Positions 1 to 64,000 of a DNA stretch of 64,000 bases are shown here, one piece after another (within the stretch, counting starts at the first letter, position 1; each line of letters begins with the position of its first letter). Below the pieces are notes generated by a model that saw only the letters and a program-made list of their open reading frames with translations, did no database searches and had not been told where the DNA came from. Position numbers and translations under genes: made by a program. This DNA comes from Gammaproteobacteria bacterium (GTDB lineage Bacteria > Pseudomonadota > Gammaproteobacteria > GRL18): positions 23,987 to 87,986 of the forward strand of contig JAPHSW010000144.1 in assembly GCA_026196615.1 (NCBI GenBank), in the 5' to 3' direction.

Positions 1-2337
1 AATGGAGATATTTCTTCATCGAATACTATTGATTTATCCAAAGTAAAAAATGTTGAGCTTAAAGGTGATTCGAAAATTGAAGCAGTAAATTTAATTAATC
101 TTTCTGATGTTGTTTATACTAATAACAATAAATCTATCACTCTTGATGCAAAAACAGTCAATATCAATAAGTTAGGTGATAATGGGAAAGAGATTAATAA
201 TGTTGTTATTAATTCAAATCAATTGAACATATACAAACAGATTGTCACACAAGGAAATATAAATTTTAATAAAACCAATAATATAAAAGTTTTCGGTAAT
301 GTTAGTTTAAACACTTCTTCTGGCGATGGTTTAATTAATCTAAGTAATAGTAATATTGCAGGAGATAATTTAATAATTGATTCTGGTTTAAATAATGTAT
401 TGATTGGCAAGTCTGATACAAGTTCCTTAAAAATTATTTCAAAAAATACAGATTTATATGGTGATCTTAATACAGATAAGGAATTAGATTTAAGTAATTC
501 AAATTATATAAATGTTCATAATGATTTAACTTTGACTTCTAAAGTTGGAATGATTTCTATGAATTCTATAGTTAATGTCAATAATTTTAATTTAAATCTG
601 GATGCAGATAAGGTTTTATTAGGTTCTTCTTCACAATCAATGCTAGTTAATAAAATCAATTTATCTAGAAAAGGTGGAGTAACCCATCTGTTTGGTTCAG
701 TTGAGGGGATTTCTGATATTGATTTTTCAAATAATGATAAATTGATATTAGAAAATGATATTAAGCTTAGTAGTAAAGGGGGAGTGAAGTTATCAGATAA
801 TATCATTGGTAATCATTCATTATTTTTGTCAAGTGGTGACAAAAACAATACAGGTTATATAAGCTTATCAAATGTGAACTTGAATAATCTTATAGTGGAA
901 AATACAGGTATTACAGAATTAAGTGGTCATCTCAGCTTAATTGACAATGCTGATTTATCGAAATCATCAATAGTGCAGCTAGGGAATGATAGTAAAATCA
1001 ATAGTAAGTCAGGTAATATTTTTCTTGAAACTGATATTTTGGGAAGCAACTATCGATTAGACTTAAATGCTGGTAAAAATATTATTCTTGATGAATTTGA
1101 AGTAGGAGGCCTCTCAGCCAAATCACAAAGACTTGAACTTAATGGAAGGAATGTTTCAATATCAAAAGAACTTGATTTTTCTGAAGCAAAAACAATAGAA
1201 ATAAAAAATGATCTTAAAATTGATGGTGGCTCAGGAGTAATTACTCTTGGTGATATTGTTTTTTCTAATGATTCTGTTGATTTAGAAATAAATGCAAAGA
1301 ACATTCAATTAAACAAAGTTTCTGGTGATAAAAATTATGCGTCTTCAATAAAAATTAATTCTAGAAAATTAAATTTGAATGATAATATAAAAAGTAGTGG
1401 AAATATAAATATCGAAAATAGTGAAATTAAATTAAATGATAATATTTTAATTAATACAGTATATGGAGATATTAATTTAAATAAATCGAATATCACCGGT
1501 TTACAATCAATTTTAGATTTAACAAGTGCATTTGGCTCAATTAGTTTAGGAAAAATTTCAGAAATTTCTGCTCTAAATATCTCAGCTAATAATGTTAATT
1601 TAACAGATTCAGTTTCTACTTTATTTGATCAGGATTATAGAAGGACAGATAAAATCTTTGGAGATAAAATAGATTTGTTCAGTAAATTTGGATCTATTTA
1701 TATAAACTCCGCTTATAGTAATTTTGTAGATGTTACAGTAAATAATAATATCGAAATAAATGGAATAATAAAATCTAATATACCTAATATGAAAAGTCAT
1801 GTATCGATAGAATCATTGAATGGTTCAATTTTGTTGGATAATAATTCTGAGATTTATTCAAACAACATCCTCTTAAACGCTAAATCAGATATTTTATTTG
1901 GTCATTTAATCGGTGATAATATTGAGTTGCGTTCAAAAGAAGGCTCTATTGTTGTAAGCAATTCAAATATTCAAAATATTAAAGGTAATAGAGTTCTTTT
2001 TAGTGCAAAAAAAGATGTTGGTAGCTATTTTGCACCTGTAAAAATAGATGTGAATCATTTGATAATCGAATCAGCACAAACTGCTGTTGTTAATGGTCAA
2101 TTTAATGTTCAAAATATCAACACAAATACTCAATTTGTTTTACCTGAACTTGAATTTCTTGCTTCAGCTAAAAACTACACCTTAAATATGAATGATTTTA
2201 CTATTGTTGATAGTGGCTTATTTATGGATGGAGTTAATTTATTCTCTGTATCAGATGATGCTGTTTTAATTAATGAAGACAATGAAGATCTTTTCTCAAA
2301 TAATGAAGCTGTTTCTAATGATTTGACTATTAACTAA
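1..2337 (+). CDS. 3' part (778 codons) of a large Asn/Ser-rich repeat exoprotein, FHA/giant-adhesin-like; the 5' end lies outside the window
   Basis: Frame 1 is open from base 1, with no stop before the ATG at 223 used by the ORF track. Composition is N/S/I/L/D/K-rich, with no Cys or Trp and very few Pro. Units of the form L-x-S-K-x-G-x-I-x-L recur (LTSKVGMISM, LSSKGGVKLS, NSKSGNIFLE, LRSKEGSIVV), as in beta-helical secreted adhesins. Confidence 0.6.
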   Translation, partial: NGDISSSNTIDLSKVKNVELKGDSKIEAVNLINLSDVVYTNNNKSITLDAKTVNINKLGDNGKEINNVVINSNQLNIYKQIVTQGNINFNKTNNIKVFGNVSLNTSSGDGLINLSNSNIAGDNLIIDSGLNNVLIGKSDTSSLKIISKNTDLYGDLNTDKELDLSNSNYINVHNDLTLTSKVGMISMNSIVNVNNFNLNLDADKVLLGSSSQSMLVNKINLSRKGGVTHLFGSVEGISDIDFSNNDKLILENDIKLSSKGGVKLSDNIIGNHSLFLSSGDKNNTGYISLSNVNLNNLIVENTGITELSGHLSLIDNADLSKSSIVQLGNDSKINSKSGNIFLETDILGSNYRLDLNAGKNIILDEFEVGGLSAKSQRLELNGRNVSISKELDFSEAKTIEIKNDLKIDGGSGVITLGDIVFSNDSVDLEINAKNIQLNKVSGDKNYASSIKINSRKLNLNDNIKSSGNINIENSEIKLNDNILINTVYGDINLNKSNITGLQSILDLTSAFGSISLGKISEISALNISANNVNLTDSVSTLFDQDYRRTDKIFGDKIDLFSKFGSIYINSAYSNFVDVTVNNNIEINGIIKSNIPNMKSHVSIESLNGSILLDNNSEIYSNNILLNAKSDILFGHLIGDNIELRSKEGSIVVSNSNIQNIKGNRVLFSAKKDVGSYFAPVKIDVNHLIIESAQTAVVNGQFNVQNINTNTQFVLPELEFLASAKNYTLNMNDFTIVDSGLFMDGVNLFSVSDDAVLINEDNEDLFSNNEAVSNDLTIN

Positions 2338-2385
2338 AGAATAATTTAAGAACTAATAATAAAAAAAATATTAAGGGAATAACTA

Positions 2386-3216
2386 ATGAAATCTAACCAA
2401 TCATTATTTAAAAAAATTATACCTATAAATAATAATGACCACCTAAAATTAAAAATTTGTGATGTGGTTAATTACAGTTTTGCAAAAACAACAAATGCTT
2501 CTGTATTAACTACGGCTGAGTTTGAAAAGGGCAGTAAAATATATCCAATTCTTTTTATTCGAGATGGAAATGATATTCTTCCTGTCGCTTTGTTTGGGTT
2601 AGAAGATAAACAAAACCTTTTTTTAAAGTGGAATAATCAATGGGATGCGAGTTATATTCCTGCCCATATTAGGCGTTATCCTTTTTCTTTAGCTAATGCT
2701 GATTCAATATCTGAATTTGTTGTTTGTATCGATGAAAAAGCCACCGTACTTGGAAGTTCAGGAGAATTTTCACTATTTTTAAATAATGGGAAACAAAGTG
2801 AATATTTAAGTGAAAAAATACGATTTCTTCAAGAATTACAAATAGAGTATGAAAAAACACTGGTTTTTACTAGAAGAATTGATGAACTTAAACTTTTTGA
2901 ACCGATGAATGCTACGATTAACTTAAATAATGGTGATAACTTATCAATATCAGGCTTTTATACTGTTAACAAAGAGAAGTTTCAACAATTGGATGAACAT
3001 ATTTATAAAGAGTTAGTTATAAATGATGATATGAAATTAATTTATGAACACTATAGTTCTCTTGATAATTTTTCAAAGCTAATTGATGTTATTTCAGAAC
3101 GTAAAGTTGTTTCAAAAAAACGATCAATAAAGCAAAAGAGTGAAGAGCACAAAACTACAACTTCTTCTTTAAATAAAAGAACTAAAACTAAACAAAAAGT
3201 AAGAACTCCTGTTTAA
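2386..3216 (+). CDS. SapC-family protein
   Basis: 276 aa. It contains 'YIPAHIRRYPFSL' preceded by 'YPILFIRDG...LPVALFGL', which matches the SapC-family signature (Y-V/I-P-A-x-x-R-R-Y-P-F). The C-terminal tail is Lys/Thr-rich. Confidence 0.65.
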   Translation: MKSNQSLFKKIIPINNNDHLKLKICDVVNYSFAKTTNASVLTTAEFEKGSKIYPILFIRDGNDILPVALFGLEDKQNLFLKWNNQWDASYIPAHIRRYPFSLANADSISEFVVCIDEKATVLGSSGEFSLFLNNGKQSEYLSEKIRFLQELQIEYEKTLVFTRRIDELKLFEPMNATINLNNGDNLSISGFYTVNKEKFQQLDEHIYKELVINDDMKLIYEHYSSLDNFSKLIDVISERKVVSKKRSIKQKSEEHKTTTSSLNKRTKTKQKVRTPV

Positions 3217-3255
3217 TATTGTTGATATTATTAATTATTAGCCGAAATCATATAT

Positions 3256-5019
3256 ATGAGTGAAATAAAAGAAATTTTATCAAATATTGCTTTAAATCCA
3301 ATTAAAGGTGACAATTTAACAGGAACTGATGTTCGTTATGATGATGAATATGAGTTTGTTGAAGATGAATTATCCAAGCAAGGATCAATGATTGATAGAG
3401 GTCAAATTAATTGGAATAAAGTCATTGATGTTTCAGTAAATATTTTATCAAATAAATCTAAAGATCTTAAAGTTTGTTGCTATTTGACTCGAGCATTATT
3501 CGACACTAAGGGATTACCAGGATTGCAGTTAGGTCTAAATATGAATTATCAATTTCTTACTACTTTTTGGGATGATTTGTTCCCAATAAAAAAAATAGCT
3601 AGAGCTAATTCGTATGAATGGTTAACGAGTCGATTAATTCCTCTTCTTGAAAATATTGAACCTGAACTTGATTCACTAAATGATTTAGAAATATCTTATA
3701 AATGCATTCAGAATATTGAGAAATTTTTGAATGAGAAGCTAATGGAAGATGCACCAGCTTTAGGAAATTTGCGTCGCTTATTATATGATTTAATAGAACC
3801 TTTAAAACGGTTAAAAAAACTGGAAGCTGAACAACAATCTAATCTTGATTTAATGAAAGATAATGATGAAGTTTCCACATTATCTGAAGAGAATATTAAC
3901 TCATCACCACAATTAACCTATAAAAACGTAGACCCTATTGATGATTCAAATTCAAATGATTTAGGTAAAATTAATAATAAAATAATTTCTCAGTCAGAAC
4001 AAAGTGTATTACAAAAAAGTGTAACTAAAGTTAATAGTGTAGTTTCAAATGTTACTTCTGAAAAAGATAAGAACAAGATTATACGCCAATGTCACGAAAT
4101 GCTAAGAAATATATCTTTCTGGTCATTAGAAAACTCATTGGATACTCCTTCTGCCTATGCCATGACTCGATTTTCAACATGGATGTCGGTTGAACAAATT
4201 CCAATACATACAAATAATGTCACACCTTTAAAACCTGTACCAATAGATAAAGTAAATCATTATAACAATCTATTTGCTAGTAAAAAATACTTGGAATTGA
4301 TTCCTTTAGTTGAACAAAGCTTTTCAAGGTCACCGTTTTGGCTTGACGCACACCGACTGGTCTCATCTTCTTTAGATGCACTAGGAATGAGTGATGCTTC
4401 AATACAAGTAAAAGAACATCTAGGTCTTTTTTTACGCCGTTTCCCAAGTGTAATTGATCTTAAGTTTTCAGATGATTCAGGTTTTGCTGATCAGTTAACA
4501 AAACAATGGATTAACTCAGAAGTAATACCTGAAAGTTCTAGTGAGTCAGCTTTTACATCTATGAAAGATGGTGACTCTGATTATGATGAAGTTGTCAGTC
4601 AAGCTTGTGATTTAGTAAAACAGAAAAAATTAAATGAAGCTATAAATCTTTTTAAAAATAAAGTTTCTATTCAGGAAAGTTTTAGAAAAAAAACTTTTTG
4701 GAAGTATCATCTAGCTCGTTTTTGCTATGATAATGGTGAACATAAACTTTCTTTTTTTCTGTTAAAAGAAATAGATGGAATTTTATTGAAAAATAATTTA
4801 AAATGCTGGGAACCAGATTTGGAAAAAAATGTTGTATTCCTTTTGATACAATCTTTAAAAAATACAAATGTAATAAATTTTTTAAAGACTGAAACATCAA
4901 CGTTTTCTGATGATTCTCAGAATTTAGATGAAAAAAGTACGACTTATGACTATAGAGAATACAATCAACTCTATTCTCGTTTATGCCAACTGGATCCCAT
5001 ACTTGCTTTAGAAGTTTAA
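3256..5019 (+). CDS. tssA: Type VI secretion protein TssA (ImpA N-terminal domain)
   Basis: The N-terminus 'NPIKGDNLTGTDVRYDDEYEFVEDEL' is the ImpA_N motif. The gene sits immediately upstream of tssB/tssC. Confidence 0.8.
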   Translation: MSEIKEILSNIALNPIKGDNLTGTDVRYDDEYEFVEDELSKQGSMIDRGQINWNKVIDVSVNILSNKSKDLKVCCYLTRALFDTKGLPGLQLGLNMNYQFLTTFWDDLFPIKKIARANSYEWLTSRLIPLLENIEPELDSLNDLEISYKCIQNIEKFLNEKLMEDAPALGNLRRLLYDLIEPLKRLKKLEAEQQSNLDLMKDNDEVSTLSEENINSSPQLTYKNVDPIDDSNSNDLGKINNKIISQSEQSVLQKSVTKVNSVVSNVTSEKDKNKIIRQCHEMLRNISFWSLENSLDTPSAYAMTRFSTWMSVEQIPIHTNNVTPLKPVPIDKVNHYNNLFASKKYLELIPLVEQSFSRSPFWLDAHRLVSSSLDALGMSDASIQVKEHLGLFLRRFPSVIDLKFSDDSGFADQLTKQWINSEVIPESSSESAFTSMKDGDSDYDEVVSQACDLVKQKKLNEAINLFKNKVSIQESFRKKTFWKYHLARFCYDNGEHKLSFFLLKEIDGILLKNNLKCWEPDLEKNVVFLLIQSLKNTNVINFLKTETSTFSDDSQNLDEKSTTYDYREYNQLYSRLCQLDPILALEV

Positions 5020-5129
5020 TGACTTTCACATGTCATTTGGTGAAGTTTTAGAAGAAGTTTTTAAAAAAGGCTTAACAACCTTTTTAACAGTTATGCTTTC
5101 ATGGCAGAGCCTCACTCAATAACTGTTAT

Positions 5130-5169
5130 TAATGGATTAAGATTAGTTTAACATAATGGATTATAAGGA
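5130..5169 (+). promoter_or_regulatory. tssB leader with a duplicated TAATGGATTA motif plus a GGA-containing SD (candidate CsrA/RsmA target)
   Basis: TAATGGATTA occurs at 5130-5139 and again at 5154-5163. The SD AAGGAAG is at 5166-5172, and the tssB ATG is at 5178. Confidence 0.3.
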
Positions 5170-5177
5170 AGATTATC

Positions 5178-5681
5178 ATGGCCAAAGAAGGCTCAGTAGC
5201 ACCTAAAGAACGTATTAATATTAAATACTCACCTAGTACTGGAGACAGTCAAGAAGATGTTGAATTACCATTTAAAGTAATGGTTATGGGGGATTTTACT
5301 CAGCAAGAAGATGAACGACCTGTCGAAGAGAGAAAACCTATTAACATCAATAAAGATAACTTTAATGAAGTTTTAAGCAAACAAAACTTGACTATAGATC
5401 TTAATGTTTCTGATAAATTATCAGATGAGATATCTGGTGATGAAGATTCTGAAATGGCGATTAATCTTGAATTTAACTCCCTTAAGGATTTTGAACCTGA
5501 AAGTATTGTAAGACAGGTTCCTGAGTTAAATAAACTACTAGAATTGCGTGAAGCTCTTGTGGCTCTAAAAGGTCCTCTGGGAAATGTCCCAGCTTTTAGA
5601 AAAGAAATACAATCTGTTCTTGATGATGAAAGCAAAAAACAGCAACTCATGTCAGAGCTTGATATTACCTCAAATTCTTAA
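5178..5681 (+). CDS. tssB: T6SS contractile sheath small subunit TssB (VipA)
   Basis: 167 aa. 'MAKEGSVAPKERINIKY...VELPFKVMVMGDFT' is the canonical TssB N-terminus. An AAGGAAG Shine-Dalgarno lies 8 nt upstream. Confidence 0.9.
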   Translation: MAKEGSVAPKERINIKYSPSTGDSQEDVELPFKVMVMGDFTQQEDERPVEERKPININKDNFNEVLSKQNLTIDLNVSDKLSDEISGDEDSEMAINLEFNSLKDFEPESIVRQVPELNKLLELREALVALKGPLGNVPAFRKEIQSVLDDESKKQQLMSELDITSNS

Positions 5682-5743
5682 AAAACTAAGAAATAGATAA
5701 AAATTATCCTATTCAAGATGATTTTAAAAGAAAGGAGTCTTTT

Positions 5744-7222
5744 ATGTCTGCCAGTCAAAATACTACGGCCGAAGAACAACAGTTTGAATCAAACTCATTG
5801 CTTGATTCAATTGTCAATCAAACAAAATTAAAACCTGCAGATGAAGGTTATGATGTACAACGAAAGGGTGTTAGTGCATTTATTTCTGAGTTAATTAAAC
5901 CAAAAAATAAAGAAGAGCGAATCAATAAAAATCTTGTTGATAAAATGATTCTTGAACTTGATCAACAGTTGAGTAAACAGCTTGATGAAATTATGCATCA
6001 TAATGAATTTCAAAGTTTGGAATCTTCCTGGCGTGGGTTAAAACTTCTGATTGATAGAACAGATTTTCGTGAGAATATTAAAGTTGAGCTTTTAAGTGTT
6101 TCTAAAGATGATCTCTTAGATGATTTTGAAGATGCCCCTGAGGTTGTGAAGTCAGGTTTGTATAAACAAGTTTATACCTCTGAATTTGGTCAATTCGGTG
6201 GTGAGCCCGTTGGTGTTATGATTTCAAATTATCAATTAAGTCCATCAAGTCCTGATGTAAAACTGATGCAACATGTTTCAAGTGTTGCTTCAATGGCTCA
6301 TGCACCATTTATAGCCAGTGCAGGACCACAATTTTTTGATTTGGATACTTTTGAAGGCCTTCCAAATCTTAAAGATGTAAAATCTATTTTTGAAGGGCCT
6401 AAATATGCAAAATGGAATTCATTTAGAGAGTCTGAAGATTCACGCTATGTCGGCTTAACAATGCCGAGATTTTTACTAAGACCTCCTTATGATTCAGAAG
6501 AAAATCCTGTTAAAGTTTTTAATTATGAAGAAAATGTTTCTAATGATCATGAAGATTATTTATGGGGTAATACTTCTTTTACATTAGGCTCACGTTTAAC
6601 GGACAGTTTTGCAAAATTTCGATGGTGTCCTAATATTATAGGGCCACAAAGTGGTGGTTCGGTTGATGATTTACCTTTGCATCATTTTGAATCAATGGGT
6701 GAAATTGAAACAAAAATTCCGACTGAAATTTTAATTTCAGATAGGAAAGAGTTCGAACTTGCTGATGAAGGTTTTATTCCTCTTACTATGCGTAAAGGAA
6801 CCGATAATGCAGCATTCTTTTCAGCAAATTCAGCTCAAAAAAATAAACGTTTCCCAAATACACCTGAAGGAAAAGAAGCTGAAACAAATTATAAACTTGG
6901 TTCTCAATTACCTTATATGTTTATTATTAATCGTTTGGCGCATTATTTGAAAGTGATACAGCGTGAAAATCTGGGTACATGGAAAGAACGTACTGATTTG
7001 GAACGTGAACTCAATACCTGGATTAGACAGTTTGTTGCTGATCAGGAAAATCCTGCAGAAGAAGTGAGAAGCAGACGGCCTTTACGCTCAGCTAAAGTTG
7101 AAGTGAGTGAAGTGGATGGTGAACCAGGTTGGTATCGTGCTTCTTTACATGTTAGGCCTCACTTTAAATATATGGGCTCTGATTTTACTTTATCTTTAGT
7201 CGGAAAACTGGATAAATCATAG
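5744..7222 (+). CDS. tssC: T6SS contractile sheath large subunit TssC (VipB)
   Basis: 492 aa with conserved TssC blocks ('WRGLKLL', 'MAHAPFIASAGPQFF', 'GWYRASLHVRPHFKYMG'). Confidence 0.9.
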   Translation: MSASQNTTAEEQQFESNSLLDSIVNQTKLKPADEGYDVQRKGVSAFISELIKPKNKEERINKNLVDKMILELDQQLSKQLDEIMHHNEFQSLESSWRGLKLLIDRTDFRENIKVELLSVSKDDLLDDFEDAPEVVKSGLYKQVYTSEFGQFGGEPVGVMISNYQLSPSSPDVKLMQHVSSVASMAHAPFIASAGPQFFDLDTFEGLPNLKDVKSIFEGPKYAKWNSFRESEDSRYVGLTMPRFLLRPPYDSEENPVKVFNYEENVSNDHEDYLWGNTSFTLGSRLTDSFAKFRWCPNIIGPQSGGSVDDLPLHHFESMGEIETKIPTEILISDRKEFELADEGFIPLTMRKGTDNAAFFSANSAQKNKRFPNTPEGKEAETNYKLGSQLPYMFIINRLAHYLKVIQRENLGTWKERTDLERELNTWIRQFVADQENPAEEVRSRRPLRSAKVEVSEVDGEPGWYRASLHVRPHFKYMGSDFTLSLVGKLDKS

Positions 7223-7397
7223 GATTGGTCTCTTAAATCTCTTGCCTTTTACTGATGTATTAAGGATTTTTACTTGTCTTTGATGCATCAGTTCCTCTTT
7301 TTATTTGAACCTGTATAATATTCTTTAGTCTAAGATAAAACTCTTATTCATAATTGAGACTTGGACTTGCTTAATATCAAATTCATTGGAATATTAC

Positions 7398-8027
7398 ATG
7401 CTTAAATACTCTTTATTATTCATTATTACATTCTATAGTGCAGTATCATTCGCACAAATTAATAAAACTCTTGACCAGTTTTATCAATCAACTCAGAGTT
7501 TAGAGGCTGTTTTTGAACAAGTTATTACTAATACTCGTGGGAATGTTATTGAAAAGTCTTCTGGTAACTTGACTTTAAGCCGTCCAGATAAGTTTATTTT
7601 GGAATATATTCAACCTTCTGAACAAAAATACATCTCAAATGGAAAGACAATATGGATTTATGATATTGAATTAGAACAAGTGAGTATTAAGAACATCGAT
7701 GAAGGAGTTGGAGATTCACCAGCTTTACTTTTAAGTAGTAATACCAATATTTATAAACACTATGATGTCAGTGATATCAAAGTAGGAAAGTCTGATGGTT
7801 TGATATGGATTCAGTTGCTTGCAAAAGAGCCAGAAATGACTTTTGAACGTGTTTTATTAGCATTTAAGGGAACAAACCTGATGCAAATGACTATGCATGA
7901 TAGCTTTGGACAGACGACTAATTTAAAATTTTCTGAGATTCAGATCAATAAACCTTTTGCTAATCGACAATTCAATTTTGTGCCACCAGAAGATGTTGAT
8001 ATCATTGGTACTGTTACTGGACAATAA
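7398..8027 (+). CDS. lolA: Outer-membrane lipoprotein carrier LolA
   Basis: A signal peptide '[20 protein letters not shown]' is followed by 'LEAVFEQ...[11 protein letters not shown]' LolA blocks. The gene precedes rarA as in enterics. A TTG at 7386 is an alternative start. Confidence 0.8.
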
Positions 8028-8028
8028 T

Positions 8029-9405
8029 ATGCATATGGGACAGGGTGATTTACTCGATTCTCAAGATCAGAAAAAATCGAATTCTGGTAAAGTTTTGTCG
8101 CCTTTAGCTGATAGAATGCGGCCAGATTCATTGGATAATTATCTGGGTCAAACTCACTTGTTAGCAGAAGGAAAACCTCTTCGAGTTGCATTACAAAGTG
8201 GTAACCCACACTCAATGATTTTTTGGGGACCACCAGGGGTAGGGAAAACAACTCTTGCAAGACTTATTGCTCACTATGCAGAAGCTCAATTTCTCGCCAT
8301 TTCAGCTGTTCTCTCTGGAGTTAAGGAGATTCGTCAGGCAATAGAGCAAGCACGCCAACATTTTCAGATCTATCAACAAACTACTGTTTTATTCGTGGAT
8401 GAAGTGCATCGATTTAATAAATCACAACAAGATGCATTTTTACCATACATTGAAGATGGTACTATTTTATTTGTGGGTGCAACGACAGAAAACCCTTCAT
8501 TTGAATTGAATAATGCGCTTTTGTCTCGTGCAAGAGTTTATCTACTCAAAGTACTCAGTCAGGATGAATTGCTTTCTCTATTGAATCTTGCATTGGAAGA
8601 TGAACTACGTGGACTTGGTACAGAAAAGCTTACAATTATTGAGGATGATAAGCAGCATTTAGTCATGGCTGCGGATGGAGATGCCAGAAAATTACTGAAT
8701 CTATTAGAAATTTCAGTAGATCTGGCTGAAGTTATTGATGGTATCAATGTAATTACTTCAAATGTCATCACTCAGGTTGTTTCTGGTACTAGTCAGCGTT
8801 TTGATAAAGGTGGCGATTTATTTTATGATCAAATCTCTGCTTTTCATAAATCTGTGCGTGGTTCTTCGCCTGATGGTGCTTTATATTGGATGTCCAGAAT
8901 GATTACAGCAGGCTGTGATCCTTTATATATTGCCAGGCGGCTCTTAGCTATTGCTTCAGAAGATATTGGTAATGCTGATCCTCGTGCGATGCAGATTTCT
9001 TTAAATGCCTGGGATGCTTTTGAGCGGCTTGGACCTAAAGAAGGTAATCGTGCAATTGCTCAAGCCGCAGTTTATTGTGCTCTAGCTCCAAAAAGCAATG
9101 CAGTATATCTGGCTTTTAATGCTTCTATGGAATGTGCCAAAGAATCGGGCTCTTTAGAAGTTCCAGTCCATTTAAGAAATGCACCGACTCAGCTGATGAA
9201 ATCATTAGGGTACGGTGATGAATATCGTTATTCACATAACGAGGCTGAAGCTTTTTCTGCAGGTCAGACCTATCTTCCTCCTGAGTTGTCAGATAGTAAT
9301 GGCCAAGCAATACAGTTTTATTTTCCACAATCTCGTGGCCTTGAAATTAAATTAAAAGAAAAAATAAAATATTTACAATCTCTTGATAATAAGGAAAAAG
9401 AGTAA
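8029..9405 (+). CDS. rarA: Replication-associated recombination protein A (RarA/MgsA AAA+ ATPase)
   Basis: Walker A 'GPPGVGKTT', '[11 protein letters not shown]', and a MgsA C-terminal domain. I chose the ATG at 8029, 1 nt after the lolA stop, instead of the track start at 7957, which overlaps lolA. Confidence 0.85.
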
Positions 9406-9517
9406 CTATATTATTTAAATAATGCTTATTATTTTTAATTTTACGGAAAACTATTTGGGATGCTGATTTATTAGGAAAATACATACTTATTGATAAAATA
9501 ATTAGGACTATACAATT

Positions 9518-10162
9518 GTGCAAACTGATTTAAAAAGTTATTCAGTTAATGAAGAGATTGCCCATACGGTTACTCATGGTATTGGTATTATCTTGAGCAT
9601 TGTTGGTCTAGTTATCTTAGTAACTTTTTCCAGTTTATATGGTAATGCTTGGCATGTTGTTAGCACAAGTATCTTTGGAGCATCATTAATCATTCTCTAT
9701 ACTGCTTCCACTCTATATCATGGTATTCCCATACCAAAAGCAAAAGCAGTTTTAAAGCAAATCGATCATTCAGCTATTTATTTGCTAATTGCAGGCACAT
9801 ATACCCCTTTTTTATTAGTAAATCTAAATGGAGCATTGGGTTGGAGCTTATTTGCACTTGTATGGACTATTGCAATTTCAGGGATTCTATTAGAAGTTTT
9901 CAGAAAAGATCGCTTTAAAAAATTATCCATTGCTCTATATCTTGGTTTAGGGTGGCTAGTCGTAGCTGCAATAAAACCAATGCTCGACTCAGTTGAGGAG
10001 GGAGGGCTCCTTTTATTATTGATTGGTGGGCTGTTTTATAGTCTAGGTGTTATTTTTTATGTTCGTAAAAAAATGCTCTACCACCATGTCATTTGGCATA
10101 TATTTGTTATGTTTGGGAGTATTTTTCACTATTTTGCTGTTTTATTCTATGTCATCCCTTGA
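9518..10162 (+). CDS. Hemolysin-III / PAQR family membrane protein
   Basis: Seven hydrophobic segments, with 'EEIAHTVTHGIG' and 'DHSAIYLLIAGTYTPF' motifs. GTG start. Confidence 0.8.
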   Translation: MQTDLKSYSVNEEIAHTVTHGIGIILSIVGLVILVTFSSLYGNAWHVVSTSIFGASLIILYTASTLYHGIPIPKAKAVLKQIDHSAIYLLIAGTYTPFLLVNLNGALGWSLFALVWTIAISGILLEVFRKDRFKKLSIALYLGLGWLVVAAIKPMLDSVEEGGLLLLLIGGLFYSLGVIFYVRKKMLYHHVIWHIFVMFGSIFHYFAVLFYVIP

Positions 10163-10312
10163 ATAATATAATTAAAGCCCGTCTATTTCATGTCTAAAAA
10201 AAACAATAGTTTGAAAAAATTGTTCAGATTTTTAAACACTTAATGAAAAAATGTTCAAAGAAGAATAAAATAAATCTCTTTCATACAGATATATGTTAGA
10301 TAAGGAATTATT

Positions 10313-10687
10313 TTGGGTGAATTGGGAGCAATAGCTGCAGGTGGTGCATTAGGTGCTATTATGCGTTTTTGGGTTTCTAGCGGAATTTATTCCTGGTTAG
10401 GCCGTGGTTTTCCCTATGGTACTTTAAGTGTTAATTTAATTGGCTCCTTTTTTATCGGAATTGCTTTTATTTTACTCACAGAACGTTTAGCCCTGGGAAC
10501 AGAGGTTAGAGCATTTATTTTAATTGGTTTTTTAGGTGCTTTTACAACATTTTCAACTTTTTCTTTAGAAACTCTCATGTTATTACAAGAAGGGTTATTG
10601 CTTAAGGCTGCTGGAAATATTCTTCTTAGCGTCTTTCTTTGTATTATTGCTACCTGGGTTGGAATTGTATTAGCACGATCGCTCTAA
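10313..10687 (+). CDS. crcB: Fluoride channel CrcB/FluC
   Basis: 124 aa with 4 TM segments; motifs 'GALGAIMRFW' and 'GFLGAFTTFSTFS'. The start is uncertain (TTG at 10313 or 10322). Confidence 0.8.
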   Translation: MGELGAIAAGGALGAIMRFWVSSGIYSWLGRGFPYGTLSVNLIGSFFIGIAFILLTERLALGTEVRAFILIGFLGAFTTFSTFSLETLMLLQEGLLLKAAGNILLSVFLCIIATWVGIVLARSL

Positions 10688-10765
10688 TTTCTATAAATCT
10701 CAATAATATAAATAAGTGCATCTACTTTTATTGTTTAAAAATAATGATTTACCAAGCAGAATATA

Positions 10766-11095
10766 ATGGAAAATAAACTAAGAAAACAGCCTGTTACATT
10801 AGTTAGAGTTTATACTAATGATAATAACGGACATATTACAACGATGTTGGAGCAACTCCACAAAAGAGGTGATGTCATTGGAACCACCATTTTTAGAGGC
10901 ATTGCAGGGTTTGGTGATCAGGGTCATATTCACCAAAGTAGTTTATTAGATTTATCAGGTCATTTGCCTGTTGTTATTGAGTTCTACCATAAAAGTGATA
11001 AATCAGAAGAATTAATTAATTTTGTACATGAAAAGATCAGTAATGCCCACATTATAAGCTGGGAAGTCAATCTTTCATTTGAACATTTAAACTAG
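10766..11095 (+). CDS. DUF190 (PII-like) protein commonly paired with crcB
   Basis: 109 aa. 'FRGIAGFGDQGHIH...LPVVIEF' is typical of DUF190, and the gene is adjacent to crcB. Confidence 0.65.
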   Translation: MENKLRKQPVTLVRVYTNDNNGHITTMLEQLHKRGDVIGTTIFRGIAGFGDQGHIHQSSLLDLSGHLPVVIEFYHKSDKSEELINFVHEKISNAHIISWEVNLSFEHLN

Positions 11096-11103
11096 GAATA
11101 TAA

Positions 11104-12428
<1,325 letters not shown>

Positions 12429-12429
<1 letters not shown>

Positions 12430-14207
12430 TGATACCCGAAATTTTAACTCGAAAATCTCACATTGATGAGACAATGTTGGCAAAACTATCTCAGACTTTG
12501 TCACTATCTCCTTTACAGGCAAGAATTGTTGCTAATCGTTCTGGTGAATTTGATAGTGAACACCTTCTGACACAAGTTGTTAATACTTCACTGAAAAATA
12601 TACCCTCTCCTAATTTATTACAGGACAGTGATAAAGCTGTAAAGCGTATTGCAAAAGCAATACGTGATGGTGAAGTAATAGGTCTTCTAACTGATTATGA
12701 TGTTGATGGTATTACTTCTCATGCTATTTTATTGCATTCACTTCGTGATTTTTTTGGTATTTCTGAGCATAAAATACAACATTTAATTGGTCATAGAATT
12801 GAAGATGGTTATGGTGTAAGTCAAGGATTGGTCAACCGAATCCTGGATTCAGAAGTGCTTCCACAATTAATCATTACTGCCGATTGTGGTTCTTCTGATC
12901 AATTACAGATTGAACAATTAAAAGCGAAAGGTATTGATGTGATTGTCACTGATCATCATGCCATTCCACAAGAAGGGATTCCATTATCCGCACTGGCAAC
13001 AATTAATCCCACTCGAGAGGATTGTGATTACCCTGATAGTACAATTGCGGGCTGCATGGTCAGCTGGTTACTGATGAGTCTGCTTCGAAATGAGCTGGTT
13101 AGCTCTAATGTCATCTCTCAAAATACTCCGAAGCTTTCAGGTTTATTAGACTTTGTTGCTTTAGGTACAGTTGCTGATGCAGTTTCTTTAAGTAGTCCTA
13201 TCAATCGAGCTGTGGTTAATGTGGGTCTTAAAGTTATGAACCAGTTACAAAGGCCTTGTTGGCAAGCCATAAAAAAAATGCTTGATAGAGATTTTCAGGT
13301 GTTTACTGCTGAAGATCTTGGGTTTCAAATTGGTCCAAGGATCAATGCTAGAAGTCGCATGTCTGATCCCTATATGGCATTACACTATTTATCTGCTGGA
13401 ACATTAAATGAATCAACAAAATATCTTTTAGAACTGGATAAAGACAACCAGATACGTAAAGAAACAGAAAAGGAAATGCTGGATATTGCATATGAACTTG
13501 CAAAAAAACAACTTAATATCCTAAAGTGGTCATTAGTTATTTATCATGAACAATTTCATGCCGGTGTACAGGGGATTGTTGCTTCTCGATTGATGGAAAA
13601 ATTTGGTCGGCCAGTGATCGTGTTCAGTCCAAGTAATGAATCCGAAAAACTTACTGGTTCTGCACGTACAATACCTGGTGTTCATATCAGGGATGCAATT
13701 GAAGTTGTTGCTAATGAATGTCCGGAAATTGTCCTGGGCTTTGGTGGTCATAAAGGTGCTGCCGGTTTAAAGATTATTGGTCAACTGATTGATGAATTTA
13801 GAGTAAAATTTGATCTTGCCATTGCACAGCAATTAAGTGTTGATGATGATCTAAGACCTACTATTTATACTGATGGTGAGCTTGCAGAAAGTGAATTAAG
13901 TTTTCAAACAATTGCTGAACTAAAATATCTTGAACCTTATGGACGTGAATTTGAAACGCCAATTTTTGATGGGGACTTTAAAGTTCAAAGCATTCGTGTC
14001 ATCGGCTCTGAGGGTAATCACTTAATGATTCAATTAGCGACAGACTCATATTCATTTCGAGCTGTTTGGTTTCGAGCACTGGAAAAAAAGAATGATCCAT
14101 TTCCATTTGTCGAAGGGCAGTTTATTCACGCGGTGTATCAATTAAAAGAAAATTACTATAGAGGTAATTTCTCAATTCAATTACATATTATCCATGCATC
14201 ATTATAG
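12429..14207 (+). CDS. recJ: Single-stranded-DNA-specific exonuclease RecJ
   Basis: DHH motifs 'DYDVDGITS', 'ADCGSS' and 'VTDHH', plus DHHA1 'GGHKGAAG'. The GTG start overlaps the serS stop by 1 nt (TAGTG). Confidence 0.9.
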
Positions 14208-14238
14208 CTAAATTGTGAATAGCATGATGTCATAAAGT

Positions 14239-14315
14239 GAGTCATTCAAATATTGGTTTGAATGACTCCGAAATGCTGAGTTGTTTTAATGTTTTTTACA
14301 AAATTAAAACAACTC
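14239..14315. terminator. Two adjacent perfect hairpins between convergent recJ and the CheZ-like gene
   Basis: GAGTCATTCAAA (14239-14250) pairs with TTTGAATGACTC (14257-14268). GAGTTGTTTTAAT (14278-14290) pairs with ATTAAAACAACTC (14303-14315). Neither has a classical U-tract, and the second overlaps the minus-strand stop codon. Confidence 0.4.
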
Positions 14316-14870
14316 AATATCTTCATCATCAGAGCTATCTTTGGAGATCATTTCTTCTCTAAATTCAGCCAATGCTTCTTCAATAGGAGTACCTGAAAGT
14401 ACTTTATCAAACATTTTACGTTCTTCTTCCATTGTGTATTTACTACGAATTGATGCTTGTAATGCTCGCCATTCAGGCGGTGAATATAATGAAGCAGGAT
14501 CAGAAATAAGTGCTGATAAAGAAGATAAACTGTGGCTGACATGATCCAGTCTTTGAGTTAACTTATCATAAAATTGAAATGCAATAATTGCTGTCTGTAT
14601 CTTATCAAGTGCTGTTGTAGATGAACCTTGAATGATAAGTTTTGTTTTATCAAAATTTTCCTCATTCATTTGTTCTATAGATGATTGAATATCAGCAAGA
14701 TTAGTAGCCAGTGCAGTAAATGAAGTTGCTAGTGTATCTACTGAAGAGTTACCTTCATTCATTGATTGATCTATTTGAGCAACCGATAAGTTGAGCATTA
14801 ATATTGTTTCTTTTAGTTGACTCCAGTCTAAGTCTGGATTTATAGAAGTTGAACCTGCAGAAATACTCAT
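14304..14870 (-). CDS. Hypothetical acidic protein with a CheZ-like D-x-x-x-Q motif and an acidic C-terminal peptide
   Basis: 188 aa. 'FQFYDKLTQRLDHV' has the same D-x3-Q spacing as the CheZ active-site motif FQDLTGQ. The C-terminus '...SSDDEDIELF' is acidic and ends in a hydrophobic residue, like the CheY-binding tail of CheZ. Confidence 0.35.
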   Translation of the reverse strand: MSISAGSTSINPDLDWSQLKETILMLNLSVAQIDQSMNEGNSSVDTLATSFTALATNLADIQSSIEQMNEENFDKTKLIIQGSSTTALDKIQTAIIAFQFYDKLTQRLDHVSHSLSSLSALISDPASLYSPPEWRALQASIRSKYTMEEERKMFDKVLSGTPIEEALAEFREEMISKDSSDDEDIELF

Positions 14871-15144
14871 AATGCTCCTTAATATAGTTTTATTAATATG
14901 GCTTTTTAGGAGATCTACTCTTCAAAAGTATTGATACCCTTTATTTGCTTTAGATTATAGAGGGAAATTGAAGAAATTCATGCAATTTATTGAAAAATTG
15001 AATTATTTTTGTGAAATTAGTCTTTAGATTCAAAAAGACCTAAGAAATCAACTCATTCTGGTGTAAAATGTCTGGCTTTTAAAGATTAGATAACTATTTT
15101 GTTTTTTAATTAAACTTATCCTTTTGAAGTCTCCAGGCAGAAAT

Positions 15145-16243
15145 ATGATAGAAACAACAGGTCTGAAATCCAGAATATCTGACATAAGCAGTCGTTCAGA
15201 ATTGCTTAGGGGGTATCTTTGACTTTGATCTCAGAAAGGAACAATTAGAAGAAGTTAACTTAGAGCTTGAGTCCCCAAGTGTTTGGGGTAATCCAGAAAA
15301 TGCTCAGGCACTTGGTCAAAAGAAAGTATCACTTGAAAAAATAGTGAATGGTCTGGAAAAATTGTTTTCAGGCTTGGCTGATATTGGTGAATTACTTGAA
15401 ATGGCATTAGCTGAAGATGATGATGATGCTGTCAATGATATTATTGCCGAACTGGATGACTTAGAAAAAGAAGTCGCCGATTTAGAATTTCGTCGTATGT
15501 TTTCTGGAGATATGGATGCCAATAATGCCTTTATAGATATTCAGTCTGGCTCTGGTGGAACAGAAGCACAAGACTGGGCCAGTATGATTATGAGAATGTT
15601 TTTGCGCTTTGGTGAGAAAGAAGGCTTTAAAACAGAACTTTTAGAGGTCTCAGATGGTGATGTGGCAGGTATTAAAGGAGCAACAATAAAATTCACAGGT
15701 GAATTTGCTTTTGGATGGTTAAGGACTGAAACTGGTGTTCATCGGTTGGTTAGAAAGTCTCCTTTTGATTCAGGTAATCGTCGCCATACATCATTTGCCT
15801 CCGTTTTTGCTTATCCAGAAGTAGATGATGATGTTGATATTGATATCAATCCAGCTGATCTTAGAATAGATACTTATCGAGCTAGTGGTGCTGGTGGACA
15901 GCATATTAATAAAACAGATTCAGCGGTTCGTATTACTCATTTGCCCACAAATGTCGTTGTACAATGTCAGAATGATCGTTCTCAACATAAAAATAAAGCG
16001 GCAGCTATGAAAATGCTTAAAGCTAAATTATATGAAGTTGAAATGCAAAAACGCAATGCAGATAAACAGGAATTAGAAGAAACAAAATCAGATATTGGCT
16101 GGGGTAGTCAGATCCGTTCTTATGTTCTGGATCAGTCACGAATTAAAGATTTACGTACAGGTCATGAATCTAGTAACACCCAAGCAGTGTTAGATGGTGA
16201 TCTCAGGGCATTTATTGAAGCGTCATTGAAGTCTAATATGTAA
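15145..16243 (+). CDS. prfB: Peptide chain release factor 2, requiring a programmed +1 frameshift at 15220
   Basis: A short frame-0 ORF '[25 protein letters not shown]' ends at the in-frame TGA at 15220. The +1 frame continues '[29 protein letters not shown]...' into the 299-aa track ORF, which carries the SPF and GGQ ('[12 protein letters not shown]') motifs. Confidence 0.9.
15205..15223 (+). promoter_or_regulatory. prfB autoregulatory +1 frameshift site
   Basis: The sequence 'CTT AGG GGG TAT CTT TGA C' has an internal SD-like AGGGGG 3 nt before the slippery CTT and a poor-context UGA-C stop. This is the same layout as in E. coli prfB. Confidence 0.9.
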
Positions 16244-16304
16244 CCGATCAGTGCTAATTAATAATTAAGAAAAGCTATAGTGAATAAATAGAGTGAGTAA
16301 ATTG

Positions 16305-17819
16305 ATGTCAGAATCTACAAATGAAACAATAGATGCAGTCGACGAGAATAAATTAATTGCACAACGTCGTGGTAAATTATTGAAAATGAGAGAGCAAGGA
16401 AATGCTTTTCCTAATCATTTTCGTCGTGATTCTCTTTCTGCCACTTTACATGCAGAATATGATTCACTCACTAAAGAAGAGCTTGCAGAAAAAAATATTC
16501 AAGTCGTTGTTGCTGGTCGAATGATGCTACAGCGTGTTATGGGTAAAGCCAGTTTTGCCACTATTAAAGATATGAATGGAACAATTCAACTTTTTGTTCA
16601 ACGAGACTCACTAGCAGAAGGTTTTTACAATGATGAATTTAAAAAATGGGATTTAGGTGACATCATTGGTGCTAAAGGTGTTTTGTTTAAAACTAAGACT
16701 GATGAGCTTTCCGTCAGAGTTGATAGCATAGAACTACTTACAAAAGCATTGCGACCACTTCCAGAAAAGTTTAAAGGCTTGTCAGATCAAGAAACACGCT
16801 ATCGTCAACGCTATATTGATCTTATTATGAATGATGATACTCGTAAAACCTTTGCTTTACGTTCAAAAATTATCACTTATATTCGCAATTTTATGTTGCA
16901 AAAAGATTATATGGAAGTTGAAACTCCAATGATGCAAGCAATACCAGGAGGAGCAACTGCAAGACCATTTACTACTTATCATAATGCACTGGATATGGAA
17001 CTGTTTCTAAGAATTGCTCCAGAATTGTATTTAAAACGACTGGTAGTTGGCGGCTTTGAACGTGTATTTGAAATTAATCGTAACTTTAGAAATGAAGGAT
17101 TATCAACTCGTCACAATCCTGAATTTACTATGATTGAATTTTATCAGGCCTATGCAGATTATCATGATTTGATGGATATAACAGAAGAAATGCTACGTGG
17201 TCTTGCTCAGGATGTTTTAGGTAAGTCAGTTTTTCAATATCAGGGTATGGATGTTGATTTTGGGAAACCATTCACTCGAATGACAATTAAAGAGTCTATT
17301 TTACACTTCAACCCTGAATTAAATGAATCTCAATTAGATGATATTGATGAGGCACGTAAAATTGCTGTATCAATGGATATTCCTCTAAAAGACAGTTATG
17401 GTCTGGGTAAGGTACAAATTGAAATTTTTGAAAAAACAGTTGAACATCGCTTAATGGATCCTACATTTATTACTGCTTATCCAACTGAAGTCTCGCCATT
17501 GGCACGTCGAAATAATGATGATCCTTTTGTGACTGACCGTTTTGAATTTTTTGTGGGTGGTCGAGAATTAGCAAATGGCTTTTCAGAGTTGAACGACCCT
17601 GAAGATCAAGCTGAACGTTTCAAAAAACAGGTTGAAGAAAAAGAAGCTGGTGATGATGAAGCAATGCATTTTGATGATGATTATATCACCGCACTTGAAT
17701 ATGGTATGCCACCAACAGCAGGTGAGGGGATTGGTATCGATCGTTTGGTGATGTTATTAACTGATGCACCTTCAATTAGAGATGTACTTTTATTTCCTCA
17801 TATGAGAGCAATAGATTAA
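16305..17819 (+). CDS. lysS: Lysyl-tRNA synthetase (class II)
   Basis: '[12 protein letters not shown]', 'FRNEG', '[18 protein letters not shown]'. It lies downstream of prfB as in E. coli. ATG 16305 is preferred over the track GTG at 16293. Confidence 0.93.
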
Positions 17820-17862
17820 TACCTAATTTTTCTTTTCTAGAAAAATGACTATTGGGGTGTTT

Positions 17863-18303
17863 CTAATTATTAGGATCATCCCAACTTGTTTGTACTTCTG
17901 ATTGATCATATGGCATTTCAAGTGGATCTCTTTCTCCATTTCTGATCATATTACGTCTTTTTCTATCATCACTTAATTTTTGTTTGATTAAATAATCATC
18001 CTGTCCAACAAAAATAGCATTATCTCCTTTAACTACATATTCAGGTTGATAAAAAACTTCATTATCATCGTTAAGATTCTCCTGGATTTTACCGCCAAGA
18101 ATATAACCAGTTACTGCTCCAACAGCGGTTGTTGCATATTTGCCATGACCACCACCAAATTGATAACCTATTAATGCACCAGTTGCTGAGCCAATAACCG
18201 AACCAACCGTTGTTGAATATTCATCATTTTCATCGGAATAAGCAAGATTTGAATAAATTACTGTCAGGAAGAGAATTGATAATGTGGTTTTATTGGAAAT
18301 CAT
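17863..18303 (-). CDS. Glycine-zipper (17-kDa-antigen-like) exported protein
   Basis: Signal peptide followed by 'GSVIGSATGALIGYQFGGGHGKYATTAVGAVTGYILGG' glycine-zipper repeats. Confidence 0.65.
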   Translation of the reverse strand: MISNKTTLSILFLTVIYSNLAYSDENDEYSTTVGSVIGSATGALIGYQFGGGHGKYATTAVGAVTGYILGGKIQENLNDDNEVFYQPEYVVKGDNAIFVGQDDYLIKQKLSDDRKRRNMIRNGERDPLEMPYDQSEVQTSWDDPNN

Positions 18304-18623
18304 CTTATTTGTCCTCTTTTTAAAAAGAAGGTTGAGACTTTATCAATATAATCTCATATTTTTAGAATAGCAGATATTTTAATGAGATTGAAATTTATAT
18401 ATTTTTTTATATCTAGTTTATATAAAATTAGAATAAGTACAAAAATTCTATTGCACTGCCCATAAACTTATTATTTCTGTACGAACAAATGTAGGGAACT
18501 CCCCACATGAAATTCATTAAAGCAATGTTAGAATGCCATAAGATTTGTAAGAGATTAAGTTAATTTAATATTTTTAGTGATTACATTTTATTTTAAGTTA
18601 GTACTAAGGAGTTCATTACTGCT

Positions 18624-20765
18624 ATGTATCCTAAGGCTTCAATAATATGGAAGTTAATTCTATCTGTATTCTTTTTTACTTCATTACAAACTCATGTTTA
18701 TGCAATGGAAACAAGAGTTGCATTAGTTATTGGTAATAGTAAATACCCAGATATGCCTTTAAGTAATCCTGCTAATGATGCTTCTGACGTTGCTGATTCA
18801 TTAAGAGAATTGGGATTTGATGTTGAACTGGCTCTGAACTTATCTTATTCAGATATGAACGAGATGATTTCTGAATTTGGTAAAAAGCTAAATAAAGCAG
18901 ATGTTGGTCTCTTCTTTTATGCCGGACATGGTGTTCAATCAGATGGAGTGAATTATTTGATACCTGTTAATACTGATTTATCTCATGAAAAATCTAATGT
19001 TGACAAAGTTATTTCGACATCAAGCATTTTACAAAAAATGGAGTTCGCAAAAAATGGTGTCAACATTATTGTTTTGGATGCTTGTAGAAATAACCCACTT
19101 TCGCAAAATTTTATTGAATCCTCTACATATGGTCTGGCAAAAATTAAAGCCCCTTCGGCTTCCTTTATTGCATACTCTACTGCTCCAGGAAATGTTGCTG
19201 CGGATGGTCTGGGTAGAAATAGCCCCTACACCCAAAACCTTTTAAAACAAATAAACATACCTAATCAGACGATAGAACAAACATTCAAAAAAGTCAGGGT
19301 TTCTGTTGTTGAAGGTACTAATGGTCAACAAGTGCCTTGGGAAAATTCTTCATTATTAGGTGATTTTTATTTTGTTGAACCTATTGTTTCTGATGAATTA
19401 ACTAAAGGTGGTCGATATGCTTCAATTGATCAGTTTGAGTTGGATTTTTGGAAAACCTTACAGAAAGAACCCTCCAGAGAACTATATGAATCCTATTTAA
19501 AAAAATTTCCTAAAGGACATTTTAATATTGTTGCTCAGGAAAAACTTAAACAAATGGGAAATGGAATGATAACAATTCGCTCTAATGTTTTTGGTGACAG
19601 TATTAAAATTAACGGAGAATATCGTGCTACCAGTAAATCAACATTGAGTCTTGCACCTGATGAATATACTGTTGAAGTAAGTAAGTTGGGATTCAACACT
19701 GTAACAAAAAATGTAACACTTGCTGCTGAGCAGCACCTGGATTTGCAATTTACTCTACAAGCTAAGGCTAATAATGATAATACTTCTATGCGTTCAGTTT
19801 CACTCAATTCCGAACCTATAAGAGAAGTAAGATTACCTGAACCTGAATTGGTGGAAAAAAATATTTCTGAAAAAGTGACACCCTTAAGAGTTTCAAGCAA
19901 AAGTACCTCAAATTCCATTAAACTACCAAAGACTAATATTTTGGTTGAGTACAGCAAAGAAAAAAATATTCCTCCTCTTATAAATGAGAAAATAGAACCC
20001 ATTATAGATATGCAGTTTGTGAATATTAAAGCCGGTTGTTTCATTATGGGTAGCTCACCTTTAGAAGATGGTCGTTTAAATGATGAAAAATCACATAATG
20101 TGTGTTTAAGTAAAGATTATTGGATTGCTAAATATGAAGTCACACAAGCTCAATGGGAAAAAGTAATGGGTAGTAACCCTTCTTTTTTTAAAGGCTGTGG
20201 TGGTGACTGTCCAGTGGAAAGAGTCAGTTGGAATGAAGTACAGGGATTTATTTTTAAATTAAATTTACAAACAGGTCAAAAATATCGTCTGCCAACAGAA
20301 GCTGAATGGGAATATGCTGCCCGAGCTGGTACAAAGTCATCAACCTATATCGGTAATAGTGAACTCTTAGGTCAAAACAATGCCAGTAAGCTCAATGATA
20401 TTGCCTGGTATAGTGGGAATAGTGCTGTAGATTATCGTGGAGGTCAATATTGTGAAGATTGGGATGAAAAAGAATTTGATGCTGTCCGCTGTGGTGTTCA
20501 TCCTGTTGGGCAGAAACAGGCAAACCAATGGCATATATACGATATGATTGGCAATGTTTGGGAATGGACAAACGATGTTTATGGGTATCTTTCAACTAAG
20601 GATGTAGTCGACCCTATAGGTGCAGAAAAAGGGAATAAAAGTGTTGTAAAAGGAGGAAGTTGGGAAGGTTCATTATCTCAAAATCGCTCTGCTGCACGTT
20701 ATGGTTTTGCAAAAAATAAAAAAATGGATAAGGTTGGTTTTAGATTAGTTATTACCGACGAGTAA
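18624..20765 (+). CDS. Exported caspase-like (peptidase C14) / PEGA / FGE-sulfatase-domain fusion protein
   Basis: Signal peptide at aa 1-27. The caspase His-Cys dyad sits in 'FFYAGHG' (H102) and 'IIVLDACRNNP' (C154). A PEGA-like beta domain spans about aa 315-378. The C-terminal SUMF1/FGE fold carries 'YRLPTEAEWEYAARAG', 'GNVWEWTND' and 'KGGSW'. Confidence 0.75.
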   Translation: MYPKASIIWKLILSVFFFTSLQTHVYAMETRVALVIGNSKYPDMPLSNPANDASDVADSLRELGFDVELALNLSYSDMNEMISEFGKKLNKADVGLFFYAGHGVQSDGVNYLIPVNTDLSHEKSNVDKVISTSSILQKMEFAKNGVNIIVLDACRNNPLSQNFIESSTYGLAKIKAPSASFIAYSTAPGNVAADGLGRNSPYTQNLLKQINIPNQTIEQTFKKVRVSVVEGTNGQQVPWENSSLLGDFYFVEPIVSDELTKGGRYASIDQFELDFWKTLQKEPSRELYESYLKKFPKGHFNIVAQEKLKQMGNGMITIRSNVFGDSIKINGEYRATSKSTLSLAPDEYTVEVSKLGFNTVTKNVTLAAEQHLDLQFTLQAKANNDNTSMRSVSLNSEPIREVRLPEPELVEKNISEKVTPLRVSSKSTSNSIKLPKTNILVEYSKEKNIPPLINEKIEPIIDMQFVNIKAGCFIMGSSPLEDGRLNDEKSHNVCLSKDYWIAKYEVTQAQWEKVMGSNPSFFKGCGGDCPVERVSWNEVQGFIFKLNLQTGQKYRLPTEAEWEYAARAGTKSSTYIGNSELLGQNNASKLNDIAWYSGNSAVDYRGGQYCEDWDEKEFDAVRCGVHPVGQKQANQWHIYDMIGNVWEWTNDVYGYLSTKDVVDPIGAEKGNKSVVKGGSWEGSLSQNRSAARYGFAKNKKMDKVGFRLVITDE

Positions 20766-20868
20766 ATTTATAGTTTTGTTAGGCTCCAATTAAATTTTAG
20801 CTGACAGACGTAGGTATTAATATACTTTTGTATTATTTAGGTTTTAGTTTTATAAAATGGATAATTAG

Positions 20869-21756
20869 ATGAAAAAAATTTATAAAGTTGCTTTATTAGG
20901 ATTTATTAGCTTGTTCTGCTTTGTTTCTATTGCTGTTCATGCAGCACCTCGGGCAAAACCTGTAGTCGCAATAAAAAAAGCTAAAATTGGTGAAGGTGTT
21001 AGTAAGTATGGAAAGAAGTATCTAAATTTAGGTACTTTATGGGATGAGATGGAAGCCTCTATCCAAAAAAATCGTAAATTTACTTTAGTTAGCCGAAAGA
21101 AAGAAGTCTTAGCTGATATTCGTAAGGAACAGGAGTTTGCTAAATCTGATTTGACGGCAGGTAATGCAGCAGAAGAAGGTCAAATAAAAAATGCAAACTT
21201 TTTAATTTTACCCACTGTGCAAGACTTTAAATTTTATCGTTCTAGTACCCCAGTCCCTAATCTTGATAATAAATACATTCGAGTAGATTCTGGTATGCTT
21301 GAAGTTAATGCTCAAATTATTGATACCTCTACAGGAGGTATTAAGACAACTTTTTACCTGAAATCTTCATTTTCTACCAAGAAAAAGGTGGTTAACACTC
21401 GAGGGGGCGTACCTAATAGTATTCACTTTACTAATATGGCAAAGAAAGTTGCAGCTCAAATGACGGATCAATTAGTTGATGTTGTTTTTCCAATGAAAGT
21501 TCTTAATGTAAAAGGTAGTCAAATTTGGATTAATCGTGGTAAAGATGGAGGATTAAAGAAGGGAGATACCCTTAAAGTATTTCGTCCAGGTATTGAGCTG
21601 ATTGATCCGGATACAGGTGAAAATCTTGGCTCAGCAGAGGAAGAAATTGGGAAAGTTAAGGTGACTCGTGTTAATCCAAAATTTACTACGGCTGAAGTTG
21701 TAAAAGGCAAAGATGCAGAAGTAATGATTGAAAAAGGTGATATTGTTCGTGAATAA
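20869..21756 (+). CDS. Exported protein: one CsgG/LpoB-like alpha/beta module plus a C-terminal ~85-aa beta module
   Basis: Signal peptide 'VSIAVHA/AP'. 'NRKFTLVSRKKEVLADIRKEQEF', 'ANFLILPTVQDF' and 'VNAQIIDTSTGGI' follow the CsgG-family pattern (L..s.rF.vvER..l...l.E / Ad.i..G.i..f / v.lR.vd..TG.i). The C-terminal module contains 'WINRGKDGGLKKGD...LIDPDTGENLG'. Confidence 0.55.
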   Translation: MKKIYKVALLGFISLFCFVSIAVHAAPRAKPVVAIKKAKIGEGVSKYGKKYLNLGTLWDEMEASIQKNRKFTLVSRKKEVLADIRKEQEFAKSDLTAGNAAEEGQIKNANFLILPTVQDFKFYRSSTPVPNLDNKYIRVDSGMLEVNAQIIDTSTGGIKTTFYLKSSFSTKKKVVNTRGGVPNSIHFTNMAKKVAAQMTDQLVDVVFPMKVLNVKGSQIWINRGKDGGLKKGDTLKVFRPGIELIDPDTGENLGSAEEEIGKVKVTRVNPKFTTAEVVKGKDAEVMIEKGDIVRE

Positions 21757-21833
21757 ATTTTAGATTAGCTCCAAGTTACAAAAATATTAATTTTTTGCTC
21801 AATACTATTTGTTTTAATACAACGGAACTCTTT

Positions 21834-24593
21834 ATGAAACACTTAATAAAACAATTCGCAATTGGATTACTGATTACAGGCCTGGTTTCTCAGGTCCAGG
21901 CAACATCTAATGATAGTTCTACTAATGTTCCTGAAAAAGCAACAATTACTGTGATGTCTTTTTCTGATTTTGTTCCTGATAGAAGTGGATCACAACGTAT
22001 TGGTCTTCCAGATGTTCTTGCTGGACGCATTATTGAAAAATTAAGTAATAATAAAAGGTTTACTGTAGTTGAGCGAAAAGCATTGAGACGCACTATTTTG
22101 GAGCAGCGTTTTGAAAAAAAAATGGACAAAAATTATCTGGATAAAACACTGGATAAAGCTATAGAAACTATGCAACACAACTCCGGAAGTGAGGTCGCAG
22201 CAACTAGTGATTGGAGTAATTACAATGATGTGGTAAAAGATTTTCAGGATCTTGGCTCAACTGTTGGTGCAGATTTTATCGTTTTAGGGGATCTGGAACA
22301 ATTAAAGTTTACCGTCGATCAGAAAAAGGTGCCATACAGTAATAATGGTAAAATCGCAGTATCTAATCGAGTGGATGCACGTTTACGCTTAAGAGTAATT
22401 GATGCTAAAAATGGTACAATTGCTGGAGCTGCTAATATAAAAACCAAATTGTCTGAATTATTATTTAAGGGTAAGGAAAGTGATACTGATGAGTTTACTT
22501 TCTATGATCATCTCTCTTCTTTAGCTGCTGCAAAAATCCTTGATGTGACTTTCCCTGCACGAATTGTCAGTATTGAGCCCCTTATTATTTCACGAGGAAG
22601 TAATGATGGTGTCTCTAAAGGTGATCAATTCATAGTCGAGCATGAAGGTAAAGAAGTTCGAAATAGCAGTGGGCTATTATTGGCACGATTAAAAAATGAA
22701 GTAGGCCGTGTCACAGTTGTTAATGTTCAACAGACTATTGCAATAGTAGAACCTGTTTCTGGTAATGGATTTCAACTGAATGATCTAGCAGTAGTTGATG
22801 CACAAGCTTCTAATTTACAACCTGCCATTGCAACACAATCTACAGTACCACTTAAACAAAACAATTCTGTATCAAGAAAATCTGATTCAGTACCTAAAAT
22901 TCCCAGATTGGCTGTTGGACTTGTCAAAATGGGATCTACTGCACGTACTGGGGATGCACTCATTGGCCAAAATGCTCAAGAACACACTCCTATTTTTACA
23001 GATACAATGATTTCTCGGTTAACACAAACAAAGCGTTTTCAGCTGATTGATCGTCAGGAAGTTGATCAGTTGCTAGACGAGCAATATGCTCAGGCACTGG
23101 CAAAAAATCAAAATGTACCTTCTGCAATGGGGACACTGAAAGGAGCGGATTATCTTGTTTATGGTAACTTAGCCTCAATTAGTAATAAGGAAAAAGTAAC
23201 TAAACTACCTGGTTCTAATCGTATATTTAAACAACATCTAGGTCAGGCAAGTGGAAATATGCGTATTGTCGATGCTCGTAGTGGTGATGTCATTGAATCT
23301 CGTAAAATCTCTGTTGAGCAATCCATTGAACAAGGGGGTACTCAAAATGAAATGATAGACAAATTAGCTGATGCATATGCAGAGCAGGTCGTTCTCATGT
23401 TGATGAATGCCCTATATCCAATTAAAGCTGCTCATATTAGTAATGATGGCCAAATATATATTAACCGAGGTAATGATGGAGGTCTTTTCGTAGGAGAAGA
23501 ACTTGAAATTTTTAAATCAGGTAAAAAAATTATTGATCCTGATACGGGGGTAGAGTTGGGTGTTGAAGAAAGTTATATTGGTATGGTTTTAGTAACAGAA
23601 GTAGAAGATGCACGCAGTAAAGGTGAACAAATAGAAGGTTCTGGTATTACTCGGGGAGATTTGCTTAAAAGAACGGCTAAAAATAAAGCTAAACGAAATA
23701 GTGTTGCTTCACAAGAACGTCAAACCAGGCTAATACGAAGTGGAAGTCAAATAGGTAAAAAATCAAAAGAAAAATTACGTTCAACTTTGGCAATGGGAAG
23801 CATTAAGTTAAATCATTCAGCTCAACTTTTTAATGGCTTTAATCATGGGCATTTAGAGCGTATTTCTGATGATATTGTTATGGGATTGACCAATAGTAAA
23901 CGATTTGTACTCATGGAACGTGAGCAAGTTGATCAAGTTCTTGATGAAAAAACTTTTGAAACAATAACTTCTGGTGGTGATATACAATCCAGACTAACCG
24001 AACTGGTTGGCGCAGATTATTTAATTCATGGTGAGCTGAATAACTTCTATATAAATACTGAACGTAAAAAAGTCCCTTATATGGATGAAGTTCAAGTCAA
24101 TAATACAGCTAAACTTGAAGGTGTTTTTCGAATTGTCGATGTGCATACAGGAGCTATTATCTGCTCTGAAAAGGTCAATTTTAAAGAAAAAATAAAAGGT
24201 GAAACTGATCGAACTGAGATTATTAGTAAAATGATCACAAAATACAGTACACTATCTGTTGCAAAAATAGTTTCTCGTCTTTATCCAATAAAAGTAATGG
24301 GAACTTCGGCTGATGGTATTGTCTATCTCAATCGTGGAGCTGATTCTGGACTCAATATTGGTGAACAATTTACTGTTATGCGTCCAGGTCAAGCCTTGAT
24401 AGATCCTGATACTGGAGAGTCATTTGGTCATGCTGAGAGTAAAGTTGCAACAATTCAGGTTACTGAAGTTGAAGGGGCTCGTTCTCGTGCAAAACTTTTA
24501 TCAGGTTCTGATCCTGTTAGCGGTGACATTTTACGTAAATCCAGCAAGCCTATAAAAAAGAAGAAACAAAAAGTAATGCAACCTGCATGGTAA
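21834..24593 (+). CDS. Exported protein with three tandem copies of the CsgG-like + beta module unit
   Basis: The ATG at 21834 gives a signal peptide 'MKHLIKQFAIGLLITGLVSQVQA'; the track start is a TTG at 21795. Three modules each carry 'KRF.(V/L)..R..(L/V)....L(E/D)(E/Q)', 'GAD(F/Y)(I/L)..G.L' and 'R(V/I)(I/V)D...G.(I/V)', and each is followed by a beta module. Confidence 0.6.
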   Translation: MKHLIKQFAIGLLITGLVSQVQATSNDSSTNVPEKATITVMSFSDFVPDRSGSQRIGLPDVLAGRIIEKLSNNKRFTVVERKALRRTILEQRFEKKMDKNYLDKTLDKAIETMQHNSGSEVAATSDWSNYNDVVKDFQDLGSTVGADFIVLGDLEQLKFTVDQKKVPYSNNGKIAVSNRVDARLRLRVIDAKNGTIAGAANIKTKLSELLFKGKESDTDEFTFYDHLSSLAAAKILDVTFPARIVSIEPLIISRGSNDGVSKGDQFIVEHEGKEVRNSSGLLLARLKNEVGRVTVVNVQQTIAIVEPVSGNGFQLNDLAVVDAQASNLQPAIATQSTVPLKQNNSVSRKSDSVPKIPRLAVGLVKMGSTARTGDALIGQNAQEHTPIFTDTMISRLTQTKRFQLIDRQEVDQLLDEQYAQALAKNQNVPSAMGTLKGADYLVYGNLASISNKEKVTKLPGSNRIFKQHLGQASGNMRIVDARSGDVIESRKISVEQSIEQGGTQNEMIDKLADAYAEQVVLMLMNALYPIKAAHISNDGQIYINRGNDGGLFVGEELEIFKSGKKIIDPDTGVELGVEESYIGMVLVTEVEDARSKGEQIEGSGITRGDLLKRTAKNKAKRNSVASQERQTRLIRSGSQIGKKSKEKLRSTLAMGSIKLNHSAQLFNGFNHGHLERISDDIVMGLTNSKRFVLMEREQVDQVLDEKTFETITSGGDIQSRLTELVGADYLIHGELNNFYINTERKKVPYMDEVQVNNTAKLEGVFRIVDVHTGAIICSEKVNFKEKIKGETDRTEIISKMITKYSTLSVAKIVSRLYPIKVMGTSADGIVYLNRGADSGLNIGEQFTVMRPGQALIDPDTGESFGHAESKVATIQVTEVEGARSRAKLLSGSDPVSGDILRKSSKPIKKKKQKVMQPAW
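21936..24539 (+). repeat. Three protein-level tandem repeats (about 21936-22799, 22902-23672, 23778-24539) of a ~255-290-aa two-domain unit
   Basis: Boundaries come from a hand alignment of the translated sequence. Copies 2 and 3 share 'Y(I/L)NRG.D.GL..GE......G...IDPDTG(V/E)..G..ES......VTEVE.ARS'. Copy 1 is more diverged. Confidence 0.55.
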
Positions 24594-24649
24594 TGCAAAT
24601 TAATTTAACTCAGTTAAAAAATAATATTTAATTATAAAAAGTAGTAGAG

Positions 24650-26467
24650 ATGATAAGTAAAAAAATTATTGTGTTTGTCACAACTTTGAGTAGTAGTTTA
24701 TTGCAACAGAATATCTATGCTGATTTTAATTTATTTGAAAAGTTTGGAGAAGGATTAAAGCAATCGTTGACCGGACAATCTCAACAGCCACAAGCACCTG
24801 TTAAAACTCAACCTCAGCAAATCATTCCAACAGGTTCAGTCAGTAAAACTGTTAATGTTCGTTCAGGTCCTGGGACGAGTCATGGAAAAGTTGGAAGTGT
24901 TAATCAGACATCAATAATAAGAATAAAGCATATAGAAAATAACTGGGCACAGGTAGAAGCTGATACATCAAATGGCCAGGTTCAGGGGTGGATCTATAAG
25001 CCTCTACTAACAATTAATGGTACAGTTTCTGTTCCAGGTTCAGCAACAAACTCCGCAACAGCTTCTCAGTCAAGCGCTGGAACTCAGAATGTTTCATATG
25101 CTGGTTATTCTAAAGATTTTCAGACTGTAAAAAACATGATGTCCAGCGGAAATTTAAAGGGGATTGATAAATTCTTTACTGATCGTGAAGCTGAAGTTTT
25201 GAAGAAAAATCAGACAAAATGGCAGGCCATGGAAGAAATTGGTTTGTTACGTTGGATGGAACGCGGTACCTTGTATCTTGATGAAGGTAATATAGATAAA
25301 TCTGTCCGTGCATTTACAAATGCTGAAGATATTCTAAATGTACGACAAGAAGATTCTAAAATTTCTGACTTCTTTACTTCAATCACTTCTTTTGCTGCAG
25401 AAACCGTATCTGGTAATGAAGAATTTATGGAGTACCCCGGTGTTGGGTATGAAAAAGTTCTTATGCTTAATTATAAGTCAATTTCATTTTTACTTGATGG
25501 TCAGCGTAAAGCTTATAATGTTTCACGAAGAGCTATTGATTGGCAAAACATGGAAAAGGCAAAATTTCGAGATGAGATTGAGGCTATTGAAAAAGAAACA
25601 AAAGAACAAAAAGAAAGTTTGAAAACACAGTCGACTGATGATGAATGGAAGAAAAAATATAAAGCTTTAGACAAAATTGCTAATAAAGTCCCCAGTGCTT
25701 TTGTTAATCCTTTTGGCTATTATGTTACTGGTATGATACAGGAGTTTGAGAGCAAAAAGGATCCATCTTTAAAAGATAATGCTCGTATAGCTTATGAAAA
25801 AGCACTAGATCTTAATCCAAACAGCAGTGTTTTGAAGCAAGCTGTTAAAGATATGAAGAATAAGAAGAAATACGGTAGTAAACGACTATTGCATCTGGTT
25901 GTCGGTGATGGATTTGCTCCTGAGAAAAAAATGCTAACTTATAATATTCCCACTGACAATGGTGGTGTAATACCTATAAAACTCCCAATATATGAACCAG
26001 TGGCTTCAAAAGTTGCAAGAATAGAGTTACATACAACTGGAGGCAAAAGACTTGCGAGACTTTCATCAGTTGCAGATATTGAAGCTATAAGTTTAAGACA
26101 TCAGAAAGATTCGGAAGCATTTCGTTCCTTAAAAATGATTTTGGCAACAATTCGTGCAACTGGTGTGACTGCTGTTACGAGTCAATTTGGTTCTTTGGGT
26201 AATGAATTAGGAGCTTCACTTAATGATACTGCCGCACCCGATATGCGTTCCTGGATGAGTTTACCTGCAAACCTACAGGCAGCAAGGTTATATGTGAGTA
26301 AAAATATTAGTAAATTTAAAATTGTTAGTTTTGATTCAAAAGGTCGACGTTTAGCTTCTAAAACTATTTCACTTAATAGTAAGTCCGATTCTTTTATTTA
26401 TGCTCGTAGTGTAGATAAGCAATTATATGTTCATAGCTCAAAGTCATTGTGGACAGCGAGTAATTAA
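24650..26467 (+). CDS. Exported SH3b-domain protein with a large TPR-like/COG3014-like C-terminal region
   Basis: Signal peptide, then a Gln/Pro-rich linker, then bacterial SH3 'VNVRSGPGTSHGKVGSV...NNWAQVEA...GWIY'. The rest is helical and sits upstream of ycfL-like and lpoB-like genes, as COG3014 proteins do. Confidence 0.5.
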   Translation: MISKKIIVFVTTLSSSLLQQNIYADFNLFEKFGEGLKQSLTGQSQQPQAPVKTQPQQIIPTGSVSKTVNVRSGPGTSHGKVGSVNQTSIIRIKHIENNWAQVEADTSNGQVQGWIYKPLLTINGTVSVPGSATNSATASQSSAGTQNVSYAGYSKDFQTVKNMMSSGNLKGIDKFFTDREAEVLKKNQTKWQAMEEIGLLRWMERGTLYLDEGNIDKSVRAFTNAEDILNVRQEDSKISDFFTSITSFAAETVSGNEEFMEYPGVGYEKVLMLNYKSISFLLDGQRKAYNVSRRAIDWQNMEKAKFRDEIEAIEKETKEQKESLKTQSTDDEWKKKYKALDKIANKVPSAFVNPFGYYVTGMIQEFESKKDPSLKDNARIAYEKALDLNPNSSVLKQAVKDMKNKKKYGSKRLLHLVVGDGFAPEKKMLTYNIPTDNGGVIPIKLPIYEPVASKVARIELHTTGGKRLARLSSVADIEAISLRHQKDSEAFRSLKMILATIRATGVTAVTSQFGSLGNELGASLNDTAAPDMRSWMSLPANLQAARLYVSKNISKFKIVSFDSKGRRLASKTISLNSKSDSFIYARSVDKQLYVHSSKSLWTASN

Positions 26468-26493
26468 TTTTTTGAGAGGAAAGGTGAGTTAGT

Positions 26494-26961
26494 ATGAAAT
26501 TGAATTCAATCGCATCAAATTTTAAGTTATTTATTTTGATTACTTTGTTCTTCACATTAGTGGCTTGCAAGCCTGCAACGGTTGCAGAGCAACCTGGTTT
26601 TGTGGCACAAGATACTTTGGATGATACCCACCCTAGAGCGAGATTAGTTTTAGGTTCCGAAAAATTAGTAGGCAATATACGTATGGGTAATATACGTTTT
26701 CGAAAAGTAGGTTTATTTACTCAATCTCAAATTGGTATTCAAAATTTATCAAATGTTAGATATAACTTGGAATATAAAGTTGAATGGGAAGATGCTAGTG
26801 GTTTCATGCTTGATCAATCAGGTGTTTGGCAACGTTTTACTTTAGCACCTACTCAAATTGATACAGTAACAACAACGGGTAAAGTGAAAGATGCCTATAA
26901 AGTTGTCATAACTGTGAGACTTCCCGACGATCCATTTATCATTAATAGAGAAAAAAAATAA
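26494..26961 (+). CDS. YcfL-like (DUF1425) lipoprotein
   Basis: Lipobox 'TLVAC'. The 'YNLEYKVEWEDASGFMLDQSGVWQRFTLAP' pattern resembles YcfL 'Y.F.WyD..G'. Position is immediately upstream of the lpoB-like gene. Confidence 0.5.
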   Translation: MKLNSIASNFKLFILITLFFTLVACKPATVAEQPGFVAQDTLDDTHPRARLVLGSEKLVGNIRMGNIRFRKVGLFTQSQIGIQNLSNVRYNLEYKVEWEDASGFMLDQSGVWQRFTLAPTQIDTVTTTGKVKDAYKVVITVRLPDDPFIINREKK

Positions 26962-26979
26962 CTTAATCAGGAAATTTTT

Positions 26980-27516
26980 ATGAACTTAGCAAAAAAATCA
27001 ATTTTACTATCAATTCTTGCCGCGACAGTGGTAACAACTGGTTGTCAGTCTGTTCCTATGGGGCAGCAGTCAAATGTTGCTATGGTTGACCCAAAAGGGC
27101 GTGGTCATCTGCAAGCTCAACTTACTATGGCTGATTATGTTGCACTTGCTGAAAAAGTGACTAATAAAATGCTTGTTTCAAAATTGGTTCAGAAGTGGGG
27201 TAATAGAAAACCTAAGGTTATTGCCGCTACTCCCGTTAATAATACCGATAATGAAAGTGTTCGTATGAAAGACCTTCACGATAGAATTCAGGAAACGCTA
27301 TTTAATTCTGATGTGATGCGTGTTGTTGATAAATCGGCTACCAGTTTTGACTATATTATAAAAAGTGAATTGACCTCTACACGTCAATATGGAAAAGGTG
27401 GACAGGAATTGGTTCATTATACCTTACAGCTTAAAATGTTTACTCTGATGGGAGAGTTGAAAGGGCAGTGGTCAGATGATCTGGCGATGGCTAAATCAGA
27501 AAAAAGTATGTTTTAA
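26980..27516 (+). CDS. LpoB-family (COG3417) lipoprotein
   Basis: Lipobox 'VTTGC'. 'KVIAATPVNNTDNESVRMKDLHDRIQETLFNSDVMRVVD...YIIKSELT' follows the LpoB-domain pattern. Confidence 0.55.
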   Translation: MNLAKKSILLSILAATVVTTGCQSVPMGQQSNVAMVDPKGRGHLQAQLTMADYVALAEKVTNKMLVSKLVQKWGNRKPKVIAATPVNNTDNESVRMKDLHDRIQETLFNSDVMRVVDKSATSFDYIIKSELTSTRQYGKGGQELVHYTLQLKMFTLMGELKGQWSDDLAMAKSEKSMF

Positions 27517-27522
27517 TCGTTT

Positions 27523-27561
27523 TTCACCCTTTCCCTTGTTTTTAATAGGGGTGAGGGTGAA
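27523..27561. terminator. Hairpin between convergent genes (putative bidirectional terminator)
   Basis: TTCACCCTTTCCC (27523-27535) pairs with GGGGTGAGGGTGAA (27548-27561): 8 perfect bp plus a GGG/CCC extension. There is no clean U-tract. Confidence 0.45.
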
Positions 27562-27594
27562 ATTCAAAGAGCTGTTGTGATTTGTATAAAGATT

Positions 27595-28440
27595 TTAATT
27601 GAATAATTGTTGTGTTATTTCAATTTCTTCCATTACGACATCTTCAATTTCAACGACATCAGTTTCACCTGCTAAACCTAATTTACAGAAAGAGGGGATG
27701 ATATTCCAGTCTAATTGGGCATCAGGATGATCAGTTCCTTCCAAATTTTGTAGTTTTGCAACAATCACAACATCCACATAGTCAATCTGTTCACTATCGT
27801 AGCTGTAATTTGAATGTTCATGGGCTACTTTTATCAAATCATCAGGAAAGTGCCAACTTTTCATAATTGATGTGCCCACAGGACCTGATAAACGTGCAAG
27901 TAAAGATGAAAACACCTCTTCGTCTTGTACGAGTGCTGGAATTTCTTCTGCACGAGTTAAAATAGGAAGAGCACCAATGTTATGAACTAAGCCTGCTAAC
28001 ATGGCTTGATCGGGTTTGAGCTTGGTAAAGTGTTTGGCCATTGCGGAAGCAATTGATGCAACCTGAGTACTTTGTGTCCAAATTTCATCCATATATTTTT
28101 TGGTAATGGGATTTGAGGCTTTAAAAATTTGTTCCATGGCCATAGTGGTTACCATAGACTTGACGAGAGAGTGACCCATACGGGTTATGGCCTGCTCAAC
28201 AGTATCTGTTTTTTGTGACCCTCTTAGCAAAGGACTATTTGCAACCTGAATCATACGTGCAGATATGACAGGGTCGAGCACAATGACATCGGCTATTTGC
28301 TTTGCACTCGCATCTTCATCAGCAACAGCATCCCGCACCTTTAAGGCAACTTCTGGCAAAATTGGTAGAACCAGTTTTTGTTTTTCTAAATCATCCAGAA
28401 GCGCAATGTAAAATTTATCTTCAAGAACTTTATTACTCAA
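27595..28440 (-). CDS. HDOD domain protein
   Basis: 'LPILPEVALKVRDAVADEDASAKQIADVIVLDPVISARMIQVANSPLL' and 'AGLVHNIGALPIL' are HDOD signatures. Confidence 0.8.
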   Translation of the reverse strand: MSNKVLEDKFYIALLDDLEKQKLVLPILPEVALKVRDAVADEDASAKQIADVIVLDPVISARMIQVANSPLLRGSQKTDTVEQAITRMGHSLVKSMVTTMAMEQIFKASNPITKKYMDEIWTQSTQVASIASAMAKHFTKLKPDQAMLAGLVHNIGALPILTRAEEIPALVQDEEVFSSLLARLSGPVGTSIMKSWHFPDDLIKVAHEHSNYSYDSEQIDYVDVVIVAKLQNLEGTDHPDAQLDWNIIPSFCKLGLAGETDVVEIEDVVMEEIEITQQLFN

Positions 28441-28587
28441 AGGAAACCCTTTTATATTAAATTTTTAAGCATCTATTAATAGTAATAGCACGTTTCTATT
28501 TATAGCATAAAACAAGCTAAATTCAATAAAAAAAAGATGAGTAATATTTAATATATTTAGAATTTTTTATTAATTTTAAGAAGCTAC

Positions 28588-29640
28588 TCAAGAATTAGTC
28601 TCAATAGTATAGGGTAGTTCTTTGATACTCAGTGGAATCTTCATTGTCTCATCTAAAAAAATATCTTTGTTTTCAATTGCTTCTGTTGTAATAACAGCCA
28701 ATAAATCAACACCACCATCGAGTGATTTTTGTGCATCAACGATATTACCTGCACCCTGACCACTTTTACAGGAAGGCGAATGAAGATTATCTCCAGCCTT
28801 TGGTAAGTCTTTGGTCTCACAATGAGCACGATACATTTGTCGTTTTAATTTACCAAGATATTGCATTCTGGCGACAACTTCCTGACCTGTATAACAGCCT
28901 TTTTTAAAATTTATGCCATTGAGCACTTGTAGGTTAAGCATTTGCGGAATAAAAGCTTCTTTAGACGATTCATAAACATTTGGAATTCCATTGTGGATTT
29001 CGAGAAGTTTCCAATGACTTGTATTGACAACTTGAGCATCAGCTTGTAATTCTTTCCATAAATTCTGTATTTTATCTAGTGAACCAACACATTCAAATCT
29101 GGGGATATCTCCAGGCAGTCGGATCAATAATATATCATTACTGTCAGTCACCATATTGGTTTCAGTAGGTGGTGTGAATCCAAGCTTTTTAAGAGAACTA
29201 GTTGCCTGATGACCAAAAATACCAATTTTTATTAAGCTATTATTGGCATCTGTGAGCTCAACTTTACTCATCATGACAAACATTTGTAGACGTTTCAGTG
29301 TTTCTTGTTGCAGTGGTAGCGGTAATTGAAGGAAAAGTTTATCACCTTTTGAAAATATAGTTAATAAAGAACGTAAGCGTCCTTTGGGAGTACAAAGACC
29401 ACTCATATGAGAGAGAGATGAACTAATGGCATTGATATCATTAGTTAACTGCCCTTGTAAAAATGTTTTTCTATCATCTCCTCCCACTTCAATAAGCCCA
29501 AGATATGATAAATCCGTAAGAAAAAGATCACCTTGTAAAGATTTAATAGGTGAATCATCGTTGATATTAAAAGTGACTTCTTGATCGTTATTAAAGGTCG
29601 CTCCTAAGGAGCTAAGAAAGCTGAACCAATTATTTGACAT
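28588..29640 (-). CDS. ygfZ: Folate-binding Fe-S/tRNA-modification protein YgfZ
   Basis: 'KGCYTGQEVVARMQYLGKLKRQMY' is the YgfZ signature. The gene is divergent from sdhE as in E. coli. Confidence 0.85.
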   Translation of the reverse strand: MSNNWFSFLSSLGATFNNDQEVTFNINDDSPIKSLQGDLFLTDLSYLGLIEVGGDDRKTFLQGQLTNDINAISSSLSHMSGLCTPKGRLRSLLTIFSKGDKLFLQLPLPLQQETLKRLQMFVMMSKVELTDANNSLIKIGIFGHQATSSLKKLGFTPPTETNMVTDSNDILLIRLPGDIPRFECVGSLDKIQNLWKELQADAQVVNTSHWKLLEIHNGIPNVYESSKEAFIPQMLNLQVLNGINFKKGCYTGQEVVARMQYLGKLKRQMYRAHCETKDLPKAGDNLHSPSCKSGQGAGNIVDAQKSLDGGVDLLAVITTEAIENKDIFLDETMKIPLSIKELPYTIETNS

Positions 29641-29874
29641 AAGTTTGATCTACTCTAATTATGATATATGCTTTAAGTATATAATGTCGTTTAAGCTAAG
29701 AATCAAGTTTAATTTTATTAAGTAACATAATAAATATTTTGAGAGTTTGAATAGGCCTACATATTGTATTAGTATCGTAGTATTATTGAATTGTTTTAAA
29801 TCTTAGCCATAACTATTTGGTTCAAAGAAGTTTATAGGGAATATTGAGAAGTTTATCATGAAGAACATGCTATA

Positions 29875-30144
29875 ATGAGCGAAGAAAATTTACTGAATAA
29901 AAAAAGATTACAGTGGCAGTGCCGCCGTGGTATGTTAGAACTTGAATTGTTTTTAAATGATTTTCTAGAAGACAATTATGAGGATCTAAGTAACGATCAA
30001 AAGTTGTTATTTTCAGATTTATTAAACACCATTGATCCAGTTTTATTTGATTATCTTATGGGAACACAAGAGCCGGAAGATCATGGACTTAGGGATATTG
30101 TCCAAACAATTAGAGACGCTACCCGCAAGCGGGTTAACTCTTGA
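29875..30144 (+). CDS. sdhE: FAD assembly factor SdhE (YgfY/CptB)
   Basis: 89 aa with 'RLQWQCRRGMLELELFL', which includes the conserved RGxxE motif. Confidence 0.9.
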   Translation: MSEENLLNKKRLQWQCRRGMLELELFLNDFLEDNYEDLSNDQKLLFSDLLNTIDPVLFDYLMGTQEPEDHGLRDIVQTIRDATRKRVNS

Positions 30145-30673
30145 GCTAAATTGTGCTGCTTTATTTTGTAGAAACAGGCCTCAGAATCTTAATAATAAAT
30201 TCATTGGATTTAGCTATATACTAAGTCTGATCTATCTTTTACTCTTCTTTTTTCTGACAATTTCTCTATATTTGATACCAATAAACATTGACTACTATAT
30301 TATATTCACCGTGGTGATTATTTGGTATTGCCAACATATCTATAGGAAGCAATTTCTATTTAATGTTCCTTCTTCGGTTAAAAAAATAGTTTTTACTGAA
30401 TTGGGATGGTGTTATGTACAATTAAATAATTCTTATATATTTAAAGCTGATATTGCTAGTGATACGGTTTTGACAGAAAAATTGGTTATTCTCAACTTAG
30501 TTGAACGACGCTCTAATGATTCTGTTTCATCTCCTATACAGTTAATAGGTCATTCAATATTTTCAAAAAATCAATCAGTGCTATTAACTGCAGATAGGTT
30601 AGGATGTGATAAATTTCGAGAAATAAAACGTCATCTACGTTTTATCAGTTTTAATAAAACAGAGTCTGATTAA
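30083..30673 (+). CDS. ygfX: YgfX/CptA-like (DUF1434) inner-membrane protein; start uncertain
   Basis: It lies immediately downstream of sdhE and overlaps it. Two hydrophobic helices ('FIGFSYILSLIYLLLFFFLTISLYLI', 'YYIIFTVVIIWY') are followed by a soluble tail ending '...LLTADRLGCDKFREIKRHLRF', matching the YgfX architecture. Confidence 0.5.
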   Translation: MDLGILSKQLETLPASGLTLELNCAALFCRNRPQNLNNKFIGFSYILSLIYLLLFFFLTISLYLIPINIDYYIIFTVVIIWYCQHIYRKQFLFNVPSSVKKIVFTELGWCYVQLNNSYIFKADIASDTVLTEKLVILNLVERRSNDSVSSPIQLIGHSIFSKNQSVLLTADRLGCDKFREIKRHLRFISFNKTESD

Positions 30674-30709
30674 AAAACTAGTCAGCAATAATATGATTGT
30701 ATAAAAAGC

Positions 30710-32380
30710 TTAACATGAATTAATCTCATGATAGTTGGGTGGCACTAAAATCGTATCTTTTAAAAACTTTTTATCATCCTTGTAGGGGTAATCAAGAGTA
30801 TAATGAATACCTCTGCTTTCTTTTCTATCCATTGCACTATCAATGATCAATTCTGCTACAGTTGCAAGGTTTCTTAACTCAATTAAGTCACTATTAATAA
30901 GGTATTGACGATAATAGTCATCAATCTCTCGTTGTAGTAATTTTATACGTTGCTTAGCTAATAGTAATCGTTTGTTTTTTCGTACAATACCTACATAATT
31001 CCACATAAAACGACGTAACTCATCCCAGTTATGAGTCACTACAACGCCTTCTTCAGAGCCTGTAACCCGGCTGTCGTCCCATGGTGGTAATAGAGGCTCA
31101 CAAACATAACGTTGTAATTCTGTTTTAATTTTTTCTGCAGCAGCTTTACCAAAGACTAAACATTCTAAAAGTGAATTGCTTGCCATACGATTAGCACCAT
31201 GCAAACCAGTAAAAGCTGTTTCTCCAATAGCATACAAATTAGAAATGTCTGTTTGGCCATCCAGGTTTGTCATAATACCACCACAGGTGTAGTGAGCAGC
31301 AGGGACAACAGGGATTGGCTCGCAGGTGATATCAATTCCAAAAGATAAACAACGCTTATAAATTGTTGGAAAATGATCTTTGATAAATTCAGGAGATTTA
31401 TGAGTTATATCTAAATAAACAAAATCAGACCCAGTTCGTTTCATTTCATAATCGATGGCTTGAGCAACAATATCTCTTGGTGCCAGTTCTTCACGCTCAT
31501 CAAATTTGTGCATAAATAACGTGCCATCAATCAGTTTGAGTTTTGCACCTTCTCCTCTTAAAGCTTCTGAAATTAAAAATGATTTTGCCTTAGGGTGATA
31601 AAGACAGGTTGGATGAAACTGATTAAATTCCATATTAGCCACACGGCATCCAGCACGCCAGGCCATGGCAATTCCATCACCAGTGGAACTGTCTGGGTTG
31701 CTTGTATATAAATAAACTTTACTGGCACCACCAGTGGCAAGAATGGTAAATTTTGCAGGCACTTCAGTTACTTGATTGGTTTGGGTATTAAGTAAATAGA
31801 TACCCACACATTGTTTTTCTATTGATTTTTGTGAAGGTGATGTATGTGAAGGTATTTCTGAATGTGGTGAAACAATTAAATCAACTACCATATGATGCTC
31901 AAATAGAGTGATATTTTCAGCTTGTCTTACTTGTGCTAATAAACCTTCTGAGAGTGCATGACCAGTGGCATCAGCTGCGTGTATGACACGGCGATGGCTA
32001 TGACCGCCTTCACGTGTTAAATGATAGGTACTATCATTTTCTTCTTCTTTGGAAAACTTTACACCCTTATCGATAACCCAGTCTATGGATTCTTTACCAT
32101 GAGCTATAGTAAATTTAACACTGTCTTCGTGACATAGGCCTGCACCAGCATTTATTGTATCTTTAACATGAAAGTCAATACTATCATTGTCTTCATCTAA
32201 TACGGCAGCGATGCCTCCCTGCGCATAGAGAGTGGCTCCTTCATGAATTGGACCTTTAGAAATTAATGCAATTGTTGGTTTTTCATTGGCTTGTGAGGTT
32301 TGCTCAGCAAGCTCCAAAGCAACTGTTAGACCTGCAGCGCCTGTTCCAACAATAATGACATCAAAACACTCAGTATTCAT
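30710..32380 (-). CDS. nadB: L-aspartate oxidase
   Basis: FAD fold 'DVIIVGTGAAGL', with 'HPTC' and 'GANRMASNSLLE' motifs. The gene is divergent from rpoE as in E. coli. Confidence 0.93.
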   Translation of the reverse strand: MNTECFDVIIVGTGAAGLTVALELAEQTSQANEKPTIALISKGPIHEGATLYAQGGIAAVLDEDNDSIDFHVKDTINAGAGLCHEDSVKFTIAHGKESIDWVIDKGVKFSKEEENDSTYHLTREGGHSHRRVIHAADATGHALSEGLLAQVRQAENITLFEHHMVVDLIVSPHSEIPSHTSPSQKSIEKQCVGIYLLNTQTNQVTEVPAKFTILATGGASKVYLYTSNPDSSTGDGIAMAWRAGCRVANMEFNQFHPTCLYHPKAKSFLISEALRGEGAKLKLIDGTLFMHKFDEREELAPRDIVAQAIDYEMKRTGSDFVYLDITHKSPEFIKDHFPTIYKRCLSFGIDITCEPIPVVPAAHYTCGGIMTNLDGQTDISNLYAIGETAFTGLHGANRMASNSLLECLVFGKAAAEKIKTELQRYVCEPLLPPWDDSRVTGSEEGVVVTHNWDELRRFMWNYVGIVRKNKRLLLAKQRIKLLQREIDDYYRQYLINSDLIELRNLATVAELIIDSAMDRKESRGIHYTLDYPYKDDKKFLKDTILVPPNYHEINSC

Positions 32381-32519
32381 AAGCCTTTATCTATACATAA
32401 AATTAACTATATTATGCACAATAAATGAGATTAAGCCTAATGATCTTGTTAATTATTAATAATGTCTCTAACTGGTTGTTACTCTGTTGATTGAAATCAA
32501 TAAAACCTTAAATTTGTAA

Positions 32520-32547
32520 TGAACTTTTATTTAATGTTTATGTCATA
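32520..32547 (+). promoter_or_regulatory. Candidate sigma-E-dependent (autoregulated) rpoE promoter
   Basis: tGAACTT (32520-32526), a 16-nt spacer, then TCATA (32543-32547). The sigma-E consensus is GGAACTT-N16-TCAAA. Confidence 0.35.
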
Positions 32548-32773
32548 CATGTCATGGAAGAGTAATTGTTCATTTGTAGAGGGTATTTTTATTTTAAATA
32601 TTAGATATTTCTGATCAATGACAAAGTGCATAAGAAATGCTTTTATAGAGTAGTAGTTCAATTAATACAGGATTTTATATAAAAATAAAAGCTCAGGTCA
32701 TTTCTATTGTTGATTTTATGCTAAGATTAGTTGTTGAACTGTATAAAAATGCGAATGAATAAATGGGAAACTA

Positions 32774-33358
32774 ATGGGCGATAATCAATCGCAAAACCAA
32801 ATTGATCTGGAGATTGTTAAAAGAGTACAACGGGGCGATAAAAGTGCATTTGATATTTTAGTTATAAAGTATCAGCATAAATTGGCCAAGTTGGTTTTAC
32901 CATATGTCCATGACAGAGACGATGTTCTTGATGTGGTACAGGAATCTTTTATTAAAGCTTACAAAGCACTTCCCAGGTTTAGAGGAGACAGTGCTTTTTA
33001 TACATGGCTCTATAGAATTGCGATCAATACGTCCAAAAATTATTTAACAGCACAAAGCAGGCGACCGCCACGTTCTGATGTTGATGCAGTTGATGCTGAA
33101 TTTTATGATGGTGGAAGTGTGATGCACGATAACACAACACCTGAAGCCAACTTATCGACACAGCAAATTAAAGATACAATTAATCGGGTAATATCAGATT
33201 TGCCTGAAGAGTTAAAAATTGCTATTACTTTACGTGAGTTTGAAGCAATGAGCTATGACGAAATTGCAGACATCATGGATTGTCCTGTTGGAACTGTTCG
33301 TTCAAGAATTTTTAGAGCAAGGGAAGCTATTGATAATGAGATCAAAGTGTTACTTTAA
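32774..33358 (+). CDS. rpoE: ECF sigma factor RpoE (sigma-24)
   Basis: 'VQRGDKSAFDILVIKYQHK', 'FYTWLYRIAINT' and 'GTVRSRIFRAREAI', followed by rseABC. Confidence 0.93.
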   Translation: MGDNQSQNQIDLEIVKRVQRGDKSAFDILVIKYQHKLAKLVLPYVHDRDDVLDVVQESFIKAYKALPRFRGDSAFYTWLYRIAINTSKNYLTAQSRRPPRSDVDAVDAEFYDGGSVMHDNTTPEANLSTQQIKDTINRVISDLPEELKIAITLREFEAMSYDEIADIMDCPVGTVRSRIFRAREAIDNEIKVLL

Positions 33359-33424
33359 TTAGTCACTTTTTTATAAAATTAAACAACCTGAGTGAAGTCC
33401 AGGTTTTATTTTTGAGTTGATGAG

Positions 33425-34156
33425 ATGAACATGTCTGAACAAATACAACAAGATATTGACCAGTCAATAAATATCGATTTGTCTGCTTTTATCGATGCGG
33501 AACACTCTGAACATGAAATTTCTCAAATTATTGATTCTCTGCTTAGTTCTCCAGAATATAAAGAACAATATGCCCGAAAGAAATTAGCTAATGATTATCT
33601 ACAAGAGCAAGTACAGGAAGGTATTCCTTTGATTGGGCTTAGAGGCAATATTTCTAAGGTTTTAGATGATTTACCAGCTCATTTTTCAGATGAGGCTGTG
33701 AATCTTAATGTTTTGGAAACAGTTAATATTTCTCAAAATTCCTGGTTTAAGTCGTTATTAAAAAAGAGCTACGATAATAAAATTATAAGTGGGGTTTCTG
33801 TTGCAGCCTCAGTAATGCTCGTGACTCTTGTTACTCTGCAAGGGCTTAATAATAACCAAGCTGGTAGTTTTGACAGTAATGTTGTAGCTTCTTCTGATGA
33901 AAAATTATCTACGTCACCAATGCTTCAATCTTCTTTATCTCCTTCATTTGTTACTCCTGTTTCTACTTTTTCAAATCTTTCTACAACCTCTAATTTAGAT
34001 ATTAATACAATGAATAAAGAGCAGTATCAGTGGATTGAAGCAGATCCTGTTTTGTCTAAACAAGTTCGAGAATATATTAGTCAGCATGAGAAGCGCCAGG
34101 CTGGTTATAACTTACAACCAAAAATTCGTACAGCGACATATCAGGTTGGCGAATAA
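33425..34156 (+). CDS. rseA: Anti-sigma-E factor RseA
   Basis: N-terminal 'LSAFIDAEHSE' (RseA_N), a single central TM 'ISGVSVAASVMLVTLVTL', and a position between rpoE and rseB. Confidence 0.75.
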   Translation: MNMSEQIQQDIDQSINIDLSAFIDAEHSEHEISQIIDSLLSSPEYKEQYARKKLANDYLQEQVQEGIPLIGLRGNISKVLDDLPAHFSDEAVNLNVLETVNISQNSWFKSLLKKSYDNKIISGVSVAASVMLVTLVTLQGLNNNQAGSFDSNVVASSDEKLSTSPMLQSSLSPSFVTPVSTFSNLSTTSNLDINTMNKEQYQWIEADPVLSKQVREYISQHEKRQAGYNLQPKIRTATYQVGE

Positions 34157-34237
34157 AATAAGCTATGGAGCATCAGAGTTTTTGTTTTAATTTATTTAAA
34201 ATCAGTATGATGTTATAGTCAAAATGGCAATAAGTTT

Positions 34238-35278
34238 ATGAAATTTGTAAATTTAGATTTTCAACGCTGGTTAATTATTACTTTAATCACATTCAGCTCA
34301 ATCTCAGTTTCACAGGCACAAACTCCCGTCTTTACTTCAGAAAATATCCTGGAAACTTCAAATATATCTACTGTTTCCATAGAATCGCTCTTGGAAAAGT
34401 TTGTTCGTAATGGCTCAAAACAATTATTTGATGGTACCTTCATTTATTTGTTTGAGGATAAAATCCAAACAGTCAAAGTTCATCGAAAAGTAGATGTTAA
34501 TGGACAAGTAGTTGAGGAATTTATACCTCTTGATGGTAACCAAAAGACAAGCTCCAGAGTTTTGGAAGAGCATCATTGCCTCCTTGATAATAACTGGCAG
34601 TATCAATTTGACTCAATATCATCAAGTTTTCCTTTTCGTGTAAATAATACTTACCAGAAATTACAGTTGTATTATAATTTTACTTTATTGGGAGTTGAAA
34701 CAATAGCAGGCATGTCTGCAGTAAGATTACTCATTGAAAGTAAAGATCCTTATCGATACAGTTATCATCTTTGGTTTGAACCCAAAGAAGCGACTTTATT
34801 AAAATATAAATTAGTTGATAGTAATGCAAAATTAATTGAACAATATCTATTTACTAATATTTCTTTTCAGGGTGATAAAGAACAAATAAAAAATTTAGAT
34901 GAGGTTAGTACATCAACCCCATGTATTGAACAGTTTGCAGGTATGACCGAAGCATTTCAGAAGTATTTTAATCATAATAAAATTCCAGCTGGTTTTGAGC
35001 TTGTTTCCTTCAGAAAAGGTTATATTGATAGTACTGAGCGCCAGGCCTTTCAATTTCAATTGAGTGATGGATTGTCGGCGGTTTCTGTTTTTATTGAAGA
35101 CAGTAAAAAAGCGACTAAATCTATTAATGGTGTTGTAAAACTTGGGCCTGTAAATATTGCAGGAAAAAATGTATCAAATCATCAAATCACAATTATTGGC
35201 GCAATTCCAATTGTAAGTGCTTTAGAATTTATTAAAGCAGAAAAATTATCAGAAAATGAATATTTTTCTTCTCAATAA
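34238..35278 (+). CDS. rseB: Sigma-E regulatory protein RseB (MucB)
   Basis: Signal peptide, length and position fit. The 'GTFIYLFEDKIQTVKVHR' and 'YHLWFEPKEATLLKYKL' blocks are MucB/RseB-like. Confidence 0.75.
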   Translation: MKFVNLDFQRWLIITLITFSSISVSQAQTPVFTSENILETSNISTVSIESLLEKFVRNGSKQLFDGTFIYLFEDKIQTVKVHRKVDVNGQVVEEFIPLDGNQKTSSRVLEEHHCLLDNNWQYQFDSISSSFPFRVNNTYQKLQLYYNFTLLGVETIAGMSAVRLLIESKDPYRYSYHLWFEPKEATLLKYKLVDSNAKLIEQYLFTNISFQGDKEQIKNLDEVSTSTPCIEQFAGMTEAFQKYFNHNKIPAGFELVSFRKGYIDSTERQAFQFQLSDGLSAVSVFIEDSKKATKSINGVVKLGPVNIAGKNVSNHQITIIGAIPIVSALEFIKAEKLSENEYFSSQ

Positions 35279-35313
35279 TTTTAAAGTGGCTGAGAAGTAA
35301 TATAATTAAGTGA

Positions 35314-35865
35314 GTGAAAATGGTTGAAGAACAAGCAACTGTTATTAGAACAAAAGACCAATATGTTTGGGTGCAAACAGAGCGACAGAGCAGTTGTGGT
35401 CATTGTTCAGTTAAAAGTGGCTGTGGAACACAGGTTCTTTCAAAAGTACTGGGGAATAAACTTTCTCAAGTTCGTTGTCTAAATCCACTTATTAATTCCA
35501 AAGGCTCAATTTCTAAAGAATACGCTTTCAAGTTACAATCTGGAGATAGGGTGGTAATCGGCTTAGAAGAAACTGCACTGATAAGAGGCTCTATGTTAAT
35601 TTACTTTTTACCTTTGGTCAGCATGATTGTTTTGGGTGGTTTTTCTGTTTTTATCGGTAAAATATTCTGGCCTCAGGGTATTGATGTGTTATCAATTATA
35701 TTTTCTTTTACCGGCCTTATCCTTGGTTTGCGTTTTACTCAGACTTTATTACATAAAAATAAGCAAAAAAATTCAAAACTTGATGTTCAACAGGCCTTTG
35801 AACCTGTTGTTTTAAAAAAAATATCGCACTATGATACAACACCGATTAAGGTAGTAACCCCTTGA
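35314..35865 (+). CDS. rseC: RseC/MucC family protein
   Basis: 'ATVIRTKDQYVWVQTERQSSCGHCSVKSGCGT' is the N-terminal Cys-rich motif. Two TM helices follow. Confidence 0.8.
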   Translation: MKMVEEQATVIRTKDQYVWVQTERQSSCGHCSVKSGCGTQVLSKVLGNKLSQVRCLNPLINSKGSISKEYAFKLQSGDRVVIGLEETALIRGSMLIYFLPLVSMIVLGGFSVFIGKIFWPQGIDVLSIIFSFTGLILGLRFTQTLLHKNKQKNSKLDVQQAFEPVVLKKISHYDTTPIKVVTP

Positions 35866-36101
35866 GTCATTATAAGTTTTTTTATAGAAATGGCTGTCAT
35901 TTATGTGAGGATATGTATTTGCTCATTCAGCCCTATGAAATTAGCCATAAAATTACCATTGAAATGCATAATATTGACAAGAGTTCTGATTTACGAGAAA
36001 AGTATGGTGCACTGATTCCTGTGTTAACCGATATAAATGATAATGAAATTTGTCATTATTTTTTTGATAAGATCTGTTTTGAACGTATTCTTAATGATTA
36101 A
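35862..36101 (+). CDS. Small thioredoxin-fold (glutaredoxin-like, DUF836-type) protein
   Basis: 79 aa with CxxC 'GCHLCEDM' and 'LIPVL'. The TTG start overlaps the rseC stop (TTGA). Confidence 0.6.
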   Translation: MSHYKFFYRNGCHLCEDMYLLIQPYEISHKITIEMHNIDKSSDLREKYGALIPVLTDINDNEICHYFFDKICFERILND

Positions 36102-36196
36102 TCTTCTTATCCAATGACATTACCTCTACTTTTGCCTTGTTTTTTGTTATGATTCACCGCTTGTTTATTGCATAAGAAATATCTTTTGGAGACTGA

Positions 36197-37999
36197 GTGG
36201 CTGAATTAGAGTTTATACGTAATTTTTCAATTATTGCCCATATTGACCATGGTAAATCAACTCTTGCTGATCGGATAATCCAGATTTGTGATGGTTTGAC
36301 TTCTCGTGAGATGCAGGCGCAGGTTCTTGATTCCATGGATATTGAGCGCGAGCGTGGCATTACCATTAAGGCGCAAAGTGTTTCCCTTGATTATCAAGCA
36401 AAAGATGGCCATACCTATCAACTTAATTTTATTGATACACCCGGGCATGTTGATTTCTCATACGAAGTGTCACGCTCTTTAGCAGCTTGTGAGGGCGCTT
36501 TATTAGTTGTTGATGCCTCACAAGGTGTAGAAGCACAAAGTGTGGCCAATTGTTATACCGCGATTGAACAGGGACTTGAAGTTTTACCAGTTCTTAATAA
36601 AATTGATTTGCCAGCAGCTGATCCTGACAGAGTAATCACTGAAATTGAAGAAGTCATTGGTCTTGAAGCTATGGAAGCACCTCATTGTAGTGCTAAAACG
36701 GGTGCTGGCGTAGATGAATTACTTGAATATCTTGTTAAACATATCCCTGCACCACAAGGTGATCGTGACGCACCTTTACAGGCTCTGATTATCGACTCCT
36801 GGTTTGATTCTTATTTAGGTGTTGTTTCTCTGGTTCGCGTCATGCAGGGGACTCTAAAGCGTAGAGATAAAATGAAAGTTATGTCTACAGGACGCTCTCA
36901 TGGAGTCGACGGTGTGGGGATATTTACCCCCAAACGAGACCCGAAAGAATTTCTGACTGCAGGTGAAGTTGGTTATGTTATTGCTGGAATTAAAGATATT
37001 TATGGTGCACCAGTGGGTGATACATTAACCACAGCTCATAACCCTTGTGATGGACCGTTGGAAGGTTTTAAAGAAATTCAGCCTAGAGTTTTTGCAGGAC
37101 TCTTTCCAGTGTCCTCTGATGATTATGAAGGCTTACGAGAAGCTTTATCAAAGTTAAAGCTCAATGATGCTGCACTGTTTTATGAACCAGAGATTTCACA
37201 AGCACTGGGGTTTGGGTTTCGTTGTGGTTTTCTCGGAATGCTACATATGGAAATCATTCAGGAAAGACTGGAGCGTGAATATGATTTAGATTTAATCACT
37301 ACAGCACCTACTGTTATTTTTGAAGTATTAACGACTAAGGGTGAAACCATTAAGGTGGATAATCCCGCCGCTTTGCCTGATCGCTCAACAATTGAAGAAA
37401 TTCGTGAACCCATCATTTCAGCAAATATTTTATTACCACATGAATATGTGGGAAATGTCATTGGTTTATGTATAGAAAAGCGTGGTGTACAAAAAAAGAT
37501 GCAATATGTGGGTAATCAGGTCAATATAACATTTGAAATGCCTATGAATGAGGTGGTATTAGATTTCTTTGATCGCCTTAAATCAGTTAGTCGTGGTTTT
37601 GCTTCCCTTGAATACCACTTTGAACGTTTTGAAGCGTCAAAGCTAGTCAAAATGGATATTTTAATTAATGGGGAACCTGTTGATGCACTCTCAATTATTA
37701 TTCATGAAGATTTGGCATTAAGTCGTGGTCGTGATTTAACGGAAAAAATGAAAGAGCTAATTCAGCGCCAAATGTTTGATGTCGCTATCCAGGCTGCTAT
37801 TGGTTCGAAAGTGATTGCACGCACAAATGTGAAAGCATTACGAAAAAATGTTACCGCCAAGTGTTATGGTGGTGATGTTAGTCGAAAAAGAAAATTATTA
37901 GAAAAGCAGAAGGCGGGTAAAAAACGCATGAAACAGGTAGGAAGTGTTGAAATTCCTCAGGAAGCGTTTTTAGCTGTTCTTCATATTGGGAAAGACTAA
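36197..37999 (+). CDS. lepA: Elongation factor 4 (LepA)
   Basis: '[20 protein letters not shown]', 'DTPGHVDF' and 'NKIDL', plus a LepA C-terminal domain. GTG start. Confidence 0.95.
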
Positions 38000-38094
38000 T
38001 CGTTTATTGTAATTAATTGGCTCTAAATAAAGATGTTTAGTTGCTAAATATAGGTTTGTGGTATTAACCAAATACCAGAGATAAAGAGAAGAGA

Positions 38095-38958
38095 ATGGAT
38101 TTTGATATTGCTTTAGTTTTAGTTATTTTATCTTTTGTGTCAGGCATCATCTGGTTATTAGATAAATTCTTATGGGAAGAAAGTCGTCTTGAAAGACAGA
38201 AGGCTGAATTAGAGCGTAAGGGAAGTGACATTACTGCACAGGAACGTGATGCATTATTGGCTGATCCTATCATCATTGATTATGCAAAATCTTTATTTCC
38301 GGTTTTCTTTATTGTTCTAATTTTACGCTCATTTATTTTTGAACCTTTTCGGATTCCATCTCAATCTATGATGCCTAATTTATGGGTAGGTGATTTTATT
38401 CTTGTTAATAAATTCAGCTATGGTGTTCGTCTACCTGTTTTAAATACAGAAATCATTGACTCGGGTAAGCCTAAAAATGGTGATGTTGCAGTTTTCAGGT
38501 ATCCAGTTAACCCTTCAATTAATTTTATAAAAAGGGTAATAGGAGTTCCAGGCGATCACGTAGTTTATCGTAACAAATTACTTTATATCAATGGTAAACC
38601 AATGTTGCAGAAAAATATAGGAAAATATAAAGGAGAAGGTTCTGGAGAAAAGATGAATGGCTCTTCTTTGAAAACGGAAGACTTAATGGGAGTCAATCAC
38701 AATATTGTTTTGGAACTAAATAAGCCTGAATTAAGTCACATGTATGTTTCGGAGTTTTATAATAATGGGGCAATTGATTTGACAGTCCCAGAAGGTCACT
38801 ATTTTGTAATGGGTGATAATCGTGATGGAAGTCACGATAGCCGCTTCTGGGGCTTGGTACCTGAAGGTAATTTGGTTGGCAAAGCCTTTATGATCTGGTT
38901 TAATTGGGATATGGGGCATGGGCTCTTTTGGGAGCGTATTGGTAATTCAATTGAATAA
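38095..38958 (+). CDS. lepB: Signal peptidase I
   Basis: 'FRIPSQSMMPNL' (catalytic Ser), 'FIKRVIGVPGD' (catalytic Lys) and 'GDNRDGSHDSRFWG'. Confidence 0.93.
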   Translation: MDFDIALVLVILSFVSGIIWLLDKFLWEESRLERQKAELERKGSDITAQERDALLADPIIIDYAKSLFPVFFIVLILRSFIFEPFRIPSQSMMPNLWVGDFILVNKFSYGVRLPVLNTEIIDSGKPKNGDVAVFRYPVNPSINFIKRVIGVPGDHVVYRNKLLYINGKPMLQKNIGKYKGEGSGEKMNGSSLKTEDLMGVNHNIVLELNKPELSHMYVSEFYNNGAIDLTVPEGHYFVMGDNRDGSHDSRFWGLVPEGNLVGKAFMIWFNWDMGHGLFWERIGNSIE

Positions 38959-39012
38959 TCTATGAAATTAACTATACTCTGACTTAATTAGGTGTAGGTA
39001 AAAGGATAAGTA

Positions 39013-39399
39013 ATGCTAAAAGATAGTTTTAAATATAAAAATCAAAAAGGTTTCACTTTAACTGGTTGGATAGTGGTTATTGCTCTTATCTTATATTTTG
39101 CTTATTTGGCAATGATAATTTCTCCTGTTCTTATTAGTAATAATACGATGAATAGAATCCTGGAGTCTCTCAAAGAAGAACCGGGTATCACGCAGAAGAC
39201 AAAATATGATATATGGCGTTTAATTGAAAATAGAATGTTAGTGAATCAAGTTCAAAATATTACAAAAGATGACTTTGATATTGAGAAAGAAGGTGATGTT
39301 GTTAATATTTATCTAGAGTATGATGACAAAATAAAGTTTATGGGTAATGTTTATATTCTTATTGAAAGAAATAAATCAGTTGAATTGGTTCGGAATTGA
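39013..39399 (+). CDS. DUF4845-like small membrane-anchored protein
   Basis: 128 aa with one N-terminal TM. It sits in the lepB-rnc gap, where DUF4845 proteins occur in many gammaproteobacteria. Confidence 0.5.
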   Translation: MLKDSFKYKNQKGFTLTGWIVVIALILYFAYLAMIISPVLISNNTMNRILESLKEEPGITQKTKYDIWRLIENRMLVNQVQNITKDDFDIEKEGDVVNIYLEYDDKIKFMGNVYILIERNKSVELVRN

Positions 39400-40088
39400 A
39401 TACTAACTTAGCCAGTCTTTGTAAAAAATTAGGTTATACTTTCAATGATTTAAGCTTGTTGCAAACTGCATTGAGTCATCGCAGTATAGGCAAAAACAAC
39501 AATGAGCGTTTAGAGTTTTTAGGTGACTCAGTTATTGGCTATGTGATTGCTGAGGAACTTTACTTACGCTTTGGCGATGAAAATGAAGGGAATCTTAGCC
39601 GTTATCGCTCTTTATTAGTAAAAGGGGATACGCTTGCCAGTATCGCTCGTCAGATGAGTGTCGGTCAGTTTCTTAAACTTGGAGGCGGTGAACTTAAAAG
39701 TGGAGGCTTTCGTCGAGCATCAATCCTTGCAGATGCCATGGAAGCAATTATTGGGGCTATTACTCTTGATTCTAATATAGAACAGGCACGAAGTTGTATC
39801 CTGTCGTGGTATAAAGAGCGATTGGATAATATCAAAACACTGGATTTAAAAGATCCCAAAACACGTCTTCAAGAACGGCTTCAAGCAAGAAAATTTGAGT
39901 TACCACTTTATAAAGTTATTTCTGTAAATGGTAAGGAACATGCTCAAATTTTTCAAGTAGATTGTCAGGTTAAAGAACTTGGATTAACGATTACATCAGA
40001 AGGTAGCAGTCGAAGAGCTGCCGAACAAAAAAGTGCTGAGTTGATGTTGGAACTCTTACTTGAAAATAAACAACTAGAAAAATTCTGA
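39396..40088 (+). CDS. rnc: Ribonuclease III
   Basis: 'NERLEFLGDSV' RNase III signature and a C-terminal dsRBD. The TTG start overlaps the preceding stop. Confidence 0.93.
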   Translation: MNTNLASLCKKLGYTFNDLSLLQTALSHRSIGKNNNERLEFLGDSVIGYVIAEELYLRFGDENEGNLSRYRSLLVKGDTLASIARQMSVGQFLKLGGGELKSGGFRRASILADAMEAIIGAITLDSNIEQARSCILSWYKERLDNIKTLDLKDPKTRLQERLQARKFELPLYKVISVNGKEHAQIFQVDCQVKELGLTITSEGSSRRAAEQKSAELMLELLLENKQLEKF

Positions 40089-40199
40089 TAAAAAATGCTT
40101 TTTTCAAATCTTTAGTTAATTATTCTTGTCTTGACAGCATAATCGTATCGATTGATACATACTCTTTTCATCTCTAAGTGAATTATATTTTATCTCATT

Positions 40200-41135
40200 A
40201 TGAAAATTACTGAATATCCTGAAAATTATAGAAGTGGCTATGTTGCGATTATTGGTCGACCAAATGTTGGAAAATCAACCTTGTTGAACTATATTCTTGG
40301 CTTCCATTTAAGTATCACCTCAAAAAAACCTCAAACAACTCGTCATCGTCTTTTAGGTATTAAAACAACAGATTCAGCACAAGCGGTCTATATTGATACA
40401 CCTGGCTTACATCAAAAATATAAAGGTGCTATTCATACCTATATGAATAAAGAAGCCATGTCGACTTTAGCTGATGTTGATGTAATTGTTTTTGTTGTTG
40501 ATGGTATTAAACTCACATCTGAAGATGAATATGCTATTGAACTTTTATCAAATTGTGAGCAGCCTATTATTTTAGCTGTTAACAAAGTTGATAAGATTAA
40601 AAATAAAGAAATTTTACTCCCTTTTATAGAAACACTAAGTGAACGCCTGTCTTTTGCACATATTGTACCAATTTCTGCTTCAAAGGGGAGTAATATAGTA
40701 GAGCTTGAGCAGCACATTGAGTCCCACTTAAATTTATCTCCTGCATATTTTCCTGAAGAACAAATTACTGATAAATCTGATCGTTTTCTTGCCTCTGAAT
40801 TAATTCGAGAAAAACTGATGCGTTTGTTAGGTCAGGAGGTACCCTATGCAATTGCTGTAGAAGTTGAAGCCTTTGAAGAAGAAGCTAATATCATAAAAGT
40901 TTCAGGGGTTATATGGGTTGAGCGGAGTAACCAAAAGAGTATTATTATCGGTAATAAAGGTCAGCAATTAAAAGAAGTTGGAAAACAAGCAAGAATTTCA
41001 ATGGAACGCTTATATGACAAAAAAGTTTTTTTAAAGTTATGGGTTAAGGTAAAAGAAGGTTGGTCAGATGATCAGAAAGCCCTGAAAAGTCTTGGGTACT
41101 TTGACTCACTAAATACGGATGAGACCCAATCTTGA
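40200..41135 (+). CDS. era: GTPase Era
   Basis: 'GRPNVGKSTL', 'DTPG', 'NKVD' and a C-terminal KH domain. Confidence 0.93.
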   Translation: MKITEYPENYRSGYVAIIGRPNVGKSTLLNYILGFHLSITSKKPQTTRHRLLGIKTTDSAQAVYIDTPGLHQKYKGAIHTYMNKEAMSTLADVDVIVFVVDGIKLTSEDEYAIELLSNCEQPIILAVNKVDKIKNKEILLPFIETLSERLSFAHIVPISASKGSNIVELEQHIESHLNLSPAYFPEEQITDKSDRFLASELIREKLMRLLGQEVPYAIAVEVEAFEEEANIIKVSGVIWVERSNQKSIIIGNKGQQLKEVGKQARISMERLYDKKVFLKLWVKVKEGWSDDQKALKSLGYFDSLNTDETQS

Positions 41136-41188
41136 TTATTTAGGCATTTGCTATATTTTAGTTTAAAAAATCTGGTTCATTAATTGTT

Positions 41189-41995
41189 ATGATTCAAGGC
41201 ACAAAAATAAATCTGGATAATAAATCAGCGGTTGTACTCCATCATTATAACTATCGAGACTCCAGTCTTATTGTTAATTTTTTTTTAAGTGACTTTGGTC
41301 TGGTTAGTGCCGTAGCAAAAGGTATCAAAGGCAAAAAAAACAAACAAAATCAGTTTGTTTTATTACAGCCGTTTAAAAGACTTAAGGTTTCTCTGACTGG
41401 AAAAAATGACCTGCTAATTTTAACTTCTGTTGAGCTTTCTAATGTTTTTGTAAAGGATTTATCATCACAGGTATGGGATTTATCTGGAAAACCGTTGTAT
41501 TGTGCCTATTATATTAATGAATTATTATTGCGTTTACTTCCCTCACATACAAACTGCTATGAAATTTTTTCACTTTATGAACACACACTAGATATTCTTT
41601 CACACTTTTCTAGTAATAATTCTAAGCAGCCCTCTATTGGAGATAACGAAGAAGTATCTATTCAATATGAAGTGCCATTAAGAATGTTTGAAATTAAACT
41701 ACTTGAGTATCTTGGTTATGCACTTAACCTAAGTTATGACGTTGAAACAAATTTGGTGATTGAAAGTGATAAGCAATACTATTATATCCTCGATACAGGG
41801 CCAACTCTTATTCCAGTCGATAATATTAAAAATTTAGTCATTAGTGGTAGTACTCTTATAAATATGTCTAATCATCAATTTACTGATCAGAAAACCTTGC
41901 AAGAAAGTAAACAACTATTAAAATGGGCTCTTGCTGTACATTTGGGTGAAAAACCATTAAAAAGTCGTGAAATGTTTAAACAACTTTATTGTTAA
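41189..41995 (+). CDS. recO: DNA repair protein RecO
   Basis: It has the position after era and the length expected for recO. The N-terminal OB-fold region reads 'AVVLHHYNYRDSSLIVNFF...GLVSAVAKG'. Confidence 0.75.
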   Translation: MIQGTKINLDNKSAVVLHHYNYRDSSLIVNFFLSDFGLVSAVAKGIKGKKNKQNQFVLLQPFKRLKVSLTGKNDLLILTSVELSNVFVKDLSSQVWDLSGKPLYCAYYINELLLRLLPSHTNCYEIFSLYEHTLDILSHFSSNNSKQPSIGDNEEVSIQYEVPLRMFEIKLLEYLGYALNLSYDVETNLVIESDKQYYYILDTGPTLIPVDNIKNLVISGSTLINMSNHQFTDQKTLQESKQLLKWALAVHLGEKPLKSREMFKQLYC

Positions 41996-41999
41996 ATTG

Positions 42000-42030
42000 A
42001 GTTGTTTTCTGTATTGAACAACTATTTTTT
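42000..42030 (+). terminator. Rho-independent terminator after recO
   Basis: AGTTGTT (42000-42006) pairs with AACAACT (42017-42023), followed by ATTTTTT. Confidence 0.5.
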
Positions 42031-42074
42031 GTATGATTAATTTGCTAAATTTTAAGTTCCTTAAAGGATAAATA

Positions 42075-42818
42075 ATGAGTCACAGTTCAGACATTCTTCT
42101 TGGTGTAAATATCGATCATATTGCTACATTAAGACAAGCTAGAGGTACACGCTATCCTGATCCTGTGAAAGCAGCAATGGATGTTGAATTTGCTGGTGCA
42201 GATGCTATAACCTTGCATTTAAGAGAAGATAGGAGACATATTCAGGAACGTGATGTTTATCTCATTAACGAGGTATTACAAACACGAATGAATCTTGAAA
42301 TGGCGGTAACTGACTCAATGTTGGATATTGCTGAAAAAGTAAAACCATCGGATTGTTGTTTGGTTCCTGAAAAGCGTGAAGAGTTAACAACTGAAGGTGG
42401 CTTGGATGTTGCCTCTCAGATAGATAAAATAACTGATGCTTGTCAACGACTGGCTGAAGCTGATGTTCGAGTGTCGCTTTTTATTGATGCGGACAAAAAT
42501 CAAATTGAGGCAGCTGCACAAGTTAATGCTCCAGTTATCGAAATTCATACAGGACACTATGCTGATTTTTGTGGGGATGCTCAGCAGAAAGAATTTGAAC
42601 GAATTAAAGATGGGGTTTTGTATGCAAAGTCTCTGGGTTTACATGTCAATGCAGGTCATGGTCTTCATTACCATAATGTTAAAGCTATTGCAGCGCTTGT
42701 GGATATAGAAGAGTTAAATATCGGTCATGCTATTATTGCTCAGGCATTGTTTTGTGGACTAGGAAATGCTGTCAAGGAAATGAAAGAAATCATGATGATG
42801 GCAAGAAATAATCTTTAA
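42075..42818 (+). CDS. pdxJ: Pyridoxine 5'-phosphate synthase
   Basis: '[16 protein letters not shown]', '[12 protein letters not shown]' and 'EIHTG...NAGHGL'. Confidence 0.93.
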
Positions 42819-42886
42819 ATTAGTGTTTTTTATTATTAAACATTCCTTGCAATCAAACAAATCATTAATTAATTTTAAAAAAAATT

Positions 42887-43690
42887 ATGCAAACAAGCAC
42901 TCTTCAAGAAAAATTTAATTCTTTACGTAGCAACAAATTATTTGAATTCTTTGTTATTTCAATTATTATTTTTTCAGCATTGGTTATTGGTGCGAAAACA
43001 TATGATATTTCCCCAGGCGCCCTATGGATAATTCATTTACTTGATTGGTTCATAACCTTCTTTTTTCTAACTGAGATTATCATCCGCTTTTTAGGTGAGG
43101 AACATAAAAAAGACTTCTTTAAACATGGCTGGAATATTTTCGATACTCTCATTGTTATCACTAGTCTAATACCTGTAGAAGACAGTGAATTAGCCATTAT
43201 TGGGCGACTAATTCGAATTTTTCGAGTCTTGAGAATGGTTTCTATTATCCCAGAGTTAAAGATGTTGTTGAACTCATTACTCATTGCTTTGCCTCAACTG
43301 GGTTATATTATTGCTTTGATGTTTATTATTTTTTATATCTATGCGGCAATCGGAAGCACTTTTTTTGCTTCAATTAACCCGGTTTTATGGGGGGACATTG
43401 CTATTTCCATGTTGACTTTATTTCGGGTGATGACTTTTGAAGACTGGACTGATGTTATGTACGAAACCATGGCAGTATATCCTTTAAGCTGGACTTATTA
43501 TCTTAGTTTTATCTTTTTTACGGCTTTTGCTTTCTTAAATATGGTAATTGGTGTGGTTGTTAATGTTTTAAATGAGGAGCATGAAAAAATCAGGCTTGAA
43601 GAAGAGTTAGCAGAAGAACATGTGACTATAGAGGATTTAGATAAAAAAATTGAAGAGTTGAAACTGCTAATATTATCTAGAGGTTCCTAA
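42887..43690 (+). CDS. Single-domain voltage-gated cation channel of the BacNav/NaChBac family, with an acidic TFEDWTD pore
   Basis: Six TM segments. S4 reads 'RLIRIFRVLRMV', with Arg at every third position. The pore reads 'LFRVMTFEDWTDVMY'. A C-terminal coiled coil reads 'EEHVTIEDLDKKIEELKLLI'. Confidence 0.8.
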   Translation: MQTSTLQEKFNSLRSNKLFEFFVISIIIFSALVIGAKTYDISPGALWIIHLLDWFITFFFLTEIIIRFLGEEHKKDFFKHGWNIFDTLIVITSLIPVEDSELAIIGRLIRIFRVLRMVSIIPELKMLLNSLLIALPQLGYIIALMFIIFYIYAAIGSTFFASINPVLWGDIAISMLTLFRVMTFEDWTDVMYETMAVYPLSWTYYLSFIFFTAFAFLNMVIGVVVNVLNEEHEKIRLEEELAEEHVTIEDLDKKIEELKLLILSRGS

Positions 43691-43961
43691 GCTTAGTTAT
43701 TGATATCTTTTGTTTTTATTTTTAAAAAAATGATAATAAATAATAGATTTTGTTTACAAAAGTAAAAAATAGGTCTATTGTTATGATATGTGAGCTAATA
43801 CTCATTTATGAGGAATGCTCTCTGGCAAATATAGCACTGAGAATATGTTCACAGATTTTTTTCTTTTTAAAATTTAGACTATTTATAAAAGAAATTTGAG
43901 TATACGGATATTCTCGTCTTTTGCTTTATACCTGCTCTTATCTTAAAGAAGGGGATAGATA

Positions 43962-44021
43962 ATGATGACTTTATTTGTGTTAGCCTGTGTATTCATGGTT
44001 CTTATAACTGTTCCAGTTTGA
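43962..44021 (+). CDS. Candidate 19-aa hydrophobic mini-protein (MMTLFVLACVFMVLITVPV)
   Basis: An AAGGGGA Shine-Dalgarno (43949-43955) lies 6 nt before the ATG. The peptide is entirely hydrophobic, and a 6-bp hairpin AGAATC/GATTCT starts at the stop codon. It is too short for the ORF track, and I cannot assess homology. Confidence 0.3.
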   Translation: MMTLFVLACVFMVLITVPV

Positions 44022-44805
44022 GAATCTATTTTTGGATTCTATATTTAAAATAAATGAGATACAATTTAGATACTTTTAACTTATTGAAATACTAGATGTT
44101 TCTAGCTTTATAATAGAATTATGTACTTTTTATGTTTGTAAAGTGGTTTTTGGATAAAACCATGCACGGGCGGTGTGAATTAAAATTTTCCATGCCCTAA
44201 AAGTGTCAATGGAGTGATCAATATTCCCGCCACAGGTTATTAAATTAAATAATCAACTTTCACAATCCAATTTCTTATATATTGATATTTAACGAGTCGA
44301 ATTTTATAAAGTTTAATTGTTCTTATTTCCAACAACTCATCTTAAAGAGTATGAGAAATGTATTAAAATTTCTTCACTCTATATGCTTCTTGAAACCGAT
44401 ATTAATGTAATGGAAAAGTGATACTTATGGTAGGTTAATTAGATTATAATTAGTAAATTAAAAAAAAGTACTGATAACAATATTGAATGCAATCCACAAT
44501 TAATTAAATACTGTACATAAAATTTTGGTGAAATAATTTTATGAAGATTACTCAGCAGTTTGTGTAAAATATCCACCTTGTTTGACTTTAACATTCAATA
44601 TATTGTTATAATAAAGAAATATTAAAAAAATCTTTATTTTGCAACAATTTAGACTATATTGTTATAGTATGTTATTAAAATATGATATAAAGTACTATCA
44701 GTAATACCTTTATTGATTAGTTTTATGGGACAATGTAGTTGATATATAGATATTTCATCTCAAATATCATAAAGCTGTACATGGACAAATAAAGTACAAA
44801 AAGTT

Positions 44806-45294
44806 ATGCAGAGTATATTTATAAAAAATATTATAGTGTTATTGGGCATAGGGCTTTTTTTAGCACTAATTACATTTAATGGATTAAATTTCTATAATTT
44901 ATTAAATAGAACATCAGAACCTCTTCAACCTGACACTACTACCACATTGATTAAGCAATCAAAAAAAATCCCTCCACCTCAGGCGATTGTACGTTGGCAT
45001 CTTTTCGGCACAAATTCAGTTAAGCAGCAGGCCAAAGTACCCAAAAGTACCTTACGCTTGAAAATAATTGGTATTATTAGTTCGACTCTTGATGGAGAAG
45101 CGAGGGTTATAATTGAAGATTCATCTCGAAAACAAAAGTTTTACAAAGTGGGTGATAAAATTAAACAAAATGTGTCAGTTAAATCAATTCATGCTGATCA
45201 TATCGTCATTATGCATAATTCTCGTCAGGAAATTGTGCAATTTAAAAGCCTAAACATCCAGAAAAATATAATTAAAAAAGTAGTTTTACAATGA
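44806..45294 (+). CDS. gspC: Type II secretion protein GspC (short form: TM + HR domain only)
   Basis: N-terminal TM, then 'VRWHLFG...STLRLKIIGIISS...ARVIIED...FYKVGDKI...VKSIHADHIVI', the GspC HR-domain pattern. An ATGA overlap couples it to gspD. Confidence 0.7.
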   Translation: MQSIFIKNIIVLLGIGLFLALITFNGLNFYNLLNRTSEPLQPDTTTTLIKQSKKIPPPQAIVRWHLFGTNSVKQQAKVPKSTLRLKIIGIISSTLDGEARVIIEDSSRKQKFYKVGDKIKQNVSVKSIHADHIVIMHNSRQEIVQFKSLNIQKNIIKKVVLQ

Positions 45295-47174
45295 GTATTA
45301 TTAAAAAAATTTCAATCCTAACTCAAATTAAAATGCACTGTAAAATTTTACTTTTTACTGTATTTTTAAGCCAATCTTTCAATGTTTTTGCAAATGATTC
45401 CTATGTTTTTAATATGCAAGATGTAGATATTAGAACCATGATTTCTACAGTTTCTGATGTGACTGGAAAAAATTTCATTATTGATCCTAATGTGAAAGGT
45501 AAAGTTACTGTTATTTCAAAGAAAAGTATGTCAGCAATTGAGGTTTATCATATTTTTCTATCTTTACTTGATGTCCATGGATATTCAGTTGTGCCCACTG
45601 TTGAATCAAATACATTTAAGGTTATCAAAGGTATAACTGCAAAATCAAAAGCAGTTCCCAATGACTTAAATAGTGCAATTAAAGGTGATCAATTGGTTAC
45701 CAGAGTAATAAAAATTGAACATACTCAAGCCATGCAGATGGTTCAGATATTAAGGCCGCTTGTTCCACAACACGCTTATCTTGCTGGTTATGCGGATAGT
45801 AATATGATTGTTATTTCTGATTCCGCTAATAATATTACTCGATTAGTTGAGCTGGTTTCTCGTCTTGATATGCCTGGTGATGGTAATATTGAAATGATTC
45901 GTTTAAAAAATGCATCTGCAAAAGAGTTAGCACAAACATTATCTTCACTTAATCGCACCAAGAAAACACTTTCTCAAGTTGTTGTCGCCGATGTTCGTAG
46001 TAACAGTTTGCTTATTGGTGGTGATGCAACGACTCGTATGAACCTTAAAGCATTAATCTTTAAATTAGATTCAGAAGTGAATACAATGAGAAATGCGAAT
46101 GTTATCTATTTAAGCTATGCTAAAGCCTCTGATATTGCCTCTATATTAAATGAAATTGTTAAAATGTCATCTGATAATAAGGGAAATAACTCTTCTGATA
46201 TTGTTATTAGTCCCGATGAAAATTCTAATGCATTGGTAATAAAGTCTTCCTTTTCAAAATTTTCTGAAATTAAAGAAGTAGTTTCTAAACTTGATATTCC
46301 AAGAGCTCAGGTCCATATTGAAGCCATTTTAGCTGAAGTTTCTTATTCACTTGAGAAAGAGTTAGGTGTTGAGTGGAATACTAGTGTTTCTGGTTCAGGT
46401 GTTGTGGCAAATGTTGCTACTGGCTTAGCTTTGAAGGATATTTTTTCTTTATCTTATTTAAATAGTTCAGGTGATATTAAAGCTGTTTTAAAAGTTTTAG
46501 AAAGTGATACCGACAGTAATATTCTTTCTACACCCTCTTTATTAACCCTGGATAACCAGGAGGCATCGATTGTTGTTGGTGAAAATGTTCCTTTTTTAAC
46601 AGGTACACAACAATCACAAGATGGTTTATCAAACCCTTTTCAGACCATTGAGCGTAAAGATGTTGGCTTAACTTTAAAAGTAACTCCAAGATTAAATAAA
46701 GGGAGTACTATTATTATGGATATTTATCAGGAAGTTTCAAATGTTATACCTAAGGTACAAAATATTGCTGCGGTTGATCTTGTAACAAAAAAACGAGCTA
46801 TAGAAACCACTGTTATGGTAGAAGATCGTGGTATGGTTGTTCTTGGGGGATTGATTCAAGATGATTTGGTCAATACTGTTAATAAAGTACCTATTCTTGG
46901 GGATATTCCATTGATTGGTGAAGTGTTTAAGTCATCAAAAGTTGAAACTGAAAAAGCAAATTTAATGGTTTTTATTCGTCCAACCATTTTAAGTAACCCT
47001 GTACTTGCTAATGAAATGGCAATGAGTAAATATCAATTTATCCGTTCTGAACAAGAAGACTTTAAAGAAAAGGGCGTTCGTTTGATTGAAGACGAAACTA
47101 TTCCCATTCTGCCAGAGTATGCTAAACCGGATGGCAGTAAAGTTGTTTTACCTAATCCTTTTAAAAGTGAATAA
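45291..47174 (+). CDS. gspD: Type II secretion secretin GspD
   Basis: N0-N3 domains and a secretin core ('ILSTPSLLTLDNQEASIVVGENVPF', 'VPILGDIPLIGEVFK'). Confidence 0.93.
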   Translation: MSIIKKISILTQIKMHCKILLFTVFLSQSFNVFANDSYVFNMQDVDIRTMISTVSDVTGKNFIIDPNVKGKVTVISKKSMSAIEVYHIFLSLLDVHGYSVVPTVESNTFKVIKGITAKSKAVPNDLNSAIKGDQLVTRVIKIEHTQAMQMVQILRPLVPQHAYLAGYADSNMIVISDSANNITRLVELVSRLDMPGDGNIEMIRLKNASAKELAQTLSSLNRTKKTLSQVVVADVRSNSLLIGGDATTRMNLKALIFKLDSEVNTMRNANVIYLSYAKASDIASILNEIVKMSSDNKGNNSSDIVISPDENSNALVIKSSFSKFSEIKEVVSKLDIPRAQVHIEAILAEVSYSLEKELGVEWNTSVSGSGVVANVATGLALKDIFSLSYLNSSGDIKAVLKVLESDTDSNILSTPSLLTLDNQEASIVVGENVPFLTGTQQSQDGLSNPFQTIERKDVGLTLKVTPRLNKGSTIIMDIYQEVSNVIPKVQNIAAVDLVTKKRAIETTVMVEDRGMVVLGGLIQDDLVNTVNKVPILGDIPLIGEVFKSSKVETEKANLMVFIRPTILSNPVLANEMAMSKYQFIRSEQEDFKEKGVRLIEDETIPILPEYAKPDGSKVVLPNPFKSE

Positions 47175-47186
47175 AGGATAGTAAAG

Positions 47187-48851
47187 GTGACTGATCATAA
47201 AAATCAAAAAAAACGGTTTGAAATTGAAGAAATGGTTTCGAATCTTGTATGGAACCATGATTTAGATGATTTTGAAGATGATGAGCTTTCTTTAGACTTA
47301 GAAAATTCATTAAATAATGACAAGCTTATTGAAACAGATTCTTTTGAAGGTAATCTTGATTCATCTTTTAGTGTTTCTTTTGCATATGCAAAACGTCAGG
47401 GAGTTGTTGTAAAATCAAACAGTTCCTCGTTGAATAATAGCGGAAAAGAAACAATCGTATTTTGTCGCAATGATATTGATCCTTTAACTGTTTCTGAATT
47501 ATTTCGCATCTCACCGGTCAAATTATCCTTTAAATTTATTGATTATGATGAATTTGAATCTTTATTACATTCTACTTATGAACAAGGTGGAAGCAGTCAT
47601 AATATAGAAAATATTGATTTAGGTGATAATGTTGACTTGTTAAGTGTTGCGCAACAACTTGCAGAACCTGAAGATCTTTTAGAAAGTGAAGATGATGCAC
47701 CAATTATTCGTTTGATTAACGCCATTCTTGCAGAAGCAATTAAAGAAAATGCCTCTGACATTCATATCGAACCTTTTGAGCAACGTCTTGTAGTACGTTT
47801 ACGAGTTGATGGTGTTTTACGTGAGGTAATTCAGCCTCCCAAAGAATTAGGTAGTTTATTAGTTTCTCGTATTAAAGTAATGGCTAAGTTAGATATTGCG
47901 GAAAAAAGAGTACCGCAAGACGGTCGAATTTCTCTAAAACTTGCTGGTAAAGCGATTGATGTTCGTGTTTCTACATTACCAACGGGTGGTGGAGAACGTG
48001 TAGTTATGCGTTTGCTTGATAATCAGGCAGGACGCTTGAATATTGAAAATATGGGAATTGGGATTGAGACACGAAAGTTACTTAGAGAGCTGATTGTAAA
48101 ACCTCATGGCATTATTCTTGTCACCGGGCCGACTGGTTCAGGTAAAACGACTACATTATATGCTATTTTGACAGAACTAAATAATAGCAAACGAAATTTA
48201 ATTACTGTTGAAGATCCTATCGAGTATTATCTTGAAGGTGTTGGCCAAACTCAGGTTAATAATAAAGTTGATATGACCTTTGCACGTGGTTTAAGGGCTA
48301 TATTACGTCAGGATCCAGATATAGTAATGGTGGGTGAAATTCGTGATAGTGAAACTGCAGATATTGCAGTACAAGCAAGTTTGACTGGACATTTAGTGCT
48401 TTCAACTTTACATACCAATACAGCAATAGGTTCTATCACACGCCTACGTGATATGGGGGTTGAACCATTTTTGTTATCATCAAGCCTTATTGCTGTACTA
48501 GCTCAAAGACTTGTCAGAGTTTTGTGTTCAATTTGCCGAGAGCCTTATGAACCAACAGAATTAGAGAAACAAAAAATGGGAATTGATACATCTGATGATG
48601 TTAAATTCTATCATGCAGTAGGTTGTCCAGCCTGTAATGGGCAAGGTTATAAAGGAAGAACAGGGGTTTATGAGTTACTCATTATTGATAATGAAATCCG
48701 AAATATGATTCATGATGATGCTTCAGAACAAGTGATTGAACAGGAGGCGAGGAAAAAAACTCACTCAATTCAAGAAGATGGTATTAGACTTGTTTTAAAA
48801 GGCACAACAACTGCTGATGAAATATTTCGAGTTATTCGGAAGATTGATTAG
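47187..48851 (+). CDS. gspE: Type II secretion ATPase GspE
   Basis: Walker A 'GPTGSGKTT', 'ILRQDPDIVMVGEIRD', and the tetracysteine motif 'CSIC...CPAC'. GTG start. Confidence 0.93.
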   Translation: MTDHKNQKKRFEIEEMVSNLVWNHDLDDFEDDELSLDLENSLNNDKLIETDSFEGNLDSSFSVSFAYAKRQGVVVKSNSSSLNNSGKETIVFCRNDIDPLTVSELFRISPVKLSFKFIDYDEFESLLHSTYEQGGSSHNIENIDLGDNVDLLSVAQQLAEPEDLLESEDDAPIIRLINAILAEAIKENASDIHIEPFEQRLVVRLRVDGVLREVIQPPKELGSLLVSRIKVMAKLDIAEKRVPQDGRISLKLAGKAIDVRVSTLPTGGGERVVMRLLDNQAGRLNIENMGIGIETRKLLRELIVKPHGIILVTGPTGSGKTTTLYAILTELNNSKRNLITVEDPIEYYLEGVGQTQVNNKVDMTFARGLRAILRQDPDIVMVGEIRDSETADIAVQASLTGHLVLSTLHTNTAIGSITRLRDMGVEPFLLSSSLIAVLAQRLVRVLCSICREPYEPTELEKQKMGIDTSDDVKFYHAVGCPACNGQGYKGRTGVYELLIIDNEIRNMIHDDASEQVIEQEARKKTHSIQEDGIRLVLKGTTTADEIFRVIRKID

Positions 48852-48910
48852 AACAATAATCTTATTGATTATATTAAAAATAGTTTGTACTAAATTATAG
48901 GAATATTAGA

Positions 48911-50131
48911 GTGCCTGCATTTGAATACAGTGCGTTGAATGCACAAGGTAAAACAGAAAAAGGTGTTTTAGAAGGTGACTCTACCAGACAAATCAGTCAA
49001 CAACTTAAGGCTAAGTCTCTAGTCCCGCTTGAAATCTCGGTTATTAATCGCCGAAAATCAAATCGATCAAATAATCTCCCTGTTTTAAAACGCGGCATTT
49101 CAATACCACAACTAGCAATATTGACTCGACAATTGGCCACAATGATTCGTTCAGGTAGTCCTGTTGAAAGTGCTTTAACAGCAGTTATCCAACAAACGAA
49201 TAAACCGAGAGTGAAAACAATACTCATGGCAATTCGCTCAAGAGTTCGTGAAGGTTATAGCCTGGCATCAGCATTGGACGAATTTCCTCACATATTCCCT
49301 GATCTTTATCGTGCAACAGTCGCATCTGGAGAACAGGCAGGTAAACTGGACTTTGTTCTTGGTCGAATGGCTGATCATGTTGAACATAGTCAGGCTCTTC
49401 GTAGTAAAATTATGCTTGCAATGGTATATCCTGTTGTACTGACTTTTGTGGCTTTATTGGTTACTGTTGTTCTTTTAACTTATGTCGTTCCAAAAGTAAT
49501 TCAGGTCTTTGAAGATATCGATCAAACACTTCCCGGAATCACACTTTTTTTAATAGCTTTAAGTGATTTTTTAAGGAATTTTGGTCTTTATATTGCTATT
49601 TTTATGACTTTAGCAGCTTTTATCTTTAATATATTATTACGAACAGAGTCGTTTAGGTATAGTTGGCACTCTTTTATACTGACGGTTCCAGGTGTGTCTC
49701 ATTTGGTAAAAGGGATGAATACTGCTATATTTGCCCGCACATTCAGTATATTAGCAGGGAGTGGTGTTAATGCTCTTGAAGCAATGAAAATTTCAGCTGG
49801 AGTAATGGGCAATTTAAAAATGAAGAAAGCGGTTCTTGATGCTTCTGAGCGTGTGAGAGAAGGAGCGGCAATAAGTCCCGCTCTTGAAAAAAGTAAATGT
49901 TTTCCACCAATGACAATTTATTTAATTGCCAGTGGTGAGAGTAGCGGCAATCTGGTTGATATGCTTGAACATGCAGCAAATAGCCAGGAAAAAGAATTTG
50001 AAACTATCACCAGTACAATTATGGGGCTTTTTGAGCCTTTACTAATAGTTGTTATGGGAGCGGTGGTTTTGTTTATTGTGGTTGCAATTTTGTTACCAAT
50101 TTTTCAATTAAATCAATTAGTGGGAGCATAG
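48911..50131 (+). CDS. gspF: Type II secretion inner-membrane platform GspF
   Basis: 'MPAFEYSALNAQGK' N-terminus, a duplicated T2SSF domain and 3 TM segments. Confidence 0.92.
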   Translation: MPAFEYSALNAQGKTEKGVLEGDSTRQISQQLKAKSLVPLEISVINRRKSNRSNNLPVLKRGISIPQLAILTRQLATMIRSGSPVESALTAVIQQTNKPRVKTILMAIRSRVREGYSLASALDEFPHIFPDLYRATVASGEQAGKLDFVLGRMADHVEHSQALRSKIMLAMVYPVVLTFVALLVTVVLLTYVVPKVIQVFEDIDQTLPGITLFLIALSDFLRNFGLYIAIFMTLAAFIFNILLRTESFRYSWHSFILTVPGVSHLVKGMNTAIFARTFSILAGSGVNALEAMKISAGVMGNLKMKKAVLDASERVREGAAISPALEKSKCFPPMTIYLIASGESSGNLVDMLEHAANSQEKEFETITSTIMGLFEPLLIVVMGAVVLFIVVAILLPIFQLNQLVGA

Positions 50132-50197
50132 GACTTGTCTCAAAATCTTATATATAAACAAAATTTAGAAAAACATTACTCACATAGGCAGTCTTAT

Positions 50198-50632
50198 ATG
50201 AGTACAAAAACTTCAAAACAATCCGGTTTTACTTTGATTGAAATTATGATTGTTGTTGTTATTTTGGGAATTCTGGCATCAATTGTTGTTCCAAATATTA
50301 TGGAAAGTCCAAATGAAGCTCGTATTGTTAAGGCAAAACAGGATATACGCACGCTTGAAGGTGCATTAAATTTATATAAACTTGATAATTTTAATTATCC
50401 AAGTACAGATCAGGGGCTTGAGGCATTAGTAAAAAAACCTAGTGGACAACCTGAAGCAAAAAATTGGAAAAAAAATGGCTATATGAAAAAGTTGCCAAAA
50501 GATCCATGGGGTAATGACTACCTCTACTTGAACTCCTCCAATGGTGGGGATATTCGTATTTTTTCATATGGAGCTGATGGACGTAAAGGTGGTGTTGATA
50601 GTGCTTCAGATATAGATAGTTTATCTCTATAG
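50198..50632 (+). CDS. gspG: Major pseudopilin GspG
   Basis: Prepilin leader and cleavage site 'KQSGFTLIEIMIVVVILGILA', plus 'DPWGNDYLY'. ATG 50198 is preferred to the track TTG at 50135. Confidence 0.92.
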   Translation: MSTKTSKQSGFTLIEIMIVVVILGILASIVVPNIMESPNEARIVKAKQDIRTLEGALNLYKLDNFNYPSTDQGLEALVKKPSGQPEAKNWKKNGYMKKLPKDPWGNDYLYLNSSNGGDIRIFSYGADGRKGGVDSASDIDSLSL

Positions 50633-50655
50633 TTTTTGATTGTTATTAATTTTTT

Positions 50656-51204
50656 ATGTCATTTTCAGGAATTCATATTAGTCTAGATAGATCAACAAAC
50701 TTAATTTCCAATAATAGAGGTTTTAGTCTTATTGAAATTATGATTGTTGTTCTTATTATTGGTATCAGTGCCAGTATGGCTATTCTGTATATTGATAATA
50801 GTGATGAACGATTAAAAACTGAGGCAAAACGTATATTAGCAATGGTACAGTTGGCGCGTGATGATGCAATTATGACAGGTCAAAGCATGGCTTTGACCAT
50901 TGATACATCTCAAGGTATAGCACAATATTATTTTTCAAAACTTGAAAATGGTAAATGGATTTCTTTTTCAAATAAACCTTATAGTGTTATTTCCCTCAGC
51001 CATGATATTAAAATACGTTCAATCCTTTCAAAAAAGGCATCAAGTACTTCTGTAAATGATCTTGAGAATAAAGAATTGATTCATTTTTTACCGACAGGGG
51101 AAACGAGTGAGTTTCAAATTTGGATGAATAATGAAAATACTGAATATATTTTAAGTAGTACCATTTTAGGTGAGTTGTCTTTAAAAAAATCTGAGCAATT
51201 GTAA
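50656..51204 (+). CDS. gspH: Minor pseudopilin GspH
   Basis: 'NRGFSLIEIMIVVLIIGI' prepilin motif, and position after gspG. Confidence 0.8.
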   Translation: MSFSGIHISLDRSTNLISNNRGFSLIEIMIVVLIIGISASMAILYIDNSDERLKTEAKRILAMVQLARDDAIMTGQSMALTIDTSQGIAQYYFSKLENGKWISFSNKPYSVISLSHDIKIRSILSKKASSTSVNDLENKELIHFLPTGETSEFQIWMNNENTEYILSSTILGELSLKKSEQL

Positions 51205-51656
51205 TGAGGTTGTTTAATTATTCCTCTGATAAATCACGTAATATCTATGTATCAAGTATTCACATGAATGCTGCTCCAGTTCAGAAGGGGTTTACACTCA
51301 TTGAAATAATAATTGCTTTAATGGTTATTTCAGTTGCTCTTGGTGCTGTAATTGCAACGACGAGTAATAGTATTAAACATGGGGCGCACATTAAAGATAA
51401 AACAATTGCTCTTTGGGTTGCCCAAAATGCTATTGCAGATATTTCGATTAGAAAAGATTGGTTATCTACGGGGATGAAAACTCAAGACGTTACAATGTCA
51501 GGTAGACAATGGTTTATAAAAAATAATGTTACTCAAACACCTGATAAAAATATGCGTAAGATGGATGTTTCAATTTATACAGATCAATCTGCAGAAAATA
51601 AAGTACTGTCTTTGATTGCTTATATTGTTAAACCAAAAAGTTTCCAGAAACAATGA
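51204..51656 (+). CDS. gspI: Minor pseudopilin GspI
   Basis: 'QKGFTLIEIIIALMVISV'. The likely true start is the internal ATG at 51264. Confidence 0.8.
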   Translation: MRLFNYSSDKSRNIYVSSIHMNAAPVQKGFTLIEIIIALMVISVALGAVIATTSNSIKHGAHIKDKTIALWVAQNAIADISIRKDWLSTGMKTQDVTMSGRQWFIKNNVTQTPDKNMRKMDVSIYTDQSAENKVLSLIAYIVKPKSFQKQ

Positions 51657-52306
51657 AGTACTTATCAACTTCATTAAAAGAACCCAAAGGAGCTAAAGAA
51701 AAAAAGGGGTTTACCCTATTAGAATTAATGATCGCTATTAGTATTTTTGCCATAGTTTCTTTGTTAACTATGGGAGGGCTAAGTAATGTGTTGGAAACAC
51801 AGGAACATGCTGAGAAAAATATGAAAAGATTGATTCGTTTTCAAATGGCTTTTACTATTATGTCTCGTGAAATACAGCAGATATCACTACGCCCTGTAAG
51901 AGATGAATATGGCTCTGCAATTGATATGATTACTAGTCAAACGAGTGATGGCATAAATGGTATTGAGTTTACACACCAAGGTCGTTTCACTCTAGGAGAT
52001 ACAGTTAATTTACAACGGGTAGCTTACTATTTAGAAGATAATAAATTATTTAAAAAAGTGTGGCAAGTTTTAGATAGAGTTGAAGATACTCAGCCAGTAA
52101 AACAGGCTATATTAGATGATATTGATGAGCTGAAATTTTCTTTTTATAGTGTCAAACTTTCTGGTGAAGATGAAAATAGTACAACTGAAAATGAGCTTTC
52201 CTGGGAGGATACATTAGATGAGAACTCTCGGGTATTAGCTGTTAAAGTGTCTATTATATCCAAAGACTATGATGAACTGTATCGAGTATTTGAAATTGCT
52301 CAATAA
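51653..52306 (+). CDS. gspJ: Minor pseudopilin GspJ
   Basis: 'KKGFTLLELMIAISIFAIV', with an ATGA overlap with gspI. Confidence 0.8.
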   Translation: MKYLSTSLKEPKGAKEKKGFTLLELMIAISIFAIVSLLTMGGLSNVLETQEHAEKNMKRLIRFQMAFTIMSREIQQISLRPVRDEYGSAIDMITSQTSDGINGIEFTHQGRFTLGDTVNLQRVAYYLEDNKLFKKVWQVLDRVEDTQPVKQAILDDIDELKFSFYSVKLSGEDENSTTENELSWEDTLDENSRVLAVKVSIISKDYDELYRVFEIAQ

Positions 52307-53309
52307 GAAAAATATTACAGGAGTAGCAATACAGAGCCAAAAAGGAATGGCTTTATTAATGGCTATTATGATTGTTGCTCTAGTTGCTATTATTAGTGTT
52401 AACATGCTTTTTCAAAGACAGCTTGAAATTTATCGCACAGCCAATTTATATTTTAGAGAGCAAGCTTATCAGTATTCATTAGCTATTGAACGTTGGGGGG
52501 TTAGTGCACTTGCTCAGGATTTTGAACAAGAAAAAACCGATAAACAACACTCAGATAGTTATCAGGATATTTGGAATACAGCTTTAGTTAATTTTGAAGT
52601 TGAGCAGGCAAAAATCGATGGCATTATTTTAGATTTACAAGGTCGTTTTAATTTAAATAACCTCGTGGTAAATGGAGTCGTTGATAAAAAATGGGAAGCG
52701 ACCTATAAACGTCTTTTAAAAACTTTAAACTTACCATTAGCTTTGTCTGATTCTCTTGTTGACTGGATGGATGCTAATGAACAACCAACAGGGAGTTTTG
52801 GTGCTGAAGATATTTATTATATAGCACTTGATCAACCTTATAGAGCATCAAATCAGTCATTAGTTAATGTGTCTGAGTTATTTTTGATAAAAGGGTACGA
52901 TAAAAAAACGATAGATATTTTAAAACCTCATGTGTTTGTGTCAAAAGATATGACACCAATTAATATTAATACGAGTACACCAATTGTATTAATGTCGATT
53001 ATTCCAGGATTATTAGAAGATCAGGCTGAATCATTAATTGAACAAATTGATAAAACCCCATTCACGGAGGTTGAAACTTTTTTAAAAGATCCTCTGATTA
53101 AAGACAAGGCTATAGAGCCAGTTCAAATTAGTGTGGCTTCAAGTTATTTTACAGTTGTGAGTCATGTTTTAATTGATAAAACAATGGTGAGTTTACAAAG
53201 TGTACTTAAGCGTGATGAGCAAGGTACTATTCAGGTTCTTAATCGTCAAGAGTCATTATGGTATGAAAGTTCTGCAGACAAAAAGTCAGCACAAGATGAA
53301 AAACAATAA
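52269..53309 (+). CDS. gspK: Minor pseudopilin GspK
   Basis: 'QKGMALLMAIMIVALVAII' has no Glu at +5, as is typical for GspK. Size and order fit. The start is ambiguous because the track start overlaps gspJ by 38 nt. Confidence 0.75.
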   Translation: MMNCIEYLKLLNKKNITGVAIQSQKGMALLMAIMIVALVAIISVNMLFQRQLEIYRTANLYFREQAYQYSLAIERWGVSALAQDFEQEKTDKQHSDSYQDIWNTALVNFEVEQAKIDGIILDLQGRFNLNNLVVNGVVDKKWEATYKRLLKTLNLPLALSDSLVDWMDANEQPTGSFGAEDIYYIALDQPYRASNQSLVNVSELFLIKGYDKKTIDILKPHVFVSKDMTPININTSTPIVLMSIIPGLLEDQAESLIEQIDKTPFTEVETFLKDPLIKDKAIEPVQISVASSYFTVVSHVLIDKTMVSLQSVLKRDEQGTIQVLNRQESLWYESSADKKSAQDEKQ

Positions 53310-53343
53310 AATGTTGATAAGTGAATGATAAAGGAATTTTATT

Positions 53344-54744
53344 TTGAATAAGATGGTTGTATGGTTTCATTCTTTTCCAGATGAACCTGAAGTTATAATT
53401 GATAGCCAGTTATTTGAGCGAATTAATTTGTCTGTGTTTAGTAAGAGTAGTAATGATGAAAGGATGAAAGAATCATTTAATGGAGATTTTAATGATTTTA
53501 TAAAACATATTTCAAATAATGCTCCTTTTTCAGACATAAAAGTGGTTCTTCCAGCAAATGAAGTACTTTATACCAGTGTTTCGGTACCTAGTAAATCTAG
53601 AAATAGAATTATGCAGGCTTTACCTTTTTTATTAGAAGACTTATTGGCCTCAGATATTGACAAGCAGTATTTTGCACTAGGGGATATTCAATCAGACCAA
53701 TGTAATATTGCAATAACTAGAAGTTTTATTATTGATAAAATTTTTGAACAATTTAAAAAACACTCTTTGCCCGCTTCAATGATGACATCAGAAATTTTTT
53801 TAATTCCATGGACTGAAAAAAAATGGGGTATTGGCTTTATAGAAAATAATTTCGTCATAAGGACAGGTGAACAAGAGGGTATAACCAATATTGTACAAAA
53901 TATTGATTTTGTACTTCGACTTTTATTAAATAAAATATTACTTGACGAAGAACTTGAATCAGATGTGATTGATGATGTTCTGAGCTATGATACATCAGAT
54001 GATGAGTTGAATGAAGATAAAAAACAATCTGATAATTTAATAGCAGATTTTCCTGATACCATCATAATATATGGCTCAGAAAATGAAGAGGCTATAAAAA
54101 AAATAAAAAATATTGGTGAAGAGTATTTAATTGATGTTGAAGTAATTAATGAAAATATTTATGAGTGCGTACTTACTGAAGGAAAAAAAGCCTCAAAAAA
54201 TACTGATGCTATACATTGGGGAATTAATTTATTTCAAGGTCAATATTCTTCGTCTGATTTAACACAAATTAAAATTCCTTTTAAGAAGACACTTATTACT
54301 TTTTTTATATTAGCCTTTGTTAGTCAGGTTTTATTTATGGGGTATCAGTGGAAGATCTATAGTGATATGAACTCTAATGCAATGACTGAACTAGAATCTT
54401 TATACTTTAAAACCTTTCCTGATTCTAAACGTATTATTGATGTGCGTACACAAGCTGAGAGTAAATTACAAGAATTGCTAAATACTTCTTCTTCGAATAG
54501 TTCATTCTTAAGTTTGCTTGCTCTTGTTGGTGATGAAATTAGAAAAAATAAAAATATTCGAATTACAGCTCTGCAATACAATGATGGGATTTTGCAATTT
54601 GATATACAATCTAATGGTTTTGTTTTTAATACGTTGAAATCAAGTCTTGAAAATAAGCATAATTTATTAGTTGAAGAAAAATCTTCATCAAGAGTAAAAG
54701 GAAAAGTTCACTCTGTAATTAATTTTAGAGTTAATGAAAAGTAG
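53344..54744 (+). CDS. gspL: Type II secretion protein GspL
   Basis: Called from operon position and architecture: a cytoplasmic domain, a single TM 'LITFFILAFVSQVLFMGY', and a periplasmic domain. It contains an acidic insert. Confidence 0.65.
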   Translation: MNKMVVWFHSFPDEPEVIIDSQLFERINLSVFSKSSNDERMKESFNGDFNDFIKHISNNAPFSDIKVVLPANEVLYTSVSVPSKSRNRIMQALPFLLEDLLASDIDKQYFALGDIQSDQCNIAITRSFIIDKIFEQFKKHSLPASMMTSEIFLIPWTEKKWGIGFIENNFVIRTGEQEGITNIVQNIDFVLRLLLNKILLDEELESDVIDDVLSYDTSDDELNEDKKQSDNLIADFPDTIIIYGSENEEAIKKIKNIGEEYLIDVEVINENIYECVLTEGKKASKNTDAIHWGINLFQGQYSSSDLTQIKIPFKKTLITFFILAFVSQVLFMGYQWKIYSDMNSNAMTELESLYFKTFPDSKRIIDVRTQAESKLQELLNTSSSNSSFLSLLALVGDEIRKNKNIRITALQYNDGILQFDIQSNGFVFNTLKSSLENKHNLLVEEKSSSRVKGKVHSVINFRVNEK

Positions 54745-54766
54745 TATTTAAAGTTTAGGAATTAAT

Positions 54767-55255
54767 ATGTTTGCATTTTTTCAAAAATGGTCTTCATTAA
54801 AAAGAAGTGAGCAACAACTACTTCTATATGGTGTACCTCTTATACTTATTGCTATTATATATTTTTATATTTGGGTGCCTTACAATCAGTCAATTGTTAA
54901 TTTAAAGCAACAAGTAACTTCTACACAAGAAGATATTATGTGGTTGACAAAATTGTCGACACAGATAAAGGAGTTAAAAACAGGTACTCTTTCTAAAGGT
55001 TCATTTACAGGCTCATTTATTAATGTTGTTGATAAAAGTATCAAACAGAACAAGCTCAATAAATATGTTACCTTATTGGAGAAGTCAGGTGATGATAATA
55101 TTGTTGTTAAATATGAAAAAATAAACTTTGATCAACTTATTAAGTATTTAGGATATATAAAAAATCGCTATGGTATTTCAATTAAATCAATTGATGTGCA
55201 AAGAACGAATGATGGTAAGTTGGTTAACTCCCGATTTATACTAAAAAAGTTGTAA
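54767..55255 (+). CDS. gspM: Type II secretion protein GspM
   Basis: 162 aa with an N-terminal TM 'LLLYGVPLILIAIIYFYIWVP', in the position after gspL. Confidence 0.65.
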   Translation: MFAFFQKWSSLKRSEQQLLLYGVPLILIAIIYFYIWVPYNQSIVNLKQQVTSTQEDIMWLTKLSTQIKELKTGTLSKGSFTGSFINVVDKSIKQNKLNKYVTLLEKSGDDNIVVKYEKINFDQLIKYLGYIKNRYGISIKSIDVQRTNDGKLVNSRFILKKL

Positions 55256-55274
55256 TCTACTGTAAGGAATACTA

Positions 55275-56438
55275 ATGCCAAATCAACAGCTTAAATTTGC
55301 ACTCATATTTATAGCTTTAGGAGCCATACTTGGTTGGTTTGGTAACGAAGCTTTTAATCAAAATAGATCAAAATCTATAGAAAATAATGCTATTACATCT
55401 GTTGATACTTTATCCAATGTAAAAAAAAATACGAGCAAGCAATCTGTTTTATCTAAATCAGAACAAACTGAAAAACAATTTATTCAACTTTTAAAGAATG
55501 TCCAATACGAAGATGCTTTGATTTTGTATCAGCTTGATGAAATTAATAATGAAAAATTATTATTGCCCCATCTGCTCTTGAAAATAGTTGAACTCACAGA
55601 GCAGTTAGAGCCAAAAGTATTTAATTTATTAGATACTTTTTTACAAGAATATTATAATAATTCTAATATTCTTGTCTCTCAGGCAAAAGCTTTAATTGCT
55701 TTTGGGAAAAAAGATCAAGCATTTGATTCACTGTTTTTGGCAAAAAATTATGCACGAAATAATCAGGAGTATATTGAAATAAATCAGAAAATTTATGATT
55801 TATCTTTTAAAACTTTTGAACAAATAAAATTAAAAAATGAATGGCAACAAGGTGTTCATCTTTTTTCTATTTTGATAGAAAATGATCCTCAATTTCCTTT
55901 TTACCACTTGGCTATCGCAAAATCCTATATGAATATTGGTGAACGAGAAAGTGCGATACCACATCTTCAACTAATTTCTCAAGATACTACTTATGGTAAA
56001 CAAGCTTCAGAGATGTTAGAAATTGCGTTGTTGAGTGAAACGTCAAATACTATTAATCTTGAGGTTGAGGAACAACATTATATTGTGACTACTACTTTAG
56101 CTGATTCTTATCAGGTTAAACTTATAATAGACACAGGTGCTTCATATTCTTCACTATCTTCATATACAATTGCACAACTAGTTAATGATAATTTAGCTGA
56201 GAAAATAGATCGCAAAGAGGTTAACACGGCAGGTGGAAAAATTTCTGTAGATATTTATAAAGTACAGAAAATGTCTCTTGGGGTATTTTCAGTGGGTAAT
56301 ATTGATGTTGCTGAAATCGACCTGGAGACTTCATCAAATAAAAATGTTGATGGTTTATTAGGTGTTAATTTTTTAAATCAGTTTGACTTTTCAATTGATC
56401 AAAAAAATAAACAGCTTATGTTATCGCCTAAACATTAA
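55275..56438 (+). CDS. Membrane-anchored TPR-like protein with a C-terminal retropepsin-like (clan AA) aspartic protease domain
   Basis: N-terminal TM 'FALIFIALGAILGWFG', a helical-repeat middle, then 'VKLIIDTGASYSSLS' (D-T-G at 56130-56138) and 'VDGLLGVNFLNQF'. It begins 19 nt after gspM. Confidence 0.6.
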   Translation: MPNQQLKFALIFIALGAILGWFGNEAFNQNRSKSIENNAITSVDTLSNVKKNTSKQSVLSKSEQTEKQFIQLLKNVQYEDALILYQLDEINNEKLLLPHLLLKIVELTEQLEPKVFNLLDTFLQEYYNNSNILVSQAKALIAFGKKDQAFDSLFLAKNYARNNQEYIEINQKIYDLSFKTFEQIKLKNEWQQGVHLFSILIENDPQFPFYHLAIAKSYMNIGERESAIPHLQLISQDTTYGKQASEMLEIALLSETSNTINLEVEEQHYIVTTTLADSYQVKLIIDTGASYSSLSSYTIAQLVNDNLAEKIDRKEVNTAGGKISVDIYKVQKMSLGVFSVGNIDVAEIDLETSSNKNVDGLLGVNFLNQFDFSIDQKNKQLMLSPKH

Positions 56439-56462
56439 ATCAGGATGAACAGGATTTAATAT

Positions 56463-57314
56463 ATGAAATTATTTTTTTTACTTATACTGCTTAGTTTTTC
56501 ATTAAGTGGGTGTTATTCTAATTATTTTGTTAAAGAAAACTCAGTCTCTGATGAGACCAAACATGTTTCTTCAAATACAAGTGATAATGAATCAGCTGCT
56601 TCATACCTTAATATTGCTAAAGATTTATTTGTCGCAGGTCAATATAAGCAAGCCTATCAAATAGCCAGTAATTTGTCAGAACAAAATAATATAGAGGCTC
56701 AATACTTATTAGGGTACATGACATATTATGGATACGGAATACCTGTAGATACGACACAGGGCACAAAATTAATCACTATTTCAGCTGATCGTGGTTATAG
56801 ACCAGCTATTGAGGCACTTGTGTTGATAAAACATGGCTTAACGCCAGATAATAACTGTTCTTCAGTAAACTTACAGTCTGATGAAACTGAAGTTGCAAAT
56901 AATAAAATTCGTAAAGAAATCAAATCAGTAGAAGACGATATTAAATCTCCAAAGCTGAAGGAAGGAGAAGTATTAATTACACCGAAGAGAGAGAGAACAA
57001 ACAATAAGGATGTACTTGATTATGTTCAATCTTCAAAAACATGGGATCGCTATACAATTCAATTGATGATAACAAAATCAAAAACATATGCTCAAAGTTA
57101 TGTAAAAGATTTTAAGAAACAAAACCCTGATTTAAGTGAGTACATTATTAGCTATCAATCCAAAGATGAGCCTCATTCTTATGGTGTTGGTTTCAGTACT
57201 TTTAAGAAGAATGATGACGCTATAATTGTATTAGAAAATATAAAAAACCGACTTAATAGTCCATCATTATGGATCAGACGTCTAGATAAGTTTGAGCCAT
57301 TGAATATAGATTAA
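56463..57314 (+). CDS. Lipoprotein with Sel1-like repeats and a C-terminal SPOR (peptidoglycan-binding) domain
   Basis: Lipobox 'FSLSGC', Sel1-type 'AQYLLGYMTYYGYGIPVDTTQGTKLITISADRGYRPA', and a C-terminal 'YTIQLMITKSKTYAQSYV...YGVGFSTFKKNDDAIIVLENIK' SPOR pattern. Confidence 0.55.
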   Translation: MKLFFLLILLSFSLSGCYSNYFVKENSVSDETKHVSSNTSDNESAASYLNIAKDLFVAGQYKQAYQIASNLSEQNNIEAQYLLGYMTYYGYGIPVDTTQGTKLITISADRGYRPAIEALVLIKHGLTPDNNCSSVNLQSDETEVANNKIRKEIKSVEDDIKSPKLKEGEVLITPKRERTNNKDVLDYVQSSKTWDRYTIQLMITKSKTYAQSYVKDFKKQNPDLSEYIISYQSKDEPHSYGVGFSTFKKNDDAIIVLENIKNRLNSPSLWIRRLDKFEPLNID

Positions 57315-57342
57315 TAAGTCGGCTATGAATTTAGGTTTGTAT

Positions 57343-59187
57343 TTATTCTATAGCAATTAATATCTCATCAGGATTTACTGTATCACCTTTACCCACATAA
57401 ACCTCAGTTATTTTACCTGAAATAGGTGCCTGAATTTCCGTTTCCATTTTCATTGCTTCTGTGATGATCAAGGGAGTACCAGCCTCAACTACATCTCCAA
57501 CCTTCACCAGAACATCAACAATGACGCCTGGCATTGAAGTGGTAACATGACCTGGTTCAGTTGCTTTTGGGTTTTTACTATTCTTCTCCGTACTGGGTTG
57601 TGCATTGCTTCCTTGAGAAGATAAATCAATATCGGAAAGTATTTCAACTTGTAGCTCTTCTGGCACACCATCAAGAGTCATATAAAATGGACGTCGATCC
57701 TGATTGGGATGCCCTGTACCATTGACTTTGATATGATATTCTTCACCATGGAGTGTGATTAAAAATTCAGTAGGTGCATTTGAACAAATCGAAGCATTTT
57801 CACCAATGGGTTCAAGGTATTCTGGTATGAGTGTTCCAGATGAACGTTGTTCCAAAAATTCTTTACCAATATCTGGAAACATAGCATAGGTAATGACATC
57901 CTCTTCAGTTTTAGCCAAATCACCTATTTCAGATTTTAAACGTGTCAATTCAGGCTTAAGTAAGTCGGCAGGGCGACAGGTAATGACTTCTTCATTTCCA
58001 ATGGCTAATTGTTGTGTTTTTTTATTAACTTTGCCAGGTGCTTTTCCATATTTACCATTTAAATAAAGTTTTACTTCATTGGTAATGGTTTTATATCGTT
58101 CGCCTGTTAAAACATTAAGTACAGCTTGAGTACCAACAATCTGAGAAGTAGGTGTGACCAGTGGAGGATAGCCTAGTTCAGCTCGTACTCTTGGAATTTC
58201 ATCTAAAACATCATTCATTCGTGTAAGTTCACCTTGTTCCTTAAGCTGGTTTGATAGGTTAGATATCATGCCACCAGGAACCTGGTTAACTTGAACTCGT
58301 GTATCAAGACCTGTGAATTCACTTTCAAATTGATGATATTTTTTTCGAACCTGATAAAAATATGCTCCAATATCTTGTAGTGCGGGTAAGTCTAATTCAG
58401 TATCATAAGGTGTATTTAAGAGTGCAGCAATCATGCTTTCTGTTGTAGGATGACTGGTACCTTCAGCAAATGAAGATATGGCTGTATCAATACCACTGCA
58501 CCCTGCTTCAAGTGCTTTTAATTGACACATAGAGGCCAGACCAGCAGTTGCATGAGAATGCAACTGGACTGGAACATTTAGTGAATCAACCAATGCTTTA
58601 ACTAATTCAGATGTACTATAAGGCGTTAATAGCCCTGCCATATCTTTTATGACAATAGAATCACAGCCCATGGATTCCATTTGTTTCGCCATTTTGACAA
58701 AGAGCTTATTATTATGAACTGGGCTGGTTGTATAACAAATAGCCCCTTGAGCATGTTTGTCATTATTCTTAATGGCTTTAATGGAAGACTTGAGATTACG
58801 TATGTCATTCATGGCATCAAAAACTCGAAAAACATCAATACCATTTTGAGCTGATAATTTTACGAATTCTTTAACAACATCATCAGAATAATGTCTGTAT
58901 CCTAAAAGGTTTTGTCCTCTGAGAAGCATTTGCAGACGGGTATTTGGAAGTGCCTCTTTTAACTGTTTCAATCGTTCCCAGGGGTCTTCTTTTAAAAATC
59001 GTATGCAACTGTCAAAGGTTGCACCACCCCAGACTTCAAGGGACCAAAAGCCAATTTTATCCAGCTTTTCACAAATAGGCAGCATATCTTCTGTACGCAT
59101 ACGGGTTGCTATGAGTGATTGATGACCATCTCTTAAAACTGTTTCAGTGACACGTGTCTTTGGCATTGCTCTATCCTGATTGCTCAT
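57343..59187 (-). CDS. pycB: Pyruvate carboxylase subunit B (carboxyltransferase + biotin carrier; OadA-like)
   Basis: HMGL-like TIM barrel 'ETVLRDGHQSL' and a C-terminal biotinyl domain 'EAMKMETEI'. It is adjacent to a biotin carboxylase gene, and no oadB or oadG is present. Confidence 0.7.
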   Translation of the reverse strand: MSNQDRAMPKTRVTETVLRDGHQSLIATRMRTEDMLPICEKLDKIGFWSLEVWGGATFDSCIRFLKEDPWERLKQLKEALPNTRLQMLLRGQNLLGYRHYSDDVVKEFVKLSAQNGIDVFRVFDAMNDIRNLKSSIKAIKNNDKHAQGAICYTTSPVHNNKLFVKMAKQMESMGCDSIVIKDMAGLLTPYSTSELVKALVDSLNVPVQLHSHATAGLASMCQLKALEAGCSGIDTAISSFAEGTSHPTTESMIAALLNTPYDTELDLPALQDIGAYFYQVRKKYHQFESEFTGLDTRVQVNQVPGGMISNLSNQLKEQGELTRMNDVLDEIPRVRAELGYPPLVTPTSQIVGTQAVLNVLTGERYKTITNEVKLYLNGKYGKAPGKVNKKTQQLAIGNEEVITCRPADLLKPELTRLKSEIGDLAKTEEDVITYAMFPDIGKEFLEQRSSGTLIPEYLEPIGENASICSNAPTEFLITLHGEEYHIKVNGTGHPNQDRRPFYMTLDGVPEELQVEILSDIDLSSQGSNAQPSTEKNSKNPKATEPGHVTTSMPGVIVDVLVKVGDVVEAGTPLIITEAMKMETEIQAPISGKITEVYVGKGDTVNPDEILIAIE

Positions 59188-59239
59188 TATCGTTTAGATA
59201 TATATTTAGGCTCTATTAGCTGACTTTAATCTGAGAAAT

Positions 59240-60658
59240 TTACATTCCCTGATGAGCTGCTATTGCTGCTGCAAAGGCTAAAGCCAGATGTTGTTGAGAA
59301 CACTTGACCGAATAATTAATTAGTTCAGGGTGTTCTTCGACAAAACTGGTATTAAATGATGCATTTATAAAATCATCAGAGTTTAGTATCGCGTGTTGAT
59401 AGGGGATGGTAGTCTTTACGCCATAAACCCCCATATCTTTCAAAGCCCTTTTGGAGCGTTGTATGACTTCATCCCATTCTAAAGCCCAGACGATTAATTT
59501 GGCACACATAGAGTCGTAATAGGGTGGTATTACATAGCCTGTATAAATGGCTGCATCGGTACGTACACCTGGTCCACCGGGAGCTAAATATCGAGTGATT
59601 TTTCCATAAGTTGGTAAAAAGTCATTTTTTGGATCTTCTGCATTAATACGAAACTCTAAAGCGTAACCACGTATTTGAATGTCATCTTGCTTAAAACGTA
59701 ATTCAAGCCCACTTGCAATTCGAAACTGTTCCTGAACAATATCAATACCGGTTATTTGTTCTGTAATTGTATGTTCAACCTGAAGACGTGTATTCACTTC
59801 CATGAAATAAAATTCATTATCTTCAGCCATTAGAAATTCAACAGTACCTGCATTAGTATATCCCGCTGCTTTTGCAGCTTTAACTGCTAATTCACCAATA
59901 TAGTTTCTCTGACTTGTGCTAAGTTGTGGGGATGGAGCAATTTCAATGAGTTTTTGATGTCTGCGCTGTATAGAGCAATCACGTTCAAATAAATGAATAA
60001 CATGACCATGCTCATCTGCTAGTATCTGGACTTCAATATGTTTAGGATTGACGATGCACTTTTCCATAAAAACATCTGCGGAACCAAATGCTTTTGTTGC
60101 TTCTGAAATGACTCTGGGATAATTATTTTTTAATTCAGTTTTATTGCTACAAAGTCTAATACCACGACCACCGCCACCTGATGTTGCCTTTAGCATGACA
60201 GGATAGCCGATTTTCTTAGCGACACTGATGGCTTCATCAATGTTTTTAAGATTGCCATCACTACCTGGTGTTACTGGTACTCCAGCAGCAATCATTGTTG
60301 CTCTTGCATGTGTTTTATTGCCCAGGTTTTCAATAACATCAGATCTTGGACCAATAAATTTGATATTTCGACGTTCACAAATTTTTGCAAATAGTGAGTT
60401 TTCTGATAAAAAACCATAACCAGGATGAATTGCATCACAGCCAGATGCAAGTGCAATGTTGACTAGACGGTGAGCATTAAGATAACCACCTACAGGATCG
60501 GGACCTAGACAATAGGCTTCATCTGCTTTTTTGACATGCAATGCATTTCGATCAGCATCTGAATAGACTGCAACTGAGGTAATATTCATTTCGGCACAGG
60601 CTCGAACCAGTCGAACAGCAATTTCACCACGGTTTGCGATGAGAATTTTTTTAATCAC
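59240..60658 (-). CDS. pycA: Pyruvate carboxylase subunit A (biotin carboxylase)
   Basis: 'KKILIANRGEIAVR', ATP-grasp 'GGGGRGIR', and 'EVNTRLQVEH'. Confidence 0.75.
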   Translation of the reverse strand: MIKKILIANRGEIAVRLVRACAEMNITSVAVYSDADRNALHVKKADEAYCLGPDPVGGYLNAHRLVNIALASGCDAIHPGYGFLSENSLFAKICERRNIKFIGPRSDVIENLGNKTHARATMIAAGVPVTPGSDGNLKNIDEAISVAKKIGYPVMLKATSGGGGRGIRLCSNKTELKNNYPRVISEATKAFGSADVFMEKCIVNPKHIEVQILADEHGHVIHLFERDCSIQRRHQKLIEIAPSPQLSTSQRNYIGELAVKAAKAAGYTNAGTVEFLMAEDNEFYFMEVNTRLQVEHTITEQITGIDIVQEQFRIASGLELRFKQDDIQIRGYALEFRINAEDPKNDFLPTYGKITRYLAPGGPGVRTDAAIYTGYVIPPYYDSMCAKLIVWALEWDEVIQRSKRALKDMGVYGVKTTIPYQHAILNSDDFINASFNTSFVEEHPELINYSVKCSQQHLALAFAAAIAAHQGM

Positions 60659-60821
60659 ATGTATCCCTCGTGTCCGTCAAGCGTTGATAATTTTCCACAA
60701 AAAAATAATTGCAAAAAATTGAATTCTTAATGAAATATGGCTTATTTTTGTCTTTTGTCAATGTAAATGGCTGAGATAGTGAAAAATAATGCTTAATTAG
60801 TGAATTTAATTGTGAAAGATT

Positions 60822-60850
60822 TTGACATGAATATTCAAAAACAATAAAAT
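60822..60850 (+). promoter_or_regulatory. Candidate sigma-70 promoter for yceD-rpmF
   Basis: TTGACA (60822-60827), a 17-nt spacer, then TAAAAT (60845-60850), about 80 nt upstream of yceD. Confidence 0.45.
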
Positions 60851-60929
60851 AGCGGATTATCTTGAGTAGTATTGTAATTATTGCTTGTTTTTAGTTTGGA
60901 TAAGAAGTTAGAACGAGTGGAAAGTAGTT

Positions 60930-61511
60930 ATGGGGGAACGCATCCCGCAAAGAATCGATTATCATCGATATACTGAACAGGGGGTTGTGCTTGATGGTTT
61001 TATATCCCTTTCTGAATCCATTAAAGATTTACCCAGGCTGAATAATGCGATAATAGAAAATGCAGGTGATATTAATTATCATCTGGAATTTGATACTGAT
61101 ATTTTAGGTAATCGATTTGTTACAGGTCAGGTTGAAGGACAAGTTGTTTTGCAATGCCAACGTTGTATGGACAATTATACCGTAGACTTAAATTGTAATA
61201 TTTCTATTGCTTTTGTAAAAAATGAACTTGAACAAACTCAAGCTGAAGAATCAAATTATGATGTTTTTTGGCTGGAAAAAAAAGAACTTTTTGATCCAAG
61301 AGTTTTACTTGAAGATGAACTGTTATTAGCCTTGCCGCAAATACCTATGCATCTTGAATCGCAAATTGGTGAAGAGTGTGATGTTCACGTCGAGTTTTTA
61401 GGTGAAACAGACGATAGCAGTATTATAGATAATACCACTGAAGCATTAAATAATTCTGAGCAGAATGATAAAGATAATCCTTTTGCCATTTTGAAACAGT
61501 TGAAAAAATAA
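60930..61511 (+). CDS. yceD: YceD (DUF177) ribosome-maturation protein
   Basis: 'LQCQRCMDNY' and 'EDELLLALPQIPMH', upstream of rpmF as in most bacteria. Confidence 0.85.
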   Translation: MGERIPQRIDYHRYTEQGVVLDGFISLSESIKDLPRLNNAIIENAGDINYHLEFDTDILGNRFVTGQVEGQVVLQCQRCMDNYTVDLNCNISIAFVKNELEQTQAEESNYDVFWLEKKELFDPRVLLEDELLLALPQIPMHLESQIGEECDVHVEFLGETDDSSIIDNTTEALNNSEQNDKDNPFAILKQLKK

Positions 61512-61650
61512 TTTTTACTATATTTCTTATGCTGAATATTTAAATCAACATAATAAATATAGAAATGTATATACCTTATTCATAATGAATGAAAAGAAAA
61601 TTTTGTAATTATTAATTACTTTTGTAATATCGAGTAAAAAGGAAAATCTA

Positions 61651-61821
61651 ATGGCCGTTCAAAAAAACAAATGTACTCCAGCTCGTCGTGGCATGCGTCG
61701 TTCACACGATTCTTTGAGTGCACCTACCTTATCAATTGATCCAACTAGTGGTGAAACACATCGTCGTCACCATATTACTGCTGATGGTTATTACAAAGGC
61801 CGTAAAGTTCTAGGAAAATAA
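61651..61821 (+). CDS. rpmF: 50S ribosomal protein L32
   Basis: This 56-aa ORF is not in the track (<60 aa): '[22 protein letters not shown]...[20 protein letters not shown]'. A GGAAAA/AAAGGA Shine-Dalgarno lies upstream. Confidence 0.92.
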
Positions 61822-61945
61822 TCTACAAATTATTTTTAGAAAGTCTGAACACTGCTAAATACAATCTAATTGTAAAGTTATCTTTAATTTAGCTGCTTAG
61901 ACTTTAATACGGATTAATCATTAAATTGATTTTCTAAATTAAAGC

Positions 61946-61978
61946 AAAGCCTCAGAATATCCTGAGGCTTTGTTTTTT
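61946..61978 (+). terminator. Rho-independent terminator after rpmF
   Basis: AAAGCCTCAG (61946-61955), loop AATATC, CTGAGGCTTT (61962-61971), followed by GTTTTTT. Confidence 0.7.
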
Positions 61979-61992
61979 GGTGCTATGGAAAA

Positions 61993-63030
61993 ATGATAAA
62001 TAACTTGCATAACAGCAAAATAGCTATTGATGCGATGGGTGGTGATGTAGGATTAGATGTTACTGTACCTGCAGCAATTGAAATCCTCAAAAAATACAGT
62101 CAATTACATATTATTTTAGTGGGCGATGAAGTTGCAATAGACGAACAGCTTAAAAATTGTTCAGATACTATTCGAAAACAAATTACTGTTCAGCACGCAT
62201 CACAAGTTGTAGGGATGGATGAAAAACCTGCATCAGCTTTACGAGGTAAAAAAGATTCCTCTATGCGGGTTGCTATTAATCTGGTTAAGTCAGGTGATGC
62301 AGATGCTTGCATTAGTGCTGGTAATACAGGAGCATTAATGGCCACAGCACGTTTTGTGCTAAAAACCTTGCCTGGAATTGATAGACCTGCAATTTGTTCA
62401 GCTATTCCAACACAAACTGGTCATACTCATATGTTGGATCTCGGTGCAAATGTTGATTTGTCTGCACAGCACTTATTTGAATTTGCCGTTATGGGGTCAG
62501 TTTTAACGAGTGCTATTGATAATATTGAAAAACCTAGTATCGGTTTGTTGAATATTGGTCAGGAAGCAATGAAGGGTAATGAACAGGTTCAACAAGCTGC
62601 AAACCTTATTGCAAATAGTTCTTTGAACTATCACGGCTTTATCGAAGGTGATGATATTAATAAAGGGGTTGTAGATGTTGTTGTAGCTGATGGATTTGTT
62701 GGAAATATTTCTTTAAAAACAACGGAAGGTGTTGCAAAAATGATCGTTTACTATATTAAACGTGAATTTAACCGCAACCTACTTACCAAATTAGCTGGTT
62801 TGATTGCAATGCCAGTATTAAATGCGTTTAAAAGTAAGGTTGATCCTAGAAAATATAATGGTGCAAGCCTGGTGGGTTTAAAAGGAATTGTAGTCAAAAG
62901 TCATGGCGGTGCTGACATTTTTTCATTTAGCAATGCGATAAAAGTTGCAATGCTTGAGGTGGAAAATAAAGTACCTCAAAGAATCAGTAAAGTGCTGGAA
63001 GAAACACTTGTAGAAAAAACAAAACACTAA
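61993..63030 (+). CDS. plsX: Phosphate acyltransferase PlsX
   Basis: 'IAIDAMGGD', '[10 protein letters not shown]' and 'VVKSHG'. Confidence 0.93.
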
Positions 63031-63056
63031 AAATCTTAGTTTTTAGTGTTTTTCAT
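63021..63056 (+). terminator. Rho-independent terminator overlapping the plsX stop codon
   Basis: A perfect 13-bp stem, AAAACACTAAAAA (63021-63033) with TTTTTAGTGTTTT (63040-63052), with a 6-nt loop and T-rich 3' flank. Confidence 0.6.
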
Positions 63057-63122
63057 TTTGCTCTTAAGTAGCTTACAAAATGGCAAATTATAAGTAAAAA
63101 TTCAAAGAAATAACGGTATTTG

Positions 63123-63131
63123 TGCTACAAT
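63123..63131 (+). promoter_or_regulatory. Candidate extended -10 promoter for fabH
   Basis: TGcTACAAT (TGn + TACAAT) lies about 60 nt upstream of the fabH ATG. Confidence 0.3.
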
Positions 63132-63189
63132 TTGAATTTTTAAAATTTGTTTTATTTTTTTATTTTTAAAGAAAGGACAATCTTTATAG

Positions 63190-64000
63190 ATGTTTTCTCG
63201 TATTATGTCTACTGGTGGTTATCTGCCAGACAAAGTGTTAACAAATCATGATTTGGAAGAAATTGTTGATACTACTGATCAATGGATAACGGAACGTACT
63301 GGTATCAAACAGCGTCATATTGTTGCTGAGAATCAGACGACGTGTGATCTTGCTGAGTATGCTGCTAGAAATGCTATTGAAGCAGCTGATATCGACCCCC
63401 AATCAATAGATCTAATTATTGTTGCAACCACAACCCCTGATAGAATTTTCCCCAGTACTGCCTGTTTATTACAACAACGCCTGGATATTCATGGGTGTCC
63501 AGCTTTTGATGTCCAAGCTGTTTGCACTGGTTTTGTTTATGCACTTGATATTGCAGATAAATACGTTAAAACGGGTGCAGCAAAACGTGCGTTGGTTGTT
63601 GGTGCAGAAACATTATCACGGATTGTAGACTGGACAGATCGTTCAACTTGTGTGTTATTTGCAGATGGTGCGGGTGCTGTAATTCTTGAAGCAAGTGAAG
63701 AGCCAGGTATACTTTCAACACATATTCATGCAGATGGCAGTTATGCTGAACTATTAAATACCAATGGTGGTATTTCTGATATAAATCCTGATGGCCTGGA
63801 TTCTGTTCATATCGAAATGAAAGGTAATGAAGTTTTTAAAGTCGCAGTGAATACTTTAGGCCGAATTGTTGATGAAACTCTTGCTGCTAATAATATGGAA
63901 AAATCGGATATAGATTGGCTCGTTCCTCACCAGGCAAACATTCGTATTATAAATGCGACAGCAAGAAAATTAAAAATGTCGACTGATCATGTTGTAACAA
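63190..64000 (+). CDS. fabH: 3-oxoacyl-ACP synthase III (FabH), truncated by the window end
   Basis: Hand translation from ATG 63190 gives '[43 protein letters not shown]...[15 protein letters not shown]...[11 protein letters not shown]'. The frame is open to the last base, so it is absent from the ORF track. Confidence 0.9.

Follow-up and report, generated by a model that had tools for sequence, protein, structure and literature searches.

The six genes at positions 18624-27516 of the window (the whole 64,000-nt stretch of DNA that was analysed) are best explained, with about even confidence, as encoding a multi-protein envelope assembly: an outer-membrane-tethered periplasmic scaffold that would contact peptidoglycan and carry a lineage-specific hydrolase. 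Genes g2-g6 form a conserved, self-contained core cassette, which many marine and sediment bacteria carry; g1 is a lineage-specific accessory that lies outside this core, yet is linked to the cassette. No paper describing the cassette was found in a literature search, in keeping with the initial annotation, in which the genes were called a candidate undescribed system.

Locus layout and gene products

Six plus-strand ORFs, all with products bearing export signals, were obtained from the ORF listing (g1 713, g2 295, g3 932/919, g4 605, g5 155, and g6 178 aa). The intergenic gaps from g1 to g6 are 103, 77, 56, 26, and 18 nt if the start of g3 is taken as the ATG at 21834; an alternative TTG start is located at 21795 (932 aa). 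The gene run and gaps initially reported were reproduced exactly, and the domain calls for all six genes were upheld by Pfam profile searches. The features are as follows:

18624..20765, plus strand: g1, exported caspase-PEGA-FGE-type protein, 713 aa
18711..19370, plus strand: g1 Peptidase_C14 (caspase) domain, aa 30-249 (Pfam E 1.7e-43, 149 bits)
19563..19763, plus strand: g1 PEGA domain, aa 314-380 (Pfam E 4.8e-10)
20013..20750, plus strand: g1 FGE-sulfatase-fold domain, aa 464-709 (Pfam E 6.2e-41)
20869..21756, plus strand: g2, single FlgT-like module (alpha/beta domain and FlgT_C beta-roll) with signal peptide
21834..24593, plus strand: g3, single chain of three FlgT-like modules (919 aa when started at the ATG)
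22011..22799, plus strand: g3 module 1, aa 60-322 (HMM envelope; g2-HMM i-E 1.3e-11)
22875..23675, plus strand: g3 module 2, aa 348-614 (g2-HMM i-E 2.1e-29; best CsgG/LpoB Pfam stretch)
23748..24542, plus strand: g3 module 3, aa 639-903 (g2-HMM i-E 2.4e-30; FlgT_M and FlgT_C matches)
24650..26467, plus strand: g4, 605 aa, with SH3b (aa 57-128), TPR-like helical (aa 152-403), and beta-sandwich (aa 411-596) domains
26494..26961, plus strand: g5, DUF1425/YcfL-family lipoprotein, lipobox LVAC (Pfam DUF1425 1.3e-11)
26980..27516, plus strand: g6, LpoB-fold lipoprotein, lipobox TTGC (Pfam LpoB 9.5e-7, 29 bits)
27522..27561, no strand assigned: stem-loop between the convergent g6 and HDOD genes

Export was assigned by sequence reading and from the N-terminal helices of AlphaFold models. 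The N-termini of g1-g4 are predicted signal peptides, those of g2 and g3 being of type I without a lipobox; neither of these two is a lipoprotein. The lipobox Cys of g5 and g6 is kept in nearly all orthologues. The earlier reading that every product carries a signal peptide or a lipobox is supported by these predictions.

Judged by spacing only, g1-g6 would be co-transcribed, and the AT-rich 103-nt gap 5' of g2 could leave room for a promoter. Terminator-like sites, named beforehand as speaking against a single unit, were found in none of the gaps; two plus-strand matches lay inside coding sequence, and the scan is weak evidence either way, because its total counts do not exceed those of shuffles. 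The 78-nt spacer holding the hairpin at about 27522-27561 folds strongly (-28 kcal/mol). This stem-loop may be a bidirectional terminator, albeit one with a U tract on neither strand. The locus is flanked by lysS upstream and by HDOD, GCV_T/YgfZ-like, and Sdh5 genes downstream. A proposed origin as an accessory insertion was not borne out: inspection of GC content, tRNAs, flanking repeats, and the flanks of relatives gave no sign of mobile insertion. GC content is the same as in the flanks, there are neither tRNAs nor flanking repeats, and close relatives have the same genes upstream and, downstream, a gene of equal size (281 aa).

The assignment of g2 as one two-domain module and of g3 as the same unit in triplicate was confirmed with a g2-orthologue HMM, which matches g3 three times (aa 90-308, 389-612, and 672-902). 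The linkers of g3 are basic, and its C-terminal tail (...QPAW) is conserved. With Pfam, FlgT_C (4.6e-9) was matched in g2, together with LpoB and CsgG under threshold; g3 gave CsgG (3.6e-22, 79 bits, above threshold), FlgT_C, LpoB, and FlgT_M. When the AlphaFold model of g2 (pLDDT 83) was searched with Foldseek, the top match was FlgT (3w1e, E 1e-12, 294 columns); FlgT in the LPHT-ring structure 8z5n was also among the top matches, and CsgG ranked lower (1e-8). Identity to FlgT is 12-13%, and a difference in domain orientation keeps the TM score at about 0.35; g2 has no counterpart of the FlgT_N domain. Going by the model, the similarity is at fold level. The C-terminal domain of g2 matches the TsaP chains 6ve2_O and 3jc8 by sequence (E 1e-6 to 2e-5). 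FlgT and TsaP are the nearest relatives of the repeated module, which is neither a CsgG pore nor LpoB; of the former label "CsgG/LpoB-like", the Pfam matches in g3 stand, but the closest relatives are these ring builders. Identity of g2 is 57-88% across more than 100 clusters. Its most conserved part is a long hairpin (aa 111-152) with invariant charged residues (R124, K135, R138, and D140). Together with the invariant hairpin motif FxFxR..(V)PN, this high conservation would suit an oligomer interface with tight packing.

The signature protein of the cassette is g4 (AlphaFold pLDDT 86; Pfam SH3_3 2.4e-8 and faint TPR), the beta-sandwich of which has a helical insert. No whole-chain analogue was found in a PDB search with its model; alignment to lipoprotein relatives in remote cassettes gave 99.9% (hhalign). 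The g5 profile matches PDB entries 3o0l (4e-13) and 4gio (6e-4), the latter of which we take to be Cj0090, and the g6 profile matches the LpoB structures 2mii/4q6z (E about 1e-3). The earlier naming of g5 as YcfL-like and g6 as LpoB-like holds at the family level but not as orthology: BLASTP against E. coli gave E 0.03 for g5-YcfL and 0.085 for g6-LpoB, and g6 fails the LpoB equivalog cut-off (43 vs 110.55 bits).

In g1, the catalytic motifs AGHG and DACR are present, and the His102/Cys154 dyad is kept in all eight orthologues compared. The PADLOC "caspase" model is matched weakly. The FGE-sulfatase-fold domain contains a GGSW motif without the following Cys and scored under the cut-off with each of the GldK, PvdO, and EgtB models; from its sequence, it is probably non-catalytic.

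Conservation of the cassette and its neighbours

The genome search yielded 27 loci and the metagenome search 80. The order g2-g3-g4-g5-g6 is kept in at least 29 complete loci and two split ones (tblastn and HMM maps), so that homologues of g2 and g3 do co-occur with the gene-4/DUF1425/LpoB-like trio, as anticipated; the rate of g2-g4 co-occurrence is biased upward, because loci were collected via g2-like patterns. Complete loci occur in gammaproteobacterial and Desulfobacterota genomes with unrelated flanks, across orders and two phyla. The order is present in every sufficiently long related contig, with no counter-examples among close relatives, and was confirmed by independent gene calls and Pfam in Oleiphilus messinensis, a Pseudomonadales MAG, and a Desulfomonilia-type contig.

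Remote g2-like proteins (26-33% identity) also adjoin a gene-4-like/DUF1425/LpoB-like trio; many other remote g2-like genes lie in tandem pairs or in a different five-gene set. A simpler, widespread form comprises one CsgG/FlgT-like protein and three lipoproteins (gene-4-type TPR, DUF1425, and LpoB-fold); a PEGA protein is often encoded 5' of it. The loci form a graded series, from the trio only (L112; L numbers denote individual loci) through the trio with one CsgG/FlgT-like gene (L111) to loci with, cumulatively, a PEGA protein, a multi-module gene 3, and a caspase. The idea of a known trio that has been extended fits this series of real loci.

Orthologues of g1 lie 12-91 nt upstream of g2 in seven loci (L003-L006, L008, L027, and L031; smallest gaps 12-13 nt). 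The proposed association of g1 with the trio, and of a caspase-type protease with the system, holds as linkage but not as membership of the conserved core. Caspase, PEGA, and FGE-type proteins recur as separate genes beside the cassette in unrelated lineages: in the Methylococcales-type loci L026, L036, and L037, a caspase-PEGA gene lies downstream of g6, a contig-truncated caspase gene occupies this place in L040, a caspase adjoins the cassette in L038, and the remote cassette L110 is flanked by genes for an FGE protein (upstream) and a caspase (downstream). In 26 of the 62 surveyed loci, the g2-like gene has a PEGA protein 5' of it or fused to it. In other lineages, the same position is taken by lipase-VWA, CHAP-VWA, or SLT/M23/M48 proteins (exported hydrolases in L010, L002, L011, and L087). 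An adjacent hydrolase is lacking in about two thirds of close cassettes, which makes the enzyme arm optional.

Proposed scaffold and alternatives

We suggest that the four FlgT-type modules of g2 and g3 oligomerise into a periplasmic ring or lattice, by analogy with FlgT around the flagellar LP ring and TsaP around the PilQ secretin. FlgT forms a 26-mer ring, a groove of which binds the C-terminal tail of the lipoprotein FlgP (bioRxiv 10.64898/2025.12.04.692373), and the FlgT-C-like domains of TsaP form spokes around PilQ (bioRxiv 10.1101/2020.05.29.123786). The lipoproteins g5 (Ig-like, YcfL family) and g6 (LpoB fold) would tether the structure to the outer membrane, comparably to FlgP docking on the FlgT ring, and g4 would bridge to peptidoglycan by its SH3b domain and to partners by its TPR and beta-sandwich domains. 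Docking of g1 may occur via its PEGA domain, because in remote cassettes the FlgT-like gene usually has a PEGA protein beside it or fused to it. The g1 protein would supply an active Arg/Lys-type cysteine protease, and its FGE-fold domain would be a lectin-like, non-catalytic binding domain. The likely role is maintaining or remodelling the outer membrane-peptidoglycan link, with local hydrolysis by whichever enzyme the lineage encodes (the caspase here, the lipase-VWA, CHAP-VWA, or SLT/M23/M48 proteins elsewhere). Helicobacter HP0018, described as a Cj0089 homologue, co-purifies with MltD and AmiA, and its loss leads to hypervesiculation (PMC11394524); to apply these phenotypes to g4, a putative homologue, would be an indirect argument.

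The same co-purification, and the description of HP1457 as an LpoB homologue (PMC11394524), could also point to an outer-membrane-anchored regulator of peptidoglycan enzymes, with g6 acting LpoB-like on a class-A PBP, or g4 HP0018-like on lytic enzymes. This reading is conceivable but unlikely; the FlgT-like proteins would be spacers, and it overlaps with the scaffold explanation. The LpoB fold of g6, the SH3b domain of g4, and the CHAP, SLT, and M23 peptidoglycan-hydrolase domains encoded beside some cassettes agree with it, but the similarity of g6 to E. coli LpoB is not significant and its score lies far from the equivalog cut-off. The segment from lipid anchor to globular domain spans about 25 residues in g6, and the linker of E. 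coli LpoB is much longer. A PBP gene is linked in none of the loci examined, and the four highly conserved FlgT-type modules would be left unexplained.

A CsgG-type outer-membrane secretion or display channel, with g2/g3 as pore, g4-g6 as accessory proteins, and the variable hydrolases as cargo or effectors, is improbable. It draws on the CsgG match in g3, on CsgG as second-best structural match of g2, and on the variable signal-peptide hydrolases flanking a constant core, as is typical for polymorphic-cargo secretion systems. CsgG is, however, a lipoprotein, unlike g2 and g3; the match of g2 to FlgT is better and spans its full length; the conserved charged hairpin does not resemble one that crosses a membrane and faces lipid; CsgE/CsgF-like or amyloid-subunit genes were not seen among the annotated neighbours; and candidate cargo is absent beside most cassettes. 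That the products add a ring to a known trans-envelope machine whose genes lie elsewhere in the genome (a disc like the flagellar H ring, or a collar resembling TsaP on a type II secretion/type IV pilus secretin) is very improbable: among characterised proteins, FlgT and TsaP are the nearest relatives, and the window also holds a gspD secretin gene (45291-47174) and type VI secretion genes, but gspD lies 18 kb from the cassette beyond unrelated housekeeping genes, FlgT_N is absent, and none of the roughly 60 examined cassette loci adjoins flagellar, pilus, or secretin genes.

Comparison with known systems

By gene order and sizes, the trio g4-g6 resembles Campylobacter jejuni cj0089-cj0090-cj0091, a co-transcribed envelope lipoprotein operon (PMC3100323), and Helicobacter HP0018/HP1457. 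The shared order, compared from PMC3100323 and the remote cassettes L111 and L112, begins with a TPR (lipo)protein (about 450-470 aa), followed by a small DUF1425-type lipoprotein and then an LpoB-like lipoprotein (about 200 aa). Genes for FlgT/CsgG-like, PEGA, or caspase proteins are missing from the Campylobacter operon, and the g4 of the window differs from Cj0089 in its added SH3b domain and in a type-I signal peptide instead of a lipobox.

CsgG/HfaB curli-type channels share the alpha/beta fold with g2/g3; unlike these, g2 and g3 are not lipoproteins, CsgE/CsgF and amyloid genes are absent from the annotated neighbours, and FlgT is the top structural match of g2. Bacterial orthocaspases fused to FGE-sulfatase-type sensor domains appear in the conflict-system literature. 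They resemble g1 in joining a Peptidase_C14 domain, its His-Cys dyad intact, to an FGE-fold domain, whereas g1 bears a signal peptide and belongs to an all-envelope operon from which NTPase or other cytoplasmic conflict-system partners are absent.

TsaP (6ve2, 3jc8) likewise combines FlgT_C-type modules with peptidoglycan binding (LysM in TsaP, SH3b in g4), but the cassette has neither LysM nor a linked secretin, and the N-terminal domain differs. FlgT of the Vibrio H ring (3w1e, 8z5n), a periplasmic ring former partnered with the outer-membrane lipoprotein FlgP, shares with g2 the alpha/beta M-type domain and the FlgT_C beta-roll; unlike FlgT, the modules occur in 1 + 3 copies in g2/g3, FlgT_N is missing from g2, and no locus has flagellar neighbours. 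E. coli ycfL-lpoB corresponds to g5-g6 as adjacent genes for DUF1425 and LpoB-fold lipoproteins, with similarity at the family level only.

Gene layout and flanks of the cassette

ORF listing returned six consecutive plus-strand genes (g1 to g6), separated by gaps of 103, 77, 56, 26 and 18 nt, in agreement with the initial annotation:

18624–20765, plus strand: g1, 713 aa, caspase-PEGA-FGE protein
20869–21756, plus strand: g2, 295 aa, single FlgT-like module
21834–24593, plus strand: g3, 919 aa counted from the ATG (a TTG at 21795, further upstream, was listed mechanically), three such modules
24650–26467, plus strand: g4, 605 aa, SH3b and TPR-like protein
26494–26961, plus strand: g5, 155 aa, DUF1425/YcfL-family lipoprotein
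26980–27516, plus strand: g6, 178 aa, LpoB-fold lipoprotein

The genes g2 to g6 are referred to as the cassette, g4-like, DUF1425 and LpoB-like genes together as the trio, and other genome or metagenome loci by the handles L001 to L112. Signal peptides were judged by eye: type-I signal peptides were found in g1 to g4 and lipoboxes in g5 and g6, the lipobox Cys of the latter two being kept in nearly all orthologues, so every product carries a predicted export signal, as had been claimed. No terminator was detected in any intergenic gap of g1 to g6, again as annotated, in a scan that constitutes weak evidence because its overall counts were not above those of shuffled controls; the promoter scan gave 35 matches versus 41 expected. 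The hairpin placed at 27523–27561 in the spacer after g6 was reproduced by folding as a strong stem-loop (approximately 27522–27561, −28 kcal/mol) but lacks a U tract on both strands.

A mobile insertion, or an accessory one as first suggested for the block, was rejected: the GC content (0.33–0.38) is equal inside and outside g1 to g6, neither tRNAs nor flanking direct or inverted repeats beyond chance were found, and the upstream neighbours (likely lysS and a glycine-zipper gene) are shared by close relatives. The glycine-zipper gene (17863–18303, minus strand; Rick_17kDa_Anti/SlyB-like small exported protein) is divergent and adjoins g1 on its upstream side. The same placement is found in the close relatives L003–L005, L007 and L008, of which L007 is without g1. 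Type VI secretion genes (3256–7222, plus strand), comprising tssA (TIGR03362, 1.4e-94) and the gene for the sheath large subunit tssC (1.5e-216), are located approximately 11 kb upstream of the cassette, with rarA, serS, recJ, prfB and lysS in between. Downstream, an sdhE (Sdh5) gene overlapping a CptA-like membrane protein ORF (29875–30673, plus strand) and a weak RseB-like gene following nadB (34238–35278, plus strand) represent the usual nadB/rse/lepA housekeeping synteny.

The lipoprotein trio and the FlgT-type modules

All domain calls made beforehand for g1 to g6 passed a Pfam profile search, and no NCBIfam equivalog was found for any of the six. SH3_3 and a faint TPR match were obtained for g4, DUF1425 for g5 and LpoB for g6. 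The AlphaFold model of g4 (pLDDT 86) falls into three parts, namely SH3b, a TPR-like helical domain (approximately 250 residues) and, at the C-terminus, a beta-sandwich that bears a helical insert; its comparison with the PDB (Foldseek) returned analogues for the SH3 and TPR parts only, and PDB searches with the single g4, g5 and g6 sequences gave nothing useful. The g4 family comprises approximately 178 clusters at 50% identity (E ≤ 1e-30) and has no Pfam model. Residues 149–593 of g4 were aligned with g4-like proteins from remote cassettes (hhalign probability 99.9%, E 4e-37), which are lipoproteins of approximately 466 aa with an invariant Gly-Cys and TPR matches; a profile search started from these remote proteins recovered Desulfobacterota-type proteins only and no named Campylobacter or Helicobacter relatives.

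The g5 profile matches PDB 3o0l (4e-13) and PDB 4gio, the latter presumably being Cj0090. By profile, g5 matches YcfL/DUF1425 (PF07233, 44.6 bits versus a cut-off of 28.3, lipobox conserved). E. coli ycfL and lpoB are neighbours, like g5 and g6, and their products are related to g5 and g6 at the family level only; orthology was rejected (g6 versus LpoB, BLASTP E 0.085). With LpoB, g6 shares the fold and the lipobox (Pfam LpoB 29.3 bits versus 22.3, Cys conserved), and its family profile matches LpoB structures over the whole globular domain (E ~1e-3), but it fails the equivalog of the PBP1B activator (TIGR02722, 43.1 bits versus 110.55). The partner of LpoB is PBP1B with its UB2H domain; no PBP gene was found among the annotated ORFs of the window. 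In Helicobacter, loss of HP0018, a homologue of Cj0089, leads to hypervesiculation; MltD and AmiA co-purify with HP0018 (PMC11394524). A regulator of peptidoglycan enzymes of the LpoB or HP0018 type, a reading that overlaps with the scaffold proposed below, is unlikely.

For g2, FlgT_C was matched (4.6e-9; 37 bits, cut-off 27), with LpoB and CsgG below threshold; for g3, CsgG (3.6e-22), FlgT_C (50.8 bits, cut-off 27), LpoB and FlgT_M were matched. An HMM built from g2 orthologues matches g3 three times, so g3 is taken as the g2-type unit in triplicate, as the initial annotation had it; a PDB sequence search with g3 gave spurious designed-protein matches only. The g2 protein is unusually conserved (57–88% identity in >100 clusters). 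Its AlphaFold model (pLDDT 83) best matches FlgT (Foldseek; 3w1e with E 1e-12 over 294 aligned columns, and also the FlgT part of the Vibrio LPHT ring as solved by cryo-EM), followed by CsgG (~1e-8) and then by PelC, GNA1162 and HpaA-type lipoproteins. At the sequence level, the C-terminal domain of g2 matches TsaP in its FlgT-C-like domains (6ve2_O, 3jc8). The FlgT_C domain is common to g2, g3 and FlgT of the flagellar H ring. FlgT is built from N, M and C domains, whereas g2 and g3 contain only M-like and C domains with no FlgT_N match; FlgT genes adjoin flagellar genes (flgO/flgP, motX/motY), and no flagellar genes at all were present in any cassette locus mapped or annotated.

CsgG is an outer-membrane lipoprotein with an N-terminal lipobox Cys, the amphipathic transmembrane hairpins of which form a 36-stranded barrel. 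A secretion channel of the CsgG type that exports the hydrolases could draw on the CsgG match of g3 (PF03783, 79.2 bits versus a gathering score of 20.8; g2 falls below it with 16.8 bits), yet it is doubtful in view of the absent lipobox, the better matches to FlgT and the charged character of the conserved hairpin of g2. The signal peptides end after AVHA (g2, followed by AP) and VQA (g3, followed by TS), and the single Cys in the h-region of g2 is preceded by Phe and absent in orthologues. The g2 model contains one long hairpin (aa 111–152, pLDDT ~94) with charged residues that are invariant; no other segment of the protein is as conserved. The annotated neighbours, both in the window and in the other loci examined, include neither csgE/csgF nor amyloid subunit genes of the curli channel.

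The number of g3 modules varies among loci: three as in the window, approximately 2.7 with a different tail (820–860 aa), two, or one. In the single-module loci an extra GYF_2/DUF6844 protein is encoded between g2 and g3, as in Oleiphilus (L001, 10922–12538), an Escarpia symbiont (L014, 10970–12352) and Motiliproteus (L015, 10936–12315); in Motiliproteus, g4 to g6 sit 4 kb upstream of g2. A basic g3 tail (...K(V)MQP[AN][WF]-COOH, window 24540–24593) is conserved in two- or three-module forms (orthologues from L003–L012, L025, L026 and L031–L037), and forms of approximately 830 aa (L016–L024, L028) carry a different helical C-terminal extension instead. The flagellar H ring consists of 26 FlgT subunits, and a groove in the ring takes the C-terminal tail of the lipoprotein FlgP (bioRxiv 10.64898/2025.12.04.692373); by analogy, the g3 tail could be a docking peptide. 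TsaP contains two FlgT-C-like beta-rolls, which are the spokes around the PilQ secretin (bioRxiv 10.1101/2020.05.29.123786). That the cassette forms an accessory collar for a flagellum, a pilus or a type II secretion system whose genes lie elsewhere is highly improbable, given that no linkage to such machines was found in approximately 60 loci. The window also encodes a type II secretin GspD (45291–47174, plus strand; TIGR02517, 5e-148), 18 kb downstream of the cassette; it is of relevance only as a conceivable partner of a TsaP-like collar, and no linkage was seen in other genomes.

Conservation of the cassette and its exported hydrolases

Loci were collected with g2-derived patterns, and co-occurrence rates are therefore biased. 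The genome scan (one genome per species) gave 27 g2 loci, namely from Sedimenticola, Cycloclasticus, Thalassolituus, Methylomonas, Methylomarinum, Motiliproteus, Thiodiazotropha, Chromatiales, tubeworm and clam symbionts and two Desulfobacterota (SEEP-SRB2 and one Desulfobacteraceae member); Oleiphilus (L001) was added by exact-protein look-up. The order g2-g3-g4-g5-g6 was found by tblastn and ORF clustering in every long-enough contig, amid unrelated flanks. Gene calls made independently, with their precomputed Pfam matches, confirmed it for Oleiphilus messinensis and a Pseudomonadales MAG of 5.3 Mb. Genome and metagenome loci together yielded at least 29 complete cassettes and two split ones (L015, L038), and no counter-example was found among close relatives; the predicted co-occurrence of g2 and g3 homologues with the trio was thus borne out in these g2-seeded loci. 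Remote g2-like genes (26–33% identity) also lie directly upstream of trio-type genes, without g3. By independent annotation, the Desulfomonilia-type locus L111 reads CsgG (317 aa), g4-like, DUF1425, LpoB, and L112 contains the trio alone. This graded series, from the trio through the trio plus CsgG to fuller cassettes, supports the earlier idea of an extended trio. All homologues are annotated as hypothetical, SH3-domain or FlgT-C-domain proteins, and a search of the available literature gave no description of this cassette, in line with its being called undescribed.

Several variants were observed. A YdjM-family membrane protein is encoded between g2 and g3 in a Taylorina symbiont (L006, 10907–11542), g4 is duplicated in L027 (13714–17434) and g6 in Methylomonas (L026, 5602–6735). 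In L111 (1704–3089) and L112 (1885–3231), both Desulfobacterota-type, a DegP/HtrA-type trypsin-PDZ protease is encoded 3–4 kb upstream of the remote cassette; genes for thioredoxin and thioredoxin reductase accompany it in a conserved synteny that may be coincidental. Tandem remote g2-like pairs with no g4-like gene nearby (L049, L050, L073, L081, L090–L092, L094, L098, L099, L103, L104) occur mostly on short contigs of marine origin; on L091, which spans 13.9 kb, no trio lies within reach. A second conserved five-gene set (L043, 5720–10960; L046, 5696–10972; L052, 340–5471; also L042 and L044) encodes three Pfam-less proteins (approximately 380, 360 and 240 aa), then a PEGA and a CsgG/g2-like protein, and lacks g4, g5 and g6; apparently this is a further uncharacterised system based on a PEGA and CsgG-like pair.

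The g1 protein matches Peptidase_C14 (1.7e-43, 149 bits), PEGA (4.8e-10) and FGE-sulfatase (PF03781, 6.2e-41, 141 bits), and its caspase dyad, His102 (AGHG) and Cys154 (DACR), is kept in 8/8 orthologues. We take the catalytic cysteine pair of the formylglycine-generating enzyme to lie downstream of its GGS(W/F) motif; since no Cys follows GGSW in g1, its FGE-type domain is, judged by sequence, probably a binding module and not an enzyme. In NCBIfam this domain stays far under the GldK, PvdO and EgtB cut-offs; the equivalog score of the type IX secretion ring lipoprotein PorK/GldK is not reached (73 bits versus 350). Cleavage of g3 as a polyprotein by the co-encoded caspase, taken as Arg/Lys-specific, is not specifically supported: the K/R-rich linker 2 occurs in loci with and in loci without a caspase and has similar K+R fractions in both. 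An anti-phage defence system has little support: g1 alone weakly matches a generic PADLOC caspase model, and g2 to g6 match nothing.

A g1-type gene upstream of g2 is restricted to the window's clade and L027/L031 (gaps 12–91 nt). In the Methylococcales-type loci L026, L036 and L037 a caspase-PEGA gene follows g6, as does a contig-truncated caspase gene in L040; L038 has an adjacent caspase on the opposite strand, the remote cassette L110 an FGE-type protein upstream and a caspase downstream, and L062 an FGE protein 5 kb upstream. In 26 of the 62 loci with a g4-like gene, the g2-like gene either directly follows a gene for a PEGA protein or is fused to one. Because separate genes in some genomes appear fused in g1, a functional link between the g1 domains and the cassette is argued. 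Other exported hydrolases occupy the position of g1, namely lipase-like-VWA (L010, L002), CHAP-VWA (L011) and SLT-M23-M48 proteins (L087), all with signal peptides by eye; approximately two thirds of the close cassettes are without an adjacent hydrolase.

Proposed assembly and relation to known systems

Predicted export, lipoprotein status, FlgT-type architecture, conserved gene order and recurrent domain associations come together in this locus, and they lead to a concrete structural hypothesis, an outer-membrane-tethered, peptidoglycan-contacting ring or lattice. The four FlgT-type modules of g2 and g3 would oligomerise into a periplasmic ring or lattice, tethered to the outer membrane by g5 and g6; g4 would bridge it to peptidoglycan (SH3b) and to partners (TPR and beta-sandwich), and g1 might dock via PEGA, adding a protease and a lectin-like binding domain. 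We give about an even chance to the cassette being an outer-membrane-tethered scaffold that maintains the outer membrane–peptidoglycan envelope, a role that fits the peptidoglycan-hydrolase domains at some loci and the vesiculation phenotype and MltD/AmiA co-purification of HP0018.

More tentatively, the cassette might build a ring or cage machine of the periplasm that has so far escaped recognition, related to the H ring and the TsaP collar but belonging to neither flagella nor pili. Exported hydrolases would serve it as exchangeable "arms" (lipase-VWA, CHAP-VWA, SLT/M23, or caspase plus an FGE-type sensor). In the organism of the window it would then be a caspase-armed surveillance or self-destruction device, with PEGA and FGE sensing a foreign or damaged envelope component and triggering periplasmic proteolysis, or else a new enzyme delivery route. 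We consider this whole reading unlikely. A real but unproven chance is seen that the cassette is a distinct envelope machine.

Returning to the scaffold, the TPR/YcfL/LpoB-like cluster occurs in pathogens (Campylobacter, Helicobacter) and many environmental bacteria and has no established function. As the present locus shows, the cluster is one part of a wider, modular system into which FlgT-type modules, PEGA proteins and exported hydrolases have been drawn again and again. One of these hydrolases is a caspase-family protease whose active site is intact; caspase-type proteases with a predicted action in the periplasm are rare. Oleiphilus, Cycloclasticus and Methylomonas offer genetically tractable hosts for testing. 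If the assembly is real, the FlgT/TsaP collar principle would reach beyond flagella and pili.

The closest described gene cluster, cj0089-cj0090-cj0091, encodes three lipoproteins, of 453 aa (TPR), 122 aa and 207 aa (LpoB/HP1457-like) (PMC3100323). The position of the Cj0089/HP0018-type gene (COG3014), directly upstream of the DUF1425 and LpoB-like genes, is shared by the window and >40 loci, and Cj0089 as described is a TPR lipoprotein like the remote g4-like proteins, a likeness by description, size and gene order. Rather than a member of any characterised system, the cassette is best regarded as a variant of the Cj0089-91-type lipoprotein cluster and of the FlgT/TsaP-type periplasmic ring modules.
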